A stretch of 39,892 nt of DNA from a virus. The notes beneath the pieces were generated by a model that had not been told where the DNA came from, made no database searches, and saw only the letters and a list, made by a program, of their open reading frames with translations. Numbering within the stretch: position 1 is the first letter of the stretch; the number at the start of each line of letters is the position of its first letter. The stretch is taken from the UHGV virus genome UHGV-0038300; one strand, written 5' to 3'. Below, one piece after another: positions 1 to 39,892 of the stretch. A program made the position numbers and the translations under genes.

Positions 1-68
1 GGCGGTCGCGATCTGATGAAAAGCGTGGGCAAAGCAGAAGAGAACAAATCGGACAGCTGGTTTAATTA
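1..68 (+). CDS. 3' end of a host chromosomal gene (partial; product not recognised), ending ...GRDLMKSVGKAEENKSDSWFN*
   Basis: In-frame reading of the window start ends at TAA 66-68; lies outside attL and is convergent with guaA. Confidence 0.4.
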
Positions 69-108
69 ATCGATGTAAGTAACTTCAAGCCTATAATTCT
101 TGAAGATA

Positions 109-140
109 AAAAACCCTCTGTAGTAACAGAGGGTTTTGTT
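109..140. terminator. Rho-independent terminator hairpin (native terminator of the guaA region, usable on both strands)
   Basis: Stem ccctctgt (114-121) / acagaggg (126-133) with an A-run before and a T-run after. Confidence 0.6.
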
Positions 141-161
141 CATTCATAGTGCAGGGATCAA

Positions 162-178
162 AATCATTCCCACTCAAT
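162..178. repeat. attL core: 17-bp direct repeat aatcattcccactcaat, identical to 39817-39833
   Basis: Exact 17-bp identity with the sequence overlapping the guaA stop codon at the other end; integrase lies beside the other copy. Confidence 0.75.
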
Positions 179-288
179 TATTTACGGCAACCATAACCAA
201 TTGACTGATAACAACTTTCCACAACCTGGTTTTCACCGTACCGTTTTATATACCGTCACCGGAAATCAGTACCATGAAAAATGCCATG

Positions 289-771
289 CTATCTGGTCAA
301 CGTGTCGTACTGTTTTTCGCAGACTCTTCCGGCTGCGGCTGCCCGGTCAGCATACTCTGCCAGTTGTCTGTTTCTCTCGAGAGATTTGCTGAGCACGTCG
401 GCAAGCAAAACTCCGGTGTCTGCGGCTGACGTCCCAGCGCCGACAATGGCGTTATACTGCCTGAGCTGCTCACGGATGGCAAAGAGTTGTTGCTGCAACC
501 TGCCAGCGCGAGCGGCAGCATCAAGAGCATCATTGCGCGCCTGGTCGATCCTCTGCTGAGCTTCACGTTCATTGGCCACTTTCTCCTGTTCGTAGTACTG
601 ACGAACTTTGTCTTCTTCGGCTTTGCGGTCTTCTTCCGCCTGCGCATACCCGGCATCGTACTGGCGACTGCCGTGTATATTCCAGGCAACCACTCCGACG
701 ATGAACAGAGCAGCAAGCATCAACACAATAAGCATCTGTTTCCAATATGCTTTTACGAATGCCCAGATCAT
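289..771 (-). CDS. Rz-like i-spanin (inner-membrane spanin)
   Basis: N-terminal TM helix followed by a charged coiled-coil region resembling lambda Rz; immediately downstream of the endolysin. Confidence 0.7.
297..572 (-). CDS. Rz1-like o-spanin lipoprotein embedded in the +1 frame of Rz
   Basis: Embedded ORF contains the lipoprotein signal [26 protein letters not shown] (lipobox LAGC); start codon uncertain (572 or 533). Confidence 0.55.
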   Translation of the reverse strand: MNVKLSRGSTRRAMMLLMLPLALAGCSNNSLPSVSSSGSITPLSALGRQPQTPEFCLPTCSANLSRETDNWQSMLTGQPQPEESAKNSTTR

Positions 772-1397
772 ATAGCCAGCACCTTACTGGCAGTGACGTA
801 CCGCGCGCGCCGGTCGTCGATGCCGTTCCTGCCACCATTGATAATCAGAGTTACACGTGCAATATCACCGGTATACTTCATGCATCCTTTGCTGGCAAAG
901 AACCACGCCGCGCTACGAGCCGCGTATTCGTCCTGCGCCAGCAGTTCAGGATTCTCCAGCAAGTCCACTTTCAAGCCGTTTCCGCAGTCACGATAGTTAT
1001 TCAAACCGGTAATCTGGATAAGTCCGCGACCTCGGTAATTCCAGCCATCGCCGGGGGCATTGTTCCCCATGCGTTTGCTGTACACCAGATTGGCAATCGC
1101 TCTCTGGCGCTCAGGTGGCAATGGTGGTTCACCAGCACGGCGCCCCAATGCGTTGGCCTGTCCCTGAGTGAGACGACCAGCCCGAACGAAGTTAGCCAGT
1201 CCGCTGACGCTGTAGTTGAAATTTTCCTGCAACCGGGTGAAGCCTCCAGACTCATGCCCGACCTGAGCAATAAACATTGCCTGATCTTCTGGTTTGCTGA
1301 TATCAAACTCTTTCATCGCAGAAGTTATATGCGAGAACCAGCGTGCGGCCAGCGCCTCGCTAATACCAGCAGCTCGCTGGAATTGTTTAATCTCCAT
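768..1397 (-). CDS. Endolysin, glycoside hydrolase family 19 (chitinase-like lysozyme)
   Basis: GH19-type motif AQVGHESGG and overall phage GH19 endolysin-like sequence; sits in the lysis cassette. Confidence 0.8.
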
Positions 1398-1695
1398 GTT
1401 TAGACCTCGTTATTTTGAAAATCTGAACGACGTTACCGCGAGTTTTAAGAACCGCAGCAAGCATGACAGCGTTGATAATGACCTCAGATAAATCCACAGC
1501 CATTGGCGTGCGTAACCAGATTGCATAGACGACACGAACAGGAATACTGGCCGCAGCAACAATAAGGAAATAAGCAAGCCACCCTCCCCATCTTCGGTGT
1601 TGTGAACCGTTACGCCGGAATGTGACAACACGAATTGCTATGCCAGTACAAATAAGTGCATTGGTGATAAGCAAAACAAGCTCATTAGTTACCAT
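1387..1695 (-). CDS. Small membrane protein, holin or antiholin candidate
   Basis: About 102 aa with predicted TM helices, directly upstream of and overlapping the endolysin start. Confidence 0.5.
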
Positions 1696-2095
1696 CGCCT
1701 TTTCTCCCCGGAATTAACTCGCGTGGATTATCGGAACGGTGATAGAGCCAGATGCCAATTCGAACTGCGACGATTGCTGACACGAATGCACCAGCAGAGA
1801 AAACAATCCCTTTCTCAAACGAGTCCTGCGTAATGGTAGGGATCAGGCTGGCTATGCCGATAAGAATTGATGCTGCTGGTTTGTAAAAGAGAAGGCCGCA
1901 AAGAAAGCTAAGCATCGACAGGAGCACCCGTCGGCGAATCGGATATTCGACAGCAGAGGTAACAAAAATTACCGCACCAGACAAAGAACCCAAAGCAACC
2001 TCCGGAGGAACACCTGCTATCACCGCAGCAAGAGACCCCATACTAAGCCACTGATTTAATGTTTCACTGGTTAGTTGAGCAGACATGTTTTTCAC
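1685..2095 (-). CDS. Membrane protein, holin candidate
   Basis: 136 aa with 3-4 hydrophobic helices; first gene of the lysis cassette, preceded by an AT-rich promoter-like region (2096-2414). Confidence 0.5.
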   Translation of the reverse strand: MKNMSAQLTSETLNQWLSMGSLAAVIAGVPPEVALGSLSGAVIFVTSAVEYPIRRRVLLSMLSFLCGLLFYKPAASILIGIASLIPTITQDSFEKGIVFSAGAFVSAIVAVRIGIWLYHRSDNPRELIPGRKGDGN

Positions 2096-2414
2096 CGTTT
2101 ATGTACATTAAAACCATAAGAAAAGAGAACAACACATTAAACCATAAATGGTTTTTTGTTACCTTGCAACAATTTGTGAAATAAATGAAACACAAAACAA
2201 TAATAAATAAACAGCAGGAGATATTTAAAAGATGGAATTTAACATATATTAAATATAAGCATGTGATAAGCAGAACACCTATTTATTCGCATGACAATAC
2301 ATTATATTGACAGATATTTAAATTAGATATTTATTGGTAAATACAGAGCATGTATTTTAAGTAAACCTGCGCTATAACAGCGCAGGTCAACAATTATAAA
2401 AAAAGAAATTTAAT

Positions 2415-4955
2415 TCATTTTTTTACATTGCCATTTTCAATGGCGAAAATTCTCTCTTCCATATTATCAATTCTCTCCCAGCATTGCTGAATTGATTTAA
2501 CAATAGGTGGGATGAATTCATCGTAACCAAGTGAGTAAACATCATCCCCACCATTTTTCAAGTGATGCTGTAGCCCACCGAACTCAACACCTAATTTTTC
2601 ACACAGTTTCAATACGTCCTGTGCAATAAACCAGTGATGGTATCGTTGACGTTTTTTACTGCCGTCAGGAGTTTTCTGCACTACTTCAAGATATTTTTCT
2701 TCGACATTCTCAATAGCTGATACAGTAATTCCATCAACATCTCGCTCTACTTTTTTTGGTACAATTCTTGTTTTTTCAATAACATCAACATAATCATCAC
2801 GCATATCCCAGCGACCATCGACAGGACGAAGCCCAAGGATAAATTCAATCCCCAGCAAGGTATCTCGGATATCTGTTTTATCACGCGCATCAGATCTGTT
2901 TTGCACAGTTCCATATACATATGTCGTTGTGGAAGAATTGCCAAGCTGCACCTGGTTACTTCCAGACACCCTTGCATCATTGCCAACAGTTGTTGTGTTG
3001 GTAAGTGATGATGTGCTTTCCCCTGATTGAGTTAATCTACCTGAATTATGTCCAATAGCCGTGTTTAATGCGCCGGTTGTATTTGTGACAAGAGAGCCAG
3101 ACCCAATTGCAACGTTACTGCTTCCCGATGTTGTTCCTTTTAATGCCTGCTGTCCAACCGCAACATTATTATCACCCGTTGCTGCTATAAGTGCCATGTG
3201 ACCAATAGAAACGGTAAATGAACCTAGCGTTTGAGTTTCACCGCATGCCCCATAACCAATTACAACAACATTATCTGTAATTGTTGACTCGGTTGCCGCT
3301 CCAGCACCAATAACAACGCTTTCATTCCCGGCAAGATTCTTGCGCATTGCGAACATTCCAATGCCAACATTATCATGCCCAGTCCCTGTACCTGCTGCCT
3401 CCGCAGCACCAAGACAGTTTCCCGCTCTGTAGCCAACCATGGTGTTATTTGAACCAATAGAGAAGTCTCCGGAAAAAGAGCCTACGTATACACTATTAGA
3501 CTGAGAGTAATCTCCAGGATTTCCATTCGCCCGATATCCTACTGCAACTGTATAAATAGTATCTGGAGCCTCAGCCATGGCCTCAAAGCCAACTCCAACG
3601 TTATATCTACCGCCCTTAACTTTTTCTCCTGCACCAAGTCCGAAGAATGAGTTATAGCTCCCGGTTGTTAGCCACTCGCCAGCAACAGAACCTACAGCAG
3701 TGTTTCCTGTTCCAGTACATCGATACAAAGTCAGGAAGCCAACTCCGGTATTATTATTTCCTGAAATATTACTCATCAATGATTTTGACCCAATGGCAGT
3801 ATTGTTAACACCATCGGTCAGATCCTGTAACGCTCGCGGGCCAAATGCTGTATTATCGTAACCCTTTGGCGCTGTTGTTGGATCTGGTAACTCAGGGGTT
3901 AGTTTTTCACCACCACCACCATTGGCACAAAGATTGTAAGATCGAATAAATTCAGCCACTGGCCCAAGTTTTAAATAACCATTGGCAATATTAATTCTGA
4001 CACTTACATTAACTGAGCTACCAGGAGCTTCTATTGTCCTGTCATCAACCCAGGTAAAACTCTGTGGTATCCCGTCATAAGTTAATGTCACATCTCCTTT
4101 ATCATTATAATTATAGAACAATGTATAACGCTCATTTATAGATTCAGAACCTGATGATCCTCCTCTCCTCCACCACTCTGCATTATCAAAAATAAGTAAT
4201 CCCGGACCATAATATTTAGCTTTCTGCCCCAAAATCATAGGGCTTGATAATCTCCATACCCCCTCAGGAACATATATATTGCTACTTATTCTTTCAGCAT
4301 TATTAAAAGCAGTATCACATAGCTCGTCACCACCTTCTTTAGCTCCAAAGTCCAGAACACTGACAGTATCCCGCATCTTATCCTGGAACGTTCGATATAC
4401 TGCTCCAGAACCATACTGAATAAACCAACCAAAACCACCAACAACCCCGGCGATTGCAGCATCGACATAATTACGCATTGAGCGATTATTTACAGCGTCC
4501 TGCTCAAGTGATGGATCTGCAAGGTTAGAAATTCTGTTTTGCTTTGCATCGTAATATTTTGCAAGCAAAGATGGTTTCATCAATGCACGTCTGAACCATC
4601 CAAAACATTGCTGGATCAGCATCGTCAGATAGTCAAAGGCATCTTCATGCACCTCGGGGAAAAATTTTCCCTGATTACGAAGATCAGTCTCCTGCACCAC
4701 ATCAAGCACACGATCTATCGTAATTCGCCATCCAGCAGCAAGCGGCGACGGAAGAACAACAGAACCGCCACTATAAGTGCCCGCCCCAGTTACCGTATAA
4801 CCGGTATCCAGAACCAATTCTGTTACGTTCCCGTTCAGGTCAGACACCTGAACAACCAGGTCGGATTTTTTGAAAATACGGAAGGTGTACGGGAATGATG
4901 TCGTAATGCCGTTACCGGTGTATTCGTTGTGGTCAACTTCGGTTGAGACCGTCAT
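2415..4955 (-). CDS. Tail fibre with glycine-rich fibre repeats and a C-terminal peptidase S74 intramolecular chaperone domain
   Basis: N-terminal TGNGITTSFPYTF fibre-anchor-like motif, long G/N/S-rich repeats, and the C-terminal autoproteolysis motif ...NRSDARDKTDI... followed by a chaperone-like domain. Confidence 0.85.
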   Translation of the reverse strand: MTVSTEVDHNEYTGNGITTSFPYTFRIFKKSDLVVQVSDLNGNVTELVLDTGYTVTGAGTYSGGSVVLPSPLAAGWRITIDRVLDVVQETDLRNQGKFFPEVHEDAFDYLTMLIQQCFGWFRRALMKPSLLAKYYDAKQNRISNLADPSLEQDAVNNRSMRNYVDAAIAGVVGGFGWFIQYGSGAVYRTFQDKMRDTVSVLDFGAKEGGDELCDTAFNNAERISSNIYVPEGVWRLSSPMILGQKAKYYGPGLLIFDNAEWWRRGGSSGSESINERYTLFYNYNDKGDVTLTYDGIPQSFTWVDDRTIEAPGSSVNVSVRINIANGYLKLGPVAEFIRSYNLCANGGGGEKLTPELPDPTTAPKGYDNTAFGPRALQDLTDGVNNTAIGSKSLMSNISGNNNTGVGFLTLYRCTGTGNTAVGSVAGEWLTTGSYNSFFGLGAGEKVKGGRYNVGVGFEAMAEAPDTIYTVAVGYRANGNPGDYSQSNSVYVGSFSGDFSIGSNNTMVGYRAGNCLGAAEAAGTGTGHDNVGIGMFAMRKNLAGNESVVIGAGAATESTITDNVVVIGYGACGETQTLGSFTVSIGHMALIAATGDNNVAVGQQALKGTTSGSSNVAIGSGSLVTNTTGALNTAIGHNSGRLTQSGESTSSLTNTTTVGNDARVSGSNQVQLGNSSTTTYVYGTVQNRSDARDKTDIRDTLLGIEFILGLRPVDGRWDMRDDYVDVIEKTRIVPKKVERDVDGITVSAIENVEEKYLEVVQKTPDGSKKRQRYHHWFIAQDVLKLCEKLGVEFGGLQHHLKNGGDDVYSLGYDEFIPPIVKSIQQCWERIDNMEERIFAIENGNVKK

Positions 4956-5058
4956 GTTAAATCTCCAGATAGTCGCAGCACCCGTTGCGCCGCATATCTG
5001 GTTATTCTATTACCTGAAAAACCACATATGGATAGAAAGACTATAAATACCAATAGAT

Positions 5059-5075
5059 ATTACCTTTCGGGTAAT
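5059..5075. promoter_or_regulatory. 17-bp palindromic operator-like site ATTACC-TTTCG-GGTAAT
   Basis: Perfect 6-5-6 inverted repeat belonging to the dispersed site family; upstream of the LexA box and the tail-fibre gene. Confidence 0.6.
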
Positions 5076-5113
5076 TTGCAAAACGTGCTGGATAGCAAAC
5101 AAATTATTTGCTA

Positions 5114-5129
5114 CTGTATAAATATACAG
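5114..5129. promoter_or_regulatory. LexA (SOS) box CTGT-ATAAATAT-ACAG
   Basis: Perfect CTGT-N8-ACAG with an AT-rich spacer (tactgtataaatatacagtt), 22 bp upstream of the ATG at 5151. Confidence 0.8.
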
Positions 5130-5150
5130 TTATTGCATGGAGAAGATAAG

Positions 5151-5408
5151 ATGCAGCAGTATCACTATCCACTGGAAGACGGATTTACCGAAAGGATTCA
5201 CACGCCGGGAGGCGTCAGATCACTGGTGGAGGGATCGCACTTGATGAAATTACTCCGGGATCTCGATAAGGATGGATTTAATGTCGATGGCCCACTTGCC
5301 GAACTGACTGCACTGATTAACTACGTCACCAGCTCACAGATGTCTATGCGGGATCTGCAAACACATCTCGACTATTGTGCCGAACAATTACGAAAACAAA
5401 CCCGGTAA
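5151..5408 (+). CDS. Small (85 aa) antirepressor-like protein, homologous to the C-terminal domain of the Bro-N antirepressor; candidate SOS-inducible antirepressor
   Basis: RBS ggagaag then ATG 5151. Aligns with the C-terminus of the 6555-7247 product (PL..G....IH.P.GV..L.E.S.LM.LL..L..DG..V.G..AELT......V......RD.QTH..Y). The upstream part of the listed ORF is occupied by regulatory sites. Confidence 0.7.
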   Translation: MQQYHYPLEDGFTERIHTPGGVRSLVEGSHLMKLLRDLDKDGFNVDGPLAELTALINYVTSSQMSMRDLQTHLDYCAEQLRKQTR

Positions 5409-5430
5409 ATTTAAAGGCCGCAAGAGCGGC

Positions 5431-6159
5431 CTATCGTTTCGCTTTGTGCTCATCCCAGCACGTTTTGCACCATGCCATTAAGCCGTCCGCATTTTGATTA
5501 TTAGGGTAAAAGCTGGTTCGTTTTCTGCGGACATTACAAATTGGGCACCACTTCATATGGCGTGTATTCTTTGGGCCATCGAGACACCTTGCACACCACT
5601 TAGTCAATCCATCTGGATTTTTTGACGATTTCCTGAATTTTTCATATGGAAGGTTTATTCTGCATCGCAAGCACTGCTTGCTACCACTTGAAACTCTGTT
5701 AGCTGATTCTTCTTTTGGCGGCGATACAGAAGGTATTCTTGCTGGCTCTGATACTGCCTGAGGTGCTTTTTTAGATGACTGAGACGATATGTCACCACCA
5801 GGGAATCTTCCATGATATGCCGGACGCGTTGACACTCCAGGTGGAAGCTCAGCTGTAAACGGCTTTGGCTGAATCAGTTGCCTCTCTTTTGCTAACTCCT
5901 GCTGTTTATAATATGTCTGGATTACCGCACTATCATAAGCAGGAGGTGCGGAAATATTAGGCGCATTACCTCCAGTTTTTTGAAACTGAGTAGAGGTGTG
6001 TTCTATCACCTGTGTACGATTAATCGTTATCTCCCCATCTTCGGTCTTTATCGTTTTGTTATGATTAACGACCGTACGATCAGAGATCTTAGTCTTGTTC
6101 TGGTTGATAACGTAAATAATCACCGCAACCACACCAACAACTATCCAGAAAACTTCCAT
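5431..6159 (-). CDS. Membrane-anchored protein with a C-terminal duplicated Cys-rich (zinc-ribbon-like) module; function unknown
   Basis: N-terminal TM helix (MEVFWIVVGVVAVIIYVI), Pro/Ser-rich linker, then CLRC...WCARC and CPIC...WCKTC repeats; RBS gaggaaaag before the ATG; operator-like site just upstream. Confidence 0.6.
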   Translation of the reverse strand: MEVFWIVVGVVAVIIYVINQNKTKISDRTVVNHNKTIKTEDGEITINRTQVIEHTSTQFQKTGGNAPNISAPPAYDSAVIQTYYKQQELAKERQLIQPKPFTAELPPGVSTRPAYHGRFPGGDISSQSSKKAPQAVSEPARIPSVSPPKEESANRVSSGSKQCLRCRINLPYEKFRKSSKNPDGLTKWCARCLDGPKNTRHMKWCPICNVRRKRTSFYPNNQNADGLMAWCKTCWDEHKAKR

Positions 6160-6178
6160 TTCTTTTCCTCACAATAAC

Positions 6179-6195
6179 ATTACCTTAAAGGTAAT
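6179..6195. promoter_or_regulatory. 17-bp palindromic operator-like site ATTACC-TTAAA-GGTAAT
   Basis: Perfect inverted repeat about 20 bp upstream of the 5431-6159 gene start (minus strand). Confidence 0.6.
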
Positions 6196-6271
6196 ATCTT
6201 GCTTTCAGGTGATCAAGCGTTAAACCAAATCAACCAAATACGGTTGATTTTAATATTTCTTCACGTTTATC

Positions 6272-6288
6272 ATTACCTTTGAGGTAAA
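6272..6288. promoter_or_regulatory. 17-bp operator-like site ATTACC-TTTGA-GGTAAA overlapping a putative rightward promoter
   Basis: Overlaps a -10-like TATCAT (6268-6273) set 18 bp after a -35-like TTGATT (6244-6249). Confidence 0.5.
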
Positions 6289-6554
6289 TTTACATCGCAC
6301 TCCTCTTGTGCCATAGTAATCGGGCACTGGCAAAATCCAGTGCCGGGATTGGTCTCCCGGATTACTACAGAGGCACATATGCCGCATAAGCGGTTTTTTT
6401 ATGTGTAAAGCGCACCTATTCTATGGTGGGCTGTGTGGGGGCACCGAAAGGTGCGCCGGGTTCCTTTGTAGCCGGTAAGACCAACTCTGCACAGTTCACC
6501 ACCATCTGATTGGTCTCAGCGGTGGTGATTAACCTAACTACAAAGGTGATCGCC

Positions 6555-7247
6555 ATGAATACCAAACCTTCCATCTTTTCCTTTGAGTCATCCTGCCAGA
6601 TCCGTATGTTCATGATTGACGGAGAACCTTGGTTTGTCACCAAAGATGTGTGCAATGCTTTGAATATTGATGTTACACAAGCGAGAAAACTTGATAAAAA
6701 AGGCTGGAACAAAAAGGGGCTGTATTCAATACAGACCCCTGGTGGAATACAAGAACTATCCATCGTTTCAGAATCAGGTCTCTACATCCTTATTCTGCGT
6801 TGCAAAGAGGCAATGACAGGGGGAACGAGAGCATTCAGATTTCTTGAATGGGTTACAGGTGAGGTTCTTCCTCAGATCCGCCGCACAGGAAGTTACATTA
6901 AAAACTCGCTCCCGCAGGAAGAACGCATAAAGATGGTTGCCGACCAGGTAGCCAACGCCACGGCGTCAGCAGTAATGCAGGCGATGAAGATAGAGAACAA
7001 AACCTACAGTGCCCCGCTGAAGCCCGGCTACCGCAGCCTGATTCATTCGCCGTCTGGTGTTCTCGGCCTGACGGAGAACTCACTGCTGATGAATTTGCTG
7101 AACCAGTTACAGGAAGACGGGCATGATGTATCGGGCGCGGCAGCGGAGCTGACCACCATGTTCTGCTACATCGTCGGTGTGAGCAAATGCCTGCGTGACA
7201 TCCAGACTCACGCGGAGTACATCAACGACAAAGCAGGGTTCTTCTGA
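6555..7247 (+). CDS. Antirepressor with an N-terminal Bro-N domain
   Basis: N-terminus ...FSFESSCQIRMFMIDGEPWFVTKDVCNALNI... is typical of Bro-N/Ant proteins; RBS aaggtga before ATG 6555 (the listed ORF begins at an upstream TTG). Confidence 0.8.
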   Translation: MNTKPSIFSFESSCQIRMFMIDGEPWFVTKDVCNALNIDVTQARKLDKKGWNKKGLYSIQTPGGIQELSIVSESGLYILILRCKEAMTGGTRAFRFLEWVTGEVLPQIRRTGSYIKNSLPQEERIKMVADQVANATASAVMQAMKIENKTYSAPLKPGYRSLIHSPSGVLGLTENSLLMNLLNQLQEDGHDVSGAAAELTTMFCYIVGVSKCLRDIQTHAEYINDKAGFF

Positions 7248-7311
7248 CGGCGGCGGCACAGGGATGTGCCTTTAAAATAATCATTGGCGATGTGATGTAG
7301 ATTCGCGTAAT

Positions 7312-7328
7312 ATTACCTTAAAGGTAAA
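7312..7328. promoter_or_regulatory. 17-bp operator-like site ATTACC-TTAAA-GGTAAA
   Basis: Inverted repeat about 25 bp upstream of the 7354 start codon. Confidence 0.55.
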
Positions 7329-7353
7329 CCATGTGTTTACATGAGGAGGAGAT

Positions 7354-7563
7354 ATGGGATTTTGGTTCGCTCGTACAAAAACGAGGGATAATGCACCCAG
7401 CCCTCAGGCAAAAAATGCAGAAGTTCCGGCGTCAGCGCAGGTTAACAAGCGTGGTGGAGTATATATCTCATCACAGCAAATTTCTGAGCTTCCTGAGGTT
7501 AAGGAGATGCGTCGTCTCGCTGCTGCAATTGTTAAACAGGATCTTGCCACTGTAAGGAAGTAG
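7354..7563 (+). CDS. Small hypothetical protein (69 aa), first gene of a two-gene accessory module
   Basis: Strong RBS gaggaggag 6 nt before the ATG; its stop TAG overlaps the GTG start of the next ORF by one nucleotide. Confidence 0.55.
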   Translation: MGFWFARTKTRDNAPSPQAKNAEVPASAQVNKRGGVYISSQQISELPEVKEMRRLAAAIVKQDLATVRK

Positions 7564-8429
7564 TGTTGCTAGCTCTTCTAATTATCCCAATCCTGGTTAG
7601 CGGTTATATTATGATAACCGCTAACCAGTATCATTATTTCCGTTTATACCGACACGAAGGCCAGCTTCTTTATATGAAAGTAGCGGCACTAGGTACATAT
7701 TGCCTTGTTGCATCAGTAATAATTGCAGCCGCTATAAAATATAAATGGCCTGATTTTCACCTAGTTCACGATATGGTGGAAACTTTTAATGTAACATCAA
7801 AACCAGAAACAGATAGAATTTACATGTGGCTGCTTCTTCTCTCAGCCACATCCATTTGCTTCTCTTTGTGTTATGTGTCTGTTGTGTGGGTGAAAGATTT
7901 TCTTCTTGGTTGTTTTTATAAACGTGATATTTACGAGCAAAAAACAGAGGCAATGAAGGCCAGAGTACTGCGAAAAACTTACTCGCAAGGTTCTTTAGAC
8001 TTACTATTGCTTGATGCTATTGAATCGGATCCTAAACGACCAATGCTGATTACTTTATCATCAAACAAAGTGTATGTTGGAATAATAAATGGTTCTGGTG
8101 AACCAACGGAAAATCAGGGTCCGCATCAGCACATATCTTTTGTTCCTTTAATGTCAGGATACAGGAACAAAGAAAACTTATCTGTCACATTCACTAATGC
8201 TTATCCAGGAGAAATACAGGTCAAGCGGACTGCAGCAATAAGAGGAATTAGCAGAAAGAAAGTGCCAGGACTTGAGATCATGGTGTCTATTGACGAAATA
8301 AGTTATATATCATGGTTTGATTTTGAAGTATATAAAGCAACAAATAACAAAGTAGAATCCAGGGGGCACGTTATTCGTGTTACCAAAAATGGAAGAAATA
8401 TATATCAAAGAAATAGCAAAAAAGAATAG
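7563..8429 (+). CDS. Hypothetical membrane protein (3 N-terminal TM helices plus a ~170-aa soluble C-terminal domain); candidate exclusion/abortive-infection-type accessory protein
   Basis: Long ORF with hydrophobic helices at about aa 2-18, 35-58 and 85-110; markedly AT-rich compared with flanking phage genes; exact start (GTG 7563 or a nearby codon) uncertain. Confidence 0.6.
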   Translation: MLLALLIIPILVSGYIMITANQYHYFRLYRHEGQLLYMKVAALGTYCLVASVIIAAAIKYKWPDFHLVHDMVETFNVTSKPETDRIYMWLLLLSATSICFSLCYVSVVWVKDFLLGCFYKRDIYEQKTEAMKARVLRKTYSQGSLDLLLLDAIESDPKRPMLITLSSNKVYVGIINGSGEPTENQGPHQHISFVPLMSGYRNKENLSVTFTNAYPGEIQVKRTAAIRGISRKKVPGLEIMVSIDEISYISWFDFEVYKATNNKVESRGHVIRVTKNGRNIYQRNSKKE

Positions 8430-8521
8430 CCCGCGCTGCGGGCTTTTTTGTGGACGAAACAAAAGTCAGTGCTACACTCATTGACGCCACATTGAGGTGG
8501 CTTATAGATGGAAATTTCACA

Positions 8522-8683
8522 ATGAAAAAAGCATTTGCTGCACTGTTCGTTTTGTTGTCTCTGGTAGCTTCAACTCAGGCCTTTGCCGGTCGTTGTCAGC
8601 ACGACAGCGATACTGCTGCAGACGGCTCCCGCTGCGGTGGGCGTTCTGCGGATTCCCGCCCGGGCGGCGGTGGCATTCGTTAA
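8522..8683 (+). CDS. Small secreted peptide candidate (53 aa; signal peptide then a Gly/Arg/Cys-rich tail)
   Basis: MKKAFAALFVLLSLVASTQAFA|GRC... has a classic Sec signal peptide; sigma70-like -35 TTGACG (8481-8486) and -10 TATAGA (8503-8508) upstream; the RBS is weak. Confidence 0.4.
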   Translation: MKKAFAALFVLLSLVASTQAFAGRCQHDSDTAADGSRCGGRSADSRPGGGGIR

Positions 8684-8705
8684 AAACAAGGCCGCGAAAG
8701 CGGCC
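8682..8705 (-). terminator. Rho-independent terminator closing the late structural operon
   Basis: GC stem ggccgc-gaaa-gcggcc (8690-8705) followed, on the minus strand, by a T-run (complement of aaaaa 8682-8686). Confidence 0.6.
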
Positions 8706-8719
8706 TGTGACATGTCACG
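8706..8719. repeat. Palindrome tGTGACATGTCACg, copy 1 of 3
   Basis: Perfect 12-bp palindrome GTGACATGTCAC immediately abutting the terminator stem; same core at 25588-25601 and 27853-27866. Confidence 0.7.
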
Positions 8720-8725
8720 CTCACG

Positions 8726-8866
8726 TTATGACAAGCCTATGTACCCTGCTACACCAGATAATATCAAAATAACTGCAACAGCAAATTCACCATCATCAAT
8801 GATACATTTACGGTTCATAACGCCAAGTGCAACAAGCGCAAACACAACAAGAATAAAAGCAATCAT
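8726..8866 (-). CDS. Small hydrophobic protein (46 aa, two predicted TM segments), not in the supplied ORF track
   Basis: Manual translation MIAFILVVFALVALGVMNRKCIIDDGEFAVAVILILSGVAGYIGLS*; RBS aaggatga before the ATG; lies between the last ejection-protein gene and the terminator. Confidence 0.4.
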   Translation of the reverse strand: MIAFILVVFALVALGVMNRKCIIDDGEFAVAVILILSGVAGYIGLS

Positions 8867-8875
8867 TTCTCATCC

Positions 8876-11350
8876 TTATTGCGGAGTGACATCCTGAGGT
8901 CGCCACCAGTATGTCTGGTTAAACTCTTTCTTCGAACGTTGCTCCATTTTACGCAAATAACCTGGTGAAAAATACTCCTGCATCTGGTTAAAGATCATGT
9001 GATCGAGAGCCGCCTTTAAGTACCAGAGATTCGCACCTGGCATCAGACCTTTCCCCAGCTTGACCAGATCACCACCAGTCTGCTCATTCTTCCCTTCCAC
9101 AGCATTTAACGGTATGCCCTGAGCAATCTTCACTACGTCATCAACCAGACCAGCTACCGGGCCAAGCATCGACGCCAGCGCGCCGCTTCCGTACCTAGTG
9201 TGATCTGACAATAAAAAGTCACCGTAAAGGCCAAGACCACCACCTTTCAGTAGAGCACCAAGCCAAAATTTAGCAGCATCTTCTCCTGTCATCTCACGAG
9301 GATTACGACCAGACGCAAGGTCGTTAAGTTGCTGCGACAAAGCGCCAAGAATGGTCGTACTGGCAATAAACGTCGCAATATATGCCGCACGCCCACCAGC
9401 AGACGGCATACCCATAGCGCGTGACCAGTGACGCATAACCACCGAGATAGGGAACGATTTAAACAGGAAAACACTTCTCGTTAATTCACCTTTCCATGTT
9501 CCACGCTGAATACCAGAACCGGTTATCAGTTGCTCACGTGCTCCCGGTGTAATAACAGCCATATCAACTTCTTCAGTTACGGCACCGAGCAGTTTACGCA
9601 TTGCCTCAAATTTCACGCGTTCAGACTCACCAAGATGTTTAACTGCTGAATCAGGGATACGCATAATGCTTTCCGGTGTCAGCATCGTATTATTACCGTT
9701 CCCCCAGTCCTCCTGTTGCGCCAGCTTCCATACGCTCCAGTCTGTGTCAGTAATCCCTTTGCTTTTCAGGATACGAAAATCAGAGTCATCGAGGCTACGA
9801 AGGTCTGGTGTCCGTGACACTACTTCTCCCAGGCTTCCCATCATGGTTACGCCATAGGCGCGCTTGTGCGCATCTGACCATGCTGTAAGCCCACTGGCAC
9901 GCATTACCGCCGTTGCCGCCCAACGAGACACTGACGGCCCCATATTATCCATCGCCCAGCGGTTAACGCTGCCAAGTAGAGATTCCATCGCCAGACCAGC
10001 GCGGCGCGCCCGCGCAAGTTCTGTACGGTTCGTTGGGTCCATAGCTTCAAGCTGGTTGCGGAATAACTGGTTCATTGGAAGGTTGGTAACCTTCGCAGAC
10101 AGATACATGGTTCCAAGATCAGAGAACGATGACAGCAACGCGGATCCGAGTCTGCTGGCAACCAGCCAGTTGCGGATATTGTCAGACCATCGCGCGATGT
10201 GCGGATTCGCTACAGGCTGTGTCTTTCCGGAAATAAAGTTGTACAGATTCTCTGTGTTGTTCGCCAGCCGCTCGACTTTACCGGTTTTACTCGGGTTAGC
10301 TGTTGCCGTTTCTGCCTTAACCTGATCAAGAAGGGAGCGGAAAACATGATCGGGGTTTGGACCATATGTTTCCACCAGAGCAATATCTTTACTGATACCT
10401 TCCAGGTGACCGACCATGATTTCCCATAGAGAGCGATCACCATAAAGTTGTTGATATTGGAGATAGGAATCTGCATCTTTGAAATGTATCTGTCGTGATG
10501 CATTACCACGGTTAGCACGTGCGCCGGAAATTCGCATTCCGGTATCAGTAAGCTTATTCAGCCCACCAGTAGCGATCGTGTTATAAGCCTCTCCAAGAAA
10601 TGCAGACAACTCGGCATCGTTCATCAGTTGTCCATCGGCTCGGGTATAATATTTGCGATCCAGCTTACCTATAACATCGCCAACCCACTTATCCTTTGAT
10701 ACCGCCCCAACCTTTTCCATAGAATGATGTTGAGGGATCCCCCAGTTTTCGAGATAGCCAATGTCCCCACCAGCATCATTAAACCGGCGGCGCAGCAGCT
10801 CTGTAACTTCTCTCCACGCCTTAGCACCTTTTCTTGCTTTAGCATTGCCAGTATTTTGCCCTCGCATTTCATATACCAGGTCACGCACGCCAGCTTCATC
10901 TTCAAACAGGCCAAAAAAGCGAGGATCAACTGCTTCAAATGCCTCTTGCAATTGACTCAATGCATAATCACGAGTGGCTTTTGTTCTGGACTCAACAGAG
11001 AGGAAATTCGATTTACCGTCTGCATTAAAAGCAATAGTACGGTTAAGAGCGCCAAGTTTCCCATCAGCCCCTTGATAGCTATTGATAAATTTATCCAATC
11101 TCTGACGTGCGGCTATAGTGAGGGCCACACGACGTTTCTTTAATGCCGCTTCTCGCTGTAATTCTTCAGATGCCAATTGTGCTGCACGATATAGCCGCTC
11201 TGATTCGGAAAGTTGTCTCCACGACATCGGGTCATCACGAGCAATGGAGCGCATATTTCGATAAATGCGGTCTTCAATGTTCTGTATTTCTCGCGCCGTT
11301 AACGTGCGCTGCGCCGCCTGCTGGACCGCTTGTATACATTCCTGTCTCAT
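8876..11350 (-). CDS. Large internal virion / DNA-ejection protein (gp16-position in a T7-like order)
   Basis: 824-aa ORF at the end of the structural operon after two other large ejection-type proteins; no enzymatic motif recognised. Confidence 0.6.
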   Translation of the reverse strand: MRQECIQAVQQAAQRTLTAREIQNIEDRIYRNMRSIARDDPMSWRQLSESERLYRAAQLASEELQREAALKKRRVALTIAARQRLDKFINSYQGADGKLGALNRTIAFNADGKSNFLSVESRTKATRDYALSQLQEAFEAVDPRFFGLFEDEAGVRDLVYEMRGQNTGNAKARKGAKAWREVTELLRRRFNDAGGDIGYLENWGIPQHHSMEKVGAVSKDKWVGDVIGKLDRKYYTRADGQLMNDAELSAFLGEAYNTIATGGLNKLTDTGMRISGARANRGNASRQIHFKDADSYLQYQQLYGDRSLWEIMVGHLEGISKDIALVETYGPNPDHVFRSLLDQVKAETATANPSKTGKVERLANNTENLYNFISGKTQPVANPHIARWSDNIRNWLVASRLGSALLSSFSDLGTMYLSAKVTNLPMNQLFRNQLEAMDPTNRTELARARRAGLAMESLLGSVNRWAMDNMGPSVSRWAATAVMRASGLTAWSDAHKRAYGVTMMGSLGEVVSRTPDLRSLDDSDFRILKSKGITDTDWSVWKLAQQEDWGNGNNTMLTPESIMRIPDSAVKHLGESERVKFEAMRKLLGAVTEEVDMAVITPGAREQLITGSGIQRGTWKGELTRSVFLFKSFPISVVMRHWSRAMGMPSAGGRAAYIATFIASTTILGALSQQLNDLASGRNPREMTGEDAAKFWLGALLKGGGLGLYGDFLLSDHTRYGSGALASMLGPVAGLVDDVVKIAQGIPLNAVEGKNEQTGGDLVKLGKGLMPGANLWYLKAALDHMIFNQMQEYFSPGYLRKMEQRSKKEFNQTYWWRPQDVTPQ

Positions 11351-11355
11351 TTAAT

Positions 11356-13158
11356 TTAACCTCTCAAGAAACACGCCACAGCGACATCAAACAGGCTTGA
11401 ATCCTGTATTGCCTGCTCACTTTCCCTGTTCGCTTCATCCAGTACTTCACGCGCGCTGCGCGATTGTGGATTACCATCATCATCCAGCACGGTGATTATC
11501 ATGTCAGGTGATTCAAGCAGCGAGTCTTCAGCTATGCGCAGATCAATATCTCCCGCCTGATCCGCCATCATTTTTTGTTCTGCCTGTTGCAATATTTTAT
11601 CAGGCTCAAAAGGAGCTACTTCGTCTGGCGTCCTGACCTCTGCTGTTTTATAGAATGAAACAGCCTGAGCATTAAGTTCACTTTCTGCCTGCTGTCTCCG
11701 AGCCAGTTCTGCTCGAGCTTCAAAAAACTGACCGCCAGGCTCGTGCGGTGCCAACGCGTTACGGGAAAATTCTAGGCGTTCTTGTGCCTGCCGGATTCGT
11801 TGATCAATATCGCGAAGTCTGGCCTGTTTATCTGATCGAGCACGAGACAAAGCTTTACCGCTACCGGTTGGATCTTCTGCAAGAATTTGTGCACGCTGTT
11901 CAGTGAGATTTTCAATAATTCGTTGGCTATTAGCGATTTCAGACTGGTAAACCTGTCTATCTCCACGCGGCAAAAGCTGCGCGGCCTGTTCTTCAAGCAA
12001 CCGATTTTCTATAGCGCGCGCCGTTACTCCATCATCTACAGATGACAGAGCCTCATTAACTGCCTGAGACAGCAGACTCTTGCGCCCAGGAATTTCACTG
12101 AAAGATGCAGACTCAACAATGCTGGCAACGTCTACAGGTCTCCCTTGGCTAACATCAGACATAGCTTTTCGCAGAGCCTGAATGTGAGAATTGCGCGAAA
12201 GCACGTTGATAGGCACGCCTGGCGCAATATCAATTTCAGCATGATGAGCGGCATTCGCCGCCAGTGCAGCATCGATATCAACTGGTGAAAAATTTGGTGC
12301 GTTTATAGACTCGCCGCGAGAGTTAATAAATCTGCCGACACCACCAAACGCCACCCCAAGAACAGCATCAATAGCAATTGCCTGTCGATCCAACACATCA
12401 TACTGGTTAGCCATTTCGCTATAGCCACCATCACGAAGCGTTTTTGCAGTAAGCCCACGCTGTGCCATACCGAACGCAATATTTGTACCTGCGGCATAGG
12501 CAATATCTGGCGTTGCACGTACTGCTGTTGCTGCGGCGCGTCGCACTGAACTCTCACCCGTCCGCGCAAGCTGAGCCGCCACACCTTCCGCCAGCGCACC
12601 ACCAGCACGTAACCCGAGGCTCATAGGGATCAGTGTTCCGGCACCAGCAGTAATGCCCTGCACTAATCCCGCTTCCTGCGCCGTCCTGAAATCAACACCC
12701 TGTGCTGTCAGCCGTTCAAACTCAGAAAAACCCTGTAGCGAAGTTACCGCCGCTGCACCTCCGACAGGACCACCGAGCGTTGTACCGACAACAGCCTGCC
12801 CGCCCATATCGAACAACCCATAAAGAACCTGCCCGGCGGTTCCGGTTGTCGCGGCATCAGGCGTCAGCCGCTTAACCTGCTGCTCTGCTAGTTTTCCCTG
12901 CTCAGCAATGTATGAAACTGAAGTGTCATTGAGCGAGGTGTTTTCGTTAACAAACTGAGCAATCGGGGATACGATTTTATCCATCCCTGCCCATAGCAAC
13001 TGATCTGGCTTTGCCACCAGTCCGGAGTACAAACCAGACAATGCCGCTCCTACAGCATTGTCGAAAAAACCAACATCGCTGTTAAAGCCAGCTGGATTTG
13101 ATGCTGCTTCGTCAAGCTGCTGATTCTGGTTTACTGGATTAAGGCCAAAGTAACTCAT
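11356..13158 (-). CDS. Internal virion / ejection protein (600 aa)
   Basis: Long Ala/Gly-rich ORF in the structural operon, tightly packed between two other large virion protein genes. Confidence 0.55.
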   Translation of the reverse strand: MSYFGLNPVNQNQQLDEAASNPAGFNSDVGFFDNAVGAALSGLYSGLVAKPDQLLWAGMDKIVSPIAQFVNENTSLNDTSVSYIAEQGKLAEQQVKRLTPDAATTGTAGQVLYGLFDMGGQAVVGTTLGGPVGGAAAVTSLQGFSEFERLTAQGVDFRTAQEAGLVQGITAGAGTLIPMSLGLRAGGALAEGVAAQLARTGESSVRRAAATAVRATPDIAYAAGTNIAFGMAQRGLTAKTLRDGGYSEMANQYDVLDRQAIAIDAVLGVAFGGVGRFINSRGESINAPNFSPVDIDAALAANAAHHAEIDIAPGVPINVLSRNSHIQALRKAMSDVSQGRPVDVASIVESASFSEIPGRKSLLSQAVNEALSSVDDGVTARAIENRLLEEQAAQLLPRGDRQVYQSEIANSQRIIENLTEQRAQILAEDPTGSGKALSRARSDKQARLRDIDQRIRQAQERLEFSRNALAPHEPGGQFFEARAELARRQQAESELNAQAVSFYKTAEVRTPDEVAPFEPDKILQQAEQKMMADQAGDIDLRIAEDSLLESPDMIITVLDDDGNPQSRSAREVLDEANRESEQAIQDSSLFDVAVACFLRG

Positions 13159-15668
13159 TGCGGAATATCTCCGGAGAATCTCTGACGCTTCTGTGTCAGA
13201 TTAAGAACAACGGGAGAACCATCATCTTTCAGCAGATAACCAGTACCAAGTTTCACCAGGTACTGACTATCGCCGTAACTTTGCAAACCATACTGACCAG
13301 GCGGTGTTTTTATCCCGGAGCCGACAACTTGTTCATTCCAAGCCTGATTAACCTGCTTATCGAATTGCTCTGCAGACATTCCCCACGGCAAAAGGACATT
13401 CCCCATTCCGTTATAGTCATGCACGCCACCTGTAGCTACGTTAACAGCCTGTTTCCAGACATCATTGTCAATTTCGCCTGATACCACGCCTTTTTTCGCC
13501 ATCACACCAGCGTAATAATCCTTTGCGATCTCGTATGCCATTGATGCCCCCTGAGCGTCACCAGCAAATGCATCCTTCACCATGTCAGAAAACTCAAGGC
13601 GAAGATCAGCATCTTTAGGCATCGGAATACCTTTCGCATCATCAGTACCTTTACGAGCCGCCGCGCCAGCAAGAATTGTCTGCGCAGCGGTTTCAGGAGA
13701 CACGGAAACATCCGGATTAAACCAGTTTTTTTCTGCCAAAATACCACCAGGCTTATCCATCAGTATCCCGGCAACGGCAGCAGATGGAGCGTTGGCACTG
13801 ATCTGCTGTAGTGCTGACATATACACCTGCCCACCACCAGTGCTCTGCCTGATGGTATCGAGATATGCTGCCTGTTGGGAAACTGGAGCATCACGAAAGA
13901 AAACACCGATCTGATTGGCCTCGTCTTTGGAAAAGAACGTCAGTGGAGTGCCATATGACTTAGCAAGGTCACTGACCTGAGCGGCACGCAAGGCAACGCT
14001 CTGTCCAAAGTTATCCTTATTGCTTATGTCGATAGGCTTTGCCTGTCCGGAGGCAAGAGAGAACTGCACAGGATCCGACTGCCGCTGCTTTATCACCTGA
14101 TTTGCAGCCGAAACAACGTTGTCATAAAGAGCTGCGCGAGACGCATAACCCTCCCCTGTCTCACCAGTATCCGGGCGTAATTGCTCAACATATGCTGTAA
14201 TGCTGCTTGTCGGCATGTTGCGGAAAGAGCCTATATACTGTCCGGCGATCTGCGTATTCTTAAAATCGGTATATCGCAGGTTTCCTTCTCTGACTCCATA
14301 AGCTGCAATAAAATCAGCCTCACCAGGTGGGTTAGGAAATTCAACGCCACGCATATACGCAGCCGTCGCATCGCGAACCTGGCTGTCAATCATCGTTTTA
14401 TATTCAGCCTGCTGCCGCCGACGCAGTTGATCCGCCTGCCGCATAAAACTTGCCTGAGCCTCAGGAGATGCCGCATCGAATGCTGCATTACCGGTATAGC
14501 GTTTGGTGTTGGTTGGAATTGTTGATAAACCAAGTGCTGCACTGACACCAGCAGTTAACTGCTGATCACTGTATGGCTGGCTACCGTTCTCATGATGGAT
14601 AATGGCTGCACAAAGCGCCTTCAGGGTATCAGGATTTGATGCATCGAGAGGCTCATCAGCAGAAACGCCAAGTTGTTCGCACACTGCTTTGATATACGAC
14701 ATAGTGTCATTTTTATCAGTAGGCGGTGCCCAGCGATTAATTATCTCGCTGACGGTATCAATACCCTGCCGCTGATACGACATCAGGTTCCGCCCTAATG
14801 CACGAATCCCGTGTTCAGGTGTTTCGAATTTAGCAAATCTACCATCATCACCGGTCTGGCCTACCCACGGATTAGTTTTGCTGTATTCGAGATTTCCGGG
14901 GTTATTGTTGCGTATGCCACGGACACGCTCGGAAGAGCCACTATCTGTTACAGCACGGCGAGCTCCAGCAGCAGTATCACTTAACTCGCCATTACTTTGG
15001 ATGAATGCGGTCGCATTGTTTGCCGACCACTGGGACAATGCTGCATCAGCAACCTTCTCTTTAAACTCGATTTTCTTGGCCTGTATTTGCTCGTCGCTCC
15101 AGCCATGTGCAGCACCGTACTCCTCAATTTGCTGGAAAGTTTGCTTATTAGCCAATACGTATGCGGCATTGTCGCCATACAATGCTGCGGCATTTTTACC
15201 ATTGTTCAGCAGCGTCGCCTGAAACTGACCTTCTTCGTAGGCATTAATTTGCCCTATCTCGTGCCGCCCGGCCTGCGTAGTGAACTGAATGCGCTGCTGC
15301 TGCGCCTGCTGCATGAAAGCATTACGAGCCTGTTCATCCGGCAGCGACATAGCCAGTTGTTCGACCTGAGCATCAAACTGCTGCGTATACTCATGGCCTT
15401 TTCCAATAGCATTTTTCCCTTTCAGGTTAAGCAAACCTGTTTCAGGGTTATTCAGCAGATCACTGCTTATCTGACTGAGGTTAAGAGATGCCTCCTGAGC
15501 CAGAGCGATATTGGCACGCTGTTTTGCCTGCCCCAAAACATCAATTGCCTCTGTCCCTGCCCGAACAAAAGCATCACCAATACCTGGCTGAGAAAACGTC
15601 TGCAAGCCTGCTGACTGAACTCCACGGCTCTCAACCTGGCGTCCGGATACTGTTGGTACGACTGGCAT
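13155..15668 (-). CDS. Internal virion / ejection protein with a possible peptidoglycan-hydrolase-like segment (gp15-position)
   Basis: Likely start is the ATG at 15668 (RBS ggagg; stop/start overlap with the upstream gene); contains a ...GIRNNNPGNLEY...W... segment of the kind seen in virion-associated wall-degrading domains (tentative). Confidence 0.55.
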   Translation of the reverse strand: MPVVPTVSGRQVESRGVQSAGLQTFSQPGIGDAFVRAGTEAIDVLGQAKQRANIALAQEASLNLSQISSDLLNNPETGLLNLKGKNAIGKGHEYTQQFDAQVEQLAMSLPDEQARNAFMQQAQQQRIQFTTQAGRHEIGQINAYEEGQFQATLLNNGKNAAALYGDNAAYVLANKQTFQQIEEYGAAHGWSDEQIQAKKIEFKEKVADAALSQWSANNATAFIQSNGELSDTAAGARRAVTDSGSSERVRGIRNNNPGNLEYSKTNPWVGQTGDDGRFAKFETPEHGIRALGRNLMSYQRQGIDTVSEIINRWAPPTDKNDTMSYIKAVCEQLGVSADEPLDASNPDTLKALCAAIIHHENGSQPYSDQQLTAGVSAALGLSTIPTNTKRYTGNAAFDAASPEAQASFMRQADQLRRRQQAEYKTMIDSQVRDATAAYMRGVEFPNPPGEADFIAAYGVREGNLRYTDFKNTQIAGQYIGSFRNMPTSSITAYVEQLRPDTGETGEGYASRAALYDNVVSAANQVIKQRQSDPVQFSLASGQAKPIDISNKDNFGQSVALRAAQVSDLAKSYGTPLTFFSKDEANQIGVFFRDAPVSQQAAYLDTIRQSTGGGQVYMSALQQISANAPSAAVAGILMDKPGGILAEKNWFNPDVSVSPETAAQTILAGAAARKGTDDAKGIPMPKDADLRLEFSDMVKDAFAGDAQGASMAYEIAKDYYAGVMAKKGVVSGEIDNDVWKQAVNVATGGVHDYNGMGNVLLPWGMSAEQFDKQVNQAWNEQVVGSGIKTPPGQYGLQSYGDSQYLVKLGTGYLLKDDGSPVVLNLTQKRQRFSGDIPQ

Positions 15669-16213
15669 TATAATCCTCCGGGTAATCTGGTTCCTGCTGC
15701 TGCCCCGATTGGCGCAGGGGTGCTTTGAGTAAACGGACTCCACGTCCCACCAAACATCTGGTACGCACCGTATGCCTTCAGAGGCTCAGTGAGCAATGTT
15801 GTTGCTGCTCCCACATTCCCCTGTTTACGGGCTGAACTGGCTTCTGCTTTATAGTTGGCAGCCTGAACCTGATAACCGTAAGCCTCGCGTTGCGCGTTAT
15901 TCACCGTCGTCAGCGAATCAAGAGCGCCAAACTGGGCAGTGTCGCCAAATATATCCAGCGCGTTACCTGTAGATAAATCAGCGCCGGTAGCCCCCATTGT
16001 CGCTGCCTGTGTACCAAGCCGCTGTCGGGTCTCTCTGCGCCGTTGCTCAGCTTCAGCGTTACCCCTGTTTATTGCATCATTTGCCTGAGCTGTGGCTATA
16101 TCTGCGTTCGCTTCTGCAACCTTCGAGGCATACTTTCCCTGTTGGTACTGGGTGTATGCCTGAATGCCACTCATGACGAGCATTGCGCCACCAGCAATAA
16201 CCGGATCGCACAT
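15668..16213 (-). CDS. Virion structural protein (gp14-position), hypothetical
   Basis: 181 aa with a hydrophobic N-terminus; position in the structural operon. Confidence 0.45.
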   Translation of the reverse strand: MCDPVIAGGAMLVMSGIQAYTQYQQGKYASKVAEANADIATAQANDAINRGNAEAEQRRRETRQRLGTQAATMGATGADLSTGNALDIFGDTAQFGALDSLTTVNNAQREAYGYQVQAANYKAEASSARKQGNVGAATTLLTEPLKAYGAYQMFGGTWSPFTQSTPAPIGAAAGTRLPGGL

Positions 16214-16677
16214 TATTTTCTCTCCATGTGAAATCTGTGGAAATTAAGACCAAGTGCACCATAAGGCGCGGCTTCTTCAAGCCTGAACCCAAGCCAGTGC
16301 AGCCATGCTTTGGCAACATGGTTTCGCTCGTCGACGTAGTTTTCCAGGCGCGGATAAACTGCCAGCATCTGCTGCAATACAGGGCGGCAGTGGCGAAGAA
16401 ATGTCTTCTGATATTTTTCAATACGGCTTGTCCCGACCAGCCAGGGCGTACCATTGCCACCGATCATTGACGCCGGAGATACACCAAACATGGTTACCAG
16501 TTCTCCGTTCGCGAACCCTGACCAGGCCATAGTCGCAGTGCGCAGACCAACGCGCAGCGCATCTTCGGTAGTCATCAGCGATACCGCATATAGTTCGTCA
16601 ATATCAGCCTGACGAACATCCGGCAAAATCATCTGAAGATGCTCTTCGGTAGCGGGAATAATTTGAATATCGATCAT
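16213..16677 (-). CDS. Virion structural protein (gp13-position), hypothetical
   Basis: 154 aa; overlapping stop/start with flanking structural genes. Confidence 0.45.
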   Translation of the reverse strand: MIDIQIIPATEEHLQMILPDVRQADIDELYAVSLMTTEDALRVGLRTATMAWSGFANGELVTMFGVSPASMIGGNGTPWLVGTSRIEKYQKTFLRHCRPVLQQMLAVYPRLENYVDERNHVAKAWLHWLGFRLEEAAPYGALGLNFHRFHMERK

Positions 16678-19148
16678 CAGAATCCCCCAACAGTAAGGCG
16701 AGGAATAACGGCAAGAACAGACAGCGGCAACGGGTCAAGCTGACGGATTCTTACACGTCCGTTTTTGCCCCAGTTACTGTCCAGTTTCACTTCTACTTTT
16801 CCGGTAGCGTCATCAACAGGATCATCGTAGAACTCGAATTCACGCTGTGGATATTCGTACCATTTACCGCCGGGCGTAGTCGCCCAGATGCCGCGACTGG
16901 CATTCACAACCAGAGTAACGGACGGGATCACCTGTTTTTTGTCCAGCAGCGTTTCCTGTCCGTTAATGTTGATATCCAGTGTTTCGAATTCAGCAGTTAT
17001 TGGCAGGCCGATGTGCACAACAGCCCCAGGTGATTCCAGCGTGACGGCACCTCCGGAAACCACTTTCTGTGGTTCCACGTTCGCATCAGAAAGAATGTTT
17101 ACGGTCTGGCCTTCAAGATGAGACAGGCCTCCAAATGTCCGGCGCGCCATCTGCCAGTTCGTGGTGGCCACATTCCTGAGGGATGGCGGGACGTTCCTGT
17201 TAGCACGAACCACTACAGCGGTATTGCTGGTTACAGAAATAATGTCGCAACGTAATTCTTTTGACACTTCATCGCCAGTATCAGGATCAGTTCCGGTATA
17301 AGGGAACTGTAGTTGCGCGCCGACATCACTACTGGTGAAGTACGCACCACCAGAAACACTGATTGTATATTCCGCACGGTAATCCCATTCACCAGAACCA
17401 CCAGTGATGGTCATCGTTCTGTCAGACGTATTTCTTCCATCATAGCTAAGGCCAGAATCAACAAAGAAAGCATCTTCATCGCTGGTAAATAAACGGCTGG
17501 ACAGCCGCTCGATGTATCTCACTGTTTGCCCGTTAACGGTTCGGTTAACGACGAAATACACCGCATCTTCATTGCCTTCGCTGATACTGCATGTGCTTTC
17601 ATATTTTCCGGTACTGGATTGTGGTGCCCATGCAAAAACCTGCTGATCACGCAAATAGGTCATCACCAGTAATTTACCGTCATCACGAATGCAGAAGGCG
17701 CTGGAGTAAGGGACAATAGAGAAGCACCAGTCAACAATGCTGTGCTTCTGAAAAAGATGATTGGCAAGGATGGTCAGGTCGTTCCCCTGATAGCCGTCAA
17801 CATCGAATGAGTAGGCCAGATCGCGGACAACACTGCCTTTCTCCTGGACGAACAGAGCAATATTCGCCACGGCAATTGGTGGGACATTGCTCGAGCCATT
17901 TGATCCCTGAGAGCTGAATGCAAATGATGATGGGGTTAATACTTTGTTCTGGTCGCCGGTGATGACGTACTCACCTCCGGAAGTCAGCGCCACCAGCGAA
18001 CCAACATCAATCAGGTGGCGGATCTCATTAACCTGACGCCCGGCATAGGTGTAGATAATTCTGTCGTCATCCTGCGTAGGATTGCTTTTGCCAAAATCCT
18101 TATAATCCCCAGTACGGCTGGCCCAGATAGTCTGAGGGAACGCAGTCGATGCGGCGAAGTAAAGACGTTGTTGATAATAAACAACAGTGCCAGGATAACC
18201 GTTAATACTGTTCCAGGCATATTTAGCCCATTTATAGCTGGCATTATCCTCGCCAACTACCTGCGAAGGGATATAGGAAATCACCTCGGCAGTTGCAGTA
18301 GTTCCATTTGCAGCAGTGATACGGGCAATGCCAAAACCACTGTGCAGATATTCCCACTCAATGCCAGTATCATCATCTCCGGATCCGCCCCAGCCATCCC
18401 ATGATGTGCCTTCTGTATGCGAAGGGCGCAAAGTGCCTGTTTTACCTGCCGTAACAGCGCGATAGTAGTTACTGTCTGCACGGCGAATATCGCCAATCGA
18501 CGTACTCTTACTGGTTTCCCATACCGGTACTGAATCCACTGCTGGCTGTTCCAGATAGAACAATTTGCCTACCTGTTCCGCGCCAAAAATAGAGGAGTTT
18601 GCCGTTAACGTAATTGTCCCGGTGCTGGCGCTGGCATAAACCGTCACTGACTCGTCAATATTGATATCTTCAAATGGCCCGTTCTTCGTTACCACATCAA
18701 CCAGTTGCCAGTTGTCATGCGCATAGCGGCGCAACTCTTTCGGCGGGTATGCCGGGTGAACCAGCGTAAGCACGTCGGCGCTTTGCGTAAATTTAATTCG
18801 GAACAGATCAGCTTCAGTATATGGCGTGGCAATTTCATAAATAACATTGCTGCTGTTCAGCACTAACGCACCATCTTTGATAACGCGCATGTACTGGTGT
18901 CCGAACTCCAGAGCATAGGTCTGAACCGTCGAGAACTGGAACGGGATCAGGCGGCATTTCCGATTTGGGTATTTGGCGGCACCAACAAAACGCGTACCAG
19001 GTCGATTCTCAACGCCGCCATACTGCCGCACGATAAAGTTATCGCACTTGCGCAATGCCACCTGGTACTTCGCCATGTCGATACGACCGTACAACGACGC
19101 TCCAATCTCACCACCGGCAAAGCTGGGCTGGATCCAACTGATAGCCAT
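16677..19148 (-). CDS. Tail hub / tail tubular protein B-like (gp12-position)
   Basis: 823-aa ORF directly after the adaptor-like gene, matching the size and position of podovirus tail tubular protein B; assignment is by synteny and size only. Confidence 0.5.
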   Translation of the reverse strand: MAISWIQPSFAGGEIGASLYGRIDMAKYQVALRKCDNFIVRQYGGVENRPGTRFVGAAKYPNRKCRLIPFQFSTVQTYALEFGHQYMRVIKDGALVLNSSNVIYEIATPYTEADLFRIKFTQSADVLTLVHPAYPPKELRRYAHDNWQLVDVVTKNGPFEDINIDESVTVYASASTGTITLTANSSIFGAEQVGKLFYLEQPAVDSVPVWETSKSTSIGDIRRADSNYYRAVTAGKTGTLRPSHTEGTSWDGWGGSGDDDTGIEWEYLHSGFGIARITAANGTTATAEVISYIPSQVVGEDNASYKWAKYAWNSINGYPGTVVYYQQRLYFAASTAFPQTIWASRTGDYKDFGKSNPTQDDDRIIYTYAGRQVNEIRHLIDVGSLVALTSGGEYVITGDQNKVLTPSSFAFSSQGSNGSSNVPPIAVANIALFVQEKGSVVRDLAYSFDVDGYQGNDLTILANHLFQKHSIVDWCFSIVPYSSAFCIRDDGKLLVMTYLRDQQVFAWAPQSSTGKYESTCSISEGNEDAVYFVVNRTVNGQTVRYIERLSSRLFTSDEDAFFVDSGLSYDGRNTSDRTMTITGGSGEWDYRAEYTISVSGGAYFTSSDVGAQLQFPYTGTDPDTGDEVSKELRCDIISVTSNTAVVVRANRNVPPSLRNVATTNWQMARRTFGGLSHLEGQTVNILSDANVEPQKVVSGGAVTLESPGAVVHIGLPITAEFETLDININGQETLLDKKQVIPSVTLVVNASRGIWATTPGGKWYEYPQREFEFYDDPVDDATGKVEVKLDSNWGKNGRVRIRQLDPLPLSVLAVIPRLTVGGF

Positions 19149-19753
19149 CAGGACAACCTCGCAATGGTAAACTCGTCAACCGGTGGCTGTGGTTCCTGTG
19201 ATTCATTCTGGCTATGCGAACCAGCACTAAGAATCACGCGATTGTACATATTGAGGGCAAACGTACCGAGGTCTGCATTCCCAGTCAGCGCCATGTTAAT
19301 AGCTGCCGCAAGACGCCAGGCCAGCGCCTCCATAAAAATGGCATCAAACATGTTCACATCTGTAACACGAGAGACATACTTGAGCCATGCCTGCGGCTGG
19401 TCTGTGTAGATCAACTTTCCTGTTCCGTTGGCGTCTGCACCAACTTCGTACTGAACACGCATTGCTGCTGTTGGATTGCGTACACCAGGAAGCATAATTT
19501 CAGTAATGCGCAGACAATCGGACGGGTACTGGTATGCGTATTCCCAGTCTGGCGGCGGATTGTTCGTATCTGCAAGCGCCACGCGTTTGGTAGCAAAGTT
19601 CCAGTCAAAATCAGAAAGCACAGCATCACGGCAGGCCTCAAAGTGCAGCGAACATTCCCCCGCTTCCTTACTGGCTTCCGTCAGGCTGTTAATGCTGCGG
19701 CTGTTGCCAATATTGGACAGCGCACGATTACAGATCTCTACTACAGAGGCCAT
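19148..19753 (-). CDS. Head-tail adaptor / tail tubular protein A-like (gp11-position)
   Basis: 201 aa; N-terminal pattern ...N.ALS.IG.....SL.E... resembles the T7 gp11 N-terminus; gene order. Confidence 0.45.
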   Translation of the reverse strand: MASVVEICNRALSNIGNSRSINSLTEASKEAGECSLHFEACRDAVLSDFDWNFATKRVALADTNNPPPDWEYAYQYPSDCLRITEIMLPGVRNPTAAMRVQYEVGADANGTGKLIYTDQPQAWLKYVSRVTDVNMFDAIFMEALAWRLAAAINMALTGNADLGTFALNMYNRVILSAGSHSQNESQEPQPPVDEFTIARLS

Positions 19754-20082
19754 TACTCACCCCCATTGCCGTACAGAGTTTCAGCCGCTGATTTTTCTAC
19801 ATCCCCGGAAACAGGAGCGATCGCCATATCAGTGATCTGCAGATCGACGCTGCGATTAACACCATCGTCAGTTTCTCTGGCAGACAGGCCTCGAATAACA
19901 GCCTTTGCAGTTATCATCACTTCTGTTCCGACGCCCTGAGGTTGCGCCTTCAGCTTATTCAATGTGTCGTTATTAAGAGTGATGCACAGCCCCCACGGGT
20001 ATTCATCGCGAGTTCTGGTTTCTCCGCTCTCATCCTGGTAGCTGTCAGTGCCGGTTTTGAGGTTTACGAGTTCCATATACAC
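19753..20082 (-). CDS. Hypothetical head/neck protein
   Basis: 109-aa ORF within the structural operon with tight packing. Confidence 0.4.
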   Translation of the reverse strand: MYMELVNLKTGTDSYQDESGETRTRDEYPWGLCITLNNDTLNKLKAQPQGVGTEVMITAKAVIRGLSARETDDGVNRSVDLQITDMAIAPVSGDVEKSAAETLYGNGGE

Positions 20083-20126
20083 TCCTGCAATAAAGGGGCC
20101 GAAGCCCCTTGTCTGATTCGCGAGGC

Positions 20127-20471
20127 TTACACGCCCAGTTCTTTACGCTTATCTGCGATCTTCTCGCGGAGCGTTTCGGCTTTGGCGTTATGGTGTGGCT
20201 TCTCGTTAAAGAGCAATTCGTACTCTTCACGGAGCTTATCCAGTTCACCATCATCTGACACATCGTTGATGATTTTGGTGCTGGTTGCTGCCATAGACAC
20301 CTTTCCTGCTACCTTTGCTTTTGCCTGTCTGGCTGCATCGTTAACAGGTTCCAGTGCGCTACCAGGCTCACCTTCGTATTCGATTTCTGCCCCCTCCGGC
20401 CACAGTGTGTTATGGATATGAGAGAGGCGCAGAACGCGGTATCTTGGTTTCTCACCTGACATCGAAATCAC
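20127..20471 (-). CDS. Hypothetical structural protein
   Basis: 114-aa ORF within the structural operon. Confidence 0.4.
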   Translation of the reverse strand: MISMSGEKPRYRVLRLSHIHNTLWPEGAEIEYEGEPGSALEPVNDAARQAKAKVAGKVSMAATSTKIINDVSDDGELDKLREEYELLFNEKPHHNAKAETLREKIADKRKELGV

Positions 20472-20472
20472 C

Positions 20473-20910
20473 TTAACCAGTTACTTTTGAGCGGATCGGG
20501 TACGGCGTATTGGCATCAACATCAAGATTGATACCCGCAGTGAATTTGCCAGCCGTTAGTGGGCCAGTTGCGACGGAGTAGTTAACACGCAGATATCGCT
20601 GAACACCGGCAGGCACCTTTGCAGAAACAACTCGTTTACCTGCTGTCAGGGTAGCCTTTGCCAGTGCGCCACTATCATAAATAGTGGACCATGAGCTGTT
20701 ATTCTCACTCGTCTGCAACTGGATGTTTACAGTTGCCTCACCACTTGCCGTGGCGGCTTCGTTAACCAGCGCCCAAAACTCAAGCGGGTAACCCACGCCG
20801 ATATCGCGACGATTTCCATCAATTGGACCTAGATCGATTACGTCAGTAGAAGCCGCGGTATCAGTTACCGCCTGTGCTTCGGAGAACATCAACAGTTTGT
20901 CGGTGATCAT
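20473..20910 (-). CDS. Possible capsid decoration / minor capsid protein
   Basis: 145-aa ORF immediately downstream of the major capsid gene. Confidence 0.4.
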   Translation of the reverse strand: MITDKLLMFSEAQAVTDTAASTDVIDLGPIDGNRRDIGVGYPLEFWALVNEAATASGEATVNIQLQTSENNSSWSTIYDSGALAKATLTAGKRVVSAKVPAGVQRYLRVNYSVATGPLTAGKFTAGINLDVDANTPYPIRSKVTG

Positions 20911-20961
20911 CTTCTTTCTCCATTAGTGGGTCTGTTACGACCCACTGGTTAATAACAGGCG

Positions 20962-21954
20962 TTACACCACACGGGCTTCTGTTTCCAGAAGCGCATCAGT
21001 TTCACGGATTGGTACACCACGGAATGAAGTCCACCACTCGCCTTCTGTCTCTTTTACGCTGATCGCCAGAGATGTTTTCTCCAGAGATTGCAGATCAAGA
21101 GCCTGGCCTACAGTGCGGTTCATGTAGAACACCGGGCGACCCATTCCACGGTTTGGAATGCGATGCAGTGCTTTAACCATCAACTTCGCAATATTTGCGG
21201 CAGAGGAAGGTTCTGAAAGATTGCTGACATCGATGTTTGCAATGCGAACAACATAACGCCAGTCACGCAGAGCAAGTCCGTTGTCCCATTTGTAATGGGT
21301 GCGATAGCCTTCGTACTTGCCGCCATTAGCATCTTCCAGTGTCACCTGGCCTTTATCTTCCATCTGGATGCCAGCCTTCTGCCCTTTCGGGAAGATGCCA
21401 TGCACGGTGTTTTCGCCCCACACCACTAACCAGATTGAGGTGTTATCTGTACCCGTGCCACCAGCATCAATGATGTTCTGAGCATTACCCGCAGACAGGC
21501 TGGAATAGCGGGAGGACAGTCCCATAAACTGCTGAGGGTTAACGCTGGAATCACCATAAAACAGCGTCTGCGCCATCTGCTGATTCATCGCTTCAATAAA
21601 TGCGCGGTCTTCAGACAGGCGGAATTCAGCGGTATTGCCGTTCAGATCAGCCAGTGACTTATCGACTTCAGCATAGGTTTCCAGCATGCCAACGGAATCG
21701 GTTACCTGCACTGTGGTTGATTTGCTTGGCTGTACGCCATAGTTCAGCAAACGCCAGGTAGCTGAAGGTAAACCAGAACGAATGGTGGTTCGGTGTCCGG
21801 TAGGAAGGTTCCCTTCGACAAAAGGCATATCCTGAAGGATCGGGTTAGTTTGACCGAGAAGCTCGATAATCTTATCGACTTTCCCGTTTGGATCGACGCG
21901 CTTACCCCAGTCAGCCAGCGTTAGCGCAGTTAAGCCTTTAACAGCCATTGTCAT
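20962..21954 (-). CDS. Major capsid protein
   Basis: 330-aa ORF following the scaffold gene; size, position and composition typical of HK97-fold major capsid proteins of podoviruses. Confidence 0.75.
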   Translation of the reverse strand: MTMAVKGLTALTLADWGKRVDPNGKVDKIIELLGQTNPILQDMPFVEGNLPTGHRTTIRSGLPSATWRLLNYGVQPSKSTTVQVTDSVGMLETYAEVDKSLADLNGNTAEFRLSEDRAFIEAMNQQMAQTLFYGDSSVNPQQFMGLSSRYSSLSAGNAQNIIDAGGTGTDNTSIWLVVWGENTVHGIFPKGQKAGIQMEDKGQVTLEDANGGKYEGYRTHYKWDNGLALRDWRYVVRIANIDVSNLSEPSSAANIAKLMVKALHRIPNRGMGRPVFYMNRTVGQALDLQSLEKTSLAISVKETEGEWWTSFRGVPIRETDALLETEARVV

Positions 21955-21962
21955 TTCCTCTC

Positions 21963-22664
21963 TTATTTGCCATAGAGCACTTCGGCCGCACTACGCTGGC
22001 CTTCATTACCACCGGTGACCATGCCATCTTCAGACATCGCCTTTCCGATTTTCACGAACATTTTGACCAGATCAGGGTGATTACCCAGCCCGGTGGTGTT
22101 CAGATATTCTTTGAGTTCAGGTGTCCCGAACTGGTCAAGCGCACGCTGTGCGGCGCTAAGGTTAGAAATCAACTTGTCGCCACCGATTTCTTTGTCAGCT
22201 TTTACATCCGCAGCCCACTGCTCGGTTGTTTTCTGCCAGGCTTCTGCCTGGCGCTGCTGAACACCTGCCAGAATCTTCGGATAAGCATCAACCAGCTTTT
22301 GCGCTTGCTCGTTGGTCAGGTTAAGTTCTCGCGCCACCGGCTCGAATTCCTTCAACGCTTCTGTATCCAGCTCTACGCCTTCGGCAGCCTGAAACTCGTA
22401 CTTCTCAGGCGCACCCTCTGGTTTATCGCCGTCCTTTTTTTCATCCTGCTTATCGTTTTCAGGCTTTTTGTCATCAGCAGGTTTATCGCCATCAGCAACA
22501 GGTTGTGGCTTATCACCTTCCTGTTGTGATGGATCACCAACTGGAGCAGGGTTATCACCTGCAGGCGCTGACGGTTCTGACGCAGCCGGAGCTGCTCCAC
22601 CATCGACTGGTTGCTCATTGCAAAGACGGCGATACAGCAAACGCTCAAATAAATTCATGATCAC
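21963..22664 (-). CDS. Scaffolding protein
   Basis: Acidic, Pro/Ala/Asp/Lys-rich low-complexity N-terminal half and helical C-terminal half, between the portal and capsid genes. Confidence 0.65.
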   Translation of the reverse strand: MIMNLFERLLYRRLCNEQPVDGGAAPAASEPSAPAGDNPAPVGDPSQQEGDKPQPVADGDKPADDKKPENDKQDEKKDGDKPEGAPEKYEFQAAEGVELDTEALKEFEPVARELNLTNEQAQKLVDAYPKILAGVQQRQAEAWQKTTEQWAADVKADKEIGGDKLISNLSAAQRALDQFGTPELKEYLNTTGLGNHPDLVKMFVKIGKAMSEDGMVTGGNEGQRSAAEVLYGK

Positions 22665-22957
22665 TCCTGTTCACTGGCCTCTTTGGCCATCTTCAAATAC
22701 TGTTCAGGGCAATGCGCCATAACGCGCTGAAACAGTTCCAGCGCCAGATTGCGTTGCCCCTCATTAAATGCCATTGCCATAGCGTCCATCGGTGAGATAG
22801 CGGAAAACACACGGCCTTTCTCCAGCACAGACCAGACAACGCGACGCCCCTGTTCACTGCTCATGACAAAGCGAATGTCATCAATTTCACGCTGTGCCAT
22901 GTCACGTTGCGTACGGGCGTTTTCTTCTTTCAGTTGATCGTCTTCGTAATCTGTCAT
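22661..22957 (-). CDS. Small hypothetical head protein
   Basis: 98-aa ORF overlapping the portal stop and scaffold start. Confidence 0.45.
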   Translation of the reverse strand: MTDYEDDQLKEENARTQRDMAQREIDDIRFVMSSEQGRRVVWSVLEKGRVFSAISPMDAMAMAFNEGQRNLALELFQRVMAHCPEQYLKMAKEASEQE

Positions 22958-24633
22958 TGTGATTGCCCACCCTGACCACTAACTGCATTCGCCATAGCTG
23001 ACAACACACTCGGATCCGAAGTTTTAGCTTCGCTTAGCGTCTTGGCCCCCTGTGCCGCCGCCATCCCCATCGCCATCATTTGTTGCTGCTGTTGTTGCTG
23101 TGCCCGTTGCTGGCGAGCCTGCTCAACCTGTTCCTGCGGAACAATGACGGTTGGAGACACTCCGGACATATCAGCGAATGCATCGATCGCCTGATCAACG
23201 TTGAGTTTGTCGAGAGCTTCTGGTTTCGCTTGCGCAAGTTGACCAATGAAGTTGACCGTAGACGCCAGACTGGACAAGCCGATAGACTTCTGCGCCTGAG
23301 CCATGACGGAAATGTATTCGACCTTCAGGGGCATACCTTCCATCACGTCTGGCGGTGGCGGCAGCATGTTTTTACGCACCATCATCGAGAAAGAGCGATC
23401 AATGAGAGGATTAAGACATTCGTCGTTCAGGCGCTCCAGAACCGGCCCCAACATCAGAAGTTTTTCTTCTTTCATTTCGATCACCGCTTCCACAGGCATC
23501 GAGCGGGTATTGATGTTCTGCAACATCATGAACAGATCGACAAAGTAGGCGCTGTTAATGATTTGACGAGTGTCCTGAATGTCTGCCACCAAATCTGCTG
23601 TACTGGGGTTAACCAGATAAGCAGGCCTGAAACCATCCTGACCAGTAATCTGATCGATATACGTGATGTCGCCAGGAAGAAGGGAGGCACGCTGATTCTT
23701 GAGGGAAGTCGGAGCAACCATCGGCGGATTGGTGGCTTTATCAATCAACTGCGACTTGCGCTTCTGGAGAAGCTGCAATGCCTTAACAGGTCCAAGCGCC
23801 AGCATACCCGGGCATGATGATCCATAAACATCTTCGCCGTTAACTTCCCAGCGCGGAGCCATAATTGGAAACTCATCGAATCCTGACTCACGCAACAACT
23901 TGTCGTTATCGCCACCAACCTCGTAATAAACCGATTTGAATGGCTTGTTCTTGCTATCCAGCTTCGATGTATCGCGGTCAATGTTCGGGTAAACCGAATG
24001 CATCACTTCAATCCACTTCTCGTAGGTGCCGCTTTCCCACATGCTTTTTACGGATTCGCTGACGTTATTTAGCCCGAACTCCTGAACAAGCTGACGAACA
24101 GTCATAGAGAACTTACGAAAACATGTGTCCACACTGCCACGAGGTGAGTTAGCCAGGTAGTAACTACCTATCGGGAATGGCATTGTGCGAATTATGTCCT
24201 CGTCATCCTCCAGCACCGCCATTGCACCAGTGCTGTATGTGCCGAGGCTTCCGTATAACTGCGGAAGAGACTGGTAGAGATTCGACTTATTGAACATATC
24301 GTTCATGCGGTTCTGAACTGCCTCAAGCCACAACTTAACAGGGCCATAATCCATCATTTCAGGATCTGGCGTAGCCAGGCGAAACCACGGACGCACGGGG
24401 CTTGTGATGCCTGACATCATGCCGCTGGCGAGAGTGCGCGCCGCCATAGTCCCGGTCGAATCAATAATGCGTGTATTGCGCCGATCGTTACGGTTGGCCT
24501 CAGAAGTCAGAAAGCGGGAACCACGCGGGTTGATGTAATCACTCAACTCGCGCCAGTGCGGCTCGAACGACTGACGCTCGCTTTCAAGTTGTGCGAACTG
24601 TTTGTTCAATCGCTCTTTAGTTGTTTCCGCCAT
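22954..24633 (-). CDS. Portal protein
   Basis: 559-aa ORF upstream of scaffold and capsid with a Gln-rich C-terminal tail; size and position as for podovirus portal proteins. Confidence 0.75.
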   Translation of the reverse strand: MAETTKERLNKQFAQLESERQSFEPHWRELSDYINPRGSRFLTSEANRNDRRNTRIIDSTGTMAARTLASGMMSGITSPVRPWFRLATPDPEMMDYGPVKLWLEAVQNRMNDMFNKSNLYQSLPQLYGSLGTYSTGAMAVLEDDEDIIRTMPFPIGSYYLANSPRGSVDTCFRKFSMTVRQLVQEFGLNNVSESVKSMWESGTYEKWIEVMHSVYPNIDRDTSKLDSKNKPFKSVYYEVGGDNDKLLRESGFDEFPIMAPRWEVNGEDVYGSSCPGMLALGPVKALQLLQKRKSQLIDKATNPPMVAPTSLKNQRASLLPGDITYIDQITGQDGFRPAYLVNPSTADLVADIQDTRQIINSAYFVDLFMMLQNINTRSMPVEAVIEMKEEKLLMLGPVLERLNDECLNPLIDRSFSMMVRKNMLPPPPDVMEGMPLKVEYISVMAQAQKSIGLSSLASTVNFIGQLAQAKPEALDKLNVDQAIDAFADMSGVSPTVIVPQEQVEQARQQRAQQQQQQQMMAMGMAAAQGAKTLSEAKTSDPSVLSAMANAVSGQGGQSQ

Positions 24634-24647
24634 TTCAATGACTCCGG

Positions 24648-24854
24648 TTACTGACCAAGCAGCGTTTTACCGCTGGTATTAGCGGTTGATGTGTCGCCCT
24701 GAGAACCGGTAAGCAGCGTAGAACTACGACCAGCAGCAGCGCGACGGCGACGTGTTTCTTCGTCGCGGGCATCAACAACGGCGGCATCCTGCTCCTGTGG
24801 TGCTGCCTGAACTTCTGGTGTTGCAGGCACTGATGGTGAGCTACCCATGCACAT
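24648..24854 (-). CDS. Small hypothetical protein upstream of the portal gene
   Basis: 68-aa ORF with a GGAG RBS 8 nt upstream; low-complexity sequence, so weak. Confidence 0.3.
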   Translation of the reverse strand: MCMGSSPSVPATPEVQAAPQEQDAAVVDARDEETRRRRAAAGRSSTLLTGSQGDTSTANTSGKTLLGQ

Positions 24855-24943
24855 ATCAATGACTCCGTACGCAATTAAATTATTACCAATTTAACCACAT
24901 ATGATTTATTTATCGTAGACAGTTGACATTTAACGCACGAATT

Positions 24944-24960
24944 ATTACCTTTCAGGTAAG
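24944..24960. promoter_or_regulatory. 17-bp operator-like site ATTACC-TTTCA-GGTAAG
   Basis: Member of the dispersed site family; 16 bp downstream of a TTGACA hexamer (24923-24928) in the non-coding region upstream of the tRNA. Confidence 0.5.
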
Positions 24961-25281
24961 CAAAGAGTTCATTCCGGTTATTAACCTGACTGGCTTGTCG
25001 TTAAATTGAACAGGTGGGGTGAGCTTTTATTTTGAGCAGTACGGTGTATGGCACATGCGCCGATAGCGGTCTGGATACGTTTAAGGGGCACCCTCCCTTG
25101 CTCGGGCAAACGAACCAGGTAGCCGGAATGTGCAAGTCGAGCGGTTTTATTCCGCGCACGGGGATTCACCATCCCGGCGATTCGGTGTGACACCTCGGAA
25201 GAGACGAGGGTACAACGATGAGAGCATTTATGGAGCCGCGACAAAGTGTGGCGCCTTAACAGGCTAAGTGCTCTCAGCGTT

Positions 25282-25358
25282 GTGGCATTAGCTCAGTCGG
25301 ACAGAGCAACCGCCTTCTAAGCGGTTGGTCGCAGGTTCGAATCCTGCATGCCACGCCA
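25282..25358 (+). tRNA. tRNA-Arg (anticodon UCU, reads AGA), 77 nt with encoded CCA
   Basis: Hand-folded cloverleaf: acceptor gtggcat/atgccac, D-stem gctc/gagc, anticodon stem accgc/gcggt with loop cTTCTAa (U33, A37), T-arm gcagg-TTCGAAT-cctgc, discriminator G, CCA. Confidence 0.85.
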
Positions 25359-25587
25359 GAATCACGCCTAAGGACCGTGATGCCAGAAGTTCCAGGTGCT
25401 TGGCGGTGATGGTTTCCCTTGAGGGACTATCACCGCCCTTTTTACAGCAGGACGCCATTGCGATGACTTCATGCTGTAAACCCGTACAGCCACGGAAGGC
25501 AAAACTCATTGCTTCCAGTTCGCCCGGTTCGCCGGGCATTTTTTTAAGGTGTGAATCATGAAATACGAATTCGATGGATTTTGATGT

Positions 25588-25601
25588 CGTGACATGTCAC
25601 A
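25588..25601. repeat. Palindrome cGTGACATGTCACa, copy 2 of 3
   Basis: Same 12-bp core as at 8706-8719 and 27853-27866; directly next to a terminator hairpin. Confidence 0.7.
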
Positions 25602-25604
25602 AAC

Positions 25605-25631
25605 AGCCAGCCGATGAGCTGGCTTTGTTTT
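25605..25631. terminator. Bidirectional rho-independent terminator between tRNA-Arg and the large terminase gene
   Basis: Stem agccagc (25605-25611) / gctggct (25618-25624) followed by ttgtttt; T-rich on the opposite strand as well. Confidence 0.6.
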
Positions 25632-25674
25632 ATCCTCATCAGAGGATATCAACGACATTATCCCCTCAAGCGGA

Positions 25675-27150
25675 TTAAGCATAGGGATCGTAATCTGTGA
25701 TGGCCTTGCCTTGCTGGTTCTGCTGCCCGGGAATTCGCAGACGCTTCGACACAGGGAACGCAAACGTCAGCAGTAGCGCATCGCCTTTACCCGGCGAACG
25801 CCCAAGCCGCTCCTTGATATCCTCCTTCGGTTCGATAACGATTTTACCGTCCACGCGAACTTTGTACTCTGCCGCCGACAGGTCGTCTGCAGTTTCCTGG
25901 TCATCCAGCATTCCGCCCAGCCTCAGCCATGTCTTACATGAGTTGAACATCTCCCCACGCTTGTTAAGCATCTGCGGGTCAGTGGACGCACCGCCGAACG
26001 GAACAAGTTGCCATGTACGCCCCCAGCCATCACCGATTGACTTCAAACCGGTTCCGTAACCGAAGTCGATGAACACCGCGTCAGCCTGATACTGGTCTTC
26101 AAAGTCAGCGATACGCTTCGCCATAATCAGATCGTCGGTAGTCTTGTTGCCAGTCCACAGCACCTTACTGTGTAGCCCCTGCCGCAGGTATATCACCGCG
26201 TCATCAACGCCTGAATATGCCGGGTCAACACCGATTATCACCGGAGCATGCGCCACCTGCGCAGCGGTTACCACCCGTTTCATTGCCTCATCAGTAAGAC
26301 CGGTAGGGATAAACTGCAATTCAGATGCATCAGGGAATATGCCGCGCACACGGATTTTAACGAAGTCGCTGTCTTCCCCGTAGTCATCAACCCATTTCTG
26401 CAACTGCTGTTTGTTAGTGCCTTCCACCGTCCGGCTGTCAATCTGCGCACACTTCCAGCGGTGTTTATATTTGCGGAAACATTCGCGGAAACGCCCGGTG
26501 TTACGTGTAGGGTTTCCGAACGCCACCCAGATAATCTCAGTGTCTTCGTCCGTAAGCGCACCCTCAGAAACTTCCCATACCAGATCCGCAATGTTCGACG
26601 CTTCATCGAATACCACGATGATGCGTTTGCGCTCGTTGTGTAGTCCGGCGAATGCCTCAGTGTTGTGCTCAGACCAGGGGATTGCGTCAGCTCGCCACCG
26701 CTTGTCGTGCCCAGGATCATTGCTGTACATCGCGGTAGCGGTACAGGTAAACCAGTCTTTCGTGATAGCAAGGTTCGACCACTTGATAATTTCCGGCCAG
26801 GTCTTCGTTCGTAGCTGGTTGTCGGTGTTGGCGGTCACCACGACCTTACAATCCTCGCAAGTGGACATGCCCCAGTTGATCAGCATTGAGATGAATGCGG
26901 ATTTACCAATACCGTGACCAGAAGCGCGTGCCAGCATAAGCGGCTGATAGCGCGTCTCTGGATTCTGCAGGTGATCACGTATCTCTCGGAACGCATCAGC
27001 CTGCCACTGACGTGGGCCGGTAGCATGTGCCAGTTCAGTCCCCTCTTCCCCCCACGGGAACGCATAGAGGGCATAGCCAAGCGGATCGTGAGTGAACCCT
27101 GCAATATCCTCGATCAACTGCTCTTCAGGAGATAACGCTGTATCTGTCAC
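25675..27150 (-). CDS. Terminase large subunit
   Basis: 491 aa with a Walker-A-like GHGIGKS ATPase motif in the N-terminal part, immediately downstream of the small-terminase gene; the nuclease domain was not individually identified. Confidence 0.85.
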   Translation of the reverse strand: MTDTALSPEEQLIEDIAGFTHDPLGYALYAFPWGEEGTELAHATGPRQWQADAFREIRDHLQNPETRYQPLMLARASGHGIGKSAFISMLINWGMSTCEDCKVVVTANTDNQLRTKTWPEIIKWSNLAITKDWFTCTATAMYSNDPGHDKRWRADAIPWSEHNTEAFAGLHNERKRIIVVFDEASNIADLVWEVSEGALTDEDTEIIWVAFGNPTRNTGRFRECFRKYKHRWKCAQIDSRTVEGTNKQQLQKWVDDYGEDSDFVKIRVRGIFPDASELQFIPTGLTDEAMKRVVTAAQVAHAPVIIGVDPAYSGVDDAVIYLRQGLHSKVLWTGNKTTDDLIMAKRIADFEDQYQADAVFIDFGYGTGLKSIGDGWGRTWQLVPFGGASTDPQMLNKRGEMFNSCKTWLRLGGMLDDQETADDLSAAEYKVRVDGKIVIEPKEDIKERLGRSPGKGDALLLTFAFPVSKRLRIPGQQNQQGKAITDYDPYA

Positions 27151-27746
27151 TGATTACCATCCTGACGTTCTTTGAGTCGCTTCCTGGCTGCTGCTATGCG
27201 ATCAGCAATTGTCACATTCACATTAACATCCAGACGTTCTTTGAACGCGTTGACATCAACATGCTTACCAATCAGCTCAAGGTTCTTCACCTTGTCAGGC
27301 CATTTAATTTTTTTGAGGATTGTCTCTATCGAATCCTCGTTCATGTTCATGATGGTCGATGACAGATCAAAGCCACTAAGCGTAGTGCGCCAGATTTTCG
27401 GCCACTCACGGATTGGTTTAAGGCTCCCATCGTCGTTGAGGATGTCGATCACGTCCATCTGGTCGATCTCCACCAGGCGCATGAGAACGTAATCAGCACT
27501 GACGCGCATTCGTTTGTTGCGCTCCTCCATCAACTCGGCAATCCGTTTTTGAATGCGTTCATCGCGCATCATGACACTGGCTTTAACTGCCGCTGTATTT
27601 GGGGAGAATCCTGCGTTAATCGCTGCCTGAGTCTGGTTTTCAGGCGTTTTGATGTATGACTGGCAATAAGCCTCCTGCATTGCTGTTAGTGGCTTAAATT
27701 GCGTTGATTTGCGTTTATAGGTTTTAGGTTCAGCAGGCATCATAAC
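27147..27746 (-). CDS. Terminase small subunit
   Basis: HTH-containing N-terminus (...LTAMQEAYCQSYIKTPENQTQAAINAGFS...) typical of small terminases; the listed ORF extends to a TTG at 27821, but an ATG near 27746 with an upstream RBS is more likely. Confidence 0.7.
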   Translation of the reverse strand, partial: VMMPAEPKTYKRKSTQFKPLTAMQEAYCQSYIKTPENQTQAAINAGFSPNTAAVKASVMMRDERIQKRIAELMEERNKRMRVSADYVLMRLVEIDQMDVIDILNDDGSLKPIREWPKIWRTTLSGFDLSSTIMNMNEDSIETILKKIKWPDKVKNLELIGKHVDVNAFKERLDVNVNVTIADRIAAARKRLKERQDGNQ

Positions 27747-27786
27747 CACCGTGGTAATAGTTACCGTTGTGGTAATAGTACCATGC

Positions 27787-27812
27787 AAAATAAAGCCGCC
27801 ATAGTTGGCGGC
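27787..27812 (-). terminator. Terminator-like hairpin in the leader of the late operon, upstream of the small terminase
   Basis: On the minus strand: gccgcc-aactat-ggcggc followed by tttatttt. Confidence 0.45.
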
Positions 27813-27852
27813 AGTATTCAAAACCCATCAAATTCATCATGCATAATCTACT

Positions 27853-27866
27853 CGTGACATGTCACA
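27853..27866. repeat. Palindrome cGTGACATGTCACa, copy 3 of 3
   Basis: Same core as the other two copies; overlaps the stop codon of the 27862-28203 gene, about 40 bp upstream of the late-leader hairpin. Confidence 0.7.
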
Positions 27867-28203
27867 CTATTAATTTCGTTTCATGCCAGCCTTTAGTCAC
27901 CCAGCATTGCGAGTCACCATTACACGGGCATGAATTAACTGGAACTCTCTCGCCGCACTTACCGCAACATTTTCTGCTGATCGATTTTATACGCCCGCGC
28001 ACGCGTGCATCATCCTGGCGGATCAGTAACGCTATATACTCACCAAATTCGTAAGGCGCACGCCCGGGGCGACGCGTGGCACAGTTACGCTCCAGCATTT
28101 CAATTTCCTGAGCATCAAGCACAATTTCCAGCTTACGCACACCAGATGCAGCTTGTCTGGCTCTCTGAGCGGCTTTGCGCTCTGCTGCTGATTTAGCCAT
28201 CAA
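27862..28203 (-). CDS. Small basic protein with a C-terminal Cys cluster; candidate late-gene regulator
   Basis: 113 aa with CCGKCGERVPVNSCPCNGDSQC (zinc-binding-like); last gene before the late promoter region. The function is inferred from position only. Confidence 0.4.
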   Translation of the reverse strand: MMAKSAAERKAAQRARQAASGVRKLEIVLDAQEIEMLERNCATRRPGRAPYEFGEYIALLIRQDDARVRGRIKSISRKCCGKCGERVPVNSCPCNGDSQCWVTKGWHETKLIV

Positions 28204-28474
28204 TATTCACCTTTATCGCGTACACCTTTACCGGTTTATCGCCGAAGTGCGGATGTGTGATTGTCTTGATTTCATACCCTTCATACGGAACATCAATTCT
28301 GCGGCTGGAATCGTCGCGCTTCGGATATCCCTTTGTGATAATCAGGCGGTCATACTCGCGGAACATAATTCGCTTATTCCAGTAGTCATTAAACAGGCGA
28401 TACTCTTCCGTTTTCTCTCCGCGAATCATGGCATCGAAGTATTCACCTTTAACGGCAAGTTGCAGGTTAGCCAC
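28193..28474 (-). CDS. ASCH-domain-like protein
   Basis: About 93 aa with a GxKxxExR-type motif (MIRGEKTEEYR) near the N-terminus. Confidence 0.5.
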   Translation of the reverse strand: MANLQLAVKGEYFDAMIRGEKTEEYRLFNDYWNKRIMFREYDRLIITKGYPKRDDSSRRIDVPYEGYEIKTITHPHFGDKPVKVYAIKVNIDG

Positions 28475-28751
28475 GACCTTCCTCCTTTGGCTTGTGAATT
28501 TGTATCGTCATGCCGCTTTGAGTGGTGACTACAATGACAGAACCAGGCTGAAGGCTGTTAAGATTGAATGCTTCGTAAAACGAATCCAATGCCAGTGCTT
28601 TTTTATTCTTTCTGTTCCACCAACGCCATCCCTTGCTACAGGCTACACTGACAATCCACTGTCCACTCCTGTAAGCCATATAAAACCAGATGAGCAAAAC
28701 CTGAAGGAAGGCAATCCAGTCAATAATCGTATATTTCGCGAAGGAGTCCAT
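28467..28751 (-). CDS. Small hypothetical membrane protein
   Basis: 94-aa ORF with a hydrophobic N-terminal segment; overlapping stop/start with neighbours. Confidence 0.4.
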   Translation of the reverse strand: MDSFAKYTIIDWIAFLQVLLIWFYMAYRSGQWIVSVACSKGWRWWNRKNKKALALDSFYEAFNLNSLQPGSVIVVTTQSGMTIQIHKPKEEGRG

Positions 28752-29326
28752 TACTTCATCTCCTGCGGCGGTTCTGGTAGAGGCATCCAGTGAGTTACGT
28801 CATCCAAGATATTTCCTGATAAATACGTGAAAGCTCTATATTTTTTGTAATCAATTGGATTTACAACCCAGTTCCAATATGCGGCCACGATTTCACCTTG
28901 ACTAAATGCCAGTAACATTTTGGTGTCTTCCGGCATTCGCTCACTACAGCTTATCCAACCATCCGGAGTTACCGGAGAGTTGCCTGATAGCTCGTTCAAC
29001 TTGTAAGTTTGGCTTACAGGTTCGGCTTCCAGTTCCGCTATGCGCTTTTTTGCTGTTTCCAGTTCGTTCAGCAGTGTTAGCACGGTAGCCGGATTGGCTG
29101 CGGCGATGAATTCAGCATTGGCCTGCTGTTCCATTTGGAAATCTTCATCGAAACCGCTTTCAGGATGCGCTCCTTCAATTCTGCAAATGGGAATATATCC
29201 AGCAGCCTCGCGATGAATTAGTGCATCATCACCATCAAATCGGCCCTCTCCATATTCGAGCGACCATACACCACACGTTGCTTTTTCTGCCTTGGCACGC
29301 AGTGCCTGATAGTCAATCTTGCTCAC
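28751..29326 (-). CDS. Ead/Ea22-like protein with a C-terminal DUF551-like domain
   Basis: N-terminal MSKIDYQALRAKAEKAT... and coiled coil, with a C-terminal ...DGWISCSERMPED...THWMPLPEPP motif. Confidence 0.55.
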   Translation of the reverse strand: MSKIDYQALRAKAEKATCGVWSLEYGEGRFDGDDALIHREAAGYIPICRIEGAHPESGFDEDFQMEQQANAEFIAAANPATVLTLLNELETAKKRIAELEAEPVSQTYKLNELSGNSPVTPDGWISCSERMPEDTKMLLAFSQGEIVAAYWNWVVNPIDYKKYRAFTYLSGNILDDVTHWMPLPEPPQEMK

Positions 29327-29970
29327 TGGATGACTCCTTTACGAAGCTGTTCCGCCCATTCTTCAAGGGATTTCTCCGCATATTCACCAGACAGGCCATC
29401 AATCGGATGCGGTTCATTAGCCAACTCTTCTTTCGCTGACAAAATCATGCGTGTAACGTCGAAAACTTCACGCAAAGACTTATTGATAAATCCGTGATTG
29501 AACGCAGCAGCAAGACGGCTTGCGGTGTAGTTAATCCCCTCGTTGCGTGCCTCCGCACGTATTTCAGCCAAGAAAGCATCGGTGGCTGACATATTTCCTG
29601 TTGCCTTCATGGCCTTCAAAATAACCAGAACGTCATCTTGCCCAACCAACTCGGAGATAATCTCAGTGTTGTCGCCAACAACCTCACAGAATGCCTGAAC
29701 AGCTTTACGAGCAAGTGCATTCTCCGCCGCCAGCGCCGAAAACTTCTCGTGCGCCAACTTAACAGCCGAATCAGCCTGCTTAATTGACTCAATCGCTTTC
29801 TGCTGGTCTTCGGCCAGCGCATTAGCACGCACCAGTTGCACTTCCAGTTGCGTTGCCAAATCGCTGATCAGCTTTGCCACACTGCGCATATCAACGGCAC
29901 CACATTCTGCTTTCAGTTCCGAAGCCATCTCATGCCCGGCGGCAACTAACCCTTTGATATTACTTTCCAT
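29323..29970 (-). CDS. Hypothetical phage protein (coiled-coil rich)
   Basis: 215-aa ORF in the nin-like region between replication and late genes. Confidence 0.5.
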   Translation of the reverse strand: MESNIKGLVAAGHEMASELKAECGAVDMRSVAKLISDLATQLEVQLVRANALAEDQQKAIESIKQADSAVKLAHEKFSALAAENALARKAVQAFCEVVGDNTEIISELVGQDDVLVILKAMKATGNMSATDAFLAEIRAEARNEGINYTASRLAAAFNHGFINKSLREVFDVTRMILSAKEELANEPHPIDGLSGEYAEKSLEEWAEQLRKGVIQ

Positions 29971-30031
29971 CTTTACCCTCGCTTATCCACATAACTTATT
30001 GATTACATTGATAACTAAAAAGATCGTCGAT

Positions 30032-30379
30032 TCAGAACTCTTCGATGTTCCAGCCGCCACCTGCTTTCTTTGGTTTAACCGTTACCCCGATGATTCGGAA
30101 CGGATACTGATCTGCGGCTACTTTGGTTTTCACCCTGGCGTCGTCGGTCCAGAATCCCCCTTTCACTTCGTGCAGTTCCATCTCTCCGGTGGCGAGCATC
30201 ACAGCGAAATCGGGCGTATAGAACGTGTTGTCAGCTAACCGCAGCTTGATACCCTCGAATCGATACCAGGCGATTTCCCCTGCACGTTTACGCTGCTCAA
30301 GGTGCTGGCAATACGCAGATTCTGTTTTGTTCATCTGGCCTGTTTTGAGTCGACCAAGAGCCTGTATCTGTTTTCTCAT
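30032..30379 (-). CDS. PD-(D/E)xK nuclease-fold protein (DUF1064-like)
   Basis: ...YTPDFAVM...ELHEVKGG... matches a D...E.K nuclease signature; 115 aa. Confidence 0.45.
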   Translation of the reverse strand: MRKQIQALGRLKTGQMNKTESAYCQHLEQRKRAGEIAWYRFEGIKLRLADNTFYTPDFAVMLATGEMELHEVKGGFWTDDARVKTKVAADQYPFRIIGVTVKPKKAGGGWNIEEF

Positions 30380-30382
30380 GAT

Positions 30383-30399
30383 TTACCTCTAAGGTAATT
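30383..30399. promoter_or_regulatory. 17-bp operator-like site TTTACC-TCTAA-GGTAAT
   Basis: In the intergenic region just upstream of the 30379 start codon. Confidence 0.55.
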
Positions 30400-30443
30400 A
30401 AAAACCACATAAGACACGAAATCAATAGAGTTTAGAATATTTT

Positions 30444-30460
30444 GTTACCTTATAGGTAAT
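30444..30460. promoter_or_regulatory. 17-bp operator-like site GTTACC-TTATA-GGTAAT
   Basis: Second site in the same intergenic region, 61 bp from the first. Confidence 0.55.
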
Positions 30461-30496
30461 TGTTGAGGCGTAAAAAAATGCGCTATCGCGCTGGTA

Positions 30497-31297
30497 TTAC
30501 TTGATAAATCCTGCCGCCTTTCCCCGCCTGTATTCCTCCATCAGCCACTGCGCCGGTGTTATTCCCCCAAGGGTGGCGGCGTTAGGCATGCACCCGAAAC
30601 TTCGCCCTGGTGGATGGTAAACGTCTCTCCCTGTGTCTGGAGGTGTACTCATGGGCTCTGGCTTTGCCTGTATGCTGATCACCGGATCGGGTATCTGCTG
30701 TCCGGAAGCCACCTTTTTCGCCCAATCATCGAGCAGCCTGCGCGCGTGTTTCTCAACCTCAATCTCGCTAAGCTGGCGCTGATACATTGCACGGCGGGTA
30801 TCACATACGACCCAGTACATAACCGGATGCCGCCACGGGAATCTTTCGGGACCACCAGGATATAAACTTTTTTCCTTGCTGTACCGGTGAAACTCCGCCA
30901 TCACATCGTCAATGGTGACGCCAAGAACCATCTTGCTGTCTTTGCACCACTTGATGAATTGCCCTGGCGACGGCCAGAACGGAGATTCACTGGCGCGGGC
31001 GTGGCGCATACCAGCAGAAACCTGTTCACGGGTTCGGATCCCACCTTCGGCAAACGCAGCAATCCACTGCTGTTTTGCAGCGACTTCCTGCTCTGGCGTC
31101 TTCAGGTTGGTTACCACTGCCGCCGGAAACAGTTGTTTCAGCTGTTTGAAAAGGGCATCAACAAGCCTCTCTGCTGACATGTTCACCACGTTGTCATTGT
31201 TGGTGTACTGATGCTCATAACCTGACATGCGAGAAAGGGCTTCTCCGTCACGGTTTTGTATCGCGGTAAAAACGTTGTTCACAAGAAATCCTCCCAT
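30497..31297 (-). CDS. Replication protein, lambda P-like (helicase loader)
   Basis: Clear similarity to lambda P (e.g. ...GIRTREQVSAGMRHA...FWPSPGQFIKWC... versus lambda ...GITTMEQVNAGMRVA...FLPSPGQFVAWC...). Confidence 0.8.
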   Translation of the reverse strand: MGGFLVNNVFTAIQNRDGEALSRMSGYEHQYTNNDNVVNMSAERLVDALFKQLKQLFPAAVVTNLKTPEQEVAAKQQWIAAFAEGGIRTREQVSAGMRHARASESPFWPSPGQFIKWCKDSKMVLGVTIDDVMAEFHRYSKEKSLYPGGPERFPWRHPVMYWVVCDTRRAMYQRQLSEIEVEKHARRLLDDWAKKVASGQQIPDPVISIQAKPEPMSTPPDTGRDVYHPPGRSFGCMPNAATLGGITPAQWLMEEYRRGKAAGFIK

Positions 31298-32094
31298 GCT
31301 TCAGGGCTGTTCCAGTGCGGAACGTTGTTATCAGGTAATGTTGATTGCTTCTGTCTGCTAATCTGCAGCCGCCTTGCCAGCTTCTGCTCCCACTGTGCCT
31401 GATGGTATGCCTTACCCTCAGCCATCCAGTAAATTCTGAACTCTGCAAGTTCCTGTGCCGTTGGCAGACTGTCTAGGTAGATCCCCTGCAATGAGCTTTT
31501 CCGAAGAAAGTCATCTGATGGGTGCCATTGTTCATGCATGACAAATTTGCCTAATTGCCCTGGCCCACCAGGAGGAACAAAGTTATTCATCACGGCGTTG
31601 TTTGCGCCGGGGTCATGAGGCACAGAATCCCCGGTTTTTGTCCTGCTCTCCCTCTCTTGGTTAAATGACTGGTTATATGACTGGTTCTGGATCCCGTTTT
31701 TGGGATCATTCAACATCCCGTTTTTGGGATCATTCAACATCCCGTTTTTGGGTATATTCCCGTTTTCGGTAACATTACCGTTTTCGGGTTCATTACCCCC
31801 TTCCCGGTTGCCTTTAATGTTCCCGTTTTTGGTTATATTAAGAGAGAAAACCCGCACTCTTTTCGTCGCTCCCTTTCTCTCTCCGGTATCTGAAATAAGC
31901 CCCATTTTCATGAGCGATATAAGTCCGGCCTGCACGGTTTTTTTATTCAGGCAAGTGTCTTTAACGAGGCGTTCTATGCTGGGGTAGCAGAGGTTATATT
32001 CATCGGCTCTGTCAGCCATCGAGAGCAGTATGAGCTTTAATGACGAGCTACCTGGATCTGTCTCCCAGGCCCAATCTGTTGCATGTCTGCTCAT
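31279..32094 (-). CDS. Replication initiator (lambda O analog) with an N-terminal winged-HTH and iterons inside the gene
   Basis: N-terminal HTH-like region, a central repetitive NGN-rich linker encoded by DNA iterons, and a C-terminal DnaT-like region; located directly upstream of the P-like gene. Confidence 0.7.
   Translation of the reverse strand: MSRHATDWAWETDPGSSSLKLILLSMADRADEYNLCYPSIERLVKDTCLNKKTVQAGLISLMKMGLISDTGERKGATKRVRVFSLNITKNGNIKGNREGGNEPENGNVTENGNIPKNGMLNDPKNGMLNDPKNGIQNQSYNQSFNQERESRTKTGDSVPHDPGANNAVMNNFVPPGGPGQLGKFVMHEQWHPSDDFLRKSSLQGIYLDSLPTAQELAEFRIYWMAEGKAYHQAQWEQKLARRLQISRQKQSTLPDNNVPHWNSPEAWEDFL
31691..31840. repeat. Origin-type iterons: 5-6 tandem repeats with core (t)cccgttttt/cgg, first two copies 24 bp each
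   Basis: atcccgtttttgggatcattcaac is repeated exactly at 31691-31714 and 31715-31738, followed by degenerate copies; embedded in the initiator gene as for the lambda origin. Confidence 0.7.
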
Positions 32095-32109
32095 GATTAA
32101 TCTCCGCTA

Positions 32110-32310
32110 TCAGCTTGAATGTTGTGGGGAGGAATTAATCATGATCTGCTTAATCTCTGCCCTGATACGACGGTTTGATTCCATGGTGCACTCAACACAG
32201 TGTCCGTTGTAAACCCAGCGTTCACTGTCATGTCCGTGCTTACATGTTTTTCCGGTGTAGTAGCGTTTAAGTCCGCGCTTTGCGGCATCAATACGTGTAA
32301 TGATTTCCAT
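32110..32310 (-). CDS. Small zinc-ribbon protein (possible cII-position regulator)
   Basis: MEIITRIDAAKRGLKRYYTGKTCKHGHDSERWVYNGHCVECT... has a C..H...C..C pattern; start codon uncertain (the ORF extends to a TTG at 32373). Confidence 0.4.
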   Translation of the reverse strand: MEIITRIDAAKRGLKRYYTGKTCKHGHDSERWVYNGHCVECTMESNRRIRAEIKQIMINSSPQHSS

Positions 32311-32389
32311 GGTAAGCCCTGTTATTAGTATTGGGATTACGGTCATTTTGTGCTGACACAAAAAAAAGATCAACCAGATTTGGTTTTTT

Positions 32390-32406
32390 ATTACCTTTGA
32401 GGTACG
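32390..32406. promoter_or_regulatory. 17-bp operator-like site ATTACC-TTTGA-GGTACG
   Basis: Between the Cro-like gene and the zinc-ribbon gene; one mismatch in the right half. Confidence 0.45.
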
Positions 32407-32460
32407 AATAGATATGAAAAGACCGCCGGGTGGCGGTCTACAGAGGGTTGTAGCTGGATA

Positions 32461-32691
32461 TCATGAGTAGAAGAAGTATGCCAGTTCTGCTTTTGAGCGC
32501 AGCCATTGCCTTGTTTTACAGGCTTTAAAAAGCCCATTCATCAATACTTTACCTGGCATTTTGCGCTTACCTGTTAAGTGAGTCTGGATATAGTGACTCG
32601 TCGTTCCGGCTTCCTGTGCGAAGGCTTCACGCTCATCCGGAGTAAGTGCAAGCCAGTGCTTTTTGAAATCGAAATGTCCGTTATCGCTCAT
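32461..32691 (-). CDS. Cro/YdaS-like small HTH regulator
   Basis: 76 aa, divergent from the repressor gene; ...AQEAGTTSHYIQTHLTGKRKMPGKV... resembles YdaS/Cro-type HTH proteins. Confidence 0.6.
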   Translation of the reverse strand: MSDNGHFDFKKHWLALTPDEREAFAQEAGTTSHYIQTHLTGKRKMPGKVLMNGLFKACKTRQWLRSKAELAYFFYS

Positions 32692-32726
32692 AGCTATTGC
32701 CTGATATTTATTTCAGATAATAAATA

Positions 32727-32791
32727 TTCACCCATAAGGTAACAAAAATCAAGGATAGTTACCTATGAGGTGCATTTACCTGTTGGGTAAT
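32727..32791. promoter_or_regulatory. Right operator region: three 17-bp sites at 32727-32743, 32758-32774 and 32775-32791 between the divergent cro-like and repressor genes
   Basis: TTcACC-CATAA-GGTAAC, GTTACC-TATGA-GGTgcA and TTTACC-TGTTG-GGTAAT; tripartite arrangement as in lambdoid OR. Confidence 0.65.
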
Positions 32792-32845
32792 ATTGCTTTA
32801 AATTGAATCATCTACTGATTCATATATGAGGCGATTTTCCAGAAA

Positions 32846-33430
32846 ATGAAAAGTATCCAGGACGTCCGCAGGCAAAATCTCAACGACTTGATCGACCGTG
32901 AATTCAATGGTGTTCAGACGCGGATGGCAGAAAAACTTGGAACTCAGGCAAATCTGGTAAACCGCTGGGCTCTTGGCAAGAAGGTTATCGGCGACCAGGT
33001 TGCGCGAAAAATTGAAGCTGCCGCCAATAAACCACGTAACTGGCTTGATATCGATCGCTCGCTTTCTCAGGAAGGTTTTCAGCCTGTCGGCCCAAGCGAC
33101 ATTGGTCAGCTGGCGGCTCACAACCTGGAACGCTGGATGAGCGAAAGCCGCGACCTTTCAACACAGGGAAAACTTCACCGCGCATCCGGCGTCGCCCAGG
33201 TGACAATCAGCCGCCTGTTAAACAATGAGGTCAGCGTTTCCATTTCCACCCTGGAGAATGTTGCATCCGCATTCGGGCGTCACGGCTATGAATTACTGAT
33301 TCACCCGCACGACCCTGCGACCATCAACTATGACCGCTCGCGCTACGCATTGTTACCCGAAACCGAGAAAGCAAAGATCGAAAGTTACATTGAATTTGTC
33401 ATCAACCAGAACGAAAAAAACAAACAATAA
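32846..33430 (+). CDS. CI-like prophage repressor with an N-terminal XRE-type HTH, a second HTH-like segment and no LexA/S24 peptidase domain
   Basis: HTH ...VQTRMAEKLGTQANLVNRWALGKK...; no Ser-Lys peptidase signature seen; divergent from the cro-like gene and followed by a strong terminator. Confidence 0.65.
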   Translation: MKSIQDVRRQNLNDLIDREFNGVQTRMAEKLGTQANLVNRWALGKKVIGDQVARKIEAAANKPRNWLDIDRSLSQEGFQPVGPSDIGQLAAHNLERWMSESRDLSTQGKLHRASGVAQVTISRLLNNEVSVSISTLENVASAFGRHGYELLIHPHDPATINYDRSRYALLPETEKAKIESYIEFVINQNEKNKQ

Positions 33431-33451
33431 AATCATACTTTTCAGTAAGTA

Positions 33452-33476
33452 AGCCGCCTTCTGGCGGCTTTTTTAT
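33452..33476 (+). terminator. Rho-independent terminator after the repressor gene
   Basis: agccgcc-ttct-ggcggct followed by tttttt. Confidence 0.75.
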
Positions 33477-33486
33477 TGCCTATACC

Positions 33487-33503
33487 ATTACCTAATGGGT
33501 AAT
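33487..33503. promoter_or_regulatory. Left operator site 1, ATTACC-TAATG-GGTAAT
   Basis: Perfect inverted repeat just after the repressor terminator. Confidence 0.65.
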
Positions 33504-33548
33504 TTTTTTAACTCATATCTATTGACATCAAACCAAATACGCATAATT

Positions 33549-33565
33549 ATTACCTCAACGGTAAC
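33549..33565. promoter_or_regulatory. Left operator site 2, ATTACC-TCAAC-GGTAAC, at the early-left promoter
   Basis: Lies downstream of a consensus -35 TTGACA (33523-33528) and just upstream of the first early-left ORF; an extra GGTAAC half-site at 33573-33578. Confidence 0.6.
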
Positions 33566-33583
33566 AGACCGAGGTAACAAGTT

Positions 33584-33736
33584 ATGCAGTGGAAAATCAT
33601 CAACGGTTGGTACTGCGTTACTGCATGCGGATTCATGAGCTGGAAGTTCCGCACCTTACAGGAAGGCATTAAGTGGGCTTTCGTCAGCAAAGAAGCTCGC
33701 GATGTGGCCAACGATAACGAGATATGGGAGGGCTGA
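33584..33736 (+). CDS. Small hypothetical protein (50 aa), not in the supplied ORF track
   Basis: Manual translation MQWKIINGWYCVTACGFMSWKFRTLQEGIKWAFVSKEARDVANDNEIWEG*; RBS gaggtaac before the ATG. Confidence 0.4.
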   Translation: MQWKIINGWYCVTACGFMSWKFRTLQEGIKWAFVSKEARDVANDNEIWEG

Positions 33737-33738
33737 TA

Positions 33739-39892: not shown

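Follow-up and report, generated by a model that had tools for sequence, protein, structure and literature searches.

Related phages and the order of the genes

Salmonella phage epsilon15 (NC_004775) and E. coli phage phiV10 (NC_007804), both of the genus Uetakevirus, have a structural operon ending in a small membrane protein gene and a terminator, followed by opposite-strand gene(s), a repressor site, the tail-fibre gene, a moron slot, a gp23-like holin gene, a holin gene, a GH19 endolysin gene, Rz/Rz1, att, and the integrase gene. The same series was found in virus genome UHGV-0038300, a stretch of 39,892 nucleotides that is called the window here, and the Rep operators lie at matching places. 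The window differs in that its opposite-strand island spans 3.9 kb, against one gene in epsilon15 and about 1.5 kb in phiV10, in that no gene for O-antigen modification separates its tail-fibre from its lysis genes, and in that its distal tail fibre is distinct and carries an S74 chaperone.

Phage SPC32H reportedly has the Rep-Ant antirepression system described by Kim and Ryu in 2013 and by Kim et al. in 2016 (PDB 5D50/5D4Z). The window shares with SPC32H a LexA box directly before Ant, a Rep without an autocleavage domain, and an Ant gene divergent from the tailspike gene. In contrast, the window has a second, longer antirepressor under RNA control, with an Ant-like domain fused to Bro-N, which is absent from SPC32H and epsilon15. 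The immI region of P1/P7 (c4 - icd - ant) and Gifsy-1 IsrK-AnrP (PMC4825925) resemble the window in having a repressor-controlled promoter, a leader with isrK-type and C4 RNAs, and c4 loops complementary both to leader sites and to the ribosome-binding site of the antirepressor gene that follows. Unlike P1/P7, the window shows no icd-like ORF, and its Rfam a1b1 match is below threshold (39.9 vs 46.7); its antirepressor, a Bro-N::Ant fusion, has no relation to P1 Ant, and its repressor is an SPC32H-type Rep rather than P1 C1. In the temperate podovirus P22, too, an antirepressor module (immI) separates the tailspike gene from the end of the late operon, and TL-2011b has a P22-type arc/ant/sar module at the same place. 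In P22, ant is co-oriented with gene 9, which is reached by read-through, whereas the antirepressor genes of the window face the opposite way and a conserved promoter-like block lies directly before the tail-fibre gene.

As a whole, the window is an integrated, complete prophage, Uetakevirus-like and of the epsilon15/phiV10/SPC32H type. It is bounded by a repeat found in two exact copies, against 0.01 expected. Features are given below as coordinates, strand (n/a, not applicable), and description.

162-178 and 39817-39833, n/a, att core of 17 bp, AATCATTCCCACTCAAT, exact repeat bounding the prophage

The same att core lies at the 3′ end of guaA in phage ZX5 (PMC9782041). The order of structural operon, opposite-strand block, tail fibre, and lysis genes is also seen in epsilon15, phiV10, SPC32H, TL-2011b, Tyrion, and Klebsiella relatives. 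Since it is family-wide and was annotated before in epsilon15 and phiV10, the arrangement is not peculiar to the window. The position of the tail-fibre and lysis genes behind the antirepressor region is a feature of the whole phage family, in which the window is ordinary, and it was already known, as the epsilon15/phiV10 annotations include a terminator and a repressor site upstream of the tailspike gene. An earlier, sequence-only reading had presented these genes as set apart by an accessory island; they do lie past a good terminator and behind opposite-strand genes, while the label "accessory" falls short. The morphogenesis and lysis genes of the family form one co-oriented series, probably split into several transcription units by short opposite-strand inserts. 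Taken as a whole, it is probable that the window represents a Uetakevirus-like prophage with an induction-control insert, own tail-fibre and lysis promoters, an empty moron slot, and a mosaic fibre.

The antirepressor region

The tail-fibre start (4955) lies 3.73 kb from the terminator of the structural operon, in agreement with the earlier estimate of about 3.7 kb. The block between them is mostly plus-strand, as had been described: five plus-strand units (ant, 5151-5408; isrK/c4 with the Bro-N gene, 6324-7247; 7354-7563; 7563-8429; 8522-8683) stand against one minus-strand gene (5431-6159), and 8726-8866 on the minus strand belongs to the late operon.

5060-5074, n/a, Rep operator TTACC-N5-GGTAA, here TTACCTTTCGGGTAA, palindrome
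5114-5129, n/a, LexA box CTGTATAAATATACAG, pattern match 22 nt upstream of ant
5151-5408, +, Ant, a small antirepressor of 85 aa orthologous to that of SPC32H ('ant' in the SPC32H annotation)
5415-5432, n/a, hairpin terminator between the convergent ant and 5431-6159 (-14.4 kcal/mol, z = -3.3)
5431-6159, -, 242-aa protein, the island's sole minus-strand gene, PHROG 6762 (unknown function)
6180-6194 and 6273-6287, n/a, two Rep operators flanking promoter-like sites for the isrK/c4/ant transcript
6324-6400, +, isrK-type sRNA with its own terminator (Rfam isrK 74.7 bits, gathering score 50)
6419-6506, +, C4 antisense RNA (Rfam C4 78.6 bits, gathering score 45)
6555-7247, +, Bro-N antirepressor with a C-terminal Ant-like domain (Pfam Bro-N 2e-13)
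7308-8444, +, cargo operon with Rep operator 7313-7327 in front and terminator 8428-8444 at the end
7354-7563, +, 69-aa protein of the cargo operon
7563-8429, +, 288-aa cargo protein with hydrophobic N-terminal segments (by eye)
8522-8683, +, protein of 53 aa (PHROG 14503, 'membrane associated protein') whose N-terminus resembles a signal peptide by eye

The island is more than a set of accessory genes: antirepressor/immunity machinery (Ant, isrK/c4, Bro-N::Ant) lies at its core, and it is the induction-control (antirepressor) region of the phage. In the 195-nt divergent intergenic region at 4956-5150 (35.9% GC), the operator-like site noticed earlier is real and double, consisting of the Rep operator and the LexA box. 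The Rep operator pattern occurs 15 times in the window, where chance would give 0.75, and these matches are placed as the 'repressor' sites annotated in epsilon15, including the equivalent of 5060-5074. The LexA box is kept in 9/9 aligned phages and in 115 of 120 IMG/VR contigs. Ant aligns with PDB 5D50_E over 83 residues (E = 1.4e-46), of which about 86% are identical by my own count, and Rep matches PDB 5D50 chain A (4e-42). Only HTH domains were found in Rep, where a search for an S24 peptidase domain gave no match. The operator-like sites are probably explained by the control of the divergent ant gene. The LexA box with Ant corresponds to the LexA/Ant system of SPC32H that Kim and Ryu reportedly described in 2013, a link made through the PDB 5D50 match. 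After DNA damage, the LexA-repressed small Ant would inactivate the non-cleavable repressor Rep. For the Rep-Ant system, Rep is also described as tetrameric, its DNA-binding domains being arranged in two pairs (PMC9638917).

The second antirepressor, Bro-N fused to an Ant-like domain, would be kept silent by a P1-type c4 antisense RNA from its own leader. The c4 loop CCUUUGUAG is complementary to CTACAAAGG (6539-6547), which covers the Shine-Dalgarno sequence of the Bro-N gene, and the isrK and c4 pair is present in five relatives. The C-terminal 77 residues of the Bro-N protein are homologous to the small Ant (43% identity), and residues 149-225 match PDB 5D50_E (9e-14). Overexpression of the Bro-N antirepressor ORF4 of phage ZX5, equivalent by position to the gene 6555-7247, brought the prophage titre down about 100-fold (from 10^8 to 10^6 PFU/mL) and reduced repressor transcription by 75%; the authors read this as promotion of the lytic cycle (PMC9782041).

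A few further island genes would have promoters bearing Rep operators. Before isrK/c4, a -10-like hexamer adjoins each Rep operator at 6180-6287 (repeat family D3). The two cargo proteins belong to PHROGs 5739 and 3630 (unknown function), and their genes gave no defence-system match. The 242-aa protein has a hydrophobic N-terminus and a Cys-rich C-terminus (translation judged by eye), with weak endonuclease VII and Lar-like zinc-ribbon matches and no match in PADLOC or NCBIfam.

Transcription of the tail-fibre and lysis genes

8876-11350, -, 824-aa virion protein gene of the structural operon, preceding the 46-aa gene
8726-8866, -, 46-aa hydrophobic protein, last gene of the structural operon, homologue of phiV10 p21/p20
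8707-8718, n/a, perfect palindrome GTGACATGTCAC, adjoining terminator 8689-8706
8689-8706, -, intrinsic terminator, hairpin AGGCCGCTTTCGCGGCCT then TGTTTTTAA, closing the structural operon
5004-5031, -, conserved block CCATATGTGGTT-TTTCA-GGTAATAGAAT, candidate tail-fibre promoter
4965-5001, -, leader hairpin (-20.9 kcal/mol, z = -5.2)
2415-4955, -, tail fibre/tailspike, 846 aa, PHROG tail families
2364-2388, -, 11-bp GC-rich hairpin, weak or partial terminator, 26 nt past the tail-fibre stop codon
2087-2414, n/a, AT-rich non-coding spacer at the position of the relatives' O-antigen-modifying moron
2136-2151, -, conserved block CCATTTATGG then TGG-TTTAAT, candidate lysis promoter with extended -10 likeness
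1685-2086, -, holin-like membrane protein, first lysis gene, epsilon15 gp23 homologue (Pfam Phage_holin_8, 7.5e-11; PHROG 198 (holin))
1387-1695, -, holin (Pfam Phage_holin_3_7, 1.2e-27)
768-1397, -, endolysin of GH19 type (Pfam PF00182, 1.2e-9; endolysin in the relatives' annotation)
297-572, -, Rz1 o-spanin ORF embedded in the Rz-like gene, lipobox LAGC
289-771, -, Rz-like i-spanin (Pfam DUF2514, 1.8e-44)

The terminator ending the late structural operon, given earlier as 8682-8705, was found at 8706-8689 on the minus strand. The segment 8680-8725 that contains it has a folding energy of -17.3 kcal/mol, and an equivalent terminator is annotated in epsilon15 and phiV10. The end of the operon (46-aa gene and 824-aa virion gene entry) matches PHROGs 7892 and 684. 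A transcript running from the structural operon into the tail fibre would meet the terminators 8706-8689 and 5432-5415 and no fewer than three promoter-like sites facing it: one at the LexA box before ant, those at 6244-6317 in front of isrK/c4, and one at 7284-7313 in front of the cargo operon. No transcript mapping for any family member was found in the literature searched.

Judging from the sequence, it is plausible that the tail-fibre and lysis genes are each transcribed from their own promoter. The tail-fibre gene would most likely use a promoter within an invariant block, with the -10 TAGAAT at 5009-5004 and a -35-like TCCATA 17 nt upstream. The block CATATGTGGTT-N5-GGTAATAGAAT precedes the gene in nine relatives and, with fixed spacing, in 120 IMG/VR contigs, and in the contigs the MTVST... 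start is always downstream. In an alignment of nine phages from four host genera, GGTAATAGAAT is invariant while its flanks diverge. A related block precedes every lysis cassette examined, whichever gene stands before the cassette. Since these blocks have -10-like hexamers and are far more conserved than their surroundings, dedicated promoters are the most economical reading. The earlier suggestion of own late promoters holds as far as a conserved promoter-like block before both the tail fibre and the lysis cassette; these blocks are candidate promoters, whose timing may be late. A paralogue of the block, CATATGTGGTT-N5-GGTAATAAT, precedes the structural operon both in the window (24903-24877) and in epsilon15. 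Against an own promoter, the tail-fibre candidate matches the sigma-70 consensus at 8/12 positions here (9/12 in most relatives) and is absent from the output of a generic promoter scan, and the distance of the conserved CATATGTGG motif to the candidate -10 varies among four promoter regions.

Alternatively, a polymerase that starts before the structural genes and is modified by a phage factor might make one antiterminated late transcript, reading through 8706-8689, 5432-5415, and 2388-2364 and running antisense across the island, which I consider distinctly improbable. All genes concerned are co-oriented, and Berget, Poteete and Sauer reportedly found in 1983 that the P22 tailspike gene is expressed by read-through of the immI region. 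A small Cys-rich regulator-like gene (27862-28203; PHROG 536 'transcriptional regulator') ends the early operon; a terminator and the terminase genes follow directly, so that it is placed as lambda Q is. However, no Q-like or N-like protein was detected in Pfam and PDB searches; the putative late regulator has no Pfam or PDB match, and its AlphaFold model has a pLDDT of 51.6. The palindrome GTGACATGTCAC occurs in three exact copies in the window (8707, 25589, and 27854), each closing a minus-strand transcription unit, and is kept at equivalent places in nine of ten relative loci. Accompanying all three inter-unit terminators, it could be a regulated read-through device, but it has no fixed position relative to the hairpins (before two, after one) and is lacking between the tail-fibre and lysis genes. 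The polymerase would have to cross two good terminators and the convergent promoter-like sites, while the tail fibre and the lysis cassette are each immediately preceded by a strongly conserved promoter-like block.

The leader hairpin also speaks against a single transcript, as it is predicted to mask the tail-fibre ribosome-binding site on read-through RNA. Its 3′ arm pairs with the first two bases of the Shine-Dalgarno sequence (GGAG), and occlusion is predicted only when the RNA begins upstream of the predicted +1. Relatives have equivalent hairpins with different stem sequences, and a compensatory change from CCAG/CUGG to CCGG/CCGG was found among the IMG/VR variants. For IS10, Davis, Simons and Kleckner are said to have described in 1985 a 'fold-back inhibition' of translation from read-through transcripts. 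As in IS10, the 5′ arm of the masking hairpin lies upstream of the gene's own predicted transcription start, and thus only foreign read-through RNA would be masked. Unlike in IS10, the masking is purely predicted here, and some relatives pair only two of the four Shine-Dalgarno bases.

If the tail-fibre gene has its own promoter, this might not be late but plainly repressor-controlled, firing once Rep is inactivated; Rep would then bind the operator 5060-5074 and a GGTAAT half-site beside the -10. The half-site is invariant, the operator stands 29-30 nt from the block in 118 of 120 IMG/VR contigs, the two pairs of DNA-binding domains in the Rep tetramer (PMC9638917) fit such binding, and Rep overexpression abolishes the holin and endolysin transcripts in phage ZX5 (PMC9782041). 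Still, I hold this version to be doubtful. The centre of the operator lies some 70 nt before the predicted start, and the operator thus has no obvious control of the tail-fibre promoter; a plus-strand -10-like hexamer adjoins it, as at 6175, 6268, and 7308, so that a rightward promoter toward ant fits at least as well. Lysis proteins made early would be unusual, and the ZX5 result is equally expected under indirect control.

The lysis cassette spans 2086-289 on the minus strand, with Rz/Rz1 annotated likewise in phiV10 and epsilon15. The AT-rich intergenic region reported before it as 2096-2414 was confirmed (25.7% GC, against 48.4% for the window; no ORF above 43 aa), while its extent was corrected to 2087-2414 (25.9% GC), because the first lysis gene starts at ATG 2086, a start aligned with seven relatives. 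At this position, relatives carry oac, gtr, or wzy-like genes, or nothing. The segment 2150-2470 has no match in 5,426 E. coli genomes, and around the spacer only 2000-2166 is common to other phages. The gap is probably the family's insertion slot for surface-modification morons, empty in the window.

Most likely, the lysis cassette would be transcribed partly via read-through of the weak hairpin 2364-2388 and partly from the block at 2151-2136. The hairpin is stable (-18.9 kcal/mol, z = -6.3) with a poor U-tract, UUUACUU, and was not among the terminator-scan results. The core TGGTTTATTGTGTATGATG of the block, or a close variant, is present in the listed upstream sequences of 40 IMG/VR loci reaching the cassette, 22 of which match a stricter motif pattern. 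A TATGAT hexamer kept by most relatives is lost in the window, which counts against an own promoter and would suit a single tail-fibre and lysis operon, with its sole promoter before the tail fibre and lysis served by read-through of 2388-2364; the block 2151-2136 would then be a processing or translational signal. The lack of a proper U-tract after the tail-fibre gene and the RNase III site annotated just upstream of gp23 in epsilon15 agree with this. A spacing of 8 nt between the tail-fibre and holin genes of Klebsiella phage BUCT711 agrees with it as well, and I counted it in favour of a possible ancestral tail-fibre-plus-lysis unit. Nevertheless, a single operon seems unlikely: in epsilon15, phiV10, SPC32H, and Tyrion, the lysis genes are cut off from the tail fibre by an annotated terminator and by genes on the opposite strand, yet the lysis block persists, preceded at about 37 nt by a Rep operator, and the window retains TGG-TTTAAT, a good extended -10.

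The tail-fibre protein

The tail fibre has a Uetakevirus adaptor at its N-terminus (residues 1-181) and an S74-type intramolecular chaperone at its C-terminus, and its distal part is rich in repeats. The N-terminus matches PDB 28lx_A (5.4e-31). The chaperone begins at S688/K693 (nt about 2418-2894). Its own Pfam S74 score is below threshold (19.3 bits vs a cut-off of 22); despite this, the S74 domain named in the sequence-only reading is supported by PF13884, carried by nearly all homologues of the C-terminal 206 residues, and by a conserved Ser-Lys motif, RSDxRDK, which is invariant. The proposed role in host range is likewise supported: over its distal 80%, the gene shows 98.8% identity with the tailspike of an unrelated P22-like prophage of ST131 strains. 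The fibre would be a mosaic of a family-specific N-terminal adaptor and a portion, comprising the receptor-binding part and the S74 chaperone, that came from a P22-like prophage.

Layout of the late genes in an integrated prophage

A 17-bp direct repeat, AATCATTCCCACTCAAT, which encodes ...IEWE-stop, was found at 162-178 and at 39817-39833. The same sequence has been reported as the att core of phage ZX5, located at the guaA 3′ end (PMC9782041). Thus, with att repeats at both ends and a core as in ZX5, the window is a complete integrated prophage, in which the lysis genes and the integrase occupy opposite ends. In a nucleotide search, its first 9 kb showed patchwork similarity (80-97% identity per segment) to TL-2011b, EC.W1-9, ZX5, phiV10, epsilon15, SPN1S, Tyrion, and Klebsiella prophages, the matched segments being 90-97% identical to E. 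coli members versus about 76-83% to Salmonella and Enterobacter members. On sequence grounds, it is a Uetakevirus-like (epsilon15/phiV10) temperate podophage.

The sequence-only reading held that the late structural operon ends at a terminator and that a mostly plus-strand accessory island separates it from the tail-fibre and lysis genes. The terminator is present on the minus strand at 8706-8689; its hairpin of 7 bp, six of them GC pairs, is followed by TGTTTTTAA, as in an intrinsic terminator, and the stretch 8680-8725 folds at -17.3 kcal/mol. The block is indeed mostly plus-strand, with one minus-strand gene inside (5431-6159); the small minus-strand gene 8726-8866 belongs to the late operon. 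As for the island, an opposite-strand block exists, but its content is an antirepressor/induction switch and not random cargo.

The annotated gene order of the late, tail-fibre, and lysis regions is identical between the window and its relatives. In the epsilon15 annotation, gp17, gp18, a terminator, the opposite-strand gp19, a 'repressor' protein-binding site with an IHF site, and the tail-fibre gene gp20 are followed by a terminator, opposite-strand serotype-conversion genes, gp23, holin, endolysin, and Rz/Rz1. The same plan was found in phiV10, TL-2011b, EC.W1-9, SPC32H, Tyrion, and two Klebsiella phages, where the island ranges from one gene to about 4 kb. The separation of the tail-fibre and lysis genes is the normal, previously annotated architecture of the epsilon15/phiV10 family. 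The parts also belong to known systems, namely SPC32H Rep/Ant, P1-type c4/isrK control, S74 tail fibres, and the holin-endolysin-spanin cassette. The value of these results is mostly in annotation. Three conserved small elements are of modest interest: a promoter motif, a palindrome at unit ends, and a leader hairpin.

The antirepressor island and the Rep operators

Genes and RNAs of the island, with the repressor gene
5151-5408, plus: small antirepressor gene ant, orthologue of SPC32H ant (PDB 5D50_E, E = 1.4e-46 over 83/85 residues)
5431-6159, minus: gene of a PHROG family of unknown function
6324-6400: isrK-type sRNA (Rfam 74.7 bits, well above the gathering score)
6419-6506: C4 antisense RNA (Rfam RF01695 at 78.6 bits; gathering score 45), 49 nt 5′ of the Bro-N gene
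6555-7247, plus: Bro-N antirepressor gene (Pfam Bro-N)
7354-8429: genes of PHROG families of unknown function
8522-8683: gene of a PHROG family of unknown function
32846-33430: gene of the prophage repressor Rep (PDB 5D50_A, E = 4e-42)

A LexA-box pattern, CTGTATAAATATACAG, lies 22 nt 5′ of the ant start codon and is kept in all relatives aligned; it probably overlaps the ant promoter at its predicted position. No S24 autocleavage domain was found in the Rep homologue, for which the Pfam search gave HTH families only. Kim and Ryu are said to have described in 2013 a system in which ant is under LexA repression and its product inactivates a non-cleavable Rep, and I take the LexA box, Ant, and Rep of the window to be this system. 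The window would then carry SPC32H-type antirepression, with binding of Ant to Rep and release of Rep from DNA as its predicted steps.

The second antirepressor gene is preceded by small RNAs, as in the P1 immI and Gifsy-1 IsrK loci (PMC4825925). By eye, the c4 loop CCUUUGUAG is complementary to CTACAAAGG at 6539-6547, over the Shine-Dalgarno sequence of the Bro-N gene, and also to CTACAGAGG at 6366-6374, and the c4 sequence GACCAA is complementary to TTGGTC at 6349 and 6511. The c4-a1b1 model scored 39.9 in Rfam, under its gathering score of 46.7. In contrast to a P1-type immI locus, where an icd-like ORF translationally coupled to the antirepressor is expected, no ORF lies between the c4 end (6506) and the ATG at 6555. 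Among the relatives compared, the isrK/C4 pair is present in phiV10, TL-2011b, EC.W1-9, Tyrion, and one Klebsiella phage and missing from epsilon15, SPC32H, and the Klebsiella phage BUCT711.

The small Ant has a homologous counterpart in residues 149-225 of the Bro-N protein (43% identity; PDB 5D50_E at 9e-14). Therefore, the island encodes two antirepressors with one kind of Rep-binding domain. Judging by their upstream signals, one would be under SOS control and the other under RNA control; the island is the induction switch of the prophage. Overexpression of the ZX5 Bro-N antirepressor ORF4 lowered the prophage titre about 100-fold and repressor transcription by 75%, which its authors read as promotion of the lytic cycle (PMC9782041); ORF4 is the position equivalent of the Bro-N gene of the window. 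The island cargo genes have no PADLOC defence-system match and no NCBIfam match. The island of TL-2011b holds a P22-type third antirepressor module (L002, its comparison locus, 13131-13198) consisting of a sar RNA (Rfam 44.8 bits), an Arc-like repressor, and an Ant; the slot is therefore a hotspot for antirepressor systems.

The operator pattern TTACC-N5-GGTAA, whose true spacer is 5 nt and not 6, occurs 15 times in the window versus 0.75 expected by chance, and its positions are those of the annotated epsilon15 'repressor' sites.

Operator positions
between the repressor and cro-like genes
at the leftward early promoter
upstream of the Holliday-junction-resolvase operon, the terminase genes, and the portal operon
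in the island, four sites: 5060, 6180, 6273, and 7313

A -10-like hexamer abuts each island operator on the plus strand (repeat family D3). An operator-like site had been claimed for the gap before the tail-fibre gene (4956-5150), and two palindromes are present there. The operator at 5060 has the same hexamer geometry, facing ant, and its centre is about 70 nt 5′ of the predicted tail-fibre start; therefore, control of the tail-fibre gene by it cannot be claimed. Two tandem operator-like sites (TTACCACAACGGTAA and TTACCACGGTGGTTA) were also seen at 27743-27775, just past a terminator and directly 5′ of the probable start of the terminase small subunit (ATG near 27744). An annotated 'repressor' site lies at the equivalent place in epsilon15.

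Probable starts and ends of the minus-strand units

The gap between ant and the tail-fibre gene was aligned for nine phages of four host genera (Escherichia, Salmonella, Enterobacter, and Klebsiella). The spacer has diverged except for four conserved blocks: the LexA box, CTGGATAG, the operator, and (T)TCATAT(G/A)TGGTT-N5-GGTAATAGAAT, in which GGTAATAGAAT is invariant in the nine phages. The last block contains a candidate -10 hexamer, TAGAAT (5009-5004, minus strand), invariant in the aligned relatives, and 17 nt further 5′ is a -35-like hexamer, TCCATA in the window (8/12 against the sigma-70 consensus) and TTCATA in most relatives (9/12). The candidate promoter of the window, at 8/12, is under the scan threshold and was hence missed by a generic scan. 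An exact-pattern scan found the tail-fibre block in at least 120 IMG/VR contigs; among the 120 listed, the operator lies 29-30 nt 5′ of the block in 118 and the LexA box is present in 115, while a tail-fibre start (MTVST...) follows the block in all. The CATATGTGGTT block is, like the palindrome described below, a conserved element. Literature searches for transcriptome work on the epsilon15/phiV10 family found nothing relevant.

By alignment with relatives, the first lysis gene begins at 2086. CCATATATGGTTTATTGTGTATGATG is common to all eight phages aligned, about 65 nt 5′ of the start codon, whatever precedes it further upstream. In 40 IMG/VR loci reaching the cassette, the upstream sequences listed contain this core or a close variant, and 22 of the 40 match a stricter motif pattern. 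The window version, CCATTTATGG-TTTAAT, reads as the extended -10-like TGG-TTTAAT (2144-2136, minus strand) and is without a TATGAT hexamer. That the tail-fibre and lysis genes have separate promoters, as the earlier reading proposed, is a reasonable interpretation of these blocks.

There are exactly three copies of the 9-mer TATGTGGTT in the window, all of them intergenic minus-strand sites preceded by an operator; GGTAATAAT follows the copy before the portal operon in the register found for the tail-fibre copy. More generally, C(A/T)T(A/T)T(G/A)TGGTT lies downstream of a Rep operator ahead of four minus-strand units.

Sites of the motif
5020-5031, minus: tail-fibre gene; TATGTGGTT at 5028-5020
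24893-24903, minus: portal operon; TATGTGGTT at 24901-24893
30403-30413, minus: resolvase operon; TATGTGGTT at 30411-30403
2141-2151, minus: lysis cassette

The motif is found at the same four places in epsilon15, the lysis variant included. How far the best -10 lies from the motif differs from site to site. I read the motif as a recurring promoter module. Other identities for CATATGTGG were considered by eye: an IHF site or DnaA box was dropped, and the consensus spacing of a sigma-32 -10, a sigma-54 element, or a CRP site was not matched.

At the other end of the units, the perfect 12-bp palindrome GTGACATGTCAC also occurs exactly three times in the window (8707-8718, 25589-25600, and 27854-27865), each copy closing a minus-strand transcription unit at its 3′ end, beside the terminator. 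It is kept at the equivalent sites in 9 of 10 relative loci (copies in comparison loci: L003 at 5518-5529, L009 at 2142-2153, and L010 at 9613-9624). Epsilon15 has it at all three places, and seven other relatives have it at the end of the late operon. By eye, it could not be read as a divergent -35 pair, with no -10 at the right distance. A second opposite-strand islet was seen at 24960-25600, between the terminase and portal genes, and carries a plus-strand tRNA-Arg(TCT) (25282-25358). A terminator with the palindrome marks one of its boundaries and a Rep operator (24945) with the promoter motif marks the other, the same design as that of the large island.

Could a single antiterminated late transcript reach the tail-fibre and lysis genes instead? 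The structural, tail-fibre, and lysis genes are all co-oriented, and a small Cys-rich regulator-like gene (27862-28203) occupies the position of lambda Q; its product has no Pfam, NCBIfam, or PDB match, and its AlphaFold model, built with 16 close homologues, has a pLDDT of 51.6. The palindrome copies that accompany the inter-unit terminators, at 8707, 25589, and 27854, would suit such a mechanism, but their position relative to the hairpins varies. Moreover, the path of the transcript holds two terminators and three or more convergent promoter-like sites, the tail-fibre gene and the lysis genes are each preceded by a conserved promoter-like block, and the leader hairpin would hide the tail-fibre ribosome-binding site on read-through RNA. 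A single transcript is thus improbable.

The leader hairpin, which bears on separate starts, lies in the 48 nt from TAGAAT to the tail-fibre ATG (4965-5001, minus strand; -20.9 kcal/mol, z = -5.2), and its 3′ arm base-pairs to some of the Shine-Dalgarno bases (GGAG). In individual folds, the leaders of relatives form hairpins of the same shape with other stem sequences. IMG/VR variants include a double change from CCAG/CUGG to CCGG/CCGG, with the G-U intermediate seen, although this covariation is anecdotal. RNAalifold on the MAFFT alignment of the leader gave only four pairs and no covariation, because the alignment is not structure-aware. Two to four Shine-Dalgarno bases are paired in 12 of 13 variants of the full leader, whereas the Shine-Dalgarno sequence is free in 10 of 13 when the RNA begins at the predicted +1, 7 nt past the -10. 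The 5′ arm is upstream of this predicted start, so masking may occur only on read-through RNA. In IS10, fold-back inhibition blocks the translation of read-through transcripts, and the leader hairpin of the window is predicted to resemble it. As a folding prediction, the hairpin would argue for tail-fibre expression from its own start.

Together, these elements may form a promoter and insulation grammar of Uetakevirus-like phages that has not yet been described, a proposal that I make tentatively. Each unit would begin with a Rep operator, a spacer of about 30-40 nt, C(A/T)T(A/T)T(G/A)TGGTT, and a -10, the motif being read by a phage factor, and would end at a terminator plus the invariant palindrome. 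The fold-back hairpin of the tail-fibre leader would silence the translation of RNA coming from the antirepressor island. If this were true, variable cargo and immunity modules could be swapped between units with late gene expression undisturbed. The motif and the palindrome offer a concrete handle on late-gene control in the epsilon15/phiV10 family, and the conserved blocks at 5004-5031 and 2136-2151, likely promoters that should be kept, are landmarks for engineering reporter or therapeutic phages of this type.

The tail-fibre module and the slot before the lysis cassette

Features between the window start and the island
4955-2415, minus: tail-fibre gene, 846 aa
2087-2414: AT-rich gap
2086-289, minus: lysis cassette with a holin-like gene, holin, GH19 endolysin, and Rz with embedded Rz1

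The N-terminal 181 residues of the tail fibre match the particle-binding domain of Klebsiella phage tailspikes as well as family PHROGs. From nucleotide 2453 to at least 4000, where the query ends, the gene shares 98.8% identity with a tailspike gene (L011, 4947-7325) from a P22-like prophage that adjoins dacD in E. coli ST131/O25:H4 strains. The match ends 38 nt before the stop codon, which puts a recombination joint at the extreme 3′ end of the tail-fibre gene. The sequence thus points to a clear module exchange, which supports the claim that the tail fibre determines host range: the gene would be a swapped-in host-range module akin to ST131 prophage tailspikes.

The S74 domain ascribed to the tail fibre stands through its homologues, while the Pfam score of the protein itself is sub-threshold (PF13884, 19.3 bits where the cut-off is 22, with a match to positions 1-32 only of the 58 in the profile). 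Nearly all of the best 120 homologues listed for the C-terminal 206 residues (E from 1e-43 to 1e-65) carry PF13884, a handful having no or a different Pfam domain on record. R47-S48-D49-x-R51-D52-K53 (RSDxRDK; Ser-Lys dyad S688/K693) is invariant in 19 sequences. A sequence search of PDB chains with the C-terminal 177 residues gave chance matches only. The C-terminus is probably an S74-type intramolecular chaperone, with autoproteolytic release after trimer folding as a prediction.

The gap before the lysis cassette is AT-rich as claimed (25.7% GC over 2096-2414), with no credible ORF. Searches of phages and of 5,426 E. coli genomes gave no match to its 250 nt. The U-tract of the hairpin at 2388-2364 falls short of that of an intrinsic terminator. 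Relatives have oac, gtr-like, or O-antigen ligase-like genes at this place, which is empty in the window, while the tail-fibre and holin genes of BUCT711 are only 8 nt apart. Thus, the gap is a moron slot of the family, and 2087-2414 is a natural insertion site for engineered phages. In most relatives, a short upstream ORF (ATGCACAGTAAACGGTGG..., 12 codons) overlaps the start of the first lysis gene (alignment A2 of the region upstream of the cassette, 2087-2130 in the window). It has a strong Shine-Dalgarno sequence, AAGGGGG, which is lost in the window, where a 1-nt deletion also shifts the frame.

Follow-up and report, generated by a model that had tools for sequence, protein, structure and literature searches.

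The open reading frame of 85 codons on the plus strand at positions 5151-5408 of the phage DNA analysed here (a stretch of 39,892 nucleotides, referred to below as the window) appears to be the ant gene of the genus Uetakevirus, and we would place at roughly 0.9 the probability that it encodes a LexA-repressed antirepressor through which the SOS response induces the prophage by way of a repressor, Rep, that cannot be cleaved. The initial annotation of this DNA had argued for SOS induction through a LexA-controlled antirepressor and not through repressor cleavage, and that proposal is supported by an element-by-element match to phage SPC32H. In the lysogen, host LexA would occupy the box at 5112-5131, which probably spans both the -10 element and the start point of ant transcription, and would so keep ant silent; upon DNA damage, RecA would become active, LexA would cleave itself and ant would be transcribed. 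The 85-residue Ant would then bind Rep, for which self-cleavage should be impossible because it has no S24 domain, and Rep would leave the putative TTACC-N5-GGTAA operators that lie ahead of most transcription units, with expression of the lytic genes as the predicted outcome. For the phage of the window itself, we infer LexA binding, the exact promoter and Ant-Rep binding. The LexA-Ant-Rep switch is already known from SPC32H, where it has reportedly been worked out both genetically and structurally (in work by Kim and Ryu from 2013 and by Kim and co-workers from 2016), and for that reason the window adds little on the mechanism. One later account gives the order of events in SPC32H as LexA self-cleavage, production of the antirepressor, and inhibition of the repressor by protein-protein interaction (PMC7380047), and another describes Rep as binding DNA as a tetramer that is broken when an Ant tetramer binds two Rep dimers (PMC9638917).

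To judge from its sequence, the window is a phiV10/epsilon15-like temperate podophage of the genus Uetakevirus. The region around ant is 92-97% identical to that of the Escherichia phages TL-2011b, EC.W1-9, HEMP4, phiv142-3 and phiV10 and is more distantly akin to that of the Salmonella phages of the epsilon15/SPN1S group, all of which are likewise temperate podophages of this genus. SPC32H belongs to the same genus, and its gene order is shared by the window, in that ant lies outside the immunity region and diverges from the tail-fibre or tail-spike gene. Besides the host, which here is E. coli, two differences from SPC32H bear on what follows: Rep of the window is only 42% identical to its counterpart, and SPC32H is without a module of IsrK-like RNA, C4-type RNA and Bro-N gene, carrying a second Ant-like domain, that adjoins ant in the window.

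The product of ant is the clearest point of contact with the characterised system. It has the same length as the SPC32H protein and is 86.7% identical (residues 2-84) to the product of the SPC32H/SPC32N gene annotated as "ant: anti-repressor protein" (KC911856), of which we take it to be the orthologue, and its sole match among solved structures is PDB 5D50 chain E, an 86-residue "Anti-repressor protein" (E=1.4e-46). In the phage collection, a translated search placed Ant in 35 records. A longer reading of 126 amino acids from the ATG at 5028 was set aside, as its start would precede the LexA box and the characterised homologue and the crystal chain both have 86 residues. A Pfam match to DUF724 (17 bits against a cut-off of 38) was below threshold, and Pfam gave no Bro-N (PF02498) match in the 85-residue protein; the domain has no model in Pfam or NCBIfam, and PHROG 450, into which the protein falls, lists unknown function. 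The same locus occurs in 531 of 5,426 complete E. coli genomes, where the best 10 of the 531 matches are all annotated "hypothetical protein". With such labels, and with no Pfam or NCBIfam model to replace them, the SOS-inducibility of these O-antigen-modifying prophages is invisible in annotation, and the practical value of the comparison lies in the annotation of the ant locus.

The initial annotation had pointed to a LexA box of the form CTGT-N8-ACAG at 5114-5129, ahead of an 85-residue frame with a ribosome-binding site, and a reading of the sequence confirms each of these elements. The ribosome-binding site is GGAG at 5139-5142 (plus strand), 8 nt before the ATG, and is invariant in an alignment of ten phages. 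The full box, TACTGTATAAATATACAGTT at 5112-5131, agrees at 18 of 20 positions with the E. coli LexA consensus, TACTG(TA)5CAGTA. No other site in the 39.9-kb window comes within three mismatches of that consensus, and 100 dinucleotide-preserving shuffles of the window yielded none. The bare CTGT-N8-ACAG pattern is weaker evidence than the 20-mer match: it occurs twice where 0.57 occurrences are expected, and 7 of 100 shuffles also reach two. Its second occurrence, at 25474-25489, was ruled out as a LexA box and looks like a product of chance, since a G+C-rich spacer separates its half-sites and the flanks depart from the consensus. That the bare pattern is not rare does lend something to the idea that the sequence ahead of ant is a chance palindrome, and its place within a divergent intergenic region would also suit a site that serves the tail-fibre gene, in which cases ant would not be SOS-regulated. 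The uniqueness of the 20-mer and its absence from the shuffles argue against chance, while spacing argues against a tail-fibre role, with 21 nt separating the ACAG of the box core from the ATG of ant at 5151 as compared to about 160 nt between the box and the tail-fibre start. Together with the conservation of the box across loci and a natural mutation inside it, both considered next, these points make a box unconnected with ant extremely improbable.

The upstream region of ant was aligned for ten phages of Escherichia, Salmonella, Enterobacter and Klebsiella, and seven further loci were obtained with one peptide pattern from species-representative genomes of Citrobacter (two species), Superficieibacter, Pseudocitrobacter, Scandinavium, Klebsiella and Buttiauxella; none of these seven is a version in which the Ant-like domain is fused to a longer protein. 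A LexA-like box is found in 17 of 17 loci at the aligned position, that of SPC32H included, and equally far from the start codon, in company with Ant proteins whose identity falls as low as 59%. Among the 13 distinct box sequences, the TGT of the left half and the ATACAG of the right half are invariant while the spacer, at positions 7-12, varies, the Klebsiella-type boxes having ATGT in place of CTGT. Invariant half-sites around a variable spacer are the pattern expected of a protein-binding site and not of simple shared ancestry. The pair SPC32H and SPC32N supplies a natural mutant: in the 6.2-kb stretch that was compared, the two genomes show two base differences, one of which is a C-to-A change in SPC32N that alters the CAG of the LexA box, so that the box reads TTTATACAGTG in SPC32H and TTTATAAAGTG in SPC32N. 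Kim and Ryu (2013) reportedly found just two nucleotide differences between these phages, one of which, within the LexA site that overlaps the promoter of ant, is said to make Ant synthesis constitutive and to force lytic growth.

The promoter that LexA would control is less plainly marked. A scan for the sigma-70 consensus reported no plus-strand promoter upstream of ant, and several hexamer pairs picked by eye were discarded, either for want of conservation or because the ribosome-binding site would be lost. We propose as a putative promoter the segment 5089-5117 (plus strand), with a -35 element TGGATA at 5089-5094, a spacer of 17 nt and a -10 element TACTGT at 5112-5117, because the SOS promoter p95 of phage 186 offers an analogue, its annotated -10 being a TACTGT that forms the left edge of the LexA box of 186, and because a CTGGA.A block lying 17 nt upstream of TACTGT is invariant in 10 of 10 aligned phages. 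At the other end of the gene, a G+C-rich hairpin at 5415-5432, reported for the minus strand and likely a terminator, lies between ant and the convergent open reading frame at 5431-6159; in epsilon15, a terminator is annotated at the equivalent place.

The predicted target of Ant is encoded at 32846-33430 (plus strand) by a gene for a protein of 194 amino acids. The initial annotation had described a repressor with helix-turn-helix motifs and without a recognisable LexA/S24 peptidase domain, and profile searches bear this out. An alignment covering 98% of Rep shows 41.8% identity to the product of the SPC32H gene annotated as "rep: repressor", and the two proteins are thus homologous over their full length, each with two HTH-type domains and without S24. 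The Rep chain of the solved complex, 5D50_A, matches at E=4e-42 and a C-terminal fragment, 5D4Z_A, at E=4e-20; in Pfam, residues 106-147 match a Cro/C1-type HTH, and residues 21-61 match a YdaS-type HTH less strongly. No S24 peptidase was detected in Pfam at E<=0.1 or in NCBIfam, where weak HTH-family matches were the only ones, and no LexA or lambda CI chain appears among the PDB matches at E<=0.01. As the 5D50 and 5D4Z domains account for all 194 residues, no part of the protein is left over for a cleavage domain like that of LexA. These results weigh on the reading in which RecA-stimulated self-cleavage, in the manner of lambda CI, inactivates Rep alongside Ant or in its place, with ant as an accessory. 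A precedent for it is available in P22, which according to PMC7380047 has an antirepressor and is nevertheless induced by cleavage of its repressor; for Rep of the window, our searches turned up no sequence support for self-cleavage, and we consider such a route highly improbable.

In the proposed switch Rep leaves its operators, and the window contains candidates for such sites. The palindrome TTACC-N5-GGTAA (at most one mismatch) occurs 15 times where 0.75 occurrences are expected, as 15-bp sites that start at 5060, 6180, 6273, 7313, 24945, 27743, 27761, 30383, 30445, 32391, 32728, 32776, 33488, 33550 and 39669, and the sites that were examined lie between open reading frames and ahead of most transcription units. 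Two of them (32728-32790) fall between a cro-like gene (32461-32691, minus strand) and rep and have equivalents in SPC32H; another two (33488-33564) lie downstream of rep, where they precede the next early operon, and have equivalents in both SPC32H and epsilon15. SPC32H carries three copies on each side of rep and one upstream of ant, so that the same palindromes flank rep in both phages, and in the GenBank record of epsilon15 the sequence TTACC-N5-GGTAA is annotated as repressor-binding sites. We infer that the palindrome is the operator of Rep; its retention despite Rep sequences that are only ~42% identical fits the invariant NLVNRW in the N-terminal HTH. The distribution of the sites suggests direct silencing of almost all operons by a single repressor, and operator specificity may be shared across the genus.

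One of these sites deserves separate mention. The palindrome at 5060-5074 lies in the divergent intergenic region between ant and the tail-fibre gene, some 15 bp ahead of the proposed -35 element, and is conserved in 10 of 10 aligned phages and in 6 of the 7 further loci. Its most probable role is in the control of the divergent tail-fibre promoter. Were ant, too, repressed by Rep at this site, cleavage of LexA alone might be insufficient to start the switch, and this possibility counts against the mechanism that we favour.

The initial annotation had likened the circuit to those of phage 186 and the Gifsy phages. The likeness holds at the level of circuit logic and fails as sequence homology to Tum. 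Tum is the antirepressor of the 186 CI repressor, and the 186 system resembles that proposed for the window in that a small antirepressor gene, located at a distance from the immunity region, has a LexA box across its promoter; the 186 box, TACTGTATGTTTATACAGTA, is nearly identical to that of the window. The two differ in that 186 is a P2-like myophage and Tum is a protein of 146 amino acids with a DinI-like part. In a single pairwise BLASTP comparison of Ant with Tum, 30% identity over 47 residues with gaps gave E=0.056, which is not significant; Ant was therefore rejected as a Tum homologue, and the resemblance is one of function and circuit logic, not of family. Ant is likewise set beside GfoA and GfhA of Gifsy-1 and Gifsy-3 by the description of their circuits: the Gifsy phages are lambdoid siphophages, and Kim and Ryu reportedly describe the SPC32H Ant as structurally distinct from GfoA/GfhA. 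What is shared is the pairing of a non-cleavable repressor with a small antirepressor that is under LexA control and whose gene is not part of the immunity region (PMC3121763).

What further distinguishes the window from SPC32H is a second antirepressor candidate, encoded at 6555-7247 (plus strand) by a gene for 230 amino acids, whose preferred start is the ATG at 6555 rather than the TTG at 6510. The protein matches Bro-N in Pfam (E=2e-13) and PHROG 450 (E=3e-37), and its last ~80 residues (DNA 6999-7232) are Ant-like, with 43% identity to Ant over 74 residues (E=1e-16). The suggestion in the initial annotation that the small protein is a free-standing copy of the C-terminal domain of the Bro-N protein agrees with this identity and with the assignment of both to PHROG 450. 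Its further suggestion, that the shared domain is a candidate repressor-binding module, is in keeping with the likeness, but the reasoning has to be turned around: it is the free-standing Ant that is a known binder of Rep, and since that protein was crystallised with Rep, the C-terminal domain of the Bro-N protein is predicted to target Rep too.

The control region of this gene has a different character from that of ant. In the scan of the window at up to three mismatches, no LexA box was found near the Bro-N gene. Its leader contains an IsrK-like RNA (6324-6400, plus strand; Rfam RF01394, 74.7 bits) and a C4 antisense-type RNA (6419-6506, plus strand; RF01695, 78.6 bits), both above the gathering threshold. 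The promoter region of the unit holds two operator-like palindromes, at 6180-6194 and 6273-6287, the second of which is flanked by promoter-like hexamers at 6244-6273 and 6289-6317. A terminator-like hairpin is seen at 6381-6394 within the leader. The immI locus of phage P1 has the order c4-icd-ant, in which c4 is an antisense RNA, and immI of P1 and P7 thus offers a parallel for a C4-type RNA in the leader of an antirepressor-like gene; the isrK-orf45-anrP unit of Gifsy-1 offers one for an IsrK-type RNA with its own terminator in an antirepressor leader (Hershko-Shalev et al. 2016, PMC4825925). The window departs from both in the SPC32H-Ant-like C-terminus of its Bro-N protein and in the Rep-operator-like palindromes at the promoter. 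By analogy with immI, the arrangement could provide anti-immunity upon superinfection or positive feedback after derepression. Four relatives, phiV10, TL-2011b, Tyrion and the Klebsiella phage ST512-KPC3phi13.3, share the pair of IsrK and C4 RNAs, which is missing from SPC32H, epsilon15 and BUCT711; such a distribution indicates that the module supplements the LexA-Ant switch and does not take its place. In phiV10 (4071-4750), the Bro-N gene is shortened to 194 codons and followed by a frame of 29, and the genome gives a single Ant-like match; the Ant-like C-terminal domain of the Bro-N protein, which is kept in the window, has seemingly been lost there.

The Ant-like domain is found more widely. 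A profile search of 1.84 billion representatives returned 61 with such a domain at E<=1e-3, mostly free-standing proteins of 80-95 amino acids, and in some longer proteins it forms the C-terminus behind N-terminal parts of the AntA, Bro-N, Phage_pRha or ORF6N type. A tentative reading, to which we give distinctly less than even odds, is that the Ant fold is portable and that the window encodes two antirepressors with the same Rep-binding domain that answer to different inputs, one to DNA damage through LexA and the other to Rep-operator-like palindromes together with the IsrK and C4 RNAs. On this reading, the fusions suggest that the C-terminal domain is what selects the repressor in the AntA, Bro-N, Rha and ORF6N families of "antirepressors". 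The finding of the domain behind Bro-N and three other N-terminal domains offers a modest new lead on the C-termini of the Bro, Rha and AntA proteins, and it is in this second Ant-like domain under different control, and in the unequal divergence of Ant and Rep, that the remaining interest of the window lies.

Across the family, Ant and Rep have diverged out of step. Relative to SPC32H, the proteins of the window are 87% (Ant) and 42% (Rep) identical, and relative to the Klebsiella phages the values are 60-64% and 45%. Either independent recombination of modules or the contact of Ant with a conserved surface of Rep would give such a pattern. Given the 42% and 87% identities to SPC32H, the binding of the window's Ant to the window's own Rep is an extrapolation, and one may ask whether ant is LexA-controlled but acts elsewhere, either on the repressor of another prophage or redundantly with the Bro-N/Ant-C protein. 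The unequal divergence itself and the presence in the window of a second protein with an Ant-like domain both lean that way, as does the documented action in trans of Gifsy antirepressors on non-cognate repressors, which allows heteroimmune phages to engage in cross-talk (Lemire et al. 2011, PMC3121763). Against it stand the co-occurrence of Rep with Ant in 35 of the 35 Ant-encoding phage records and the set of invariant residues that the C-terminal domain of Rep keeps across the family. Redundancy with the Bro-N protein is further opposed by SPC32H, epsilon15 and BUCT711, which keep ant and its LexA box without having the Bro-N module, and the standing of the Bro-N/Ant-C protein as an effective antirepressor is weakened by phiV10, whose shortened Bro-N gene is without an Ant-like match. 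We accordingly regard an Ant that bypasses its own Rep as quite improbable and retain the switch in which Ant acts on the Rep of its own prophage. If the slower divergence of Ant than of Rep and the shared operator half-sites are taken together, cross-induction among heterologous Uetakevirus prophages would, if true, be possible.

Several other genes lie in the neighbourhood of ant. The tail-fibre protein (2415-4955, minus strand), encoded divergently from ant, keeps the N-terminus conserved in the genus, and the remainder is unlike that of phiV10, TL-2011b and SPC32H; this is a host-range cassette exchange of the usual kind, and the break in similarity adjoins the ant promoter region. The open reading frame convergent with ant (5431-6159, minus strand) encodes 242 amino acids with a hydrophobic N-terminal stretch resembling a membrane anchor and two Cys-rich motifs, which match endonuclease VII, Lar-like and HNH PHROGs over ~45 residues only. 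Over its full length the protein matches PHROG 6762 (unknown function), and neither SPC32H nor epsilon15 encodes it; a Pfam match to Stc1 was below threshold. Between ant and the structural operon, in a variable, moron-like region, the frame at 7563-8429 (plus strand) encodes 288 amino acids with a hydrophobic N-terminal part that is membrane-spanning in appearance; it has no Pfam match and falls into PHROG 3630 (unknown function). Farther along the window, a tRNA-Arg gene (anticodon TCT) is located at 25282-25358 on the plus strand, in a stretch that has only short overlapping open reading frames on both strands.

Follow-up and report, generated by a model that had tools for sequence, protein, structure and literature searches.

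Two genes carrying an Ant-type antirepressor domain in a Uetakevirus-like phage, one next to a LexA box and one behind an IsrK/C4 RNA leader

Introduction

The goal of this analysis was to determine whether two genes of one temperate phage deploy the same effector domain under two induction signals. The window, that is, the whole stretch of 39,892 nucleotides analyzed (UHGV virus genome UHGV-0038300), is a temperate E. coli phage, a phiV10/epsilon15-like podophage (Uetakevirus). A preliminary description of its sequence had proposed that an 85-aa protein and the C-terminal part of a Bro-N antirepressor are paralogs, and that one is controlled by a LexA box and the other by palindromic operator sites. 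The background to this question includes the Ant-Rep antirepression system of the Salmonella phage SPC32H, a Uetakevirus (Kim & Ryu 2013, J Virol; Kim et al. 2016, PNAS; PDB 5D50/5D4Z), the P1/P7 immI operon, said to have the order c4 - icd - ant1/ant2 (Citron & Schuster 1990), and domain shuffling among Bro-N, KilA-N, AntA, Rha and ORF6N phage regulators, said to have been described by Iyer, Koonin & Aravind 2002.

Results

Both open reading frames were found on the + strand, at 5151-5408 (85 aa) and 6555-7247 (230 aa). BLASTP aligned residues 2-75 of the small protein with residues 149-222 of the large protein without a gap, giving 32/74 identities (43%), 58% positives, and an E-value of 1e-16. 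All of the shared motifs picked out by eye in the preliminary description (PL..G, IH.P.GV, LM.LL, DG..V.G..AELT, and RD.QTH..Y) were present in this alignment, and the similarity was significant; the two proteins are thus paralogs over the C-terminal domain, as had been proposed. Both matched PHROG phrog_450 (the small protein with E 7e-48, residues 147-228 of the large protein with E 3e-37) and the PDB entry 5D50_E, "Anti-repressor protein" (E 1.4e-46 over residues 2-84 of the small protein and E 9e-14 for the large protein), and 16 residues were invariant across the two domain subfamilies. Judged from these matches, the shared domain is homologous to a structurally characterized repressor-binding antirepressor. 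The window contains the domain in these two genes, and a third copy was ruled out by tblastn.

The small gene and its surroundings have the following features.

5060..5074, no strand: operator-like palindrome TTACCTTTCGGGTAA, located between the divergent tailspike and ant genes, 5' of the small ant promoter
5089..5117, + strand: tentative ant promoter, -35 TGGATA (5089-5094), 17-nt spacer, -10 TACTGT (5112-5117)
5112..5131, no strand: LexA (SOS) box TACTGTATAAATATACAGTT, overlapping the putative -10; core CTGT-N8-ACAG at 5114-5129
5151..5408, + strand: small antirepressor Ant, an SPC32H-type stand-alone domain of 85 aa (5D50_E, phrog_450, SPC32H identity)
5415..5432, no strand: GC-rich hairpin between the convergent ant (+) and 242-aa (-) genes, found by a terminator scan

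The small protein was 86.7% identical to SPC32H ant by tblastn and, on that alignment, is the already known SPC32H-type Ant and not a new paralog. It shares with SPC32H its length, the positions of its LexA box and palindrome, and its slot, and a homolog of the SPC32H Rep is also present in the window; the SPC32H Ant was crystallized with its repressor (PDB 5D50). The slot adjoins the tailspike gene across a divergent intergenic region. In E. coli Uetakevirus-like prophages this true SOS antirepressor carries the label "hypothetical protein".

The LexA box announced for the small gene was there: it matches the consensus at 18/20 positions, sits 20 nt before the ATG region, and is kept in six phages, including phiV10, SPC32H, ZX5, Tyrion, and TL-2011b. 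The core CTGT-N8-ACAG occurs in the window at 5114 and 25474 only and, of the control regions of the two ant genes, only in that of the small gene; no LexA box was found in 6160-6555, upstream of the Bro-N gene. The SPC32H ant gene is under LexA control (Kim & Ryu 2013, as cited in PMC7380047). The assignment of 5089..5117 as the ant promoter is tentative and is read from sequence; it fell below the threshold of a consensus promoter scan, and the block GTGCTGGATAG and TACTGT were invariant in the six phages. The hairpin downstream of ant is probably a bidirectional terminator. The unrelated 242-aa gene on the - strand is inserted between the two ant genes in a strongly mosaic region, and PADLOC found no defense-system matches among the neighboring genes.

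The large gene and its leader are composed as follows.

6273..6287, no strand: operator-like palindrome TTACCTTTGAGGTAA, directly adjacent to the isrK promoter -35 and centered at about -44 from the predicted start
6289..6317, + strand: isrK/C4/Bro-N-ant promoter found by a promoter scan, -35 TTTACA, 17-nt spacer, extended -10 TGcCATAGT
6324..6400, + strand: IsrK sRNA (Rfam RF01394, 74.7 bits, gathering 50, full length)
6419..6506, + strand: C4 antisense RNA (Rfam RF01695, 78.6 bits, gathering 45, full length)
6510..6549, + strand: C4 target in the Bro-N ant 5' UTR, UUGGUCU (6510-6516) and CUACAAAGG (6538-6546), with exact complementarity to the C4 loops
6555..7247, + strand: Bro-N::Ant fusion antirepressor, 230 aa (Pfam Bro-N; 5D50_E; phrog_130, phrog_1760, phrog_450)
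6600-6872, + strand, residues 16-106: Bro-N domain (Pfam PF02498, 51.2 bits, cut-off 25.6)
About residues 117-153, + strand: linker of the Bro-N::Ant protein, low-confidence
6999-7229, + strand, residues 149-225: Ant-like domain (5D50_E, E 9e-14)

Pfam Bro-N was found in the large protein and was absent from the small one, as the preliminary description had it; the score of the large protein for P22_AR_N was 17.6 bits, below the 30.7 cut-off. The ATG and Shine-Dalgarno sequence of the Bro-N gene are conserved in relatives, and full-length homologs of its product are numerous (66-99% identity) and have invariant motifs. Residues 141-230 are 100% identical to ZX5 ORF4, and the N-domain is 68% identical to it. 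In phiV10 the gene is frameshifted into p23 and p22; the label in that phage's record is "putative anti-immunity protein". Structure prediction gave weak models. An AF2 model of the Bro-N protein built from 27 sequences had a mean pLDDT of 62.1 (56-73 in the C-domain), and a single-sequence AlphaFold model had a pLDDT of 35.7. When the former was compared with the PDB by Foldseek, 5D50 was not listed and nothing was found with E <= 0.001; the N-domain had weak winged-helix-like matches (Ski/Dachshund, APSES; E >= 0.02), and the C-domain had none.

Upstream of this gene lies an RNA leader that the preliminary description had not seen. The -10 of the isrK promoter is invariant in five phages, and the promoter ends 7 nt before the Rfam isrK match. 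IsrK has an intrinsic terminator (6381-6394 plus T7; terminator scan) and two elements, UUGGUCU (6349-6355) and CUACAGAGG (6365-6373), complementary to the C4 loops; IsrK is the equivalent of the a1/b1 upstream target of C4. The corresponding unpaired elements of C4, CCUUUGUAG (6463-6471) and AGACCAA (6478-6484), are at loop or junction positions in the consensus structure, and the downstream target CUACAAAGG overlaps AAAGGUGA (6542-6549), the Shine-Dalgarno sequence of Bro-N ant. These complementarities come from a search for exact-complement words and a fold of the full leader; RNAduplex with whole RNAs was uninformative. The Bro-N leader is strongly structured (z = -4.76).

Both RNAs exceeded the Rfam gathering thresholds in 5/5 relatives with the Bro-N gene, and in SPC32H, which lacks that gene, IsrK and C4 were absent. 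The C4 loop/target pairings fall into two classes. The window and Tyrion have CCUUUGUAG/CUACAAAGG over the Shine-Dalgarno sequence together with AGACCAA/UUGGUCU, and the class II phages phiV10, ZX5, and TL-2011b have CCUUUUAG/CUAAAAGG together with ACGCCAA/UUGGCGU; at the Shine-Dalgarno element the classes also differ in length by 1 nt, a change that is compensated. Because the RNA and its targets covary, we conclude that there has been selection on regulation. The leader also contains a 28-aa uORF ending 46 nt before the Bro-N ATG; it is not conserved, its counterparts in relatives having 35 or 15 aa and diverging past the first 13-14 residues. A sar RNA had no match in the window.

The palindromes were real, but they do not distinguish the two genes. 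TTACC-N5-GGTAA was observed at 15 sites in the window versus 0.75 expected; with a 6-nt spacer there was no enrichment, so the right spacing is 5 nt. Because sites of the same type lie upstream of both genes and at 13 other places, they cannot serve as the particular control of the Bro-N copy, and the contrast drawn earlier between LexA box and palindromes does not hold: what sets the control of the Bro-N copy apart is the IsrK/C4 switch. The palindrome at 5060..5074 is at the same place, and exact, in SPC32H, ZX5, and Tyrion, and has one mismatch (GGTGA) in phiV10 and TL-2011b. The type at 6273..6287 is found in that position in 5/5 relatives and is exact in phiV10, ZX5, Tyrion, and TL-2011b; centered near -44, it could activate the isrK promoter instead of repressing it.

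The presumed common target of the two proteins is encoded at a distance from both.

32846..33430, + strand: Rep repressor, presumed common target (PDB 5D50_A "Repressor", E 4e-42, full length)

From this match, a cognate two-domain Rep is present in the same genome as the small Ant. Operator palindromes flank the Rep gene at 32728, 32776, 33488, and 33550, and the ATTACC-N5-GGTAAT palindromes are probably Rep operators. The window Rep is 100% identical to the ZX5/phiV10 repressor and 41.8% identical to SPC32H Rep.

To the question of whether the small domain exists by itself, the databases gave a positive answer. It occurs alone, in proteins of 82-97 aa, or at the C-terminal end of proteins that begin with an AntA, Bro-N, Rha, ORF6N, or P22_AR_N domain. 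This range of fusions required an exhaustive profile search; word-indexed searches returned only stand-alone close relatives with the small Ant, and mainly short proteins plus one partial AntA fusion with the C-domain. The family is narrow (65 clusters in 1.84 billion representatives). In the phage collection, small Ant was found in 35 records and Rep in 37, largely the same Uetakevirus-like phages. One sister prophage has a stand-alone copy of the Bro-N-type domain; no LexA boxes were found next to stand-alone copies of this type (L010, L013). TL-2011b has a third Ant-domain protein with a P22_AR_N N-terminus and an adjacent sar RNA. As seen in this distribution, the Ant domain is an autonomous, portable module.

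The same leader can also precede other domains. The genes for Gifsy-1 AnrP and VT2-Sakai Ant are likewise preceded by an IsrK/C4 leader, but their products end in a different C-terminal domain, which fits the C-terminus being the repressor-specific part. We rejected as a general rule that the C-domain of RNA-gated antirepressors recurs in a small antirepressor, because AnrP has no paralog in Gifsy-1 and the Ant domain is missing from both AnrP and VT2-Sakai Ant.

The arrangement of ant and Bro-N ant was present at ~98% identity in 105/5426 complete E. coli genomes, and the intact Bro-N gene with its full RNA leader is kept in E. coli, Enterobacter, and Klebsiella phages. In SPC32H, SPN1S, and epsilon15 the second Ant-domain gene and IsrK/C4 were absent.

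Discussion

The reading that we favor, and consider reasonably likely, is that Rep maintains lysogeny and is inactivated by two proteins built on one fold, an SOS-triggered Ant and an IsrK/C4-gated Bro-N::Ant. Rep would be noncleavable and probably bound to the ATTACC-N5-GGTAAT palindromes. The 85-aa Ant would be the SOS trigger: LexA would occupy 5112-5131, and its removal upon DNA damage would allow Ant to be made, to bind Rep, and to take the Rep tetramer apart, as is reported for SPC32H. Because Rep is 41.8% identical to that of SPC32H although Ant is ~87% identical, this transfer of the mechanism is an extrapolation. Bro-N::Ant would be an immI-type second antirepressor. Its promoter at 6289-6317, next to an operator, would make a short IsrK RNA, and read-through of the IsrK terminator would give a longer RNA that contains C4 and the message for Bro-N ant. 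Pairing of the C4 loops with UUGGUCU and with CUACAAAGG over the Shine-Dalgarno sequence would block translation, and IsrK, with the same two target elements, would compete for C4. Synthesis of Bro-N::Ant would then require a permissive IsrK/C4 balance, as might arise upon infection, upon derepression, or in SOS-independent conditions, and the C-terminal domain of the protein would act on Rep as Ant does. The direction of the operator effect on the isrK promoter, and the physiological signal, are what we infer. The idea that one effector answers to two signals therefore stands as the best reading, with different control of the two copies, but with IsrK/C4 and not the palindromes as the second signal.

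Both proteins would act on one Rep; for the Bro-N protein this agrees with work on ZX5, whose Rep and C-domain are identical to those of the window and in which overexpression lowered lysogeny. Overexpression of ORF4 reduced prophage counts from 1e9 to 1e6, or ~1000-fold less lysogeny, and cut repressor transcripts by 75% (PMC9782041). This experiment used a GST fusion and not the C-domain alone (PMC9782041).

The two domains are only 43% identical, fall into two clear subfamilies, and have different C-terminal tails, and their partners could be different. Small Ant would then act on its own Rep, and Bro-N::Ant, made early in infection and then shut off by C4, would be an anti-immunity weapon against the repressors of other resident prophages, much as P22 Ant attacks heterologous lambdoid repressors or as antirepressors cross-talk among Gifsy prophages. 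Such a division suits the immI-type architecture with C4, the label in the phiV10 record, and the presence of two C4 specificity classes among otherwise similar phages, which recalls P1/P7 heteroimmunity. Prophage cross-talk through antirepressors is documented in Salmonella (PMC7380047). We nevertheless consider it unlikely: in ZX5, whose Rep is identical, ORF4 with its identical C-domain had an effect on the phage's own lysogeny, and the narrowness of the family (65 clusters) and the finding of small Ant and Rep in largely the same phages point to the same class of target.

Oligomerization could instead be the main function of the shared domain, with the Bro-N protein entering mixed tetramers with Ant, and so modulating or tethering it, or being a DNA-binding regulator that uses the domain only to multimerize. 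SPC32H Ant acts as a tetramer (PMC9638917), Bro-N proteins are supposed to bind DNA (PMC9782041), and the N-terminal model is weakly winged-helix-like (E >= 0.02). The domain is, however, found alone and behind at least five unrelated-looking N-domains, more like an effector than an aid to any single DNA-binding domain, and Salmonella relatives function with small Ant only; this makes a primarily oligomerizing role improbable, even with the common C-terminus and reported complex of P1 Ant1/Ant2 in its favor. It is harder still to credit that recombination left the Bro-N copy behind as a moron, decaying or silent, that plays no part in the switch. The phiV10 frameshift into p23 and p22, the inserted 242-aa gene, and the mosaic pattern of 68% (N-domain) versus 100% (C-domain) identity to ZX5 would be expected of such a remnant, but not the intact gene and leader kept in E. 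coli, Enterobacter, and Klebsiella phages, the ~98% identity in 105/5426 E. coli genomes, the RNA-target covariation with the selection on regulation that it implies, the many full-length homologs (66-99%) with invariant motifs, or the ZX5 overexpression phenotype (PMC9782041).

The dual deployment of one effector domain is real and is assembled from known parts; no new mechanism is involved. What the window has beyond SPC32H is the Bro-N::Ant fusion, with an Ant domain that shares 43% identity with the small protein. In the isrK-orf45-anrP region of Gifsy-1, IsrK switches on both the translation of anrP and the induction of the prophage (Hershko-Shalev et al. 2016, PMC4825925). The elements there are arranged as in the window, namely IsrK with a terminator, a C4-like RNA (STnc1160), and an antirepressor gene on the read-through transcript, and the Gifsy-1 IsrK and C4 RNAs exceeded the Rfam thresholds. 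AnrP differs in having no Ant-like C-domain. Also, orf45 overlaps the anrP start and couples translation, whereas C4 of the window pairs directly with the ant Shine-Dalgarno sequence; the coupling uORF of Gifsy-1 (orf45) and P1 (icd) has no conserved counterpart in the window, so that the RNA switch may work differently in its details. A two-route design has precedent, because a separate LexA-controlled antirepressor is reported in Gifsy-1 (PMC7380047).

The P1/P7 immI operon is alike in having C4 in the antirepressor leader and complementary elements upstream (a1/b1) and downstream at the ribosome-binding site; Rfam has families for both C4 and c4-a1b1. P1 and P7 differ in C4 specificity, a difference that the two C4 classes described here resemble, and P1 Ant1 and Ant2 are long and short in-frame forms with a common C-terminus, reported to form a complex. 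The window lacks icd, and its long and short forms are encoded by two distinct genes, with 43% identity and a promoter each. P1 Ant is under C1, C4 RNA, and Icd control, and the promoter there likewise carries an operator for the primary repressor, to which the operator-like palindrome of the window may be likened (PMC8201110). Pfam and PHROG searches gave no match linking the window antirepressors to P1 Ant. P22 immI (mnt-arc-ant, sar) is a second immunity region with an antirepressor likewise restrained by an antisense RNA, but the window has no sar match and its Bro-N protein is below the P22_AR_N threshold; only the relative TL-2011b has both. As in other modular regulators, a domain of the Bro-N class stands at the N-terminus and is followed by a C-terminal domain that can be exchanged; here that C-terminal module is the homolog of a repressor-binding protein characterized in both structure and function, and it coexists with a stand-alone form in one genome.

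A broader conjecture, which we hold to be rather doubtful, is that the Ant fold is a portable repressor-specific warhead, which phages of this group place behind interchangeable N-domains and under a LexA box, IsrK/C4, sar, or an early operon as the regulatory cassette, and that its stand-alone and fused forms might co-assemble. If so, mixed tetramers would let induction respond jointly to DNA damage and to an immunity or physiology signal encoded in RNA, and the C-terminal domains, so far little understood, of the very large class of Bro-N, AntA, and Rha "antirepressors" would define the repressor attacked, which could be read from co-resident small antirepressors.

These results join two topics kept apart in the accessible literature, the Ant-Rep switch of SPC32H, whose structure is solved, and the Bro-N "antirepressors" gated by IsrK/C4. 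Experiments on such a phage are described in a single paper (ZX5, PMC9782041), which dealt with the Bro-N protein alone. Assignment of the Bro-N protein C-terminus to the Ant fold gives a testable effector for a modular antirepressor, and the phage offers a natural system in which one prophage would combine an SOS route and an RNA-gated route to induction. IsrK/C4-gated Bro-N "antirepressors" are common in enterobacterial prophages.

Two genes share an antirepressor domain

The antirepressor region had been described as containing two paralogs, one with and one without a Bro-N domain, that share a C-terminal domain. Both open reading frames were found where they had been placed, and they are considered here with their presumed common target.

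5151–5408 (+): small ant, 85 aa
6555–7247 (+): Bro-N gene, 230 aa
32846–33430 (+): rep, repressor homologue

BLASTP paired residues 2–75 of the small protein with residues 149–222 of the large one (32 of 74 identical, E = 1e-16) without gaps, and all of the motifs quoted earlier are present in that alignment. The match common to both proteins in PHROG was phrog_450, and PDB chain 5D50_E, “Anti-repressor protein”, was matched by the small (E = 1.4e-46) and the large protein (E = 9e-14). Bro-N (PF02498) was detected only in the large protein, on residues 16–106. The window contains exactly two copies of the shared domain by tblastn. At the level of sequence the paralogy is confirmed, and is far beyond chance.

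Matches to the window came from Escherichia phages in the phiV10/epsilon15 group (Uetakevirus), namely TL-2011b, EC.W1-9, HEMP4 (39,891 bp; window, 39,892), ZX5, and phiV10. Both ant genes lie between the tailspike gene (2415–4955, minus) and an 824-aa gene (8876–11350, minus), a homologue of SPC32H_018.

The small ant gene and its LexA box

The small protein shares approximately 87% identity with Ant from Salmonella phage SPC32H, and its gene occupies the same genomic slot; by sequence, it is a known antirepressor of the SPC32H type, named “hypothetical” in RefSeq and most phage records. As summarized in secondary sources, SPC32H Rep is not cleaved, Ant inactivates it, and LexA represses Ant synthesis (PMC7380047). 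The LexA box proposed for small ant was borne out by a near-consensus TACTGTATAAATATACAGTT at 5112–5131, which is kept in phiV10, SPC32H, ZX5, Tyrion, and TL-2011b. Very likely, small Ant serves as the SOS trigger, gated by LexA. Many automatic gene calls start at an upstream ATG (5028), giving 126–127 aa (e.g., protein P0013, with 833 member sequences). Because this extension contains both the LexA box and a palindrome, we conclude that the true gene product has 85 aa. The sole other CTGT-N8-ACAG in the window (CTGTAAACCCGTACAG, 25474–25489) lies 116 nt downstream of a tRNA-Arg gene (anticodon tct, 25282–25358), and is probably there by chance.

Rep and the palindromes

Rep matched 5D50_A (E = 4e-42). 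It shares 100% identity with the ZX5/phiV10 repressor and just 41.8% with SPC32H Rep; transfer of the SPC32H mechanism is therefore reasonable, but unproven. Ant is conserved between this phage and SPC32H (~87%), but Rep is very different (41.8%); small Ant identity follows host genus (Klebsiella, 60–64%), not Rep divergence.

The window contains 15 occurrences of the palindrome TTACC-N5-GGTAA (extended consensus ATTACC-N5-GGTAAT), vs. 0.75 expected.

Start positions of the 15-bp sites: 5060, 6180, 6273, 7313, 24945, 27743, 27761, 30383, 30445, 32391, 32728, 32776, 33488, 33550, 39669

An additional copy with two mismatches lies at ~32758. Nearly every site is intergenic, although the genome is ~93% coding. 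The sites cluster around rep, several in the gap separating rep from a divergent 76-aa gene and others directly downstream of rep, which is the layout of repressor operators. They are probably the operator set of Rep (and/or a Cro-like protein), controlling many promoters; that Rep binds them is what we infer. The preliminary description had contrasted a LexA box at one antirepressor gene with palindromic operators at the other. This contrast did not hold: a palindrome precedes small ant (5060–5074, matched exactly in SPC32H, ZX5, and Tyrion) as well as the Bro-N gene (6273–6287, adjoining the −35 of the promoter serving it), so that having a palindrome sets neither gene apart.

A probable RNA switch in the Bro-N leader

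The 280 nt 5′ of the Bro-N ATG are strongly conserved in phiV10, ZX5, Tyrion, and TL-2011b, and relatives of this leader were detectable in 225 phage records.

6289–6317: promoter with extended −10, ending 7 nt upstream of the IsrK start
6324–6400: IsrK, Rfam full length, 74.7 bits (gathering 50), with an intrinsic terminator at its end
6419–6506: C4 antisense RNA, Rfam full length, 78.6 bits (gathering 45)

Two unpaired elements of C4 have exact complements downstream: CCUUUGUAG (6463–6471) is complementary to CUACAAAGG (6538–6546), a pairing that overlaps the Bro-N gene Shine-Dalgarno sequence, and AGACCAA (6478–6484) to UUGGUCU (6510–6516). UUGGUCU and CUACAGAGG are also present in IsrK. 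In phiV10, ZX5, and TL-2011b, all three partners are jointly altered, to CCUUUUAG/CUAAAAGG and ACGCCAA/UUGGCGU. The joint changes are compensatory covariation, extend to a length change that is likewise compensated, and define two specificity classes. The whole leader folds far better than shuffled sequences (z = −4.76), and in this fold the C4 loops pair in cis with the IsrK elements. There is a strong case that the Bro-N gene is in fact controlled by IsrK/C4, as for antirepressors of the immI type.

IsrK plus C4 likewise lie ahead of the antirepressor genes in Gifsy-1 (anrP) and VT2-Sakai, where Rfam additionally matches its “a1,b1 targets of C4” family at the position of IsrK. Translation of a read-through isrK-orf45-anrP message in Gifsy-1 is activated when IsrK is supplied in trans, anrP induces the prophage, and IsrK levels go up at low Mg and in stationary phase (PMC4825925). 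P1 Ant is under the control of C1, C4 RNA, and Icd (PMC8201110). The coupled upstream ORF of Gifsy-1, in which orf45 overlaps anrP, is not conserved in Uetakeviruses, where the upstream ORF has 28, 35, or 15 aa and ends 22–85 nt before the ATG; unlike in Gifsy-1, the C4 target is the ribosome-binding site of the antirepressor itself.

Portability of the domain

Exhaustive profile searches with both subfamilies found only 65 clusters (E ≤ 0.001) among 1.84 billion representatives. Members stand alone (82–97 aa) or form the C-terminus of 150–319-aa proteins with AntA, Bro-N, Phage_pRha, or ORF6N N-termini. Further copies, one with an adjoining RNA, are as follows.

TL-2011b (locus L001), 7472–8416 (−): third Ant-domain protein, 314 aa, P22_AR_N N-terminus
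TL-2011b, 8418–8485 (+): P22-type sar antisense RNA (RF00262, 44.8 bits), adjoining the 314-aa gene
Sister E. coli prophage, contig AATQEC010000007.1 (L013), 3001–3294: stand-alone 97-aa Bro-N-type C-domain, 93% DNA identity to window 6975–7270
Klebsiella/Raoultella chromosomes (L010–L012), 3001–3288: stand-alone 95-aa Ant-like protein P0131, “anti-repressor protein” in one source

The C-domain of the 314-aa protein is 91% identical to that of the window Bro-N protein, so that TL-2011b has one domain under LexA, IsrK/C4, and sar-type control in a single phage. The 97-aa copy sits between methylase and integrase genes, overlapping the MT-A70 methylase gene end, in place of the window's small ORF at 38182–38376. 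No LexA box was found near it or in the P0131 islands. The P0131 gene lies in a small island, adjoining an AlpA-like regulator and a HicAB pair; the island may be a satellite-type element with an antirepressor against a Uetakevirus-type Rep, for which P4 epsilon is the comparison case.

Mosaicism in the Bro-N protein falls exactly on the domain boundary: residues 1–140 are 68% identical to ZX5 ORF4/TL-2011b and 62% to Tyrion, and residues 141–230 are 100% identical to ZX5 ORF4/TL-2011b. The EC.W1-9 protein is ~99% identical over its full length, and in phiV10 a frameshift splits the gene (p23 plus p22). Gifsy-1 AnrP and VT2-Sakai Ant have the RNA leader in common with the window, but not the C-domain, and no AnrP paralog was found within Gifsy-1. 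The family spread, stand-alone copies, boundary mosaicism, and these comparisons lead us to conclude that the C-domain is an autonomous module travelling with Rep type, around which N-terminal domains and regulatory cassettes are exchangeable.

Function of the Bro-N protein

The only experiment bearing on function is overexpression of the Bro-N protein in ZX5, upon which prophage counts fell from 1e9 to 1e6 and repressor transcripts by 75% (PMC9782041); that report does not mention SPC32H or small Ant. The ZX5 Rep and C-domain are identical to those of the window. A structural model from 27 sequences (mean pLDDT 62) had a moderately confident N-domain, a disordered linker (117–153), and a helical C-domain. 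With this moderate model, Foldseek gave weak winged-helix-like N-domain matches and did not recover 5D50; the predicted structure adds nothing to the sequence evidence.

We favor, with some reserve, a model of one repressor and two antirepressors on one fold, in which small Ant would be the SOS trigger gated by LexA and Bro-N::Ant an immI-type antirepressor gated by IsrK/C4. The Bro-N::Ant C-domain would then rather probably act on the same Rep. Divergence in target, such that the large protein acts on repressors of other prophages, is unlikely, and less likely still is that the shared domain is mainly an oligomerization module, giving mixed tetramers or multimerizing a DNA-binding regulator. 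That the Bro-N gene is a decaying remnant is very improbable, since it is conserved in 105 complete E. coli genomes and its leader RNA covaries.

Bro-N::Ant may provide an SOS-independent induction route, by analogy with Gifsy-1, may have an anti-immunity role early in infection, as in P1/P22, or may be a positive-feedback amplifier after the first Rep inactivation. Which of these applies hinges on the effect, repression or activation, that the operator centered near −44 has on the isrK promoter.

Every part belongs to a described family, and Gifsy-1 is a precedent for LexA-controlled plus IsrK-controlled antirepressors in one prophage. In the accessible literature we found no statement that the SPC32H Ant fold is present two times in E. 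coli Uetakeviruses (three times in TL-2011b), with one copy fused to Bro-N under a C4/IsrK switch. The result is a modest, useful insight at the level of annotation, not a new kind of system.

Neighboring genes

5431–6159 (−): 242-aa protein, N-terminal membrane helix, two CxxC...CxxC zinc-ribbon repeats, phrog_6762
7354–7563: 69-aa gene, phrog_5739, preceded by operator palindrome 7313–7327
7563–8429: 288-aa membrane-like gene, phrog_3630

Compared with phiV10, ZX5, and Tyrion, the 242-aa gene, with an operator palindrome of its own (6180–6194), is an insertion in the interval separating the ant genes; its TL-2011b counterpart is annotated as a non-coding remnant. The protein had weak Stc1 and endonuclease-VII-like matches and no PADLOC match. 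The two genes downstream of the Bro-N gene had no Pfam or PADLOC match, and may be a moron or superinfection-exclusion cassette.

Follow-up and report, generated by a model that had tools for sequence, protein, structure and literature searches.

A predicted membrane-tethered protein with tandem zinc modules, encoded by an optional gene of an epsilon15-like temperate phage

Neither the type of zinc module considered here nor, in general terms, a nucleic-acid binder anchored in the membrane is new. The p16.7 protein of phi29 is an early, membrane-anchored DNA-binding protein with an N-terminal transmembrane (TM) segment. The tandem finger of Stc1, as far as is known the sole member of Pfam family PF12898 with a studied function, binds a protein (Ago1) and not DNA. 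Exclusion genes habitually sit behind cI, and rexA/rexB of lambda are placed directly behind it. The nuclease Hpy99I contains two β4-α2 repeats, each with a structural zinc held by a pair of CxxC motifs; recognition of the DNA major groove falls to the first repeat, which is non-catalytic, and the second bears the active site (Asp148/His149/Asn165) (PMC2699513). AbiP of Lactococcus and PdpSau of S. aureus prophages cause abortive infection; both have a membrane helix at the N-terminus and a basic domain in the cytoplasm that binds DNA (PMC10127798).

Here we describe a gene of the virus genome UHGV-0038300, which was analysed as a single stretch of 39,892 nucleotides (hereafter the window). 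The window represents an epsilon15/phiV10-like (Uetakevirus-type) temperate podophage of E. coli. As far as we could find, neither the combination of such a module with a membrane anchor, nor the protein family, nor its wiring into the immunity circuit has been described.

The gene and its optional cassette

The coding sequence occupies positions 5431..6159 of the minus strand (242 codons and a stop at 5431-5433) in the list of open reading frames, and its ATG start is preceded at 7 nt by a Shine-Dalgarno motif read from the sequence (GAGG, 6167..6170, minus strand). The product matches the profile phrog_6762 over its full length (E=8.4e-150, covering residues 1-242 and all 242 positions of the profile). 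PHROG 6762 carries no assigned function, the corresponding NCBI entries are labelled 'hypothetical protein' (e.g. WP_080849514.1), and phage TL-2011b, which is 94.6% identical over the 1.6 kb around the gene, has a misc_feature here. An NCBIfam search with the 242-residue protein gave no match, the defence protein models of PADLOC-DB v2 gave no family at E<=1, and no model of Pfam, NCBIfam or PADLOC spans the whole protein. A literature search likewise found no paper that joins the Stc1 domain or PF12898 to phage. There are 33 homologues in Enterobacterales, and E. coli prophages hold copies 96-100% identical to the protein of the window. Of the complete E. coli genomes (5426), 129 (~2%) carry the gene, which is chromosomal in every case; it also occurs in 79 IMG/VR viral contigs, mostly of 30-44 kb.

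The flanks of the gene match phiV10, ZX5, phiv142-3 and other phages, with 91-97% identity in phiV10 and many further relatives that are free of the gene. Despite these conserved flanks the gene itself is missing from phiV10, ZX5, phiv142-3 and others; in phiV10 and many relatives an epsilon15p19-like gene runs straight into the antirepressor operator with no gene between. In EC.W1-9 the same slot is filled by two unrelated genes, encoding proteins of 168 and 139 aa with no recognised function, which gives no ground for calling this slot a hotspot of defence genes. This patchy distribution rules out a virion structural component, a possibility that the earlier reading of the sequence alone (hereafter the sequence-only reading) had named as a potential refutation of its view of the protein.

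Comparison with the gene-free relatives outlines a cassette of approximately 5409-6262, with the boundary relative to phiV10 lying near 6240-6265. Its components are a GC-rich hairpin, the gene and the Shine-Dalgarno motif before it, an operator together with a -35 element, and, at the outer edge, a further hairpin. The GC-rich hairpin (GGCCGC-AAGA-GCGGCC, 5415..5432) lies between two convergent genes, is terminator-like on the minus strand in a terminator scan, is kept in TL-2011b and EC.W1-9, and is probably bidirectional. In the same kind of scan the hairpin at the right edge (6227..6250) is terminator-like on the plus strand. The convergent neighbour (5151..5408, plus strand) encodes an epsilon15p19-like protein of 85 aa, as identified by the annotation of phiV10. 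Its product is paralogous to the C-terminal portion of the window's Bro-N antirepressor (43% identity, E=1e-16 in BLASTP), which bears out the earlier description of the gene as convergent with a small antirepressor. On the other side of the cassette, and divergent from the gene, are an isrK sRNA (6324-6400, plus strand) and a C4 antisense RNA (6419-6506, plus strand), both above the Rfam gathering score (74.7 and 78.6 bits, respectively). These form the leader of the operon of the antirepressor itself (6555..7247, plus strand; Pfam Bro-N, E=2e-13), whose start was taken from an alignment with annotated relatives.

Homologues are also found in a different slot. In Superficieibacter the gene follows ant-hicB-hicA, and in a Serratia prophage it follows genes with Bro-N and KilA-N/ANT domains; yet both copies keep an operator and promoter of their own. 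These observations are best explained if the gene belongs to a self-contained accessory cassette of promoter, operator, gene and terminator. As the repressor-controlled promoter would travel with the gene, the cassette is expected to plug into the immunity network of the epsilon15-like phage that hosts it. Whatever the function of the protein, the cassette neatly illustrates how an accessory gene can be mobile and bring along a repressor-controlled promoter of its own.

Membrane anchor, linker and zinc modules

The N-terminal TM anchor (residues 3-20; 6100..6153, minus strand) is modelled by AF2 as a helix with a pLDDT of 86-92 and is predicted to be oriented N-out/C-in. It is directly followed by the residues NQNKTKISDR, and the 15 residues on this C-terminal flank contain a mean of 3.3 K/R in the 47 family members with the complete architecture (see below). 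The N-terminal flank of the helix is one or two residues long in the protein of the window, and has a median length of 0 in the same 47 members; residue 2 is acidic and conserved in the family, and the sequence holds no basic n-region before the helix. We considered a cleavable signal peptide followed by a periplasmic domain, and rejected it on account of the missing n-region and the K/R-rich flank behind the helix, and because eight zinc-type cysteines would be misplaced in the periplasm. The short acidic N-terminal flank, the K/R residues after the helix, the want of a basic n-region and the presence of Cys4 sites, which suit the reducing cytoplasm, together argue for an N-out/C-in protein with a cytoplasmic zinc domain. 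This is the orientation given in the sequence-only reading, which had noted one N-terminal helix followed by positive residues. The single TM anchor predicts a location in the inner membrane, a trait of superinfection-exclusion proteins of the SieA, Imm and HK97 gp15 kind.

The anchor is followed by a juxtamembrane block (residues 21-55, NQNKT...TIKTEDGEI.I.RTQV; 5995..6099, minus strand), which stands out by its conservation and was not singled out earlier. AF2 predicts a β-hairpin here, with strands at 27-39 and 42-54 modelled at low confidence (pLDDT 44-50), and both N21 and G42 are nearly invariant in 40 diverse family members. Next comes a linker (residues 56-157; 5689..5994, minus strand) that is rich in Pro, Ser and Gln and is predicted to be disordered, with a pLDDT below 50 for most of its length. 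Between residues 59 and 156 it contains 14 P, 11 S and 8 Q among 98 residues, in line with the long Pro/Ser-rich linker recognised before. Both its length and its sequence vary freely among homologues, with the reading frame kept, as is characteristic of a flexible spacer within a genuine protein.

The C-terminal part of the protein consists of two cysteine-rich modules. The first (residues 158-196; 5572..5688, minus strand) contains C163, C166, C189 and C192, all invariant, and is modelled at a pLDDT above 90 as a knuckle-hairpin followed by a strand and helix, in the manner of a treble clef. The second, taken together with a conserved inter-module linker of the form NT[KR]H.KW (residues 197-242; 5434..5571, minus strand), contains C205, C208, C231 and C234, as well as a basic RRKR stretch at 211-214. 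The duplication that had been noticed by eye is confirmed by a gapless alignment of the two CxxC-x22-CxxC repeats (161-195 and 203-237; 35% identity, E=2e-7). With the exception of one fragment, all eight cysteines are invariant in 29 close homologues, from Escherichia, Superficieibacter, Enterobacter, Citrobacter, Salmonella, Serratia, Providencia, Pectobacterium and Buttiauxella, and they are equally invariant in the 40 diverse family members, which share 21-57% identity. The cysteine pattern, whose loss in homologues would have spoken against the sequence-only reading, is therefore strongly conserved.

As a fold search with the full-length model was swamped by the disordered linker, a separate model of the last 90 residues was built and used for the search, the course that had been proposed together with the original observation. 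The last 86-90 residues are modelled at a pLDDT of 87-95, and each repeat forms a hairpin bearing the first CxxC and a second hairpin, the final strand of which leads into a helix with the second CxxC. Against the PDB, Foldseek retrieves Stc1 (2luy) as the best match (probability 0.87) and Hpy99I as the second, and a profile of the domain weakly matches the N-terminus of PacI (E=0.08). In BFVD the matches are HNH or β-β-α-Me endonucleases of phages and giant viruses and 'Stc1 domain' proteins, all with a probability of 1.0. The only Pfam hit of the 242-residue protein is likewise PF12898 (Stc1), in two stretches, with 21.0 bits and E=4.9e-4, which is below the gathering threshold of 24.8 bits. 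The region of module 2 matches PHROGs that represent the N-terminal parts of EndoVII/HNH families, as well as one labelled 'Lar-like restriction alleviation' (E=2.6e-9); at the level of Pfam, Lar_restr_allev gives no hit at E<=1 and neither HNH nor Endonuclease_7 gives a hit. Thus, of the label 'zinc-ribbon-like' used in the sequence-only reading, the Cys4 zinc modules stand, and the models favour a treble-clef or β4-α unit of the His-Me-finger (Stc1-like) kind over a classical ribbon.

Each repeat has the β-β-α fold stabilised by two CxxC motifs that marks His-Me fingers. The positions equivalent to the catalytic His are occupied by K177-S178-S179 in the first repeat, with S178 invariant, and by S216-F217-Y218 in the second, and the hairpin of neither repeat holds a conserved His in the 29 close homologues or the 40 diverse members. 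Similarly, the Asn/His/Asp metal ligand expected after the second CxxC is not conserved, the variants following C192 and C234 including CLDG, CLKG, CMDK, CLRK and CHKK. An active nuclease is accordingly ruled out, both repeats having neither the catalytic His nor the metal ligand, and by these residues neither repeat is predicted to be catalytic. The domain is also strongly basic, with 20-21 K+R against 6 D+E, a pI of ~10 and a net charge of about +14 (family median +14, range +7 to +22). As the catalytic His and the metal ligand are missing from both repeats, we infer that this basic domain should bind a polyanion, most likely DNA, rather than cut it. The models thus point to two cytoplasmic Cys4 modules that would bind zinc and probably also nucleic acid.

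A search with a profile of the domain against 1.84 billion representative proteins recovered 1,737 proteins at E<=1e-3. Among the best 150 of these 1,737, 47 have the full architecture (an N-terminal TM segment, exactly four CxxC motifs and a length of 150-283 aa), 14 are fragments of such membrane-tethered proteins, and the other 89 are soluble and bear up to 28 CxxC motifs (median eight). The soluble relatives bearing the module (78 scanned) contain Stc1 (42), DUF6510 (17), Endonuclease_7 (8) and HNH (8) domains, and in a few cases helicases; the best match to Pfam Stc1 among these 78 has E=3.4e-18. The full architecture is kept in Acinetobacter, Marinobacterium, Oceanobacter, Pseudoalteromonas, Neptunomonas and Edwardsiella, and on metagenomic contigs. 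From these comparisons the zinc module appears to be a common building block of viral and bacterial proteins that usually lies beside nucleic-acid enzymes, and the membrane-tethered form with two modules appears to be a distinct family within this wider set. The sequence-only reading had called such an arrangement unusual, a word that calls for moderation: viral HNH/EndoVII nucleases very commonly contain the zinc module, and the complete architecture recurs in a sizeable family.

Operator, promoter and genomic neighbourhood

A pattern search for the 17-bp palindrome ATTACCTTnnAGGTAAT finds 13 sites in the window, i.e. 26 strand matches against 0.74 expected. The sole perfect copy, ATTACCTTAAAGGTAAT, with no mismatch, is located at 6179..6195, immediately upstream of the gene, where an operator-like site had already been suspected. 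It overlaps a putative σ70 promoter on the minus strand (6188..6216), composed of a -35 element TTGATC (6211-6216), a spacer of 17 nt and a -10 element TACCTT (6188-6193); the -10 is the left arm of the operator, which therefore covers both the -10 and the start site. This promoter is weak by consensus (7/12) and falls below the scan threshold: an automatic promoter scan of the window called none for the gene, and we assigned it manually from geometry kept across relatives. The arrangement TTGAnC-17-TACCTT recurs in four homologue groups of diverged sequence, including those in other slots (loci L062-L067, L069 and L005/L078), and an equivalent operator is present upstream of the homologues in L004/L061, L062-L067, L069 and L005/L078. 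The window's own site at 24944 shows the same geometry with a consensus TTGACA. The recurrence of this arrangement in diverged sequence is good evidence that the cassette would carry a repressor-controlled promoter.

A second operator (6272..6288) was found by the same pattern search 93 bp, or ~9 helical turns, from the first. It abuts the -35 of the isrK/C4/ant promoter (6289-6317) and belongs to a flank that is also present in phiV10. Two other operator pairs of the window are spaced by 62 bp, and these spacings hint at cooperative binding. The presumed ligand of the 17-bp operators is the immunity repressor (32846..33430, plus strand), which contains a Pfam HTH_3 domain and is homologous to epsilon15p38 and to phiV10p40, the annotated repressor of phiV10. 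Its gene is flanked by operators at 32775, 33487 and 33549, and other copies lie at other promoter regions; the assignment of the operators is that of the present analysis. In phage ZX5 over-expression of the homologous repressor, described as sequence-identical to that of phiV10, shuts off lytic genes (PMC9782041). Given the perfect operator over the -10, the gene is predicted to be repressed in a lysogen of the phage studied here.

In other lineages the gene is often close to regulatory genes. Of 24 independent contexts approximately 14 have a repressor or antirepressor adjoining the gene, and about 10 have no recognisable regulator next door. A cI-like HTH repressor, mostly of the HTH+S24 type, is the immediate neighbour in 7 distinct contexts. 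Four of these (L093/L135, L098, L129 and L130) have the gene 15-21 nt downstream of the repressor, on the same strand and with no terminator between, which implies co-transcription with the repressor. In L091 the two genes are separated by a terminator-like hairpin, and in L094 and L097 they lie tail to tail. Antirepressor-type neighbours (Bro-N, KilA-N, ANT, Rha or ORF6N) occur in seven further contexts, including the window, and an Arc-like repressor also adjoins the gene in L090. We found no conserved partner gene, the downstream genes differing in every lineage, and the neighbours tested gave no Pfam or PADLOC hit except for an SNase+Excalibur nuclease in one lineage.

Candidate roles and comparison with known systems

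By analogy with AbiP and PdpSau, our preferred reading, which we hold tentatively and at rather less than even chances, is that DNA, or a protein bound to it, is captured at the membrane, with exclusion or abortive infection as the outcome. The N-terminal helix would anchor the protein N-out/C-in in the inner membrane, and a flexible leash of ~100 residues would hold the strongly basic cytoplasmic domain, with its two Cys4-zinc β4-α repeats, beneath it. These repeats would correspond to the unit from which His-Me-finger nucleases such as Hpy99I and PacI build both their DNA-reading and their catalytic half, here in a non-catalytic state. So placed, the protein might trap DNA, or a protein bound to DNA, on the cytoplasmic side of the membrane and interfere with the incoming or replicating genome of a competing phage. 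In the phage of the window the immunity repressor would switch the gene via the operator over its -10, so that the protein would come into play at infection or once repression is lifted; elsewhere in the family, co-transcription with the repressor would allow it to act in the lysogen.

Capture is preferred because of the precedent of AbiP and PdpSau and the habit of exclusion genes to lie behind cI. It also draws on features computed here, namely the conserved architecture, the fold class, the missing catalytic residues, the charge of the domain, the nuclease-fused relatives, the accessory distribution, the operator geometry and the neighbourhood; the repression and the biological role are what we infer from them. 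Timing is the chief obstacle to this reading: the gene is expected to be silent in the lysogen of this phage and active in the lineages with a cI operon, and such silence is the opposite both of what holds for most prophage exclusion genes and of what the cI-operon arrangement of distant relatives predicts. Further points against capture are that the protein has no effector domain and no hit in PADLOC v2, that the promoter is weak, that the Stc1 finger binds protein, that some 10 of the 24 contexts have no adjacent regulator, and that a neighbourhood of immunity genes is equally expected for an accessory factor of the genetic switch. The genomic context as such fits exclusion and regulation alike.

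Such an accessory factor is an unlikely alternative. Here the tandem fingers would be a protein-binding module of the LIM/Stc1-like kind that would tether a regulator to the membrane and in this way adjust induction or establishment; candidate partners are the antirepressor and its small C-terminal paralogue, the repressor, and a host factor such as RecA or a protease. The fold match to Stc1 and the protein binding of the latter favour this view, as does the frequency with which a repressor or antirepressor adjoins the gene (~14 of 24 contexts); in the window, moreover, the gene is flanked by the small Ant paralogue on one side and the isrK/C4/ant operon on the other and shares their operator system, with operators 93 bp apart. 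However, the gene is dispensable, since phages that are almost identical and have the same repressor and ant do without it, and the regulator next door changes with lineage (cI, Bro-N, KilA-N, Rha or ORF6N) while the zinc domain remains highly conserved. The very high positive charge, like the relatives linked to nucleases, also points to nucleic acid rather than to a protein partner.

A role in early lytic takeover of the host or in anti-defence appears quite improbable. Made upon derepression, the protein would neutralise a membrane-associated defence component of the host or a prophage, or would bind host DNA, e.g. in nucleoid tethering or a block of division. The tight repressor control, which resembles that of the other early promoters of this phage, would suit such a role, as would the accessory distribution in a variable region and the match of module 2 to the 'Lar-like restriction alleviation' PHROG; the Pfam Lar family, however, gives no hit, and an anti-defence gene would not be expected to share a transcript with cI, as is implied for at least four lineages. 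We also know of no anti-defence protein that combines a TM segment with tandem zinc modules. Finally, an organiser that recruits replicating or injected phage DNA to the membrane would share its overall design with phi29 p16.7 (N-terminal anchor, spacer, C-terminal DNA-binding domain and early expression), but is very unlikely given that the gene is optional among close relatives, lies ~25 kb from the replication genes in the window, belongs to a cI operon elsewhere, and is related to p16.7 neither in sequence nor in fold.

Returning to capture at the membrane, its extension to the whole family is possible, though doubtful: these proteins might constitute an unrecognised, widespread single-gene immunity or exclusion device of temperate phages of Gammaproteobacteria. 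Each would be a 'dead nuclease on a leash', a tandem DNA-reading domain of inactivated His-Me fingers beneath the inner membrane that intercepts entering or replicating DNA, and is wired into the immunity circuit either by co-transcription with cI or by an operator. Should action of the protein on DNA at the membrane be borne out, it would add a new structural solution, with nuclease-derived zinc repeats in place of OB folds, to the few membrane-anchored nucleic-acid-binding proteins of phage resistance. It would also provide a function for a family found in ~2% of complete E. coli genomes and in prophages of Gammaproteobacteria, and an instance in which a common viral Stc1-like, HNH-associated zinc module has been reused without its nuclease.

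Among described proteins, the His-Me-finger nucleases (Hpy99I, 3fc3; PacI, 3m7k; and the T4 endonuclease VII family) are alike in the layout of the tandem zinc repeat. The phage protein differs from them in having a conserved Ser-Ser/Lys in place of the catalytic His, no conserved Asn/His/Asp metal ligand and no SH3-like barrel, and in being, by prediction, anchored in the membrane. The likeness to Stc1 of S. pombe, a tandem LIM-like zinc finger (PF12898; 2luy), is expressed by the Foldseek probability of 0.87; Stc1 is, however, a soluble eukaryotic adaptor, and the phage protein scores below the Pfam cut-off for this family (21.0 vs 24.8 bits). Distant members of the family share with lambda rexA/rexB a position directly behind a cI-like repressor (15-21 nt), though there is no relation in sequence or structure, and the copy of the window lies elsewhere, with what appears to be a repressor-controlled promoter. 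Compared with phi29 p16.7, a core replication helper of a different fold, the phage gene described here is optional. AbiP and PdpSau, like the present gene, are single-gene systems borne by prophages or mobile elements, and the combination of a membrane helix with a basic domain, which may bind DNA, is predicted here too. Their domain is OB-fold-like and their hosts are Gram-positive, whereas the protein of the window has zinc repeats, no homology to them and no PADLOC hit.

Operators, a tRNA gene and the antirepressor leader

Palindromic 17-bp operators (ATTACCTTnnAGGTAAT) are dispersed over the window, and many of the phage promoter regions carry one (sites at 5059, 6179, 6272, 7312, 24944, 27760, 30382, 30444, 32390, 32775, 33487, 33549 and 39668). 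Two more degenerate copies lie 5' of the immunity repressor gene (32846-33430), around 32730 and 32759. The operator pairs are spaced by 62, 62 and 93 bp, corresponding to roughly 6 and 9 turns of the DNA helix. The phage tRNA-Arg(tct) gene (25282-25358) appears, from its promoter sequence, to be repressor-controlled, because the operator at 24944 overlaps a consensus promoter (TTGACA-17-TACCTT, in the region 24900-25358) directed at this downstream gene.

The Bro-N antirepressor gene has a leader (6324-6506) with a tandem of an isrK-type sRNA and a C4 antisense RNA, and an extended -10 promoter at 6289-6317 agrees with the mapped 5' end of isrK. The antirepressor's C-terminal 75 residues have a free-standing paralogue, with 43% identity, in the 85-aa epsilon15p19-like protein (5151-5408); the gene for this protein has an operator of its own in front of it, at 5059.

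Variable cargo and accessory units

The slot that separates the p19-like gene from the leader of the antirepressor is a variable cargo site, since phage EC.W1-9 holds two unrelated genes there (168 and 139 aa; L003 3433-4348), both without a match in Pfam or PADLOC. A further accessory unit fronted by an operator occupies 7312-8429 of the window; its products, of 69 aa (an ORF) and 288 aa, show N-terminal hydrophobic segments, and neither has a match in Pfam or PADLOC. The place of this unit is taken by other genes in TL-2011b and in strain AST20, the latter with a DUF4760 gene.

Relatives of the membrane-tethered zinc protein

Among homologues of the 242-aa protein encoded at 5431-6159, loci L061-L067 show a perfect 14-bp palindrome, TGTGACATGTCACA, about 60-75 nt 5' of the homologue start and directly 5' of the promoter -35 (Enterobacter, Citrobacter, Salmonella and Superficieibacter prophages). 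This palindrome, which is not present in the window, may represent a second regulator site. In Marinobacterium-type loci (L093 6654-7307; L135 3654-4307) the homologue is followed by an SNase+Excalibur nuclease that overlaps its stop and matches the PADLOC model PDLC01096 (SNc+LTD); an Excalibur-domain ORF lies 5' of the homologue at L141 (2777-2989). Large soluble matches of the zinc-module profile search, such as P0046 (2046 aa), contain up to 10 or more module copies, joined to HEAT repeats and a ResIII/DEAD helicase; other soluble matches have up to 28 CxxC motifs.

Likeness to known systems

The antirepressor leader corresponds to a P1/P7 immI-like element joined with a Gifsy-1 isrK-like element, and the dispersed operator regulon resembles P1 C1 control.

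Follow-up and report, generated by a model that had tools for sequence, protein, structure and literature searches.

The interval 6196-6554 of the window, by which we mean the whole 39,892-nt (39.9-kb) stretch of DNA that was analysed, very probably represents an antisense-RNA immunity cassette of the phage P1 immI type, carried here by an epsilon15-like temperate podophage. An Rfam scan of the whole window found two curated families above threshold within this interval, isrK and C4 antisense RNA, and family membership, fold, the complementarities between RNA segments and the co-variation of these complementarities are all directly supported. The phage is of the epsilon15/phiV10-like (Uetakevirus) type, with EC.W1-9, TL-2011b, ZX5 and phiV10 as the window's nearest relatives, and the cassette is located between a tail-fiber gene (2415-4955, minus strand) on one side and virion genes on the other. 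The comparison set consisted of 18 phage loci, including P1, P4 and Gifsy-1, and the structure alignment, made with MAFFT, consisted of 16 sequences. All elements of the cassette lie on the same strand, and no promoter was found between them. The features referred to below are as follows.

5431-6159: divergent gene, with the operator-like palindrome O1 20 nt upstream of its start
6179-6195, no strand: operator-like perfect palindrome O1, ATTACCTTAAAGGTAAT (repeat scan and motif count)
6244-6273, plus strand: upstream promoter candidate P_up, TTGATT-18-TATCAT (9/12 matches), predicted transcription start site (TSS) ~6280
6272-6288, no strand: operator-like palindrome O2, ATTACCTTTGAGGTAAA (repeat scan, motif count and conserved position)
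6289-6317, plus strand: predicted family-conserved promoter, TTTACA-17-(TG)CATAGT (9/12 matches), predicted TSS ~6324
6324-6400, plus strand: IsrK/c4-a1b1-type leader RNA, 77 nt (Rfam RF01394, 74.7 bits)
6347-6356, plus strand: a1 box, GAUUGGUCUC, whose core UUGGUCU pairs with a' of C4
6364-6373, plus strand: b1 box, ACUACAGAGG, forming 9 bp with b', one of them G-U
6419-6506, plus strand: C4-type antisense RNA gene, 88-nt fold (Rfam RF01695, 78.6 bits)
6463-6471, plus strand: b', CCUUUGUAG, loop segment of C4 hairpin 2 and complement of b2 and b1
6478-6484, plus strand: a', AGACCAA, in the single-stranded C4 linker, complementary to a2 and a1
6508-6517, plus strand: a2 box, GAUUGGUCUC, immediately 3' of C4
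6521-6528, plus strand: GGUGGUGA, complementary to the C4 3' strand UCACCACC (6496-6503)
6538-6546, plus strand: b2 box, CUACAAAGG, overlapping the Shine-Dalgarno sequence AAGGUGA (~6543-6549)
6555-7247, plus strand: ant, putative Bro-N antirepressor gene, 230 aa (Pfam Bro-N, E 2e-13)

Leader RNA, C4-type RNA and promoters

The isrK model matches the leader over its full length (E 2e-14; gathering score 50) and divides it into hairpin 1 (6324-6343), hairpin 2 (6344-6359) with a1 in its loop, a single-stranded b1 and an intrinsic terminator (6381-6394 followed by U7). Hairpin 1 carries compensatory changes across loci. A preliminary description of this DNA, made from its letters, had pointed out an 8-bp perfect stem (GGCACTGG, 6323-6330, with CCAGTGCC, 6337-6344), an alternative stem (CCGGGA, 6343-6348, with TCCCGG, 6355-6360), a stem enclosing these and a hairpin followed by seven T residues at 6381-6400; all four are present, the last as GCCGC-ATAA-GCGGT plus T7, which a terminator scan found as well. 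These hairpins are not the antisense RNA but belong to the a1/b1 IsrK leader, and the antisense RNA is a separate fold at 6419-6506. A transcript of ~120 nt ending near 6400, which the same description anticipated, would fit the upstream promoter only, since the family-conserved promoter predicts a 77-nt RNA. Its proposal that the region is highly structured was borne out by folding, which indicated structure beyond chance for the leader region 6290-6570 (281 nt, z = -5.2), for C4 alone (z = -4.5) and for the isrK part alone (z = -2.8).

A further Rfam model, c4-a1b1 (RF03163), matches 6311-6363 with 39.9 bits (E 1e-8), which is below its gathering score of 46.7. At the same position in P1, Gifsy-1, VT2-Sakai, APSE-1, Stx2_EH0787 and Apl-pPE4 this model scores above threshold, and in the last five of these the isrK and c4-a1b1 matches overlap; in P1, the C4 and c4-a1b1 models are above threshold, and the isrK match, which coincides with a1b1, stays below it (35 bits, E 4.5e-6). 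Rfam lists isrK and c4-a1b1 as separate families, but they appear to be one element, and by the overlapping and co-positioned matches, including those of the isrK model on P4 seqA and on P1 a1b1, so do IsrK, P1 a1b1 and P4 seqA. The tandem of isrK and C4 was found in 15/15 fetched phage loci and in P4.

The enclosing stem pairs 10 of 11 bp between 6314-6324 and 6357-6367. The 5' arm coincides with the -10 region of the family-conserved promoter, so that only transcripts from the upstream promoter could fold this stem, and in these it would bury b1. The epsilon15-like group preserves the stem through G-U-compatible changes only, the wider family lacks it, and as a functional element it is unproven. 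Transcripts from the upstream promoter also have an extra predicted stem, 6307-6321 with 6360-6377, that buries b1.

The C4 model matches over its full length, 1-87 (E 7e-14; gathering score 45). The suggestion of P1 c4-like control of the antirepressor made in the preliminary description is therefore upheld by a positive test for the C4 family, and the immI layout matches as well. The RNA has a long closing stem around two internal hairpins, and its MFE fold is the model structure. Compensatory changes were seen in 16/27 pairs of this fold, and pairing in the closing stem is complete (100%) across 16 loci. When the annotated ends of P1 C4 (48343-48419) were transferred through the model alignments, the mature RNA was predicted to span 6425-6503 (79 nt). 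The pairing of UCACCACC with GGUGGUGA produces an alternative hairpin that places a2 in a 17-nt loop, and compensatory versions of this hairpin occur in Apl-pPE4, P4 and P1. This hairpin and the C4 closing stem are mutually exclusive, so the hairpin may control processing or how a2 is presented.

The sigma70-like promoter at 6244-6273 and the operator-like palindrome overlapping it at 6272-6288 had both been recognized before and are present. O2 covers the -10 box and the +1 position of P_up and adjoins the -35 box of the downstream promoter (TTTACA, 6289-6294; 17 nt; (TG)CATAGT, 6312-6317); its center lies at about -44 relative to the TSS at 6324, so its effect on that promoter could be repression, none or activation. 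A TTACC-N7-GGTAA site occupies the same position beside the -35 box in 6/6 epsilon15-like loci. About 14 sites in the window carry the operator motif ATTACCTT-N-AAGGTAAT, where 0.74 would be expected; none of 100 shuffles equaled this count. The sites cluster near a double-HTH gene (32846-33430), which is the candidate repressor gene. On sequence grounds, O2 (6272-6288) is credible as an operator.

The -35 and -10 boxes of the downstream promoter are found at a constant 6 nt from the isrK 5' end in 18/18 loci, and in P1 these boxes are exactly the annotated P1c4/P51b promoter. The promoter at 6289-6317 is the homologue of P1 P1c4/P51b and P4 PLE, and P_up is the positional analogue of P1 P2c4/P51a. 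P_up has equivalents, with the -10 box adjoining the operator, in phiV10/ZX5 (TTTGCA-18-TATATT) and Tyrion (TTTGTA-18-TATTAT), and the two promoters, with such equivalents in relatives, reproduce the P1 tandem-promoter layout. The preliminary description missed the second promoter (6289-6317), the 88-nt C4 fold and the 9-nt complementarity of b' and b2.

Pairing and co-variation of the a and b boxes

In the window, b' and b2 are perfectly complementary over 9 nt, across the ant Shine-Dalgarno sequence, and b2 ends 8 nt before the ant ATG. The a':a2 and a':a1 complementarities are perfect over 7 nt each, and a2 and b2 are spaced 29-30 nt apart. Two of these boxes had been noticed as a direct repeat of GATTGGTCTC with a complementary AGACCAA; the repeat is real, although its second copy lies at 6508-6517 rather than 6507-6516, and AGACCAA is present at 6478-6484 rather than 6468-6474. 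Combined a and b targets occur in the 39.9-kb window only at 6349-6373 and 6510-6546. A substitution of CCUUUGUAG by CCUAAGUAG is one example of a change that would disrupt b'.

Across the 18 loci, P1, P4 and Gifsy-1 included, the three copies of each box change together. To put this in numbers, the longest perfect complement was counted register-free, limited to the unpaired b' and a' segments against the target zones of the 18 loci. For b':b2 the cognate mean was 8.4 nt (range 6-10) versus 4.5 nt for non-cognate combinations, and for a':a1 the complement was 7 nt in 18/18 loci versus 3.8 nt. These counts replaced RNAduplex energies of the whole C4 effector against target windows, which were too noisy, with the cognate target coming first in only some rows, because GC-rich stems pair promiscuously. 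The b2 box ends 7-16 nt 5' of the downstream ATG in 17/18 loci; in the remaining one, IdasGreatGrand, b2 lies over codons 2-4.

In the 16-sequence alignment, 92% of cells of the complete annotated structure are paired versus ~40% in slid controls, and both-side changes occur in 34/60 pairs, a value reached by none of 500 shuffles. The a1:a' helix is 95.5% paired over 16 loci, with both-side changes in 5/7 pairs, and the a':a2 helix has 92.5% of its cells paired and both-side changes in 5/5 variable pairs. The a boxes are well aligned in the whole-cassette MAFFT alignment, but the b helices are only ~66% paired there, probably because loops of variable length are misaligned.

Within the epsilon15 group, the a box reads GGUCUC in the window, Tyrion and ST512phi13.3, GGCGUC in phiV10 and ZX5, and GAGACC in Kp4865-1, and these changes occur in all three copies of each locus; the C4 type of phiV10 is GGCGUC/CUAAAAGG. 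Judged from the sequences, this three-copy variation looks like heteroimmunity of the P1/P7 type. It would predict immunity types within the genus, with at least three a-box and at least two b-box variants, analogous to P1 versus P7.

Proposed control of ant and rival readings

The product of ant has 81% identity to the ZX5 ORF4 anti-repressor, and the C-terminal halves of the two proteins are identical. Overexpression of ZX5 ORF4 made prophage titres 1000-fold lower and lowered lysogeny, and that study made no mention of any small RNA (PMC9782041). By this resemblance, Ant would be the antirepressor and the regulated gene product of the cassette, with inactivation of the repressor as its putative activity. 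The control set out below would explain how an antirepressor of the kind that tips ZX5 from lysogeny to lysis is kept off.

The mechanism of P1 and P4 was worked out in the 1990s. In P1, C4 is released from the transcript by RNase P processing, and by binding to a2 and b2 it keeps ribosomes from loading. The literature reference for this established block is Citron and Schuster 1990. We infer the corresponding processing of C4, the translational block and control by the repressor for the window cassette. Transcription would start at two tandem promoters, at ~6280, with O2 over the -10 box and +1 position, and at the family-conserved ~6324. The first 77 nt from the latter would form the IsrK/a1b1 leader, which would show a1 in a hairpin loop and leave b1 single-stranded. 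Given the intrinsic terminator at 6381-6400, some transcripts would stop there as a small RNA. Transcripts that read through would carry the C4-type RNA (6419-6506), presumably excised, on the precedent of P1 and P4, as an RNA of ~79 nt, and the b' loop and a' linker of this RNA would bind b2 and a2 of the ant mRNA. As b2 lies over the Shine-Dalgarno sequence, ribosome loading would be blocked and no Ant made in the lysogen. The leader boxes a1 and b1 would compete for the same C4 segments, so that abundant leader could titrate C4 and allow translation of ant, and the Ant produced would inactivate the prophage repressor.

Experimental data on such a leader come from Gifsy-1, in which IsrK supplied in trans raises anrP translation >100-fold and the pairs G28:C162 and G31:C159 were verified experimentally (PMC4825925). 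In our own alignment, these two pairs map to a1:a'. Mutations of a1 in cis, however, raise basal anrP translation in Gifsy-1 (PMC4825925, Table 1D). A decoy role of a1/b1, which we infer, fits the Gifsy-1 trans data but not all of the cis mutant data. Tentatively, and with less than even confidence, we propose that IsrK, P1 a1b1 and P4 seqA are the same thing, a decoy acting in trans on a C4-type RNA, that the "orf45" mechanism of Gifsy-1 is titration of a C4 RNA (STnc1160) that blocks the antirepressor RBS, and that this phage group adds a twist in that the leaders from its two promoters differ in decoy strength. If this were true, the epsilon15-like cassette, having no coupled ORF, would be a clean system in which to prove the decoy reading.

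Two other accounts retain the C4-type RNA and assign it a different action. Rather unlikely, in our estimation, is control of the P4 type, by which pairing of the C4/CI RNA with upstream and downstream boxes (seqA and seqC) would mainly cause premature transcription termination, the RBS block not being primary. The C4 model does match the P4 CI RNA (74.9 bits) and the isrK model the P4 seqA region (60.8 bits), the boxes co-vary in P4 too, the leader has an intrinsic terminator immediately after a1/b1, and the same analogy was drawn by Hershko-Shalev et al. (PMC4825925). Against this, b2 covers the Shine-Dalgarno sequence and ends within 7-16 nt of the ATG in nearly every locus, which is where a translational block would need it. 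In P1, moreover, premature termination was reportedly found by Biere, Citron and Schuster in 1992 to follow from translational repression. Translational block and termination are not mutually exclusive mechanisms. The Gifsy-1 IsrK model taken literally, in which a long transcript is locked until the leader opens its fold, a small ORF at AUGGUGGG is translated and ant is translated by coupling, appears very improbable for the window. It has experimental support in Gifsy-1 (PMC4825925), and the window shares with that locus the isrK family match and the same order of isrK, C4 (which coincides with "orf45"/STnc1160) and antirepressor. The ORF from the conserved AUG in the window (6423-6509), however, encodes 28 aa, with its stop codon 45 nt short of the ant ATG, and an overlap of stop and antirepressor start was found in Gifsy-1 only among the 18 loci. 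The length of the ORF in these loci starts at 14 aa and, in those with a stop, reaches up to 123 aa; the frame shifts between loci, and base-pair-preserving substitutions point to selection at the RNA level. Small-ORF coupling therefore cannot operate in the window, which leaves a direct block of the RBS as the economical reading; no icd-like or orf45-type ORF coupled to ant was found between b2 and ant, so C4 would act on ant directly.

Accounts that dispense with a trans-acting C4 RNA fare worse against the same data. We give scarcely any weight to a plain transcriptional attenuator or an opposite-strand RNA of the P22 sar type, the latter also raised in the preliminary description. The leader does contain a terminator-like hairpin with U7, and a weak promoter-like site on the minus strand (6640-6612) is directed back over the ant start. 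That site is a 9/12 match in a region where chance alone would give 2.1 such sites, and it is not followed by a terminator on the minus strand, so that a convincing minus-strand promoter-terminator pair is lacking; Rfam sar gave no match even at E<=10, and the concerted change of all three copies of the a and b boxes would be left unexplained. It is equally hard to credit that the region codes for small proteins, such as an Ash-family peptide, rather than RNAs. The preliminary description saw no convincing ORF; there are short ORFs at 6401-6478 and 6423-6509, in a frame that relatives do not conserve. The translation of 6423-6509 matches Pfam Phage_ASH (E 1.7e-4), and in relatives this DNA is annotated as "ash family protein", "orf34" and "orf37". 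The Phage_ASH score is, however, below the Pfam cut-off, neither frame nor length is kept, indels are not multiples of three, substitutions keep base pairs, and the P4 immunity factor is, as is established, the CI RNA. A protein-coding leader was accordingly rejected on the non-conservation of frame, despite the sub-threshold match.

Distribution and comparison with known systems

The leader is present in 467 of 5426 complete E. coli genomes, in 113 of them at >=99% identity, and the identical leader stands unannotated in >100 complete E. coli genomes. E. coli VR50, MS8345 and AR_0085 are examples of strains that carry it. In RefSeq, the interval is blank in a prophage with the identical leader, and several phage records have protein annotations over these RNA genes ("Ash family", "orf37 immunity region" or an over-long "Rha"). 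The family, its fold and its logic are already known, and APSE phages were previously reported to carry an isrK and C4 pair next to a Bro-N gene (PMC7313666); in the literature, we found no description of an isrK+C4 cassette for Uetakevirus phages.

The closest correspondence is with P1/P7 immI. The P1 record gives the order Oc4, P2c4 (P51a), P1c4 (P51b), a1, b1, C4, a2, b2, icd, ant, and the window likewise has a repressor operator, putative here, a pair of tandem promoters and an a1/b1 leader followed by a terminator-like hairpin. The C4 fold is shared, hairpin 2 presenting b' in its loop and the linker containing a'. Shared too are the position of a2 directly after C4, that of b2, ~29 nt beyond a2 and covering the first gene's RBS, and an antirepressor as the final output. 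The a2-b2 spacing is nearly equal in the two (29-30 nt), and the promoter spacing is similar (40 nt in P1 versus 44 nt in the window). P1 differs in having icd before ant, whereas in the window there is no icd-like ORF and b2 is located on the ant Shine-Dalgarno sequence itself; coupling through icd is a feature of P1 itself and not of the C4 RNA family. The window's Ant is a 230-aa Bro-N protein as opposed to Ant1/Ant2, its operator-like site is a 17-bp palindrome (TTACC-N7-GGTAA) as opposed to the asymmetric C1 operator, and its cassette lies beside a tail-fiber gene in a 40-kb integrating podophage.

The APSE phages of Hamiltonella, which are also small podophages, carry the isrK+C4 tandem directly 5' of a Bro-N "anti-repressor" gene. 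Complementarity of a' and b' to the region upstream of the APSE Bro-N gene has already been noted (Rouil 2020, PMC7313666). Their boxes (GAGACC/CUAACAAGG) and neighboring genes differ from those of the window. P22 immI is similar in that an antirepressor among late/tail genes of a podophage is under RNA control. In contrast, P22 sar is an opposite-strand transcript fully complementary to its target, and nothing comparable was detectable in the window.

The isrK-orf45(STnc1160)-anrP locus of Gifsy-1 has the same 77-nt terminated leader with the same three hairpins, followed by a C4-type RNA and an antirepressor gene. It differs in the ORF overlapping its antirepressor start, which the window lacks, in the sequences and hence the specificity of its a and b boxes, and in its location after antQ in a lambdoid prophage. 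In our own mapping, "orf45" begins at the conserved AUGGUGGG that lies in the 5' strand of C4. The Gifsy-1 authors (Hershko-Shalev 2016) noted the processed RNA STnc1160 downstream of IsrK and compared their locus with P4 seqA/CI, not with P1 C4, and Hfq binding of IsrK and antirepressor trans-activation have been shown for Gifsy-1 only (PMC4825925). In P4 immunity, the CI RNA fits the C4 model and the seqA region the isrK model, and both the boxes and the alternative hairpin co-vary. P4 differs by a 107-nt spacer between leader and CI and by its output, which is termination of the replication operon and not control of an antirepressor. Set beside these systems, the window cassette is a typical, previously unannotated member of the P1 c4/P4 CI/Gifsy-1 IsrK family of switches, and it leaves their known principle unchanged.

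Protein annotations and RNA families over the isrK leader and C4 gene

When the C4 antisense RNA gene is translated (6423-6509 of the window), the product matches the Pfam family Phage_ASH with an E-value of 1.7e-4, below the cut-off. In several records, proteins named 'ash family protein', 'orf37 immunity region' or 'orf34' are annotated over the isrK and C4 genes, as are a 'Rha protein' with an over-long N-terminus and the P4 'cI gene product'. These protein entries are probably artefacts of annotating an RNA gene.

Protein annotations or translations over isrK/C4 (comparison loci L003-L017 in their own coordinates)
Window, 6423-6509
L003, 1563-1736
L005, 1125-1961
L006, 1288-1971
L010, 1125-2273
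L015 (ZX5), 1666-1779
L017, 8168-8584

In Rfam, the same element is matched at overlapping coordinates by isrK (RF01394) and c4-a1b1 (RF03163), the family for the P1 leader element, in the loci L002 (1482-1571), L003, L004, L011, L013 and L016 (48217-48311). The P4 leader region seqA is also picked up by the isrK model. Rfam assigns isrK to no clan and c4-a1b1 to CL00128; the two families seem to be mutually redundant.

Structures and genes beside the cassette

At 6496-6528, the 3' strand of C4 can pair with GGUGGUGA downstream of a2, the copy of target box a between C4 and ant, giving an alternative hairpin with a2 in its loop. This hairpin is kept through compensatory changes in P4, P1 and Apl-pPE4. 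Separately, at 6223-6250, the upstream promoter has its -35 box overlapped by a perfect 9-bp inverted repeat (AAATCAACC-N6-GGTTGATTT) together with a tandem AACCAAAT repeat.

The p19-like gene is separated from the cassette by an inserted minus-strand gene (5431-6159), which encodes 242 aa with a hydrophobic segment at the N-terminus, a Cys-rich C-terminus and a weak match to Stc1. This inserted gene is absent from the equivalent position in phiV10, ZX5, Tyrion or the AR_0085 prophage. The Stx2a phage Stx2_EH0787 has a match to sRNA-Xcc1 (RF02221) some 560 nt 3' of its C4 cassette (2143-2226 of L011); this family is also reported from whitefly APSE phages (PMC7313666).

A dispersed palindrome and the p19-like gene

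The 17-bp palindrome ATTACCTT-N-AAGGTAAT occurs at about 14 sites in the whole window, against 0.74 expected.

Palindrome sites (17 bp)
5059, 6179, 6272, 7312, 24944, 27760, 30382, 30444, 32390, 32775, 33487, 33549, 39668

Most lie in intergenic gaps, and they cluster near the double-HTH gene at 32846-33430. The site at 7312-7328 is directly 3' of ant, ahead of two ORFs (7354-8429; 69 and 288 aa) for which no match was found in Pfam. An intergenic tRNA gene (25282-25355; Rfam, 73.3 bits), flanked by the ORFs 22954-24633 and 25675-27150, is near the site at 24944.

Another site (5059-5075) precedes the plus-strand ORF 5028-5408, a homologue of epsilon15 p19 and phiV10 p24 whose true start is probably near 5151. 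Its C-terminal ~75 aa are common to the Ant C-terminus (43% identity, E 7e-20), and its product may be a second protein with the repressor-binding module. Taken together, the palindromes look like a dispersed operator regulon, and their scatter across the window resembles the dispersed-operator arrangement of P1 C1.

What the first reader, a model, noticed from the sequence alone, without database searches (positions are those of the whole stretch)
7312..8429. AT-rich two-gene module (69-aa protein plus 3-TM membrane protein) of unknown function in the accessory island
The pair 7354-7563 and 7563-8429 is translationally coupled (TAG/GTG overlap), preceded by a strong RBS and an operator-like site, and the large ORF is conspicuously AT-rich relative to the ~50% GC phage backbone, consistent with a horizontally acquired cargo gene. 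The 288-aa product has three N-terminal TM helices and a ~170-aa soluble C-terminal domain with no motif I recognise. Its position between structural and tail-fibre genes is a classic site for superinfection-exclusion or abortive-infection cargo, so it is a candidate for an undescribed membrane-based defence or exclusion system.
Basis: partly seen in the sequence, partly recalled or inferred. Interest (0 to 1): 0.75.

Follow-up and report, generated by a model that had tools for sequence, protein, structure and literature searches.

The report
Membrane Sm-like protein pair, prophage cargo
This is a real, horizontally swapped two-gene cassette (a small soluble protein plus an inner-membrane protein with an Sm/Hfq-like cytoplasmic domain); it belongs to a large, unnamed and untested family that rides on prophages, conjugative elements and plasmids, often in known anti-phage defence hotspots, so it is a good but unproven candidate for a new membrane-based phage-exclusion or defence system.

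Summary
Both ORFs are real genes in a tight operon, with a strong RBS, a 1-nt stop/start overlap and an intrinsic terminator. The large ORF is AT-rich (36.9% GC against 48-50%). The cassette is cargo: the site is empty in phiV10 and holds a YafO toxin pair in TL-2011b.

New findings:
2. The family is large (about 2,400 clusters at 50% identity) and spans Alpha-, Beta- and Gammaproteobacteria.
3. The small partner is conserved family-wide (core VVGRGT...) and lies immediately upstream in about 95% of loci.
4. The pair sits on mobile elements, repeatedly in the P2 gpA-portal defence hotspot beside bSEFIR or Iet. Rousset et al. 2022 list it as untested hotspot candidate #57, and a relative as #43.
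5. The 'operator-like' palindrome is one of 15 copies of a phage-wide motif, probably the CI/Cro operator, so it is not private to the module.

No match in Pfam, NCBIfam or PADLOC, no relation to SieA, and no paper on it. Function is inferred from association only: most likely a membrane-acting exclusion or abortive-infection module. A toxin-antitoxin-like role is the main rival.

The parts
7258..8660 (+). Whole insertion relative to phiV10, where the site is empty: leader, two genes, terminator and a small secreted-protein gene
   Evidence: blastn breakpoints against phiV10: homology ends at 7257 and resumes at 8661; phiV10 annotation
7330..8420 (+). Swapped cargo proper relative to TL-2011b, which carries a 59-aa ORF plus a YafO-family toxin here
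   Evidence: blastn breakpoints at 7329 and 8421; junction alignments; TL-2011b annotation
7313..7327 (.). Palindrome TTACCTTAAAGGTAA in the leader: one copy of a phage-wide operator-type motif (TTACC-N5-GGTAA)
   Evidence: 15 sites against 0.75 expected; paired copies lie in the cI/cro intergenic region; the motif is also upstream of the YafO cassette and of Ant in sister phages
7343..7351 (+). Shine-Dalgarno sequence GAGGAGGAG of the small gene
   Evidence: read from the sequence
7354..7563 (+). Small partner gene: 69 aa, soluble and basic (12 K+R, 6 D+E), with a disordered N-terminus, a beta-hairpin (KRGGVY, the diverged VVGRGT motif) and a long C-terminal helix
   Evidence: phrog_5739; family-wide alignment; split-half HMM test 25/26 and 25/27; AF2 model pLDDT 67
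7553..7560 (+). Internal ribosome-binding site (TAAGGAAG) for the large gene, inside the end of the small gene
   Evidence: read from the sequence; the two genes are tightly spaced in 51 of 53 non-redundant loci
7563..8429 (+). Large gene: 288 aa, start at GTG 7563 or TTG 7566; inner-membrane protein with a cytoplasmic Sm-like domain
   Evidence: phrog_3630; homologues; conserved N-terminus; AF2 model
7563..7913 (+). Membrane domain (residues 1-117): three TM helices, N-out/C-in, with invariant P9, G14, G33-Q34, L36-Y37 and G44
   Evidence: hydropathy and charge analysis; AF2 helices 2-20, 33-61 and 81-117; invariant columns
7989..8357 (+). Cytoplasmic Sm/LSm/Hfq-like beta-barrel (residues about 143-265), with motifs KVYVG, PxE, PLMSGYR, FTNxY and FD and a low-confidence insertion between strands 4 and 5
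7593..7628 (+). Perfect 15-bp hairpin with a 6-nt loop inside codons 11-22 of the large gene; possible brake on its expression
   Evidence: RNA fold z = -3.7; shorter stems at the same codons only in some lineages
8428..8444 (.). Bidirectional intrinsic terminator directly after the stop codon, shared with the TL-2011b cassette

Best explanation
The pair is a self-contained, horizontally exchanged accessory operon (a 'moron'). It belongs to a large unnamed family carried by mobile elements. Its most likely job is to protect the carrier cell, or the element itself, against other phages by acting at the inner membrane, through superinfection exclusion or abortive infection.

Shown: (1) the two genes are a conserved, tightly coupled unit across Proteobacteria; (2) the large protein has three TM helices and a cytoplasmic Sm-like beta-barrel; (3) the small protein is soluble and basic, with a conserved beta-hairpin plus helix; (4) the cassette occupies cargo slots and known defence hotspots on prophages, an ICE and IncC plasmids.

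Inferred mechanism: the large protein is the effector. Its Sm-like domains assemble into a ring under the membrane, as Sm and Hfq proteins do, and/or bind a ligand (nucleic acid or the partner). This gathers the TM helices, which are rich in conserved small and polar residues (P9, S13, G14, G44, S94, S97), into a bundle. The small partner docks on the Sm domain through its beta-hairpin and helix and acts as the regulator or sensor that keeps the complex inert. Infection disturbs this balance, and the membrane domain then either blocks genome entry or collapses membrane integrity. In this particular phage the cassette sits behind a copy of the phage's multi-copy operator, so its expression is probably tied to the CI/Cro switch.
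For: Unit conservation: a small ORF with the core VVGRGT...IV ends within a few nt of the large gene in 76/78 loci. A profile trained on half the loci finds it adjacent in 25/26 and 25/27 held-out loci, with one hit elsewhere in about 11,000 segments. Spacing is 25 nt or less in 51/53 loci.

Cargo status: empty site in phiV10, YafO cassette in TL-2011b with the same leader and terminator; present in only 36 of 5,426 complete E. coli genomes.

Defence association: in the P2 gpA-portal hotspot next to bSEFIR and next to IetAS in E. coli, Citrobacter and Scandinavium, and alone in SEN4/SEN5. Rousset 2022 lists the pair as hotspot candidate #57 (75 occurrences) and a relative as #43 (93 occurrences). 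Immediate neighbours elsewhere include a CBASS cyclase, AbiLi, a retron-type RT and AriA.

Other mobile contexts: prophage ends, an ICE, IncC plasmids.

Position: equivalent to P22 sieA.

Prior: 6 of 8 randomly chosen unknown P4-hotspot loci proved protective (PMC13586616).
Against: No phenotype is known. There is no homology to any catalogued defence protein (PADLOC 2.0) and none to SieA. Many immediate neighbours in the 53 loci are ordinary housekeeping genes, so the enrichment for defence genes is modest and was not tested statistically. Ring assembly, partner docking and pore formation could not be tested here. The operator copy sits only 27 nt before the start codon, so it lies at or downstream of any proximal promoter. 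This suggests the cassette is repressed in the lysogen, which fits poorly with constitutive protection of the lysogen. The Sm-fold assignment rests on a predicted model, and the sequence shows no Sm/Hfq similarity.
Confidence: 0.45

Rival explanations
1. A toxin-antitoxin-like addiction or stabilisation module. The membrane protein is a latent toxin and the small upstream protein is its labile antidote, so the pair mainly stabilises the mobile element. Any phage effect would be secondary.
For: The gene order and tight coupling match type II TA operons (small gene first, stop/start overlap). The same expression slot in TL-2011b holds a 59-aa ORF plus a YafO-family toxin. The pair occurs on IncC conjugative plasmids and on an ICE. 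In the E. coli lineage a weak start codon (GTG/TTG) and a 15-bp hairpin at the 5' end of the large gene would hold down its expression relative to the small gene.
Against: Neither protein matches a known toxin or antitoxin family. The small partner shows no recognisable DNA-binding domain. Its leader operator is shared with unrelated genes, so autoregulation is not indicated. A 250-300-aa three-TM protein with a folded cytoplasmic domain is unlike known membrane toxins. Most large genes in the family start with ATG (45/53) and lack the hairpin.
Confidence: 0.2
2. A phage life-cycle accessory function expressed on induction or infection rather than in the lysogen. Examples would be excluding competitors during lytic growth or modulating membrane events such as DNA exit or entry and lysis timing.
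For: The leader carries a copy of the probable CI/Cro operator only 27 nt before the start codon, like Ant, the integrase gene and the early operons. The cassette lies next to the antirepressor gene.
Against: The same family occurs on an ICE, on IncC plasmids and on small integrase-associated islands that have no lytic cycle. It also occurs in the P2 hotspot, whose known cargo (old, tin) acts from the prophage (PMC9122126). The operator belongs to this phage lineage's slot, not to the module: 98 of 104 loci lack it.
Confidence: 0.12
3. A host-physiology or lysogenic-conversion function unrelated to phages, for example a membrane channel or stress sensor (an MscS-like layout of three TM helices plus an Sm-like domain) or a membrane-tethered RNA-binding protein.
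For: The overall layout of three TM helices plus an Sm-like beta domain recalls MscS (my knowledge). Sm and Hfq domains bind RNA. Many neighbours are housekeeping genes. The tailspike-proximal region of epsilon15-like phages carries seroconversion genes (my knowledge; gtrC lies next to the P22 tailspike).
Confidence: 0.1
4. A counter-defence (anti-defence) cargo that helps the phage or element overcome host immunity.
For: Accessory slots of temperate phages also carry anti-defence genes, and expression linked to the lytic switch would fit.
Against: Known anti-defence proteins are mostly small soluble inhibitors. A conserved integral membrane protein with a partner, found in the P2 defence hotspot and on plasmids, is atypical.
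Confidence: 0.04

Closest known systems
Rousset et al. 2022 P2-hotspot candidate systems #57 (two proteins, 75 occurrences) and #43 (one protein, 93 occurrences), Table S5B of PMC9122126
   Same: Same protein family. The E. coli P2-prophage pair WP_021570510 + WP_000457800 has the same small-partner core (VVGRGA) and the same large-protein motifs. #43 matches the family profile at hhalign probability 99.4%.
   Different: These are paralogous branches; the related Citrobacter locus L017 is 37% identical to the window protein. They sit in a different phage type (P2-like myovirus hotspot against a phiV10-like podovirus slot). They were listed without domains ('2 TM in protein 1') and do not appear among the cloned systems.
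P22 SieA (superinfection exclusion A)
   Same: Same map position: between the ejection/virion protein genes and the ant-tailspike region, opposite in orientation to the virion genes, with its own expression signals. Both are inner-membrane proteins of temperate podoviruses.
   Different: No homology (hhalign probability 0.4%). SieA is a single 163-aa protein with no partner and no Sm-like domain.
Lambda RexAB and Kiwa (KwaAB): two-gene, membrane-based defence systems
   Same: Each has one membrane component and one cytoplasmic component, and the working model is similar: a membrane effector or sensor controlled by a soluble partner. RexAB is prophage-borne.
   Different: No PADLOC hits to any Rex or Kiwa model. 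Here the membrane protein is the large one and carries the folded cytoplasmic domain, while the partner is only about 65 aa.
Sm / LSm / Hfq superfamily, and WYL ligand-sensing domains (BrxR, CapW, DriD)
   Different: No detectable sequence similarity. The domain is tethered to three TM helices. There is a long insertion between strands 4 and 5. The RNA-binding residues are not evident. No solved structure resembles the full-length protein.
Type II toxin-antitoxin cassettes (such as the YafO pair in the same slot of TL-2011b)
   Same: A small gene comes first, the genes are translationally coupled, the cassette is mobile-element cargo, and it uses the same leader and terminator in the sister phage.
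   Different: No homology to any toxin or antitoxin family. The larger product is an integral membrane protein.
MscS mechanosensitive channel (architectural analogy only, from my knowledge)
   Same: About 286 aa, three N-terminal TM helices followed by a cytoplasmic Sm-like beta domain that forms a ring in the heptamer.

Membership tests
Unnamed 'small partner + 3TM-Sm-like protein' family (PHROG 5739 + PHROG 3630; Rousset P2-hotspot candidate #57) | Large protein of about 250-300 aa with the N-terminal LLxxPxLVSG(Y/F) helix, the (D/E)GQ(L/Y)LY motif and the C-terminal KVYVG ... SGYR ... FD motifs | tested here: met
   phrog_3630 E = 1e-113; invariant columns in 56 diverse members; 2,380 clusters at E <= 1e-3
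Unnamed 'small partner + 3TM-Sm-like protein' family (PHROG 5739 + PHROG 3630; Rousset P2-hotspot candidate #57) | A 60-90-aa partner with the core (V/I)xG(R/K)G ... helix, encoded immediately upstream on the same strand | tested here: met
   phrog_5739 E = 7e-52; alignment; split-half HMM test; spacing statistics
Moron (autonomous accessory transcription unit in a phage genome) | Absent from close relatives at the same site, and different in composition from the backbone | tested here: met
   empty site in phiV10 and swapped cargo in TL-2011b; 36.9% GC against about 50%
Moron (autonomous accessory transcription unit in a phage genome) | Own promoter and own terminator | tested here: inconclusive
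   the terminator at 8428-8444 is clear; no consensus promoter was found by the scan, only a weak TTGGCG-18-TAATAT seen by eye; the leader carries a phage operator copy
Known anti-phage defence systems (PADLOC-DB 2.0: Rex, Kiwa, Zorya, Abi, PD-T4/T7/lambda, Rst and others) | Significant match of either protein to a system HMM | tested here: not met
   no family for either window protein; among 56 family members only two stray weak hits, E = 0.002-0.004
Known anti-phage defence systems (functional class) | Reduces phage plating or protects the culture when expressed | not testable with these tools
   needs cloning and a phage challenge; no report found; not among Rousset's cloned systems
P22 SieA-type superinfection exclusion | Sequence or profile homology to SieA | tested here: not met
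   hhalign probability 0.4%
P22 SieA-type superinfection exclusion | Location between the ejection-protein genes and the ant/tailspike region of a temperate podovirus; inner-membrane product | tested here: met
   P22 map compared with the window map; TM prediction
Sm / LSm / Hfq superfamily | Sm fold: an N-terminal helix followed by a strongly bent five-stranded antiparallel sheet | tested here: met
Sm / LSm / Hfq superfamily | Sm1/Sm2 sequence motifs and RNA-binding residues; sequence-level homology | tested here: not met
   no Pfam LSM or Hfq hit; no PDB sequence hit with the family profile; no BLAST similarity to E. coli Hfq
Sm / LSm / Hfq superfamily | Hexameric or heptameric ring assembly | not testable with these tools
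   no multimer prediction or experiment was available
Type II toxin-antitoxin system | Small upstream gene translationally coupled to a downstream effector gene | tested here: met
   1-nt overlap in the window; 28/53 loci overlap or have a gap of 5 nt or less
Type II toxin-antitoxin system | Homology to known toxin or antitoxin families; antitoxin with a DNA-binding domain; toxicity neutralised by the partner | tested here: not met
   no Pfam, NCBIfam or PDB matches for either protein; toxicity and neutralisation are not testable here
MscS mechanosensitive channels | Match to Pfam MS_channel, or structural match of TM3 plus the beta domain | tested here: not met

The most novel reading that the evidence does not exclude
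The family is a new class of membrane-embedded immune effector. Three-TM subunits are gathered by a ring-forming, ligand-sensing Sm-like cytoplasmic domain and gated by a roughly 65-aa partner. This would make an 'Sm-gated' pore or entry block carried by prophages, ICEs and plasmids throughout Proteobacteria, and it would be the first function assigned to a membrane-tethered Sm-fold protein in bacteria.
Probability: 0.3. Interest if true: 0.8.

Novelty: new variant of a known kind. Interest (0 to 1): 0.62.

Why it matters
If the pair protects against phages, it adds a widespread system to the defence catalogue: about 2,400 clusters at 50% identity, across three proteobacterial classes. Current annotation tools (PADLOC, Pfam, NCBIfam) miss it entirely.

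It would account for at least 168 so-far unexplained cargo entries (93 + 75) in the E. coli P2 defence hotspot. It would also introduce a new effector design, a membrane-anchored Sm-like domain controlled by a micro-protein.

It is directly testable, because the cassette is only 1.1 kb with clear boundaries. The phiV10 (empty), TL-2011b (YafO) and window-phage slots give natural near-isogenic comparisons.

Two practical corrections follow. The RefSeq start codon of the large gene is wrong and removes a TM helix. The 'operator' upstream is part of a 15-site phage regulon that may silence or time the expression of cargo genes.

Tried and rejected
1. AbrB/MazE-like antitoxin fold for the small partner, suggested by 'VxKRGGVYIxxxxIxxL'. 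A 44-sequence profile gave no significant hit in PDB sequences or Pfam. The AF2 model shows only a hairpin plus helices at moderate confidence. Not supported, but not excluded.

2. A link to the validated AC1 'TM proteins + TIR' system, or to the downstream TIR gene in the Klebsiella P2-like phage. That gene is bSEFIR, a single-gene system. It occurs without the pair in phage 500465-1. No other family member appears in Rousset's tables apart from #43 and #57. These are independent cassettes.

3. FlgV (Borrelia BB0268) as a precedent for a membrane-anchored Sm-like protein. The paper itself shows that it is not Sm-like.

4. MscS, SieA, Rex and Kiwa membership: no sequence or structural support.

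5. The newly named P4-hotspot systems (Bandua, Aernus, Toga, Reve, Crouga, Hailong) have unrelated domain content.

6. The palindrome as a private operator of the small protein. Rejected because the motif has 15 copies phage-wide and also precedes the unrelated YafO cassette.

7. The 5' hairpin as a family-wide feature. It is strong only in the E. coli lineage, with shorter stems in a few others.

8. DNA-level search of 50,697 phage records with the module found nothing; only protein-level relatives exist there.

9. Foldseek against AFDB50 was unavailable. BFVD gave only weak Sm-domain hits.

10. Searches for accession numbers and PHROG ids in the paper library found nothing.
Full report
**1. 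The observation**

The two ORFs are present as described: 7354-7563 (69 aa) and 7563-8429 (288 aa), both on the + strand. The small ORF has a strong Shine-Dalgarno sequence, GAGGAGGAG, at 7343-7351. Its TAG stop shares one base with GTG 7563. A TTG at 7566 is an equally plausible start for the large gene.

Either way, the N-terminal helix ALL(L/I)IPILVSGY is invariant in homologues. The RefSeq start at ATG 7611 is therefore wrong and removes a transmembrane helix.

- **Composition:** the large ORF is 36.9% GC (GC3 30%), against 48.4% for the window and 50.5% for the structural backbone. The small ORF is 47.6% GC.
- **Terminator:** a clean bidirectional intrinsic terminator at 8428-8444 follows the stop codon.
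- **Membrane segments:** hydropathy gives three segments (residues 1-19, 40-58, 90-108), and 8 K+R follow the third. This indicates an N-out/C-in topology.

**2. The cassette is cargo**

The window is a phiV10/epsilon15-like temperate podovirus. Compared with phiV10, the interval 7258-8660 is an insertion into an otherwise empty site.

Compared with TL-2011b, only 7330-8420 differs. There it is replaced by a 59-aa ORF plus a YafO-family toxin, while the leader and the terminator are shared. This is a fixed leader-cargo-terminator expression slot.

The slot lies between the antirepressor gene (with the tailspike beyond it) and the virion protein genes. That is the positional equivalent of sieA in P22. 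The module DNA is absent from 50,697 phage records and is present in 36 of 5,426 complete E. coli genomes.

**3. The proteins**

Neither protein matches Pfam, NCBIfam or PADLOC. Both fall into PHROGs of unknown function (5739 and 3630).

A 56-sequence alignment gave a confident AlphaFold model of the large protein (pLDDT 83.7, pTM 0.73). It has a helical membrane domain (residues 1-117), two linker helices and a beta-rich domain.

- **Foldseek (PDB, BFVD):** only the Sm part matches, and no full-length analogue exists.
- **Sequence:** there is no similarity to Hfq or to any PDB chain.

The small protein is soluble and basic. It is predicted to have a disordered N-terminus, a beta-hairpin and a long helix (pLDDT 67).

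**4. The family**

A profile search found 2,380 clusters (50% identity) at E <= 1e-3 and 951 at E <= 1e-10, nearly all 250-300 aa long. A scan of GTDB genomes returned 80 loci in Alpha-, Beta- and Gammaproteobacteria.

In 76 of 78 loci, a 60-90-aa ORF ends next to the start of the large gene. It carries the core (R/K)VVGRGT(V/L)xIDxxEV...F...A..IV. The window's VNKRGGVYISSQQISELPEV is a diverged copy of that core.

A split-half test removes the circularity. Profiles trained on half the non-redundant loci find the partner adjacent in 25/26 and 25/27 held-out loci. There was one other hit among about 11,000 six-frame segments, and it was L074's own partner 54 nt upstream. The spacing between the genes is 25 nt or less in 51 of 53 loci.

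**5. Where the pair lives**

All contexts examined are mobile or accessory:

- next to int/attP in Cronobacter phage phiES15;
- at prophage ends in Klebsiella and P. aeruginosa;
- in a comparable position in a Providencia podovirus-like prophage;
- in a V. cholerae ICE near int, TraN and TraG;
- on an integrase-associated island in Methylovorus;
- in the accessory region of IncC conjugative Salmonella plasmids.

Most telling is the P2 gpA-portal defence hotspot. The pair is there alone in SEN4/SEN5. It lies next to bSEFIR in a Klebsiella phage; bSEFIR occurs without the pair in phage 500465-1, so the two are independent cassettes. It lies next to IetAS in E. coli, Citrobacter and Scandinavium.

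Of 103 immediately flanking ORFs from 53 non-redundant loci, strong PADLOC hits include IetS (two ORFs), a CBASS cyclase, AbiLi, a retron-type RT and AriA. Many of the other neighbours are housekeeping genes. The enrichment is therefore suggestive and not quantified.

**6. Literature**

Rousset et al. 2022 (PMC9122126) list the E. coli P2 variant, WP_021570510 + WP_000457800, as hotspot candidate #57. A single-protein relative is listed as #43, with 93 occurrences. #43 matches the family profile at hhalign probability 99.4%. Neither appears among their cloned systems.

A 2026 study of P2 and P4 hotspots validated other, unrelated unknown loci. It found 6 of 8 random unknown P4 loci to be protective (PMC13586616). 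I found no paper on this family.

**7. Regulation in this phage**

TTACC-N5-GGTAA occurs 15 times in the window at 0-1 mismatch, against 0.75 expected by chance.

All copies lie just upstream of transcription units. Paired copies flank a CI-like gene (32846-33430) and a Cro-like gene (32461-32691). Other copies precede Ant, the integrase gene and the 242-aa gene at 5431-6159. The motif also precedes the YafO cassette in TL-2011b and Ant in phiV10, and 98 of 104 fetched loci lack it.

It is therefore most likely the immunity-repressor operator of this phage lineage. It sits 27 nt before the start codon of the small gene, which leaves no room for a promoter downstream of it. The cassette is thus probably under negative control by the lysis-lysogeny switch. 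This is inferred, and RNA-seq would settle it.

**8. Interpretation**

Shown:
- The pair is a conserved two-gene unit.
- The large protein is a membrane protein with a cytoplasmic Sm-like domain.
- The cassette is mobile-element cargo that is over-represented in defence hotspots.

Inferred: it protects against other phages at the inner membrane, by exclusion or abortive infection. The Sm-like domain would act as an oligomerisation or ligand-sensing module, and the small protein as regulator or sensor (confidence 0.45).

Rivals:
- a TA-like addiction module (0.2), which overlaps mechanistically with abortive infection;
- a lytic-cycle function (0.12);
- a host-physiology function (0.1);
- counter-defence (0.04).

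The family is not a member of the SieA, Rex, Kiwa, MscS or any PADLOC family. It resembles them only in position or in general logic.

**9. Verdict**

This is a genuine and well-delimited feature. The novelty lies in three things: the fold assignment, the family-wide partner, and the breadth and hotspot association of a family so far listed only as 'hypothetical + hypothetical'. I rate it a new variant of a known kind (mobile-element-borne, membrane-based two-gene immunity or exclusion modules), with interest 0.62.

Noticed in passing
window 5060, 6180, 6273, 7313, 24945, 27743, 27761, 30383, 30445, 32391, 32728, 32776, 33488, 33550, 39669: A phage-wide palindromic motif, TTACC-N5-GGTAA: 15 sites at 0-1 mismatch against 0.75 expected by chance. 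All lie upstream of transcription units, and paired copies flank the CI-like and Cro-like genes. This looks like a multi-site ('stoperator'-like) repressor regulon that also covers Ant, the integrase gene and the cargo slot.
   Followed up: partly
window 7593-7628: A perfect 15-bp hairpin with a 6-nt loop, followed by a T-rich tract, inside codons 11-22 of the large gene. The loop contains the ATG that PGAP mis-calls as the start. The region folds with z = -3.7. Shorter stems made from different sequences occur at the same codons in L017, L020, L074 and L090, but not family-wide. It may act as an intragenic attenuator of the membrane protein.
   Followed up: partly
window 7611 (RefSeq WP_242456796; L001 6312-7130): PGAP annotates the large gene from an internal ATG, which deletes the invariant first TM helix. 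The true start is GTG 7563 or TTG 7566.
   Followed up: yes
window 36434-38181: A second AT-rich island (37-40% GC) next to the integrase gene encodes a DndB-like protein (PADLOC DndB, E = 6e-38) overlapping a type II DNA methyltransferase (E = 2e-77). This is another likely defence or epigenetic cargo pair.
   Followed up: partly
window 8450-8683: A small gene for a signal-peptide or membrane-anchored, Gly/Arg/Cys-rich peptide (phrog_3117 and phrog_14503, 'membrane associated protein', moron category). It lies just after the terminator. It is part of the insertion relative to phiV10 but is shared with TL-2011b. There is no PADLOC hit.
   Followed up: no
window 5431-6159 (- strand): A 242-aa protein with an N-terminal TM helix and two C-terminal CxxC zinc-ribbon modules. 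It has weak Pfam Stc1 and PHROG endonuclease VII / Lar-like hits, belongs to phrog_6762 (unknown function), and is preceded by an operator copy at 6180. There is no PADLOC hit.
   Followed up: no
L102 3474-4173 (phage TL-2011b): The same expression slot, with the same leader, palindrome and terminator, holds a 59-aa ORF overlapping a YafO-family toxin gene. This shows cassette exchange within a fixed promoter/operator-terminator frame.
   Followed up: yes
L091-L095 8777-9271 (P. aeruginosa prophage end): In P. aeruginosa a GvpU-like 164-aa gene follows the pair after a 9-nt gap and may be a lineage-specific third component. It has no PADLOC hit.
   Followed up: no
L105 4872-6515 (IncC plasmid pSTY1-2010K-1587): On IncC plasmids the gene just upstream of the pair is a 547-aa AAA ATPase with strong PADLOC hits to RecD-like and PDC-S68 candidate defence helicases (E = 1e-44 to 2e-50). 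This hints at a small defence islet on the plasmid.
   Followed up: no
window 2001-2500: This is the lowest-GC stretch of the window (30.6% GC). It spans the 3' end of the tailspike gene (2415-4955, - strand) and the region downstream of it, which holds only short ORFs. Not examined further.
   Followed up: no

Follow-up and report, generated by a model that had tools for sequence, protein, structure and literature searches.

A short gene under purifying selection at the border of a Uetakevirus cargo slot and its predicted exported peptide

Coding evidence and predicted export

The window (i.e. the whole 39,892-nucleotide stretch of DNA that was analysed) belongs to an epsilon15/phiV10-like (Uetakevirus) temperate podophage of E. 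coli and is near HEMP4 and phiv142-3. It contains a short ORF for which a sequence-only reading had proposed a secreted peptide on coding evidence that was described as thin, raising the questions of whether this frame is a gene and what its product might do. The ORF was found on the plus strand, as claimed, and extends from an ATG at 8522 to a TAA ending at 8683 (53 amino acids plus stop); the start at 8430 given in the sequence-only reading takes in upstream regulatory DNA. The precursor (MKKAFAALFVLLSLVASTQAFAGRCQHDSDTAADGSRCGGRSADSRPGGGGIR) divides into MKKAFAALFVLLSLVASTQAFA and GRCQHDSDTAADGSRCGGRSADSRPGGGGIR. The former is a predicted signal peptide (residues 1–22; 8522–8587, plus strand) with a predicted signal peptidase I cut after Ala22, and the latter is the 31-residue mature peptide, encoded with its stop by 8588–8683 on the same strand and containing an invariant cysteine pair, Cys25/Cys38.

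The signal-peptide layout described earlier was borne out, with a positively-charged n-region (MKK, two Lys), a hydrophobic core of 13 residues (AFAALFVLLSLVA; mean Kyte-Doolittle value of 2.74) and an A-F-A sequence before Gly23 that places small residues at -3 and -1. These are the features by which Sec export and signal peptidase I cleavage are judged (i.e. a positive n-region, an h-region of 10–15 residues and small residues at -3 and -1). When a crude signal-peptide filter was applied to the 511 Met-initiated stretches of at least 40 amino acids in the window, only two passed, one of which was this ORF. A lipoprotein reading was dropped, as the lipobox [LVI][ASTVI][GAS]C with Cys at +1 is absent from the window peptide, in which F-A-G-R-C puts the Cys at +3. 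Also dropped was a 77-amino-acid version starting at a GTG (PHROG 3117), whose extension overlies the predicted promoter and whose frame has a stop three codons upstream of the ATG in Klebsiella.

The composition of the mature part agreed with the earlier description of a Gly/Arg-rich sequence with two Cys residues. Its 31 residues include 8 Gly, 5 Arg, 4 Asp and 2 Cys, yet it is not strongly cationic (net charge +1), and it is neither hydrophobic nor amphipathic. The reported GC-richer patch was also present, with values of 57.4% for the ORF and 68.8% for its mature part as compared to 48.4% for the window and 36.9% for the upstream 288-amino-acid ORF. The GC excess lies at codon positions 1 and 2 and is due to Gly, Arg, Ala and Pro codons (i.e. 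to amino-acid composition). An AlphaFold model of the peptide reached only moderate confidence (pLDDT 73).

Selection on the frame was examined in 16 enterobacterial orthologues, drawn from Escherichia, Klebsiella, Kluyvera, Buttiauxella, Enterobacter, Franconibacter, Pantoea, Pectobacterium, Rahnella, Rouxiella and Tolumonas. Within a 25-codon core, mean pS was 0.70 as compared to a mean pN of 0.105, and variation was observed at the third position of all 25 codons, at 10 first positions and at 8 second positions. Purifying selection has thus preserved the reading frame over a range that extends from Escherichia to Pectobacterium and Rahnella. Conservation of the frame in relatives and a dN/dS-type comparison, the two sequence checks suggested with the earlier reading, both came out in favour of a gene, and homologues were found as far as alphaproteobacteria and cyanobacteria. 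The ribosome-binding site, which had been the reason for caution, is indeed weak, with GGAAA (8510–8514) being the only element in range of the ATG. Shine-Dalgarno sequences are similarly weak in the other enterobacterial copies but strong (GGAGG or GGGGG) in the alphaproteobacterial members. The view that the coding evidence is thin is overturned by these strong sites and by the selection on the frame.

The signal peptide drifts in sequence among family members whilst retaining its hydrophobic character, and the mature part is almost invariant, a pattern expected of an exported protein with a functional mature part. The Ala at -1 of the predicted cut is conserved in at least 90% of the family, and residues C25, A32, G35, S36, R37, C38, G39, R41, R46, G48 and G49 are invariant. 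We are therefore highly confident that 8522–8683 is a genuine gene and that its peptide is exported. The alternatives of a chance ORF, or of a non-coding RNA conserved in place of a protein, would fit the weak Shine-Dalgarno sequence, the shortness of the ORF and the lack of a promoter call by a consensus scan but are extremely improbable, as the protein is conserved despite saturation at synonymous sites, the codon-position pattern already refutes them, the homologues in other phyla were found at the protein level only and an Rfam search gave sub-threshold chance matches with none above threshold.

Expression signals and limits of the cassette

The sequence-only reading had given the peptide its own sigma70-like promoter hexamers, by which it most likely meant TTGACG (8481–8486) and TATAGA (8503–8508), separated by 16 nt. 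These hexamers are present; the -10 lacks the final T, however, and the pair is not conserved in relatives, for which reason it was dropped as the main promoter. A consensus promoter scan of the plus strand between 8430 and 8521 called nothing. A different pair is conserved instead. An extended -10 element, TGcTACACT (8470–8478, plus strand; hexamer TACACT at 8473–8478), is the best-supported promoter element and scores under the threshold of the consensus scan. It is preceded at a distance of 16 nt by a putative -35-like hexamer, TGGACG (8451–8456, plus strand; four of six consensus positions), and TGGAYG or TGGTAA occurs at the same position in relatives from Klebsiella and Rahnella. When 15 orthologous upstream regions (genera or loci) were aligned, the T, A and final T of the -10 hexamer were invariant in all 15, with TACAAT, TACCCT, TAAACT, TATGAT, TACGCT, TATTGT, TAATGT and TACTTT as the variants observed, and the distance from the hexamer to the ATG was 39–47 nt throughout.

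Immediately downstream is a stem-loop, GCCAC-ATTGAG-GTGGC (8486–8501, plus strand), with a predicted folding energy of -8.4 kcal/mol. A hairpin is kept at this position, 3–8 nt past the -10 hexamer, in 13–14 of the 15 relatives, with stems that differ between them (e.g. GCCGC/GCGGC, GCCGTC/GATGGC and TTGCC/GGCAA). Hairpins at the 5' terminus are known to protect mRNAs from decay in E. coli. Retention of position with changes of stem sequence fits such a protective element, and the stem-loop, lying at the predicted 5' end of the mRNA, probably stabilizes the transcript. The alphaproteobacterial members also carry hairpins of their own; EcfG general-stress promoters were searched for upstream of 28 of these members and none was found.

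A five-codon upstream ORF (MEISQ and a stop; 8508–8525, plus strand) has a TGA that overlaps the ATG of the peptide (as ATGA) and is preceded by GAGGTG at 8494–8499. Translational coupling through this ORF was considered and dropped; neither its frame nor its length is kept in Klebsiella or Enterobacter relatives, and it is probably incidental because the frame is not conserved.

The gene and its signals are enclosed by hairpins. On the left, a bidirectional terminator consisting of a hairpin with T-runs (8428–8444), called on both strands and also predicted as a fold, ends the upstream 288-amino-acid ORF and forms the left edge of the conserved segment. On the right, a GC-rich hairpin (GGCCGCGAAAGCGGCC; 8689–8706; z -3.3) was called as a terminator on the minus strand only and is common to the peptide unit and the convergent minus-strand late operon. 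This hairpin is strong; within the window it has a T-run on the minus strand and none on the strand of the peptide, whereas in relatives from other contexts the strand of the peptide does carry a T-run at the downstream hairpin. A perfect 12-bp palindrome (GTGACATGTCAC; 8707–8718) marks the right edge. The order within the cassette (~8428–8718) is therefore upstream terminator, predicted promoter, 5' hairpin, CDS, hairpin and palindrome.

The limits of the cassette were examined by comparison of genomes. A query spanning 7300–9600 matched 562 of 5426 E. coli genomes searched, with edges of similarity at ~8421–8444 and ~8708–8721, and the whole 7300–9600 arrangement was shared by only nine of these. 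The cassette by itself (query 8430–8720) had a match in 538 of the 5426 complete genomes (~10%). For 79 loci (i.e. 78 prophage contigs encoding an identical peptide, and the window), 500 nt on each side were also compared. The cassette formed one cluster and was identical in E. coli epsilon15/phiV10-like prophages, whereas the left flanks fell into at least 10 unrelated clusters and the right flanks into at least 11. Genes in the left slot included those for a YafO-family toxin, DUF2335 and DUF4760 proteins, the 288-amino-acid membrane protein of the window and others. Klebsiella uetakeviruses hold the peptide gene at the same position, and it is stable in the uetakeviruses of both hosts. E. 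coli uetakevirus prophages that are otherwise nearly identical differ strongly in the slot to the left (~7300–8429), a hypervariable region with the appearance of a terminator-bounded hotspot for cargo or defence genes. Thus the earlier placement of the gene in an accessory island was correct insofar as this is a self-contained accessory gene for a predicted exported small peptide, but what stays constant among the E. coli prophages is the peptide cassette, and what varies is the left slot.

In phiV10 (2990–3030, as compared to 8661–8720 of the window), the stop of a BRO-domain gene is joined to the last 22 nt of the ORF and the hairpin, and the annotated 29-amino-acid PhiV10p22 ends exactly at this junction, which is a deletion scar. 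Other E. coli genomes likewise hold a 3' remnant only. As phiV10 retains just these 22 nt, the peptide gene is dispensable for lytic growth. Morons are promoter–gene–terminator units inserted between conserved phage genes and were defined for HK97/HK022. The cassette resembles them in consisting of one small gene that has a conserved -10 of its own, flanking hairpins and a base composition unlike its surroundings, in being on the strand opposite to the late operon, and in being absent, or reduced to 22 nt, in the close relative phiV10, whose junction also places the gene between genes adjacent in a related phage. It differs in that the cassette is the constant element of the E. coli uetakevirus prophages next to a varying slot, and in that the downstream hairpin in the window is a better terminator for the convergent late operon than for the moron. 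The cassette marks a fixed border of the uetakevirus cargo hotspot and is thereby useful for mining defence or toxin genes.

A family of mini-domains and possible roles of the peptide

The gene is already catalogued in databases and has the architecture of an ordinary moron. A full-length match (residues 1–53 of 53; E 2.3e-40) was obtained to PHROG 14503, which has the category "moron", and identical or near-identical 53-amino-acid entries include TL-2011b gp43, phiv142-3 Orf11, WP_000708858.1 and UniProt A0A0A1A7U0. NCBI and UniRef use the name "transmembrane anchored protein" and RefSeq has "hypothetical"; the entries of PHROG 14503, PHROG 3117 and NCBI are the same protein and carry a name but no function. 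In the paper on phiv142-3, the only experimental study of a phage carrying the gene, orf6, orf10, orf24, orf40 and orf41 were deleted, and a qRT-PCR survey, the sole one of transcripts, lists just the 14 serum-induced prophage genes; these do not include Orf11, on which the paper gives no data. Comparisons of the peptide with Pfam, NCBIfam, PADLOC, PDB sequences and folds gave no match; NCBIfam matches to HxsA3 and MarB were far under the cut-offs and confined to the signal region, and a literature search on motif, accession and product name found nothing. What is new is how strong the coding evidence proves to be, the conservation of the expression signals, the role of the cassette as a fixed hotspot border and the breadth of the family across phyla. 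A doubtful short ORF has hence become a securely coding, probably exported peptide gene.

Profile searches collected at least 790 clusters at 90% identity (610 at 50% identity) from Proteobacteria, cyanobacteria and other Gram-negatives. The members share a core of ~25 residues with two Cys, C-x4-D-[RT]-A-[SA]-D-G-S-R-C-G-x-R-[SA]-x3-R-P-G-G, or in short form C-x4-D-x-A-x-DGSRCG-x-R-x4-RPGG. A scan of one genome per species gave 57 loci, of which those outside Enterobacterales include Mesorhizobium, Rhizobium, Agrobacterium, Bradyrhizobium, Devosia, Methylobacterium, Rhodoferax, Vibrio, Bacteriovorax, Polyangiaceae and several cyanobacteria. In every form the motif is preceded by an export or anchoring element (signal peptide, lipobox or membrane anchor), and tandem copies also occur. 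It is therefore an extracytoplasmic mini-domain, of which, to judge by these architectures, the phage peptide is the minimal, free form. Cyanobacterial members carry a lipobox (I-T-S-C, V-T-S-C or L-T-A-C) further upstream, and a longer architecture comprises a signal or lipobox, the motif, RNPDTDW, a membrane helix, a low-complexity linker and a cytoplasmic domain. This longer form was seen in aquatic-metagenome proteins of 210–290 amino acids. Its cytoplasmic domain was modelled by AlphaFold as a 5-helix bundle (pLDDT above 93) and had no Pfam or PDB match, so that domain fusion gave no functional clue. An all-against-all comparison of the ORFs flanking the 57 loci found no neighbour shared across taxa, indicating that the peptide acts alone. 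For this large family, which lacks a Pfam model, a solved structure and any literature, the peptide represents the simplest form; at 31 residues it is easily synthesized and suited to NMR, and so offers a cheap entry.

These observations can be assembled into a model. A sigma70-type promoter with its -10 at 8473–8478 would start an mRNA of ~225 nt (promoter to hairpin) that opens with the protective stem-loop and would be translated from the ATG at 8522 via the weak ribosome-binding site. The 53-residue product would be exported by Sec and cut after Ala22, releasing a 31-residue periplasmic peptide that we infer to be closed by a Cys25–Cys38 disulfide. Invariant Asp and Arg residues may then bind a conserved envelope or periplasmic ligand and thereby, speculatively, alter a property of the lysogen envelope or exclude incoming phages. 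The description of 8428–8718 as an autonomous accessory transcription unit of a Uetakevirus (i.e. a moron) for an exported, ligand-binding periplasmic peptide appears reasonably probable when taken as a whole, and a periplasmic ligand-binding peptide carried as lysogenic-conversion or exclusion cargo is the most likely role that the sequence suggests. Ligand binding as the mode of action is put forward tentatively. A broader proposal, viewed with somewhat more doubt, is that the motif might be an undescribed extracytoplasmic binding domain, present across Gram-negative phyla, with an Excalibur-like layout and a different conserved envelope ligand (e.g. a phosphorylated lipid or cell-wall intermediate located on the periplasmic side of the inner membrane), and that a free-standing copy was captured by enterobacterial uetakeviruses and is secreted to occupy this ligand. 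If so, the copy secreted by the phage would change envelope behaviour or block the entry of other phages.

Small periplasmic or lipoprotein exclusion factors are known from several phages (e.g. T4 Spackle, T5 Llp, phi80 Cor and TP-J34 Ltp), and the peptide is similar to them in being a small Sec-exported product that would function outside the cytoplasm and is dispensable for virion production. It could accordingly be asked whether the peptide is a superinfection-exclusion factor that blocks ejection or cell-wall-penetrating proteins in the manner of Spackle. The presence of the gene in the accessory cluster of a temperate phage, adjoining a hypervariable slot with toxin-like and membrane proteins, is in keeping with this role, as are its dispensability for lytic growth and its stable retention at one position in E. 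coli and Klebsiella uetakeviruses. Nevertheless, the peptide has no sequence or structural relationship to these factors; a single family member matched Spackle (E 0.065), and did so via the signal region. The PADLOC anti-phage defence profiles had no match to the peptide or its neighbours. Furthermore, the family is mostly non-phage outside Enterobacterales, with the majority of its members being chromosomal in alphaproteobacteria and cyanobacteria with phage genes absent nearby. Pectobacterium copies are in another prophage type, and a Mesorhizobium copy has no phage genes nearby. The 303–305 viral-contig matches were mostly enterobacterial prophages, with only six of the 80 listed being of non-enterobacterial types; the family as a whole thus gives no reason to assume a phage-specific role such as exclusion. 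Specific action as an exclusion factor is considered rather unlikely.

A somewhat less likely explanation is that the N-terminus is not cleaved, leaving a membrane-tethered peptide (N-in, C-out) that exposes its motif on the periplasmic side of the inner membrane. The name given by NCBI and UniRef implies such an anchor, whereas the window sequence predicts a cleaved signal peptide. Other members of the family are indeed anchored, either through a lipobox (in cyanobacteria) or through a membrane helix that immediately follows the motif, so that action at the membrane surface is normal for this domain. In the anchored relatives, however, the helix follows the motif and a separate, cleavable-looking signal precedes it. 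The hydrophobic core of the window peptide has 13 residues only and is followed by a canonical A-x-A site at which the -1 Ala is, as noted above, highly conserved. These features argue for the cleaved, periplasmic peptide.

The possibility that the motif forms an Excalibur-like loop around a divalent cation, and so buffers or senses periplasmic calcium, appears improbable. The Excalibur domain is an extracellular Ca2+-binding domain with the motif DxDxDGxxCE and two conserved Cys whose disulfide is joined to the binding loop, and an NMR structure is available for that of CbpL (5J8T; PMC5137146). The likeness to the peptide is evident in the D-x-A-x-D-G-S-R-C-G sequence, which resembles D-x-D-x-D-G-x-x-C-E and shares with it the final D-G-x-x-C, in the tiny size and extracytoplasmic location of both domains, in their two absolutely conserved Cys (C25 and C38 in the peptide family, probably joined as a disulfide) and in their occurrence either alone or fused to other modules. 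Cys spacing is, by contrast, shorter in the peptide family, and the DxDxDGxxCE motif is itself absent from it, with Ca2+ ligands lost at two of the four positions, which are occupied by the invariant Ala32 and Gly39. These substitutions indicate that the peptide is not a member of the Excalibur family, and a canonical Ca2+ site is unlikely on this basis. There was no match between PF05901 and the peptide at E up to 1, no fold match and nothing at E up to 10 in a profile search of PDB sequences. The library searched presumably includes the 5J8T chain.

Least probable of the roles considered, and very improbable in itself, is that of a secreted toxin, bacteriocin or modified-peptide precursor. 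A small Cys-containing pre-peptide on a mobile element would suit such a role, and the heat-stable enterotoxins of E. coli are likewise Sec-exported disulfide peptides. Against this, no maturation, export or immunity gene is conserved alongside the gene in the 57 loci, a mature part with a net charge of +1 and neither hydrophobic nor amphipathic character is ill suited to it, anchored and tandem forms exist, and the near-identity of sequence across phyla is unlike that of toxin or bacteriocin families. A periplasmic peptide that may bind a conserved ligand continues to be the preferred reading.

The palindrome and elements adjoining the cassette

The 12-bp palindrome at the right edge is conserved between phiV10 and the loci of E. 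coli, Klebsiella, Kluyvera and Buttiauxella. Three exact copies were found in the window (8707–8718, 25589–25600 and 27854–27865), all intergenic, as compared to ~0.005 expected by chance, and the palindrome may be a protein-binding site (e.g. for a late regulator). The first copy abuts the cassette hairpin; the others are located beside a hairpin downstream of a 491-amino-acid ORF and a short way upstream of the gene that opens the minus-strand late operon. A copy with one mismatch is present at 22894–22905.

Two further elements were noted on either side of the cassette. At the 5' end of the 288-amino-acid ORF in the left slot, a perfect 15-bp stem with a 6-nt loop (7593–7628, plus strand; -24.7 kcal/mol, z -6.9) holds in its loop an ATG (7611) at which the homologue in a related prophage starts. 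This structure may act as a translational gate on the AT-rich membrane-protein cargo gene (PHROG 3630). To the right, a 46-amino-acid ORF with two hydrophobic segments (8726–8866, minus strand; PHROG 7892), annotated in phiV10 as p21, a 'putative integral membrane protein', lies beside the cassette as the last ORF of the late structural operon and has a 98-amino-acid ORF in its place in other prophages.
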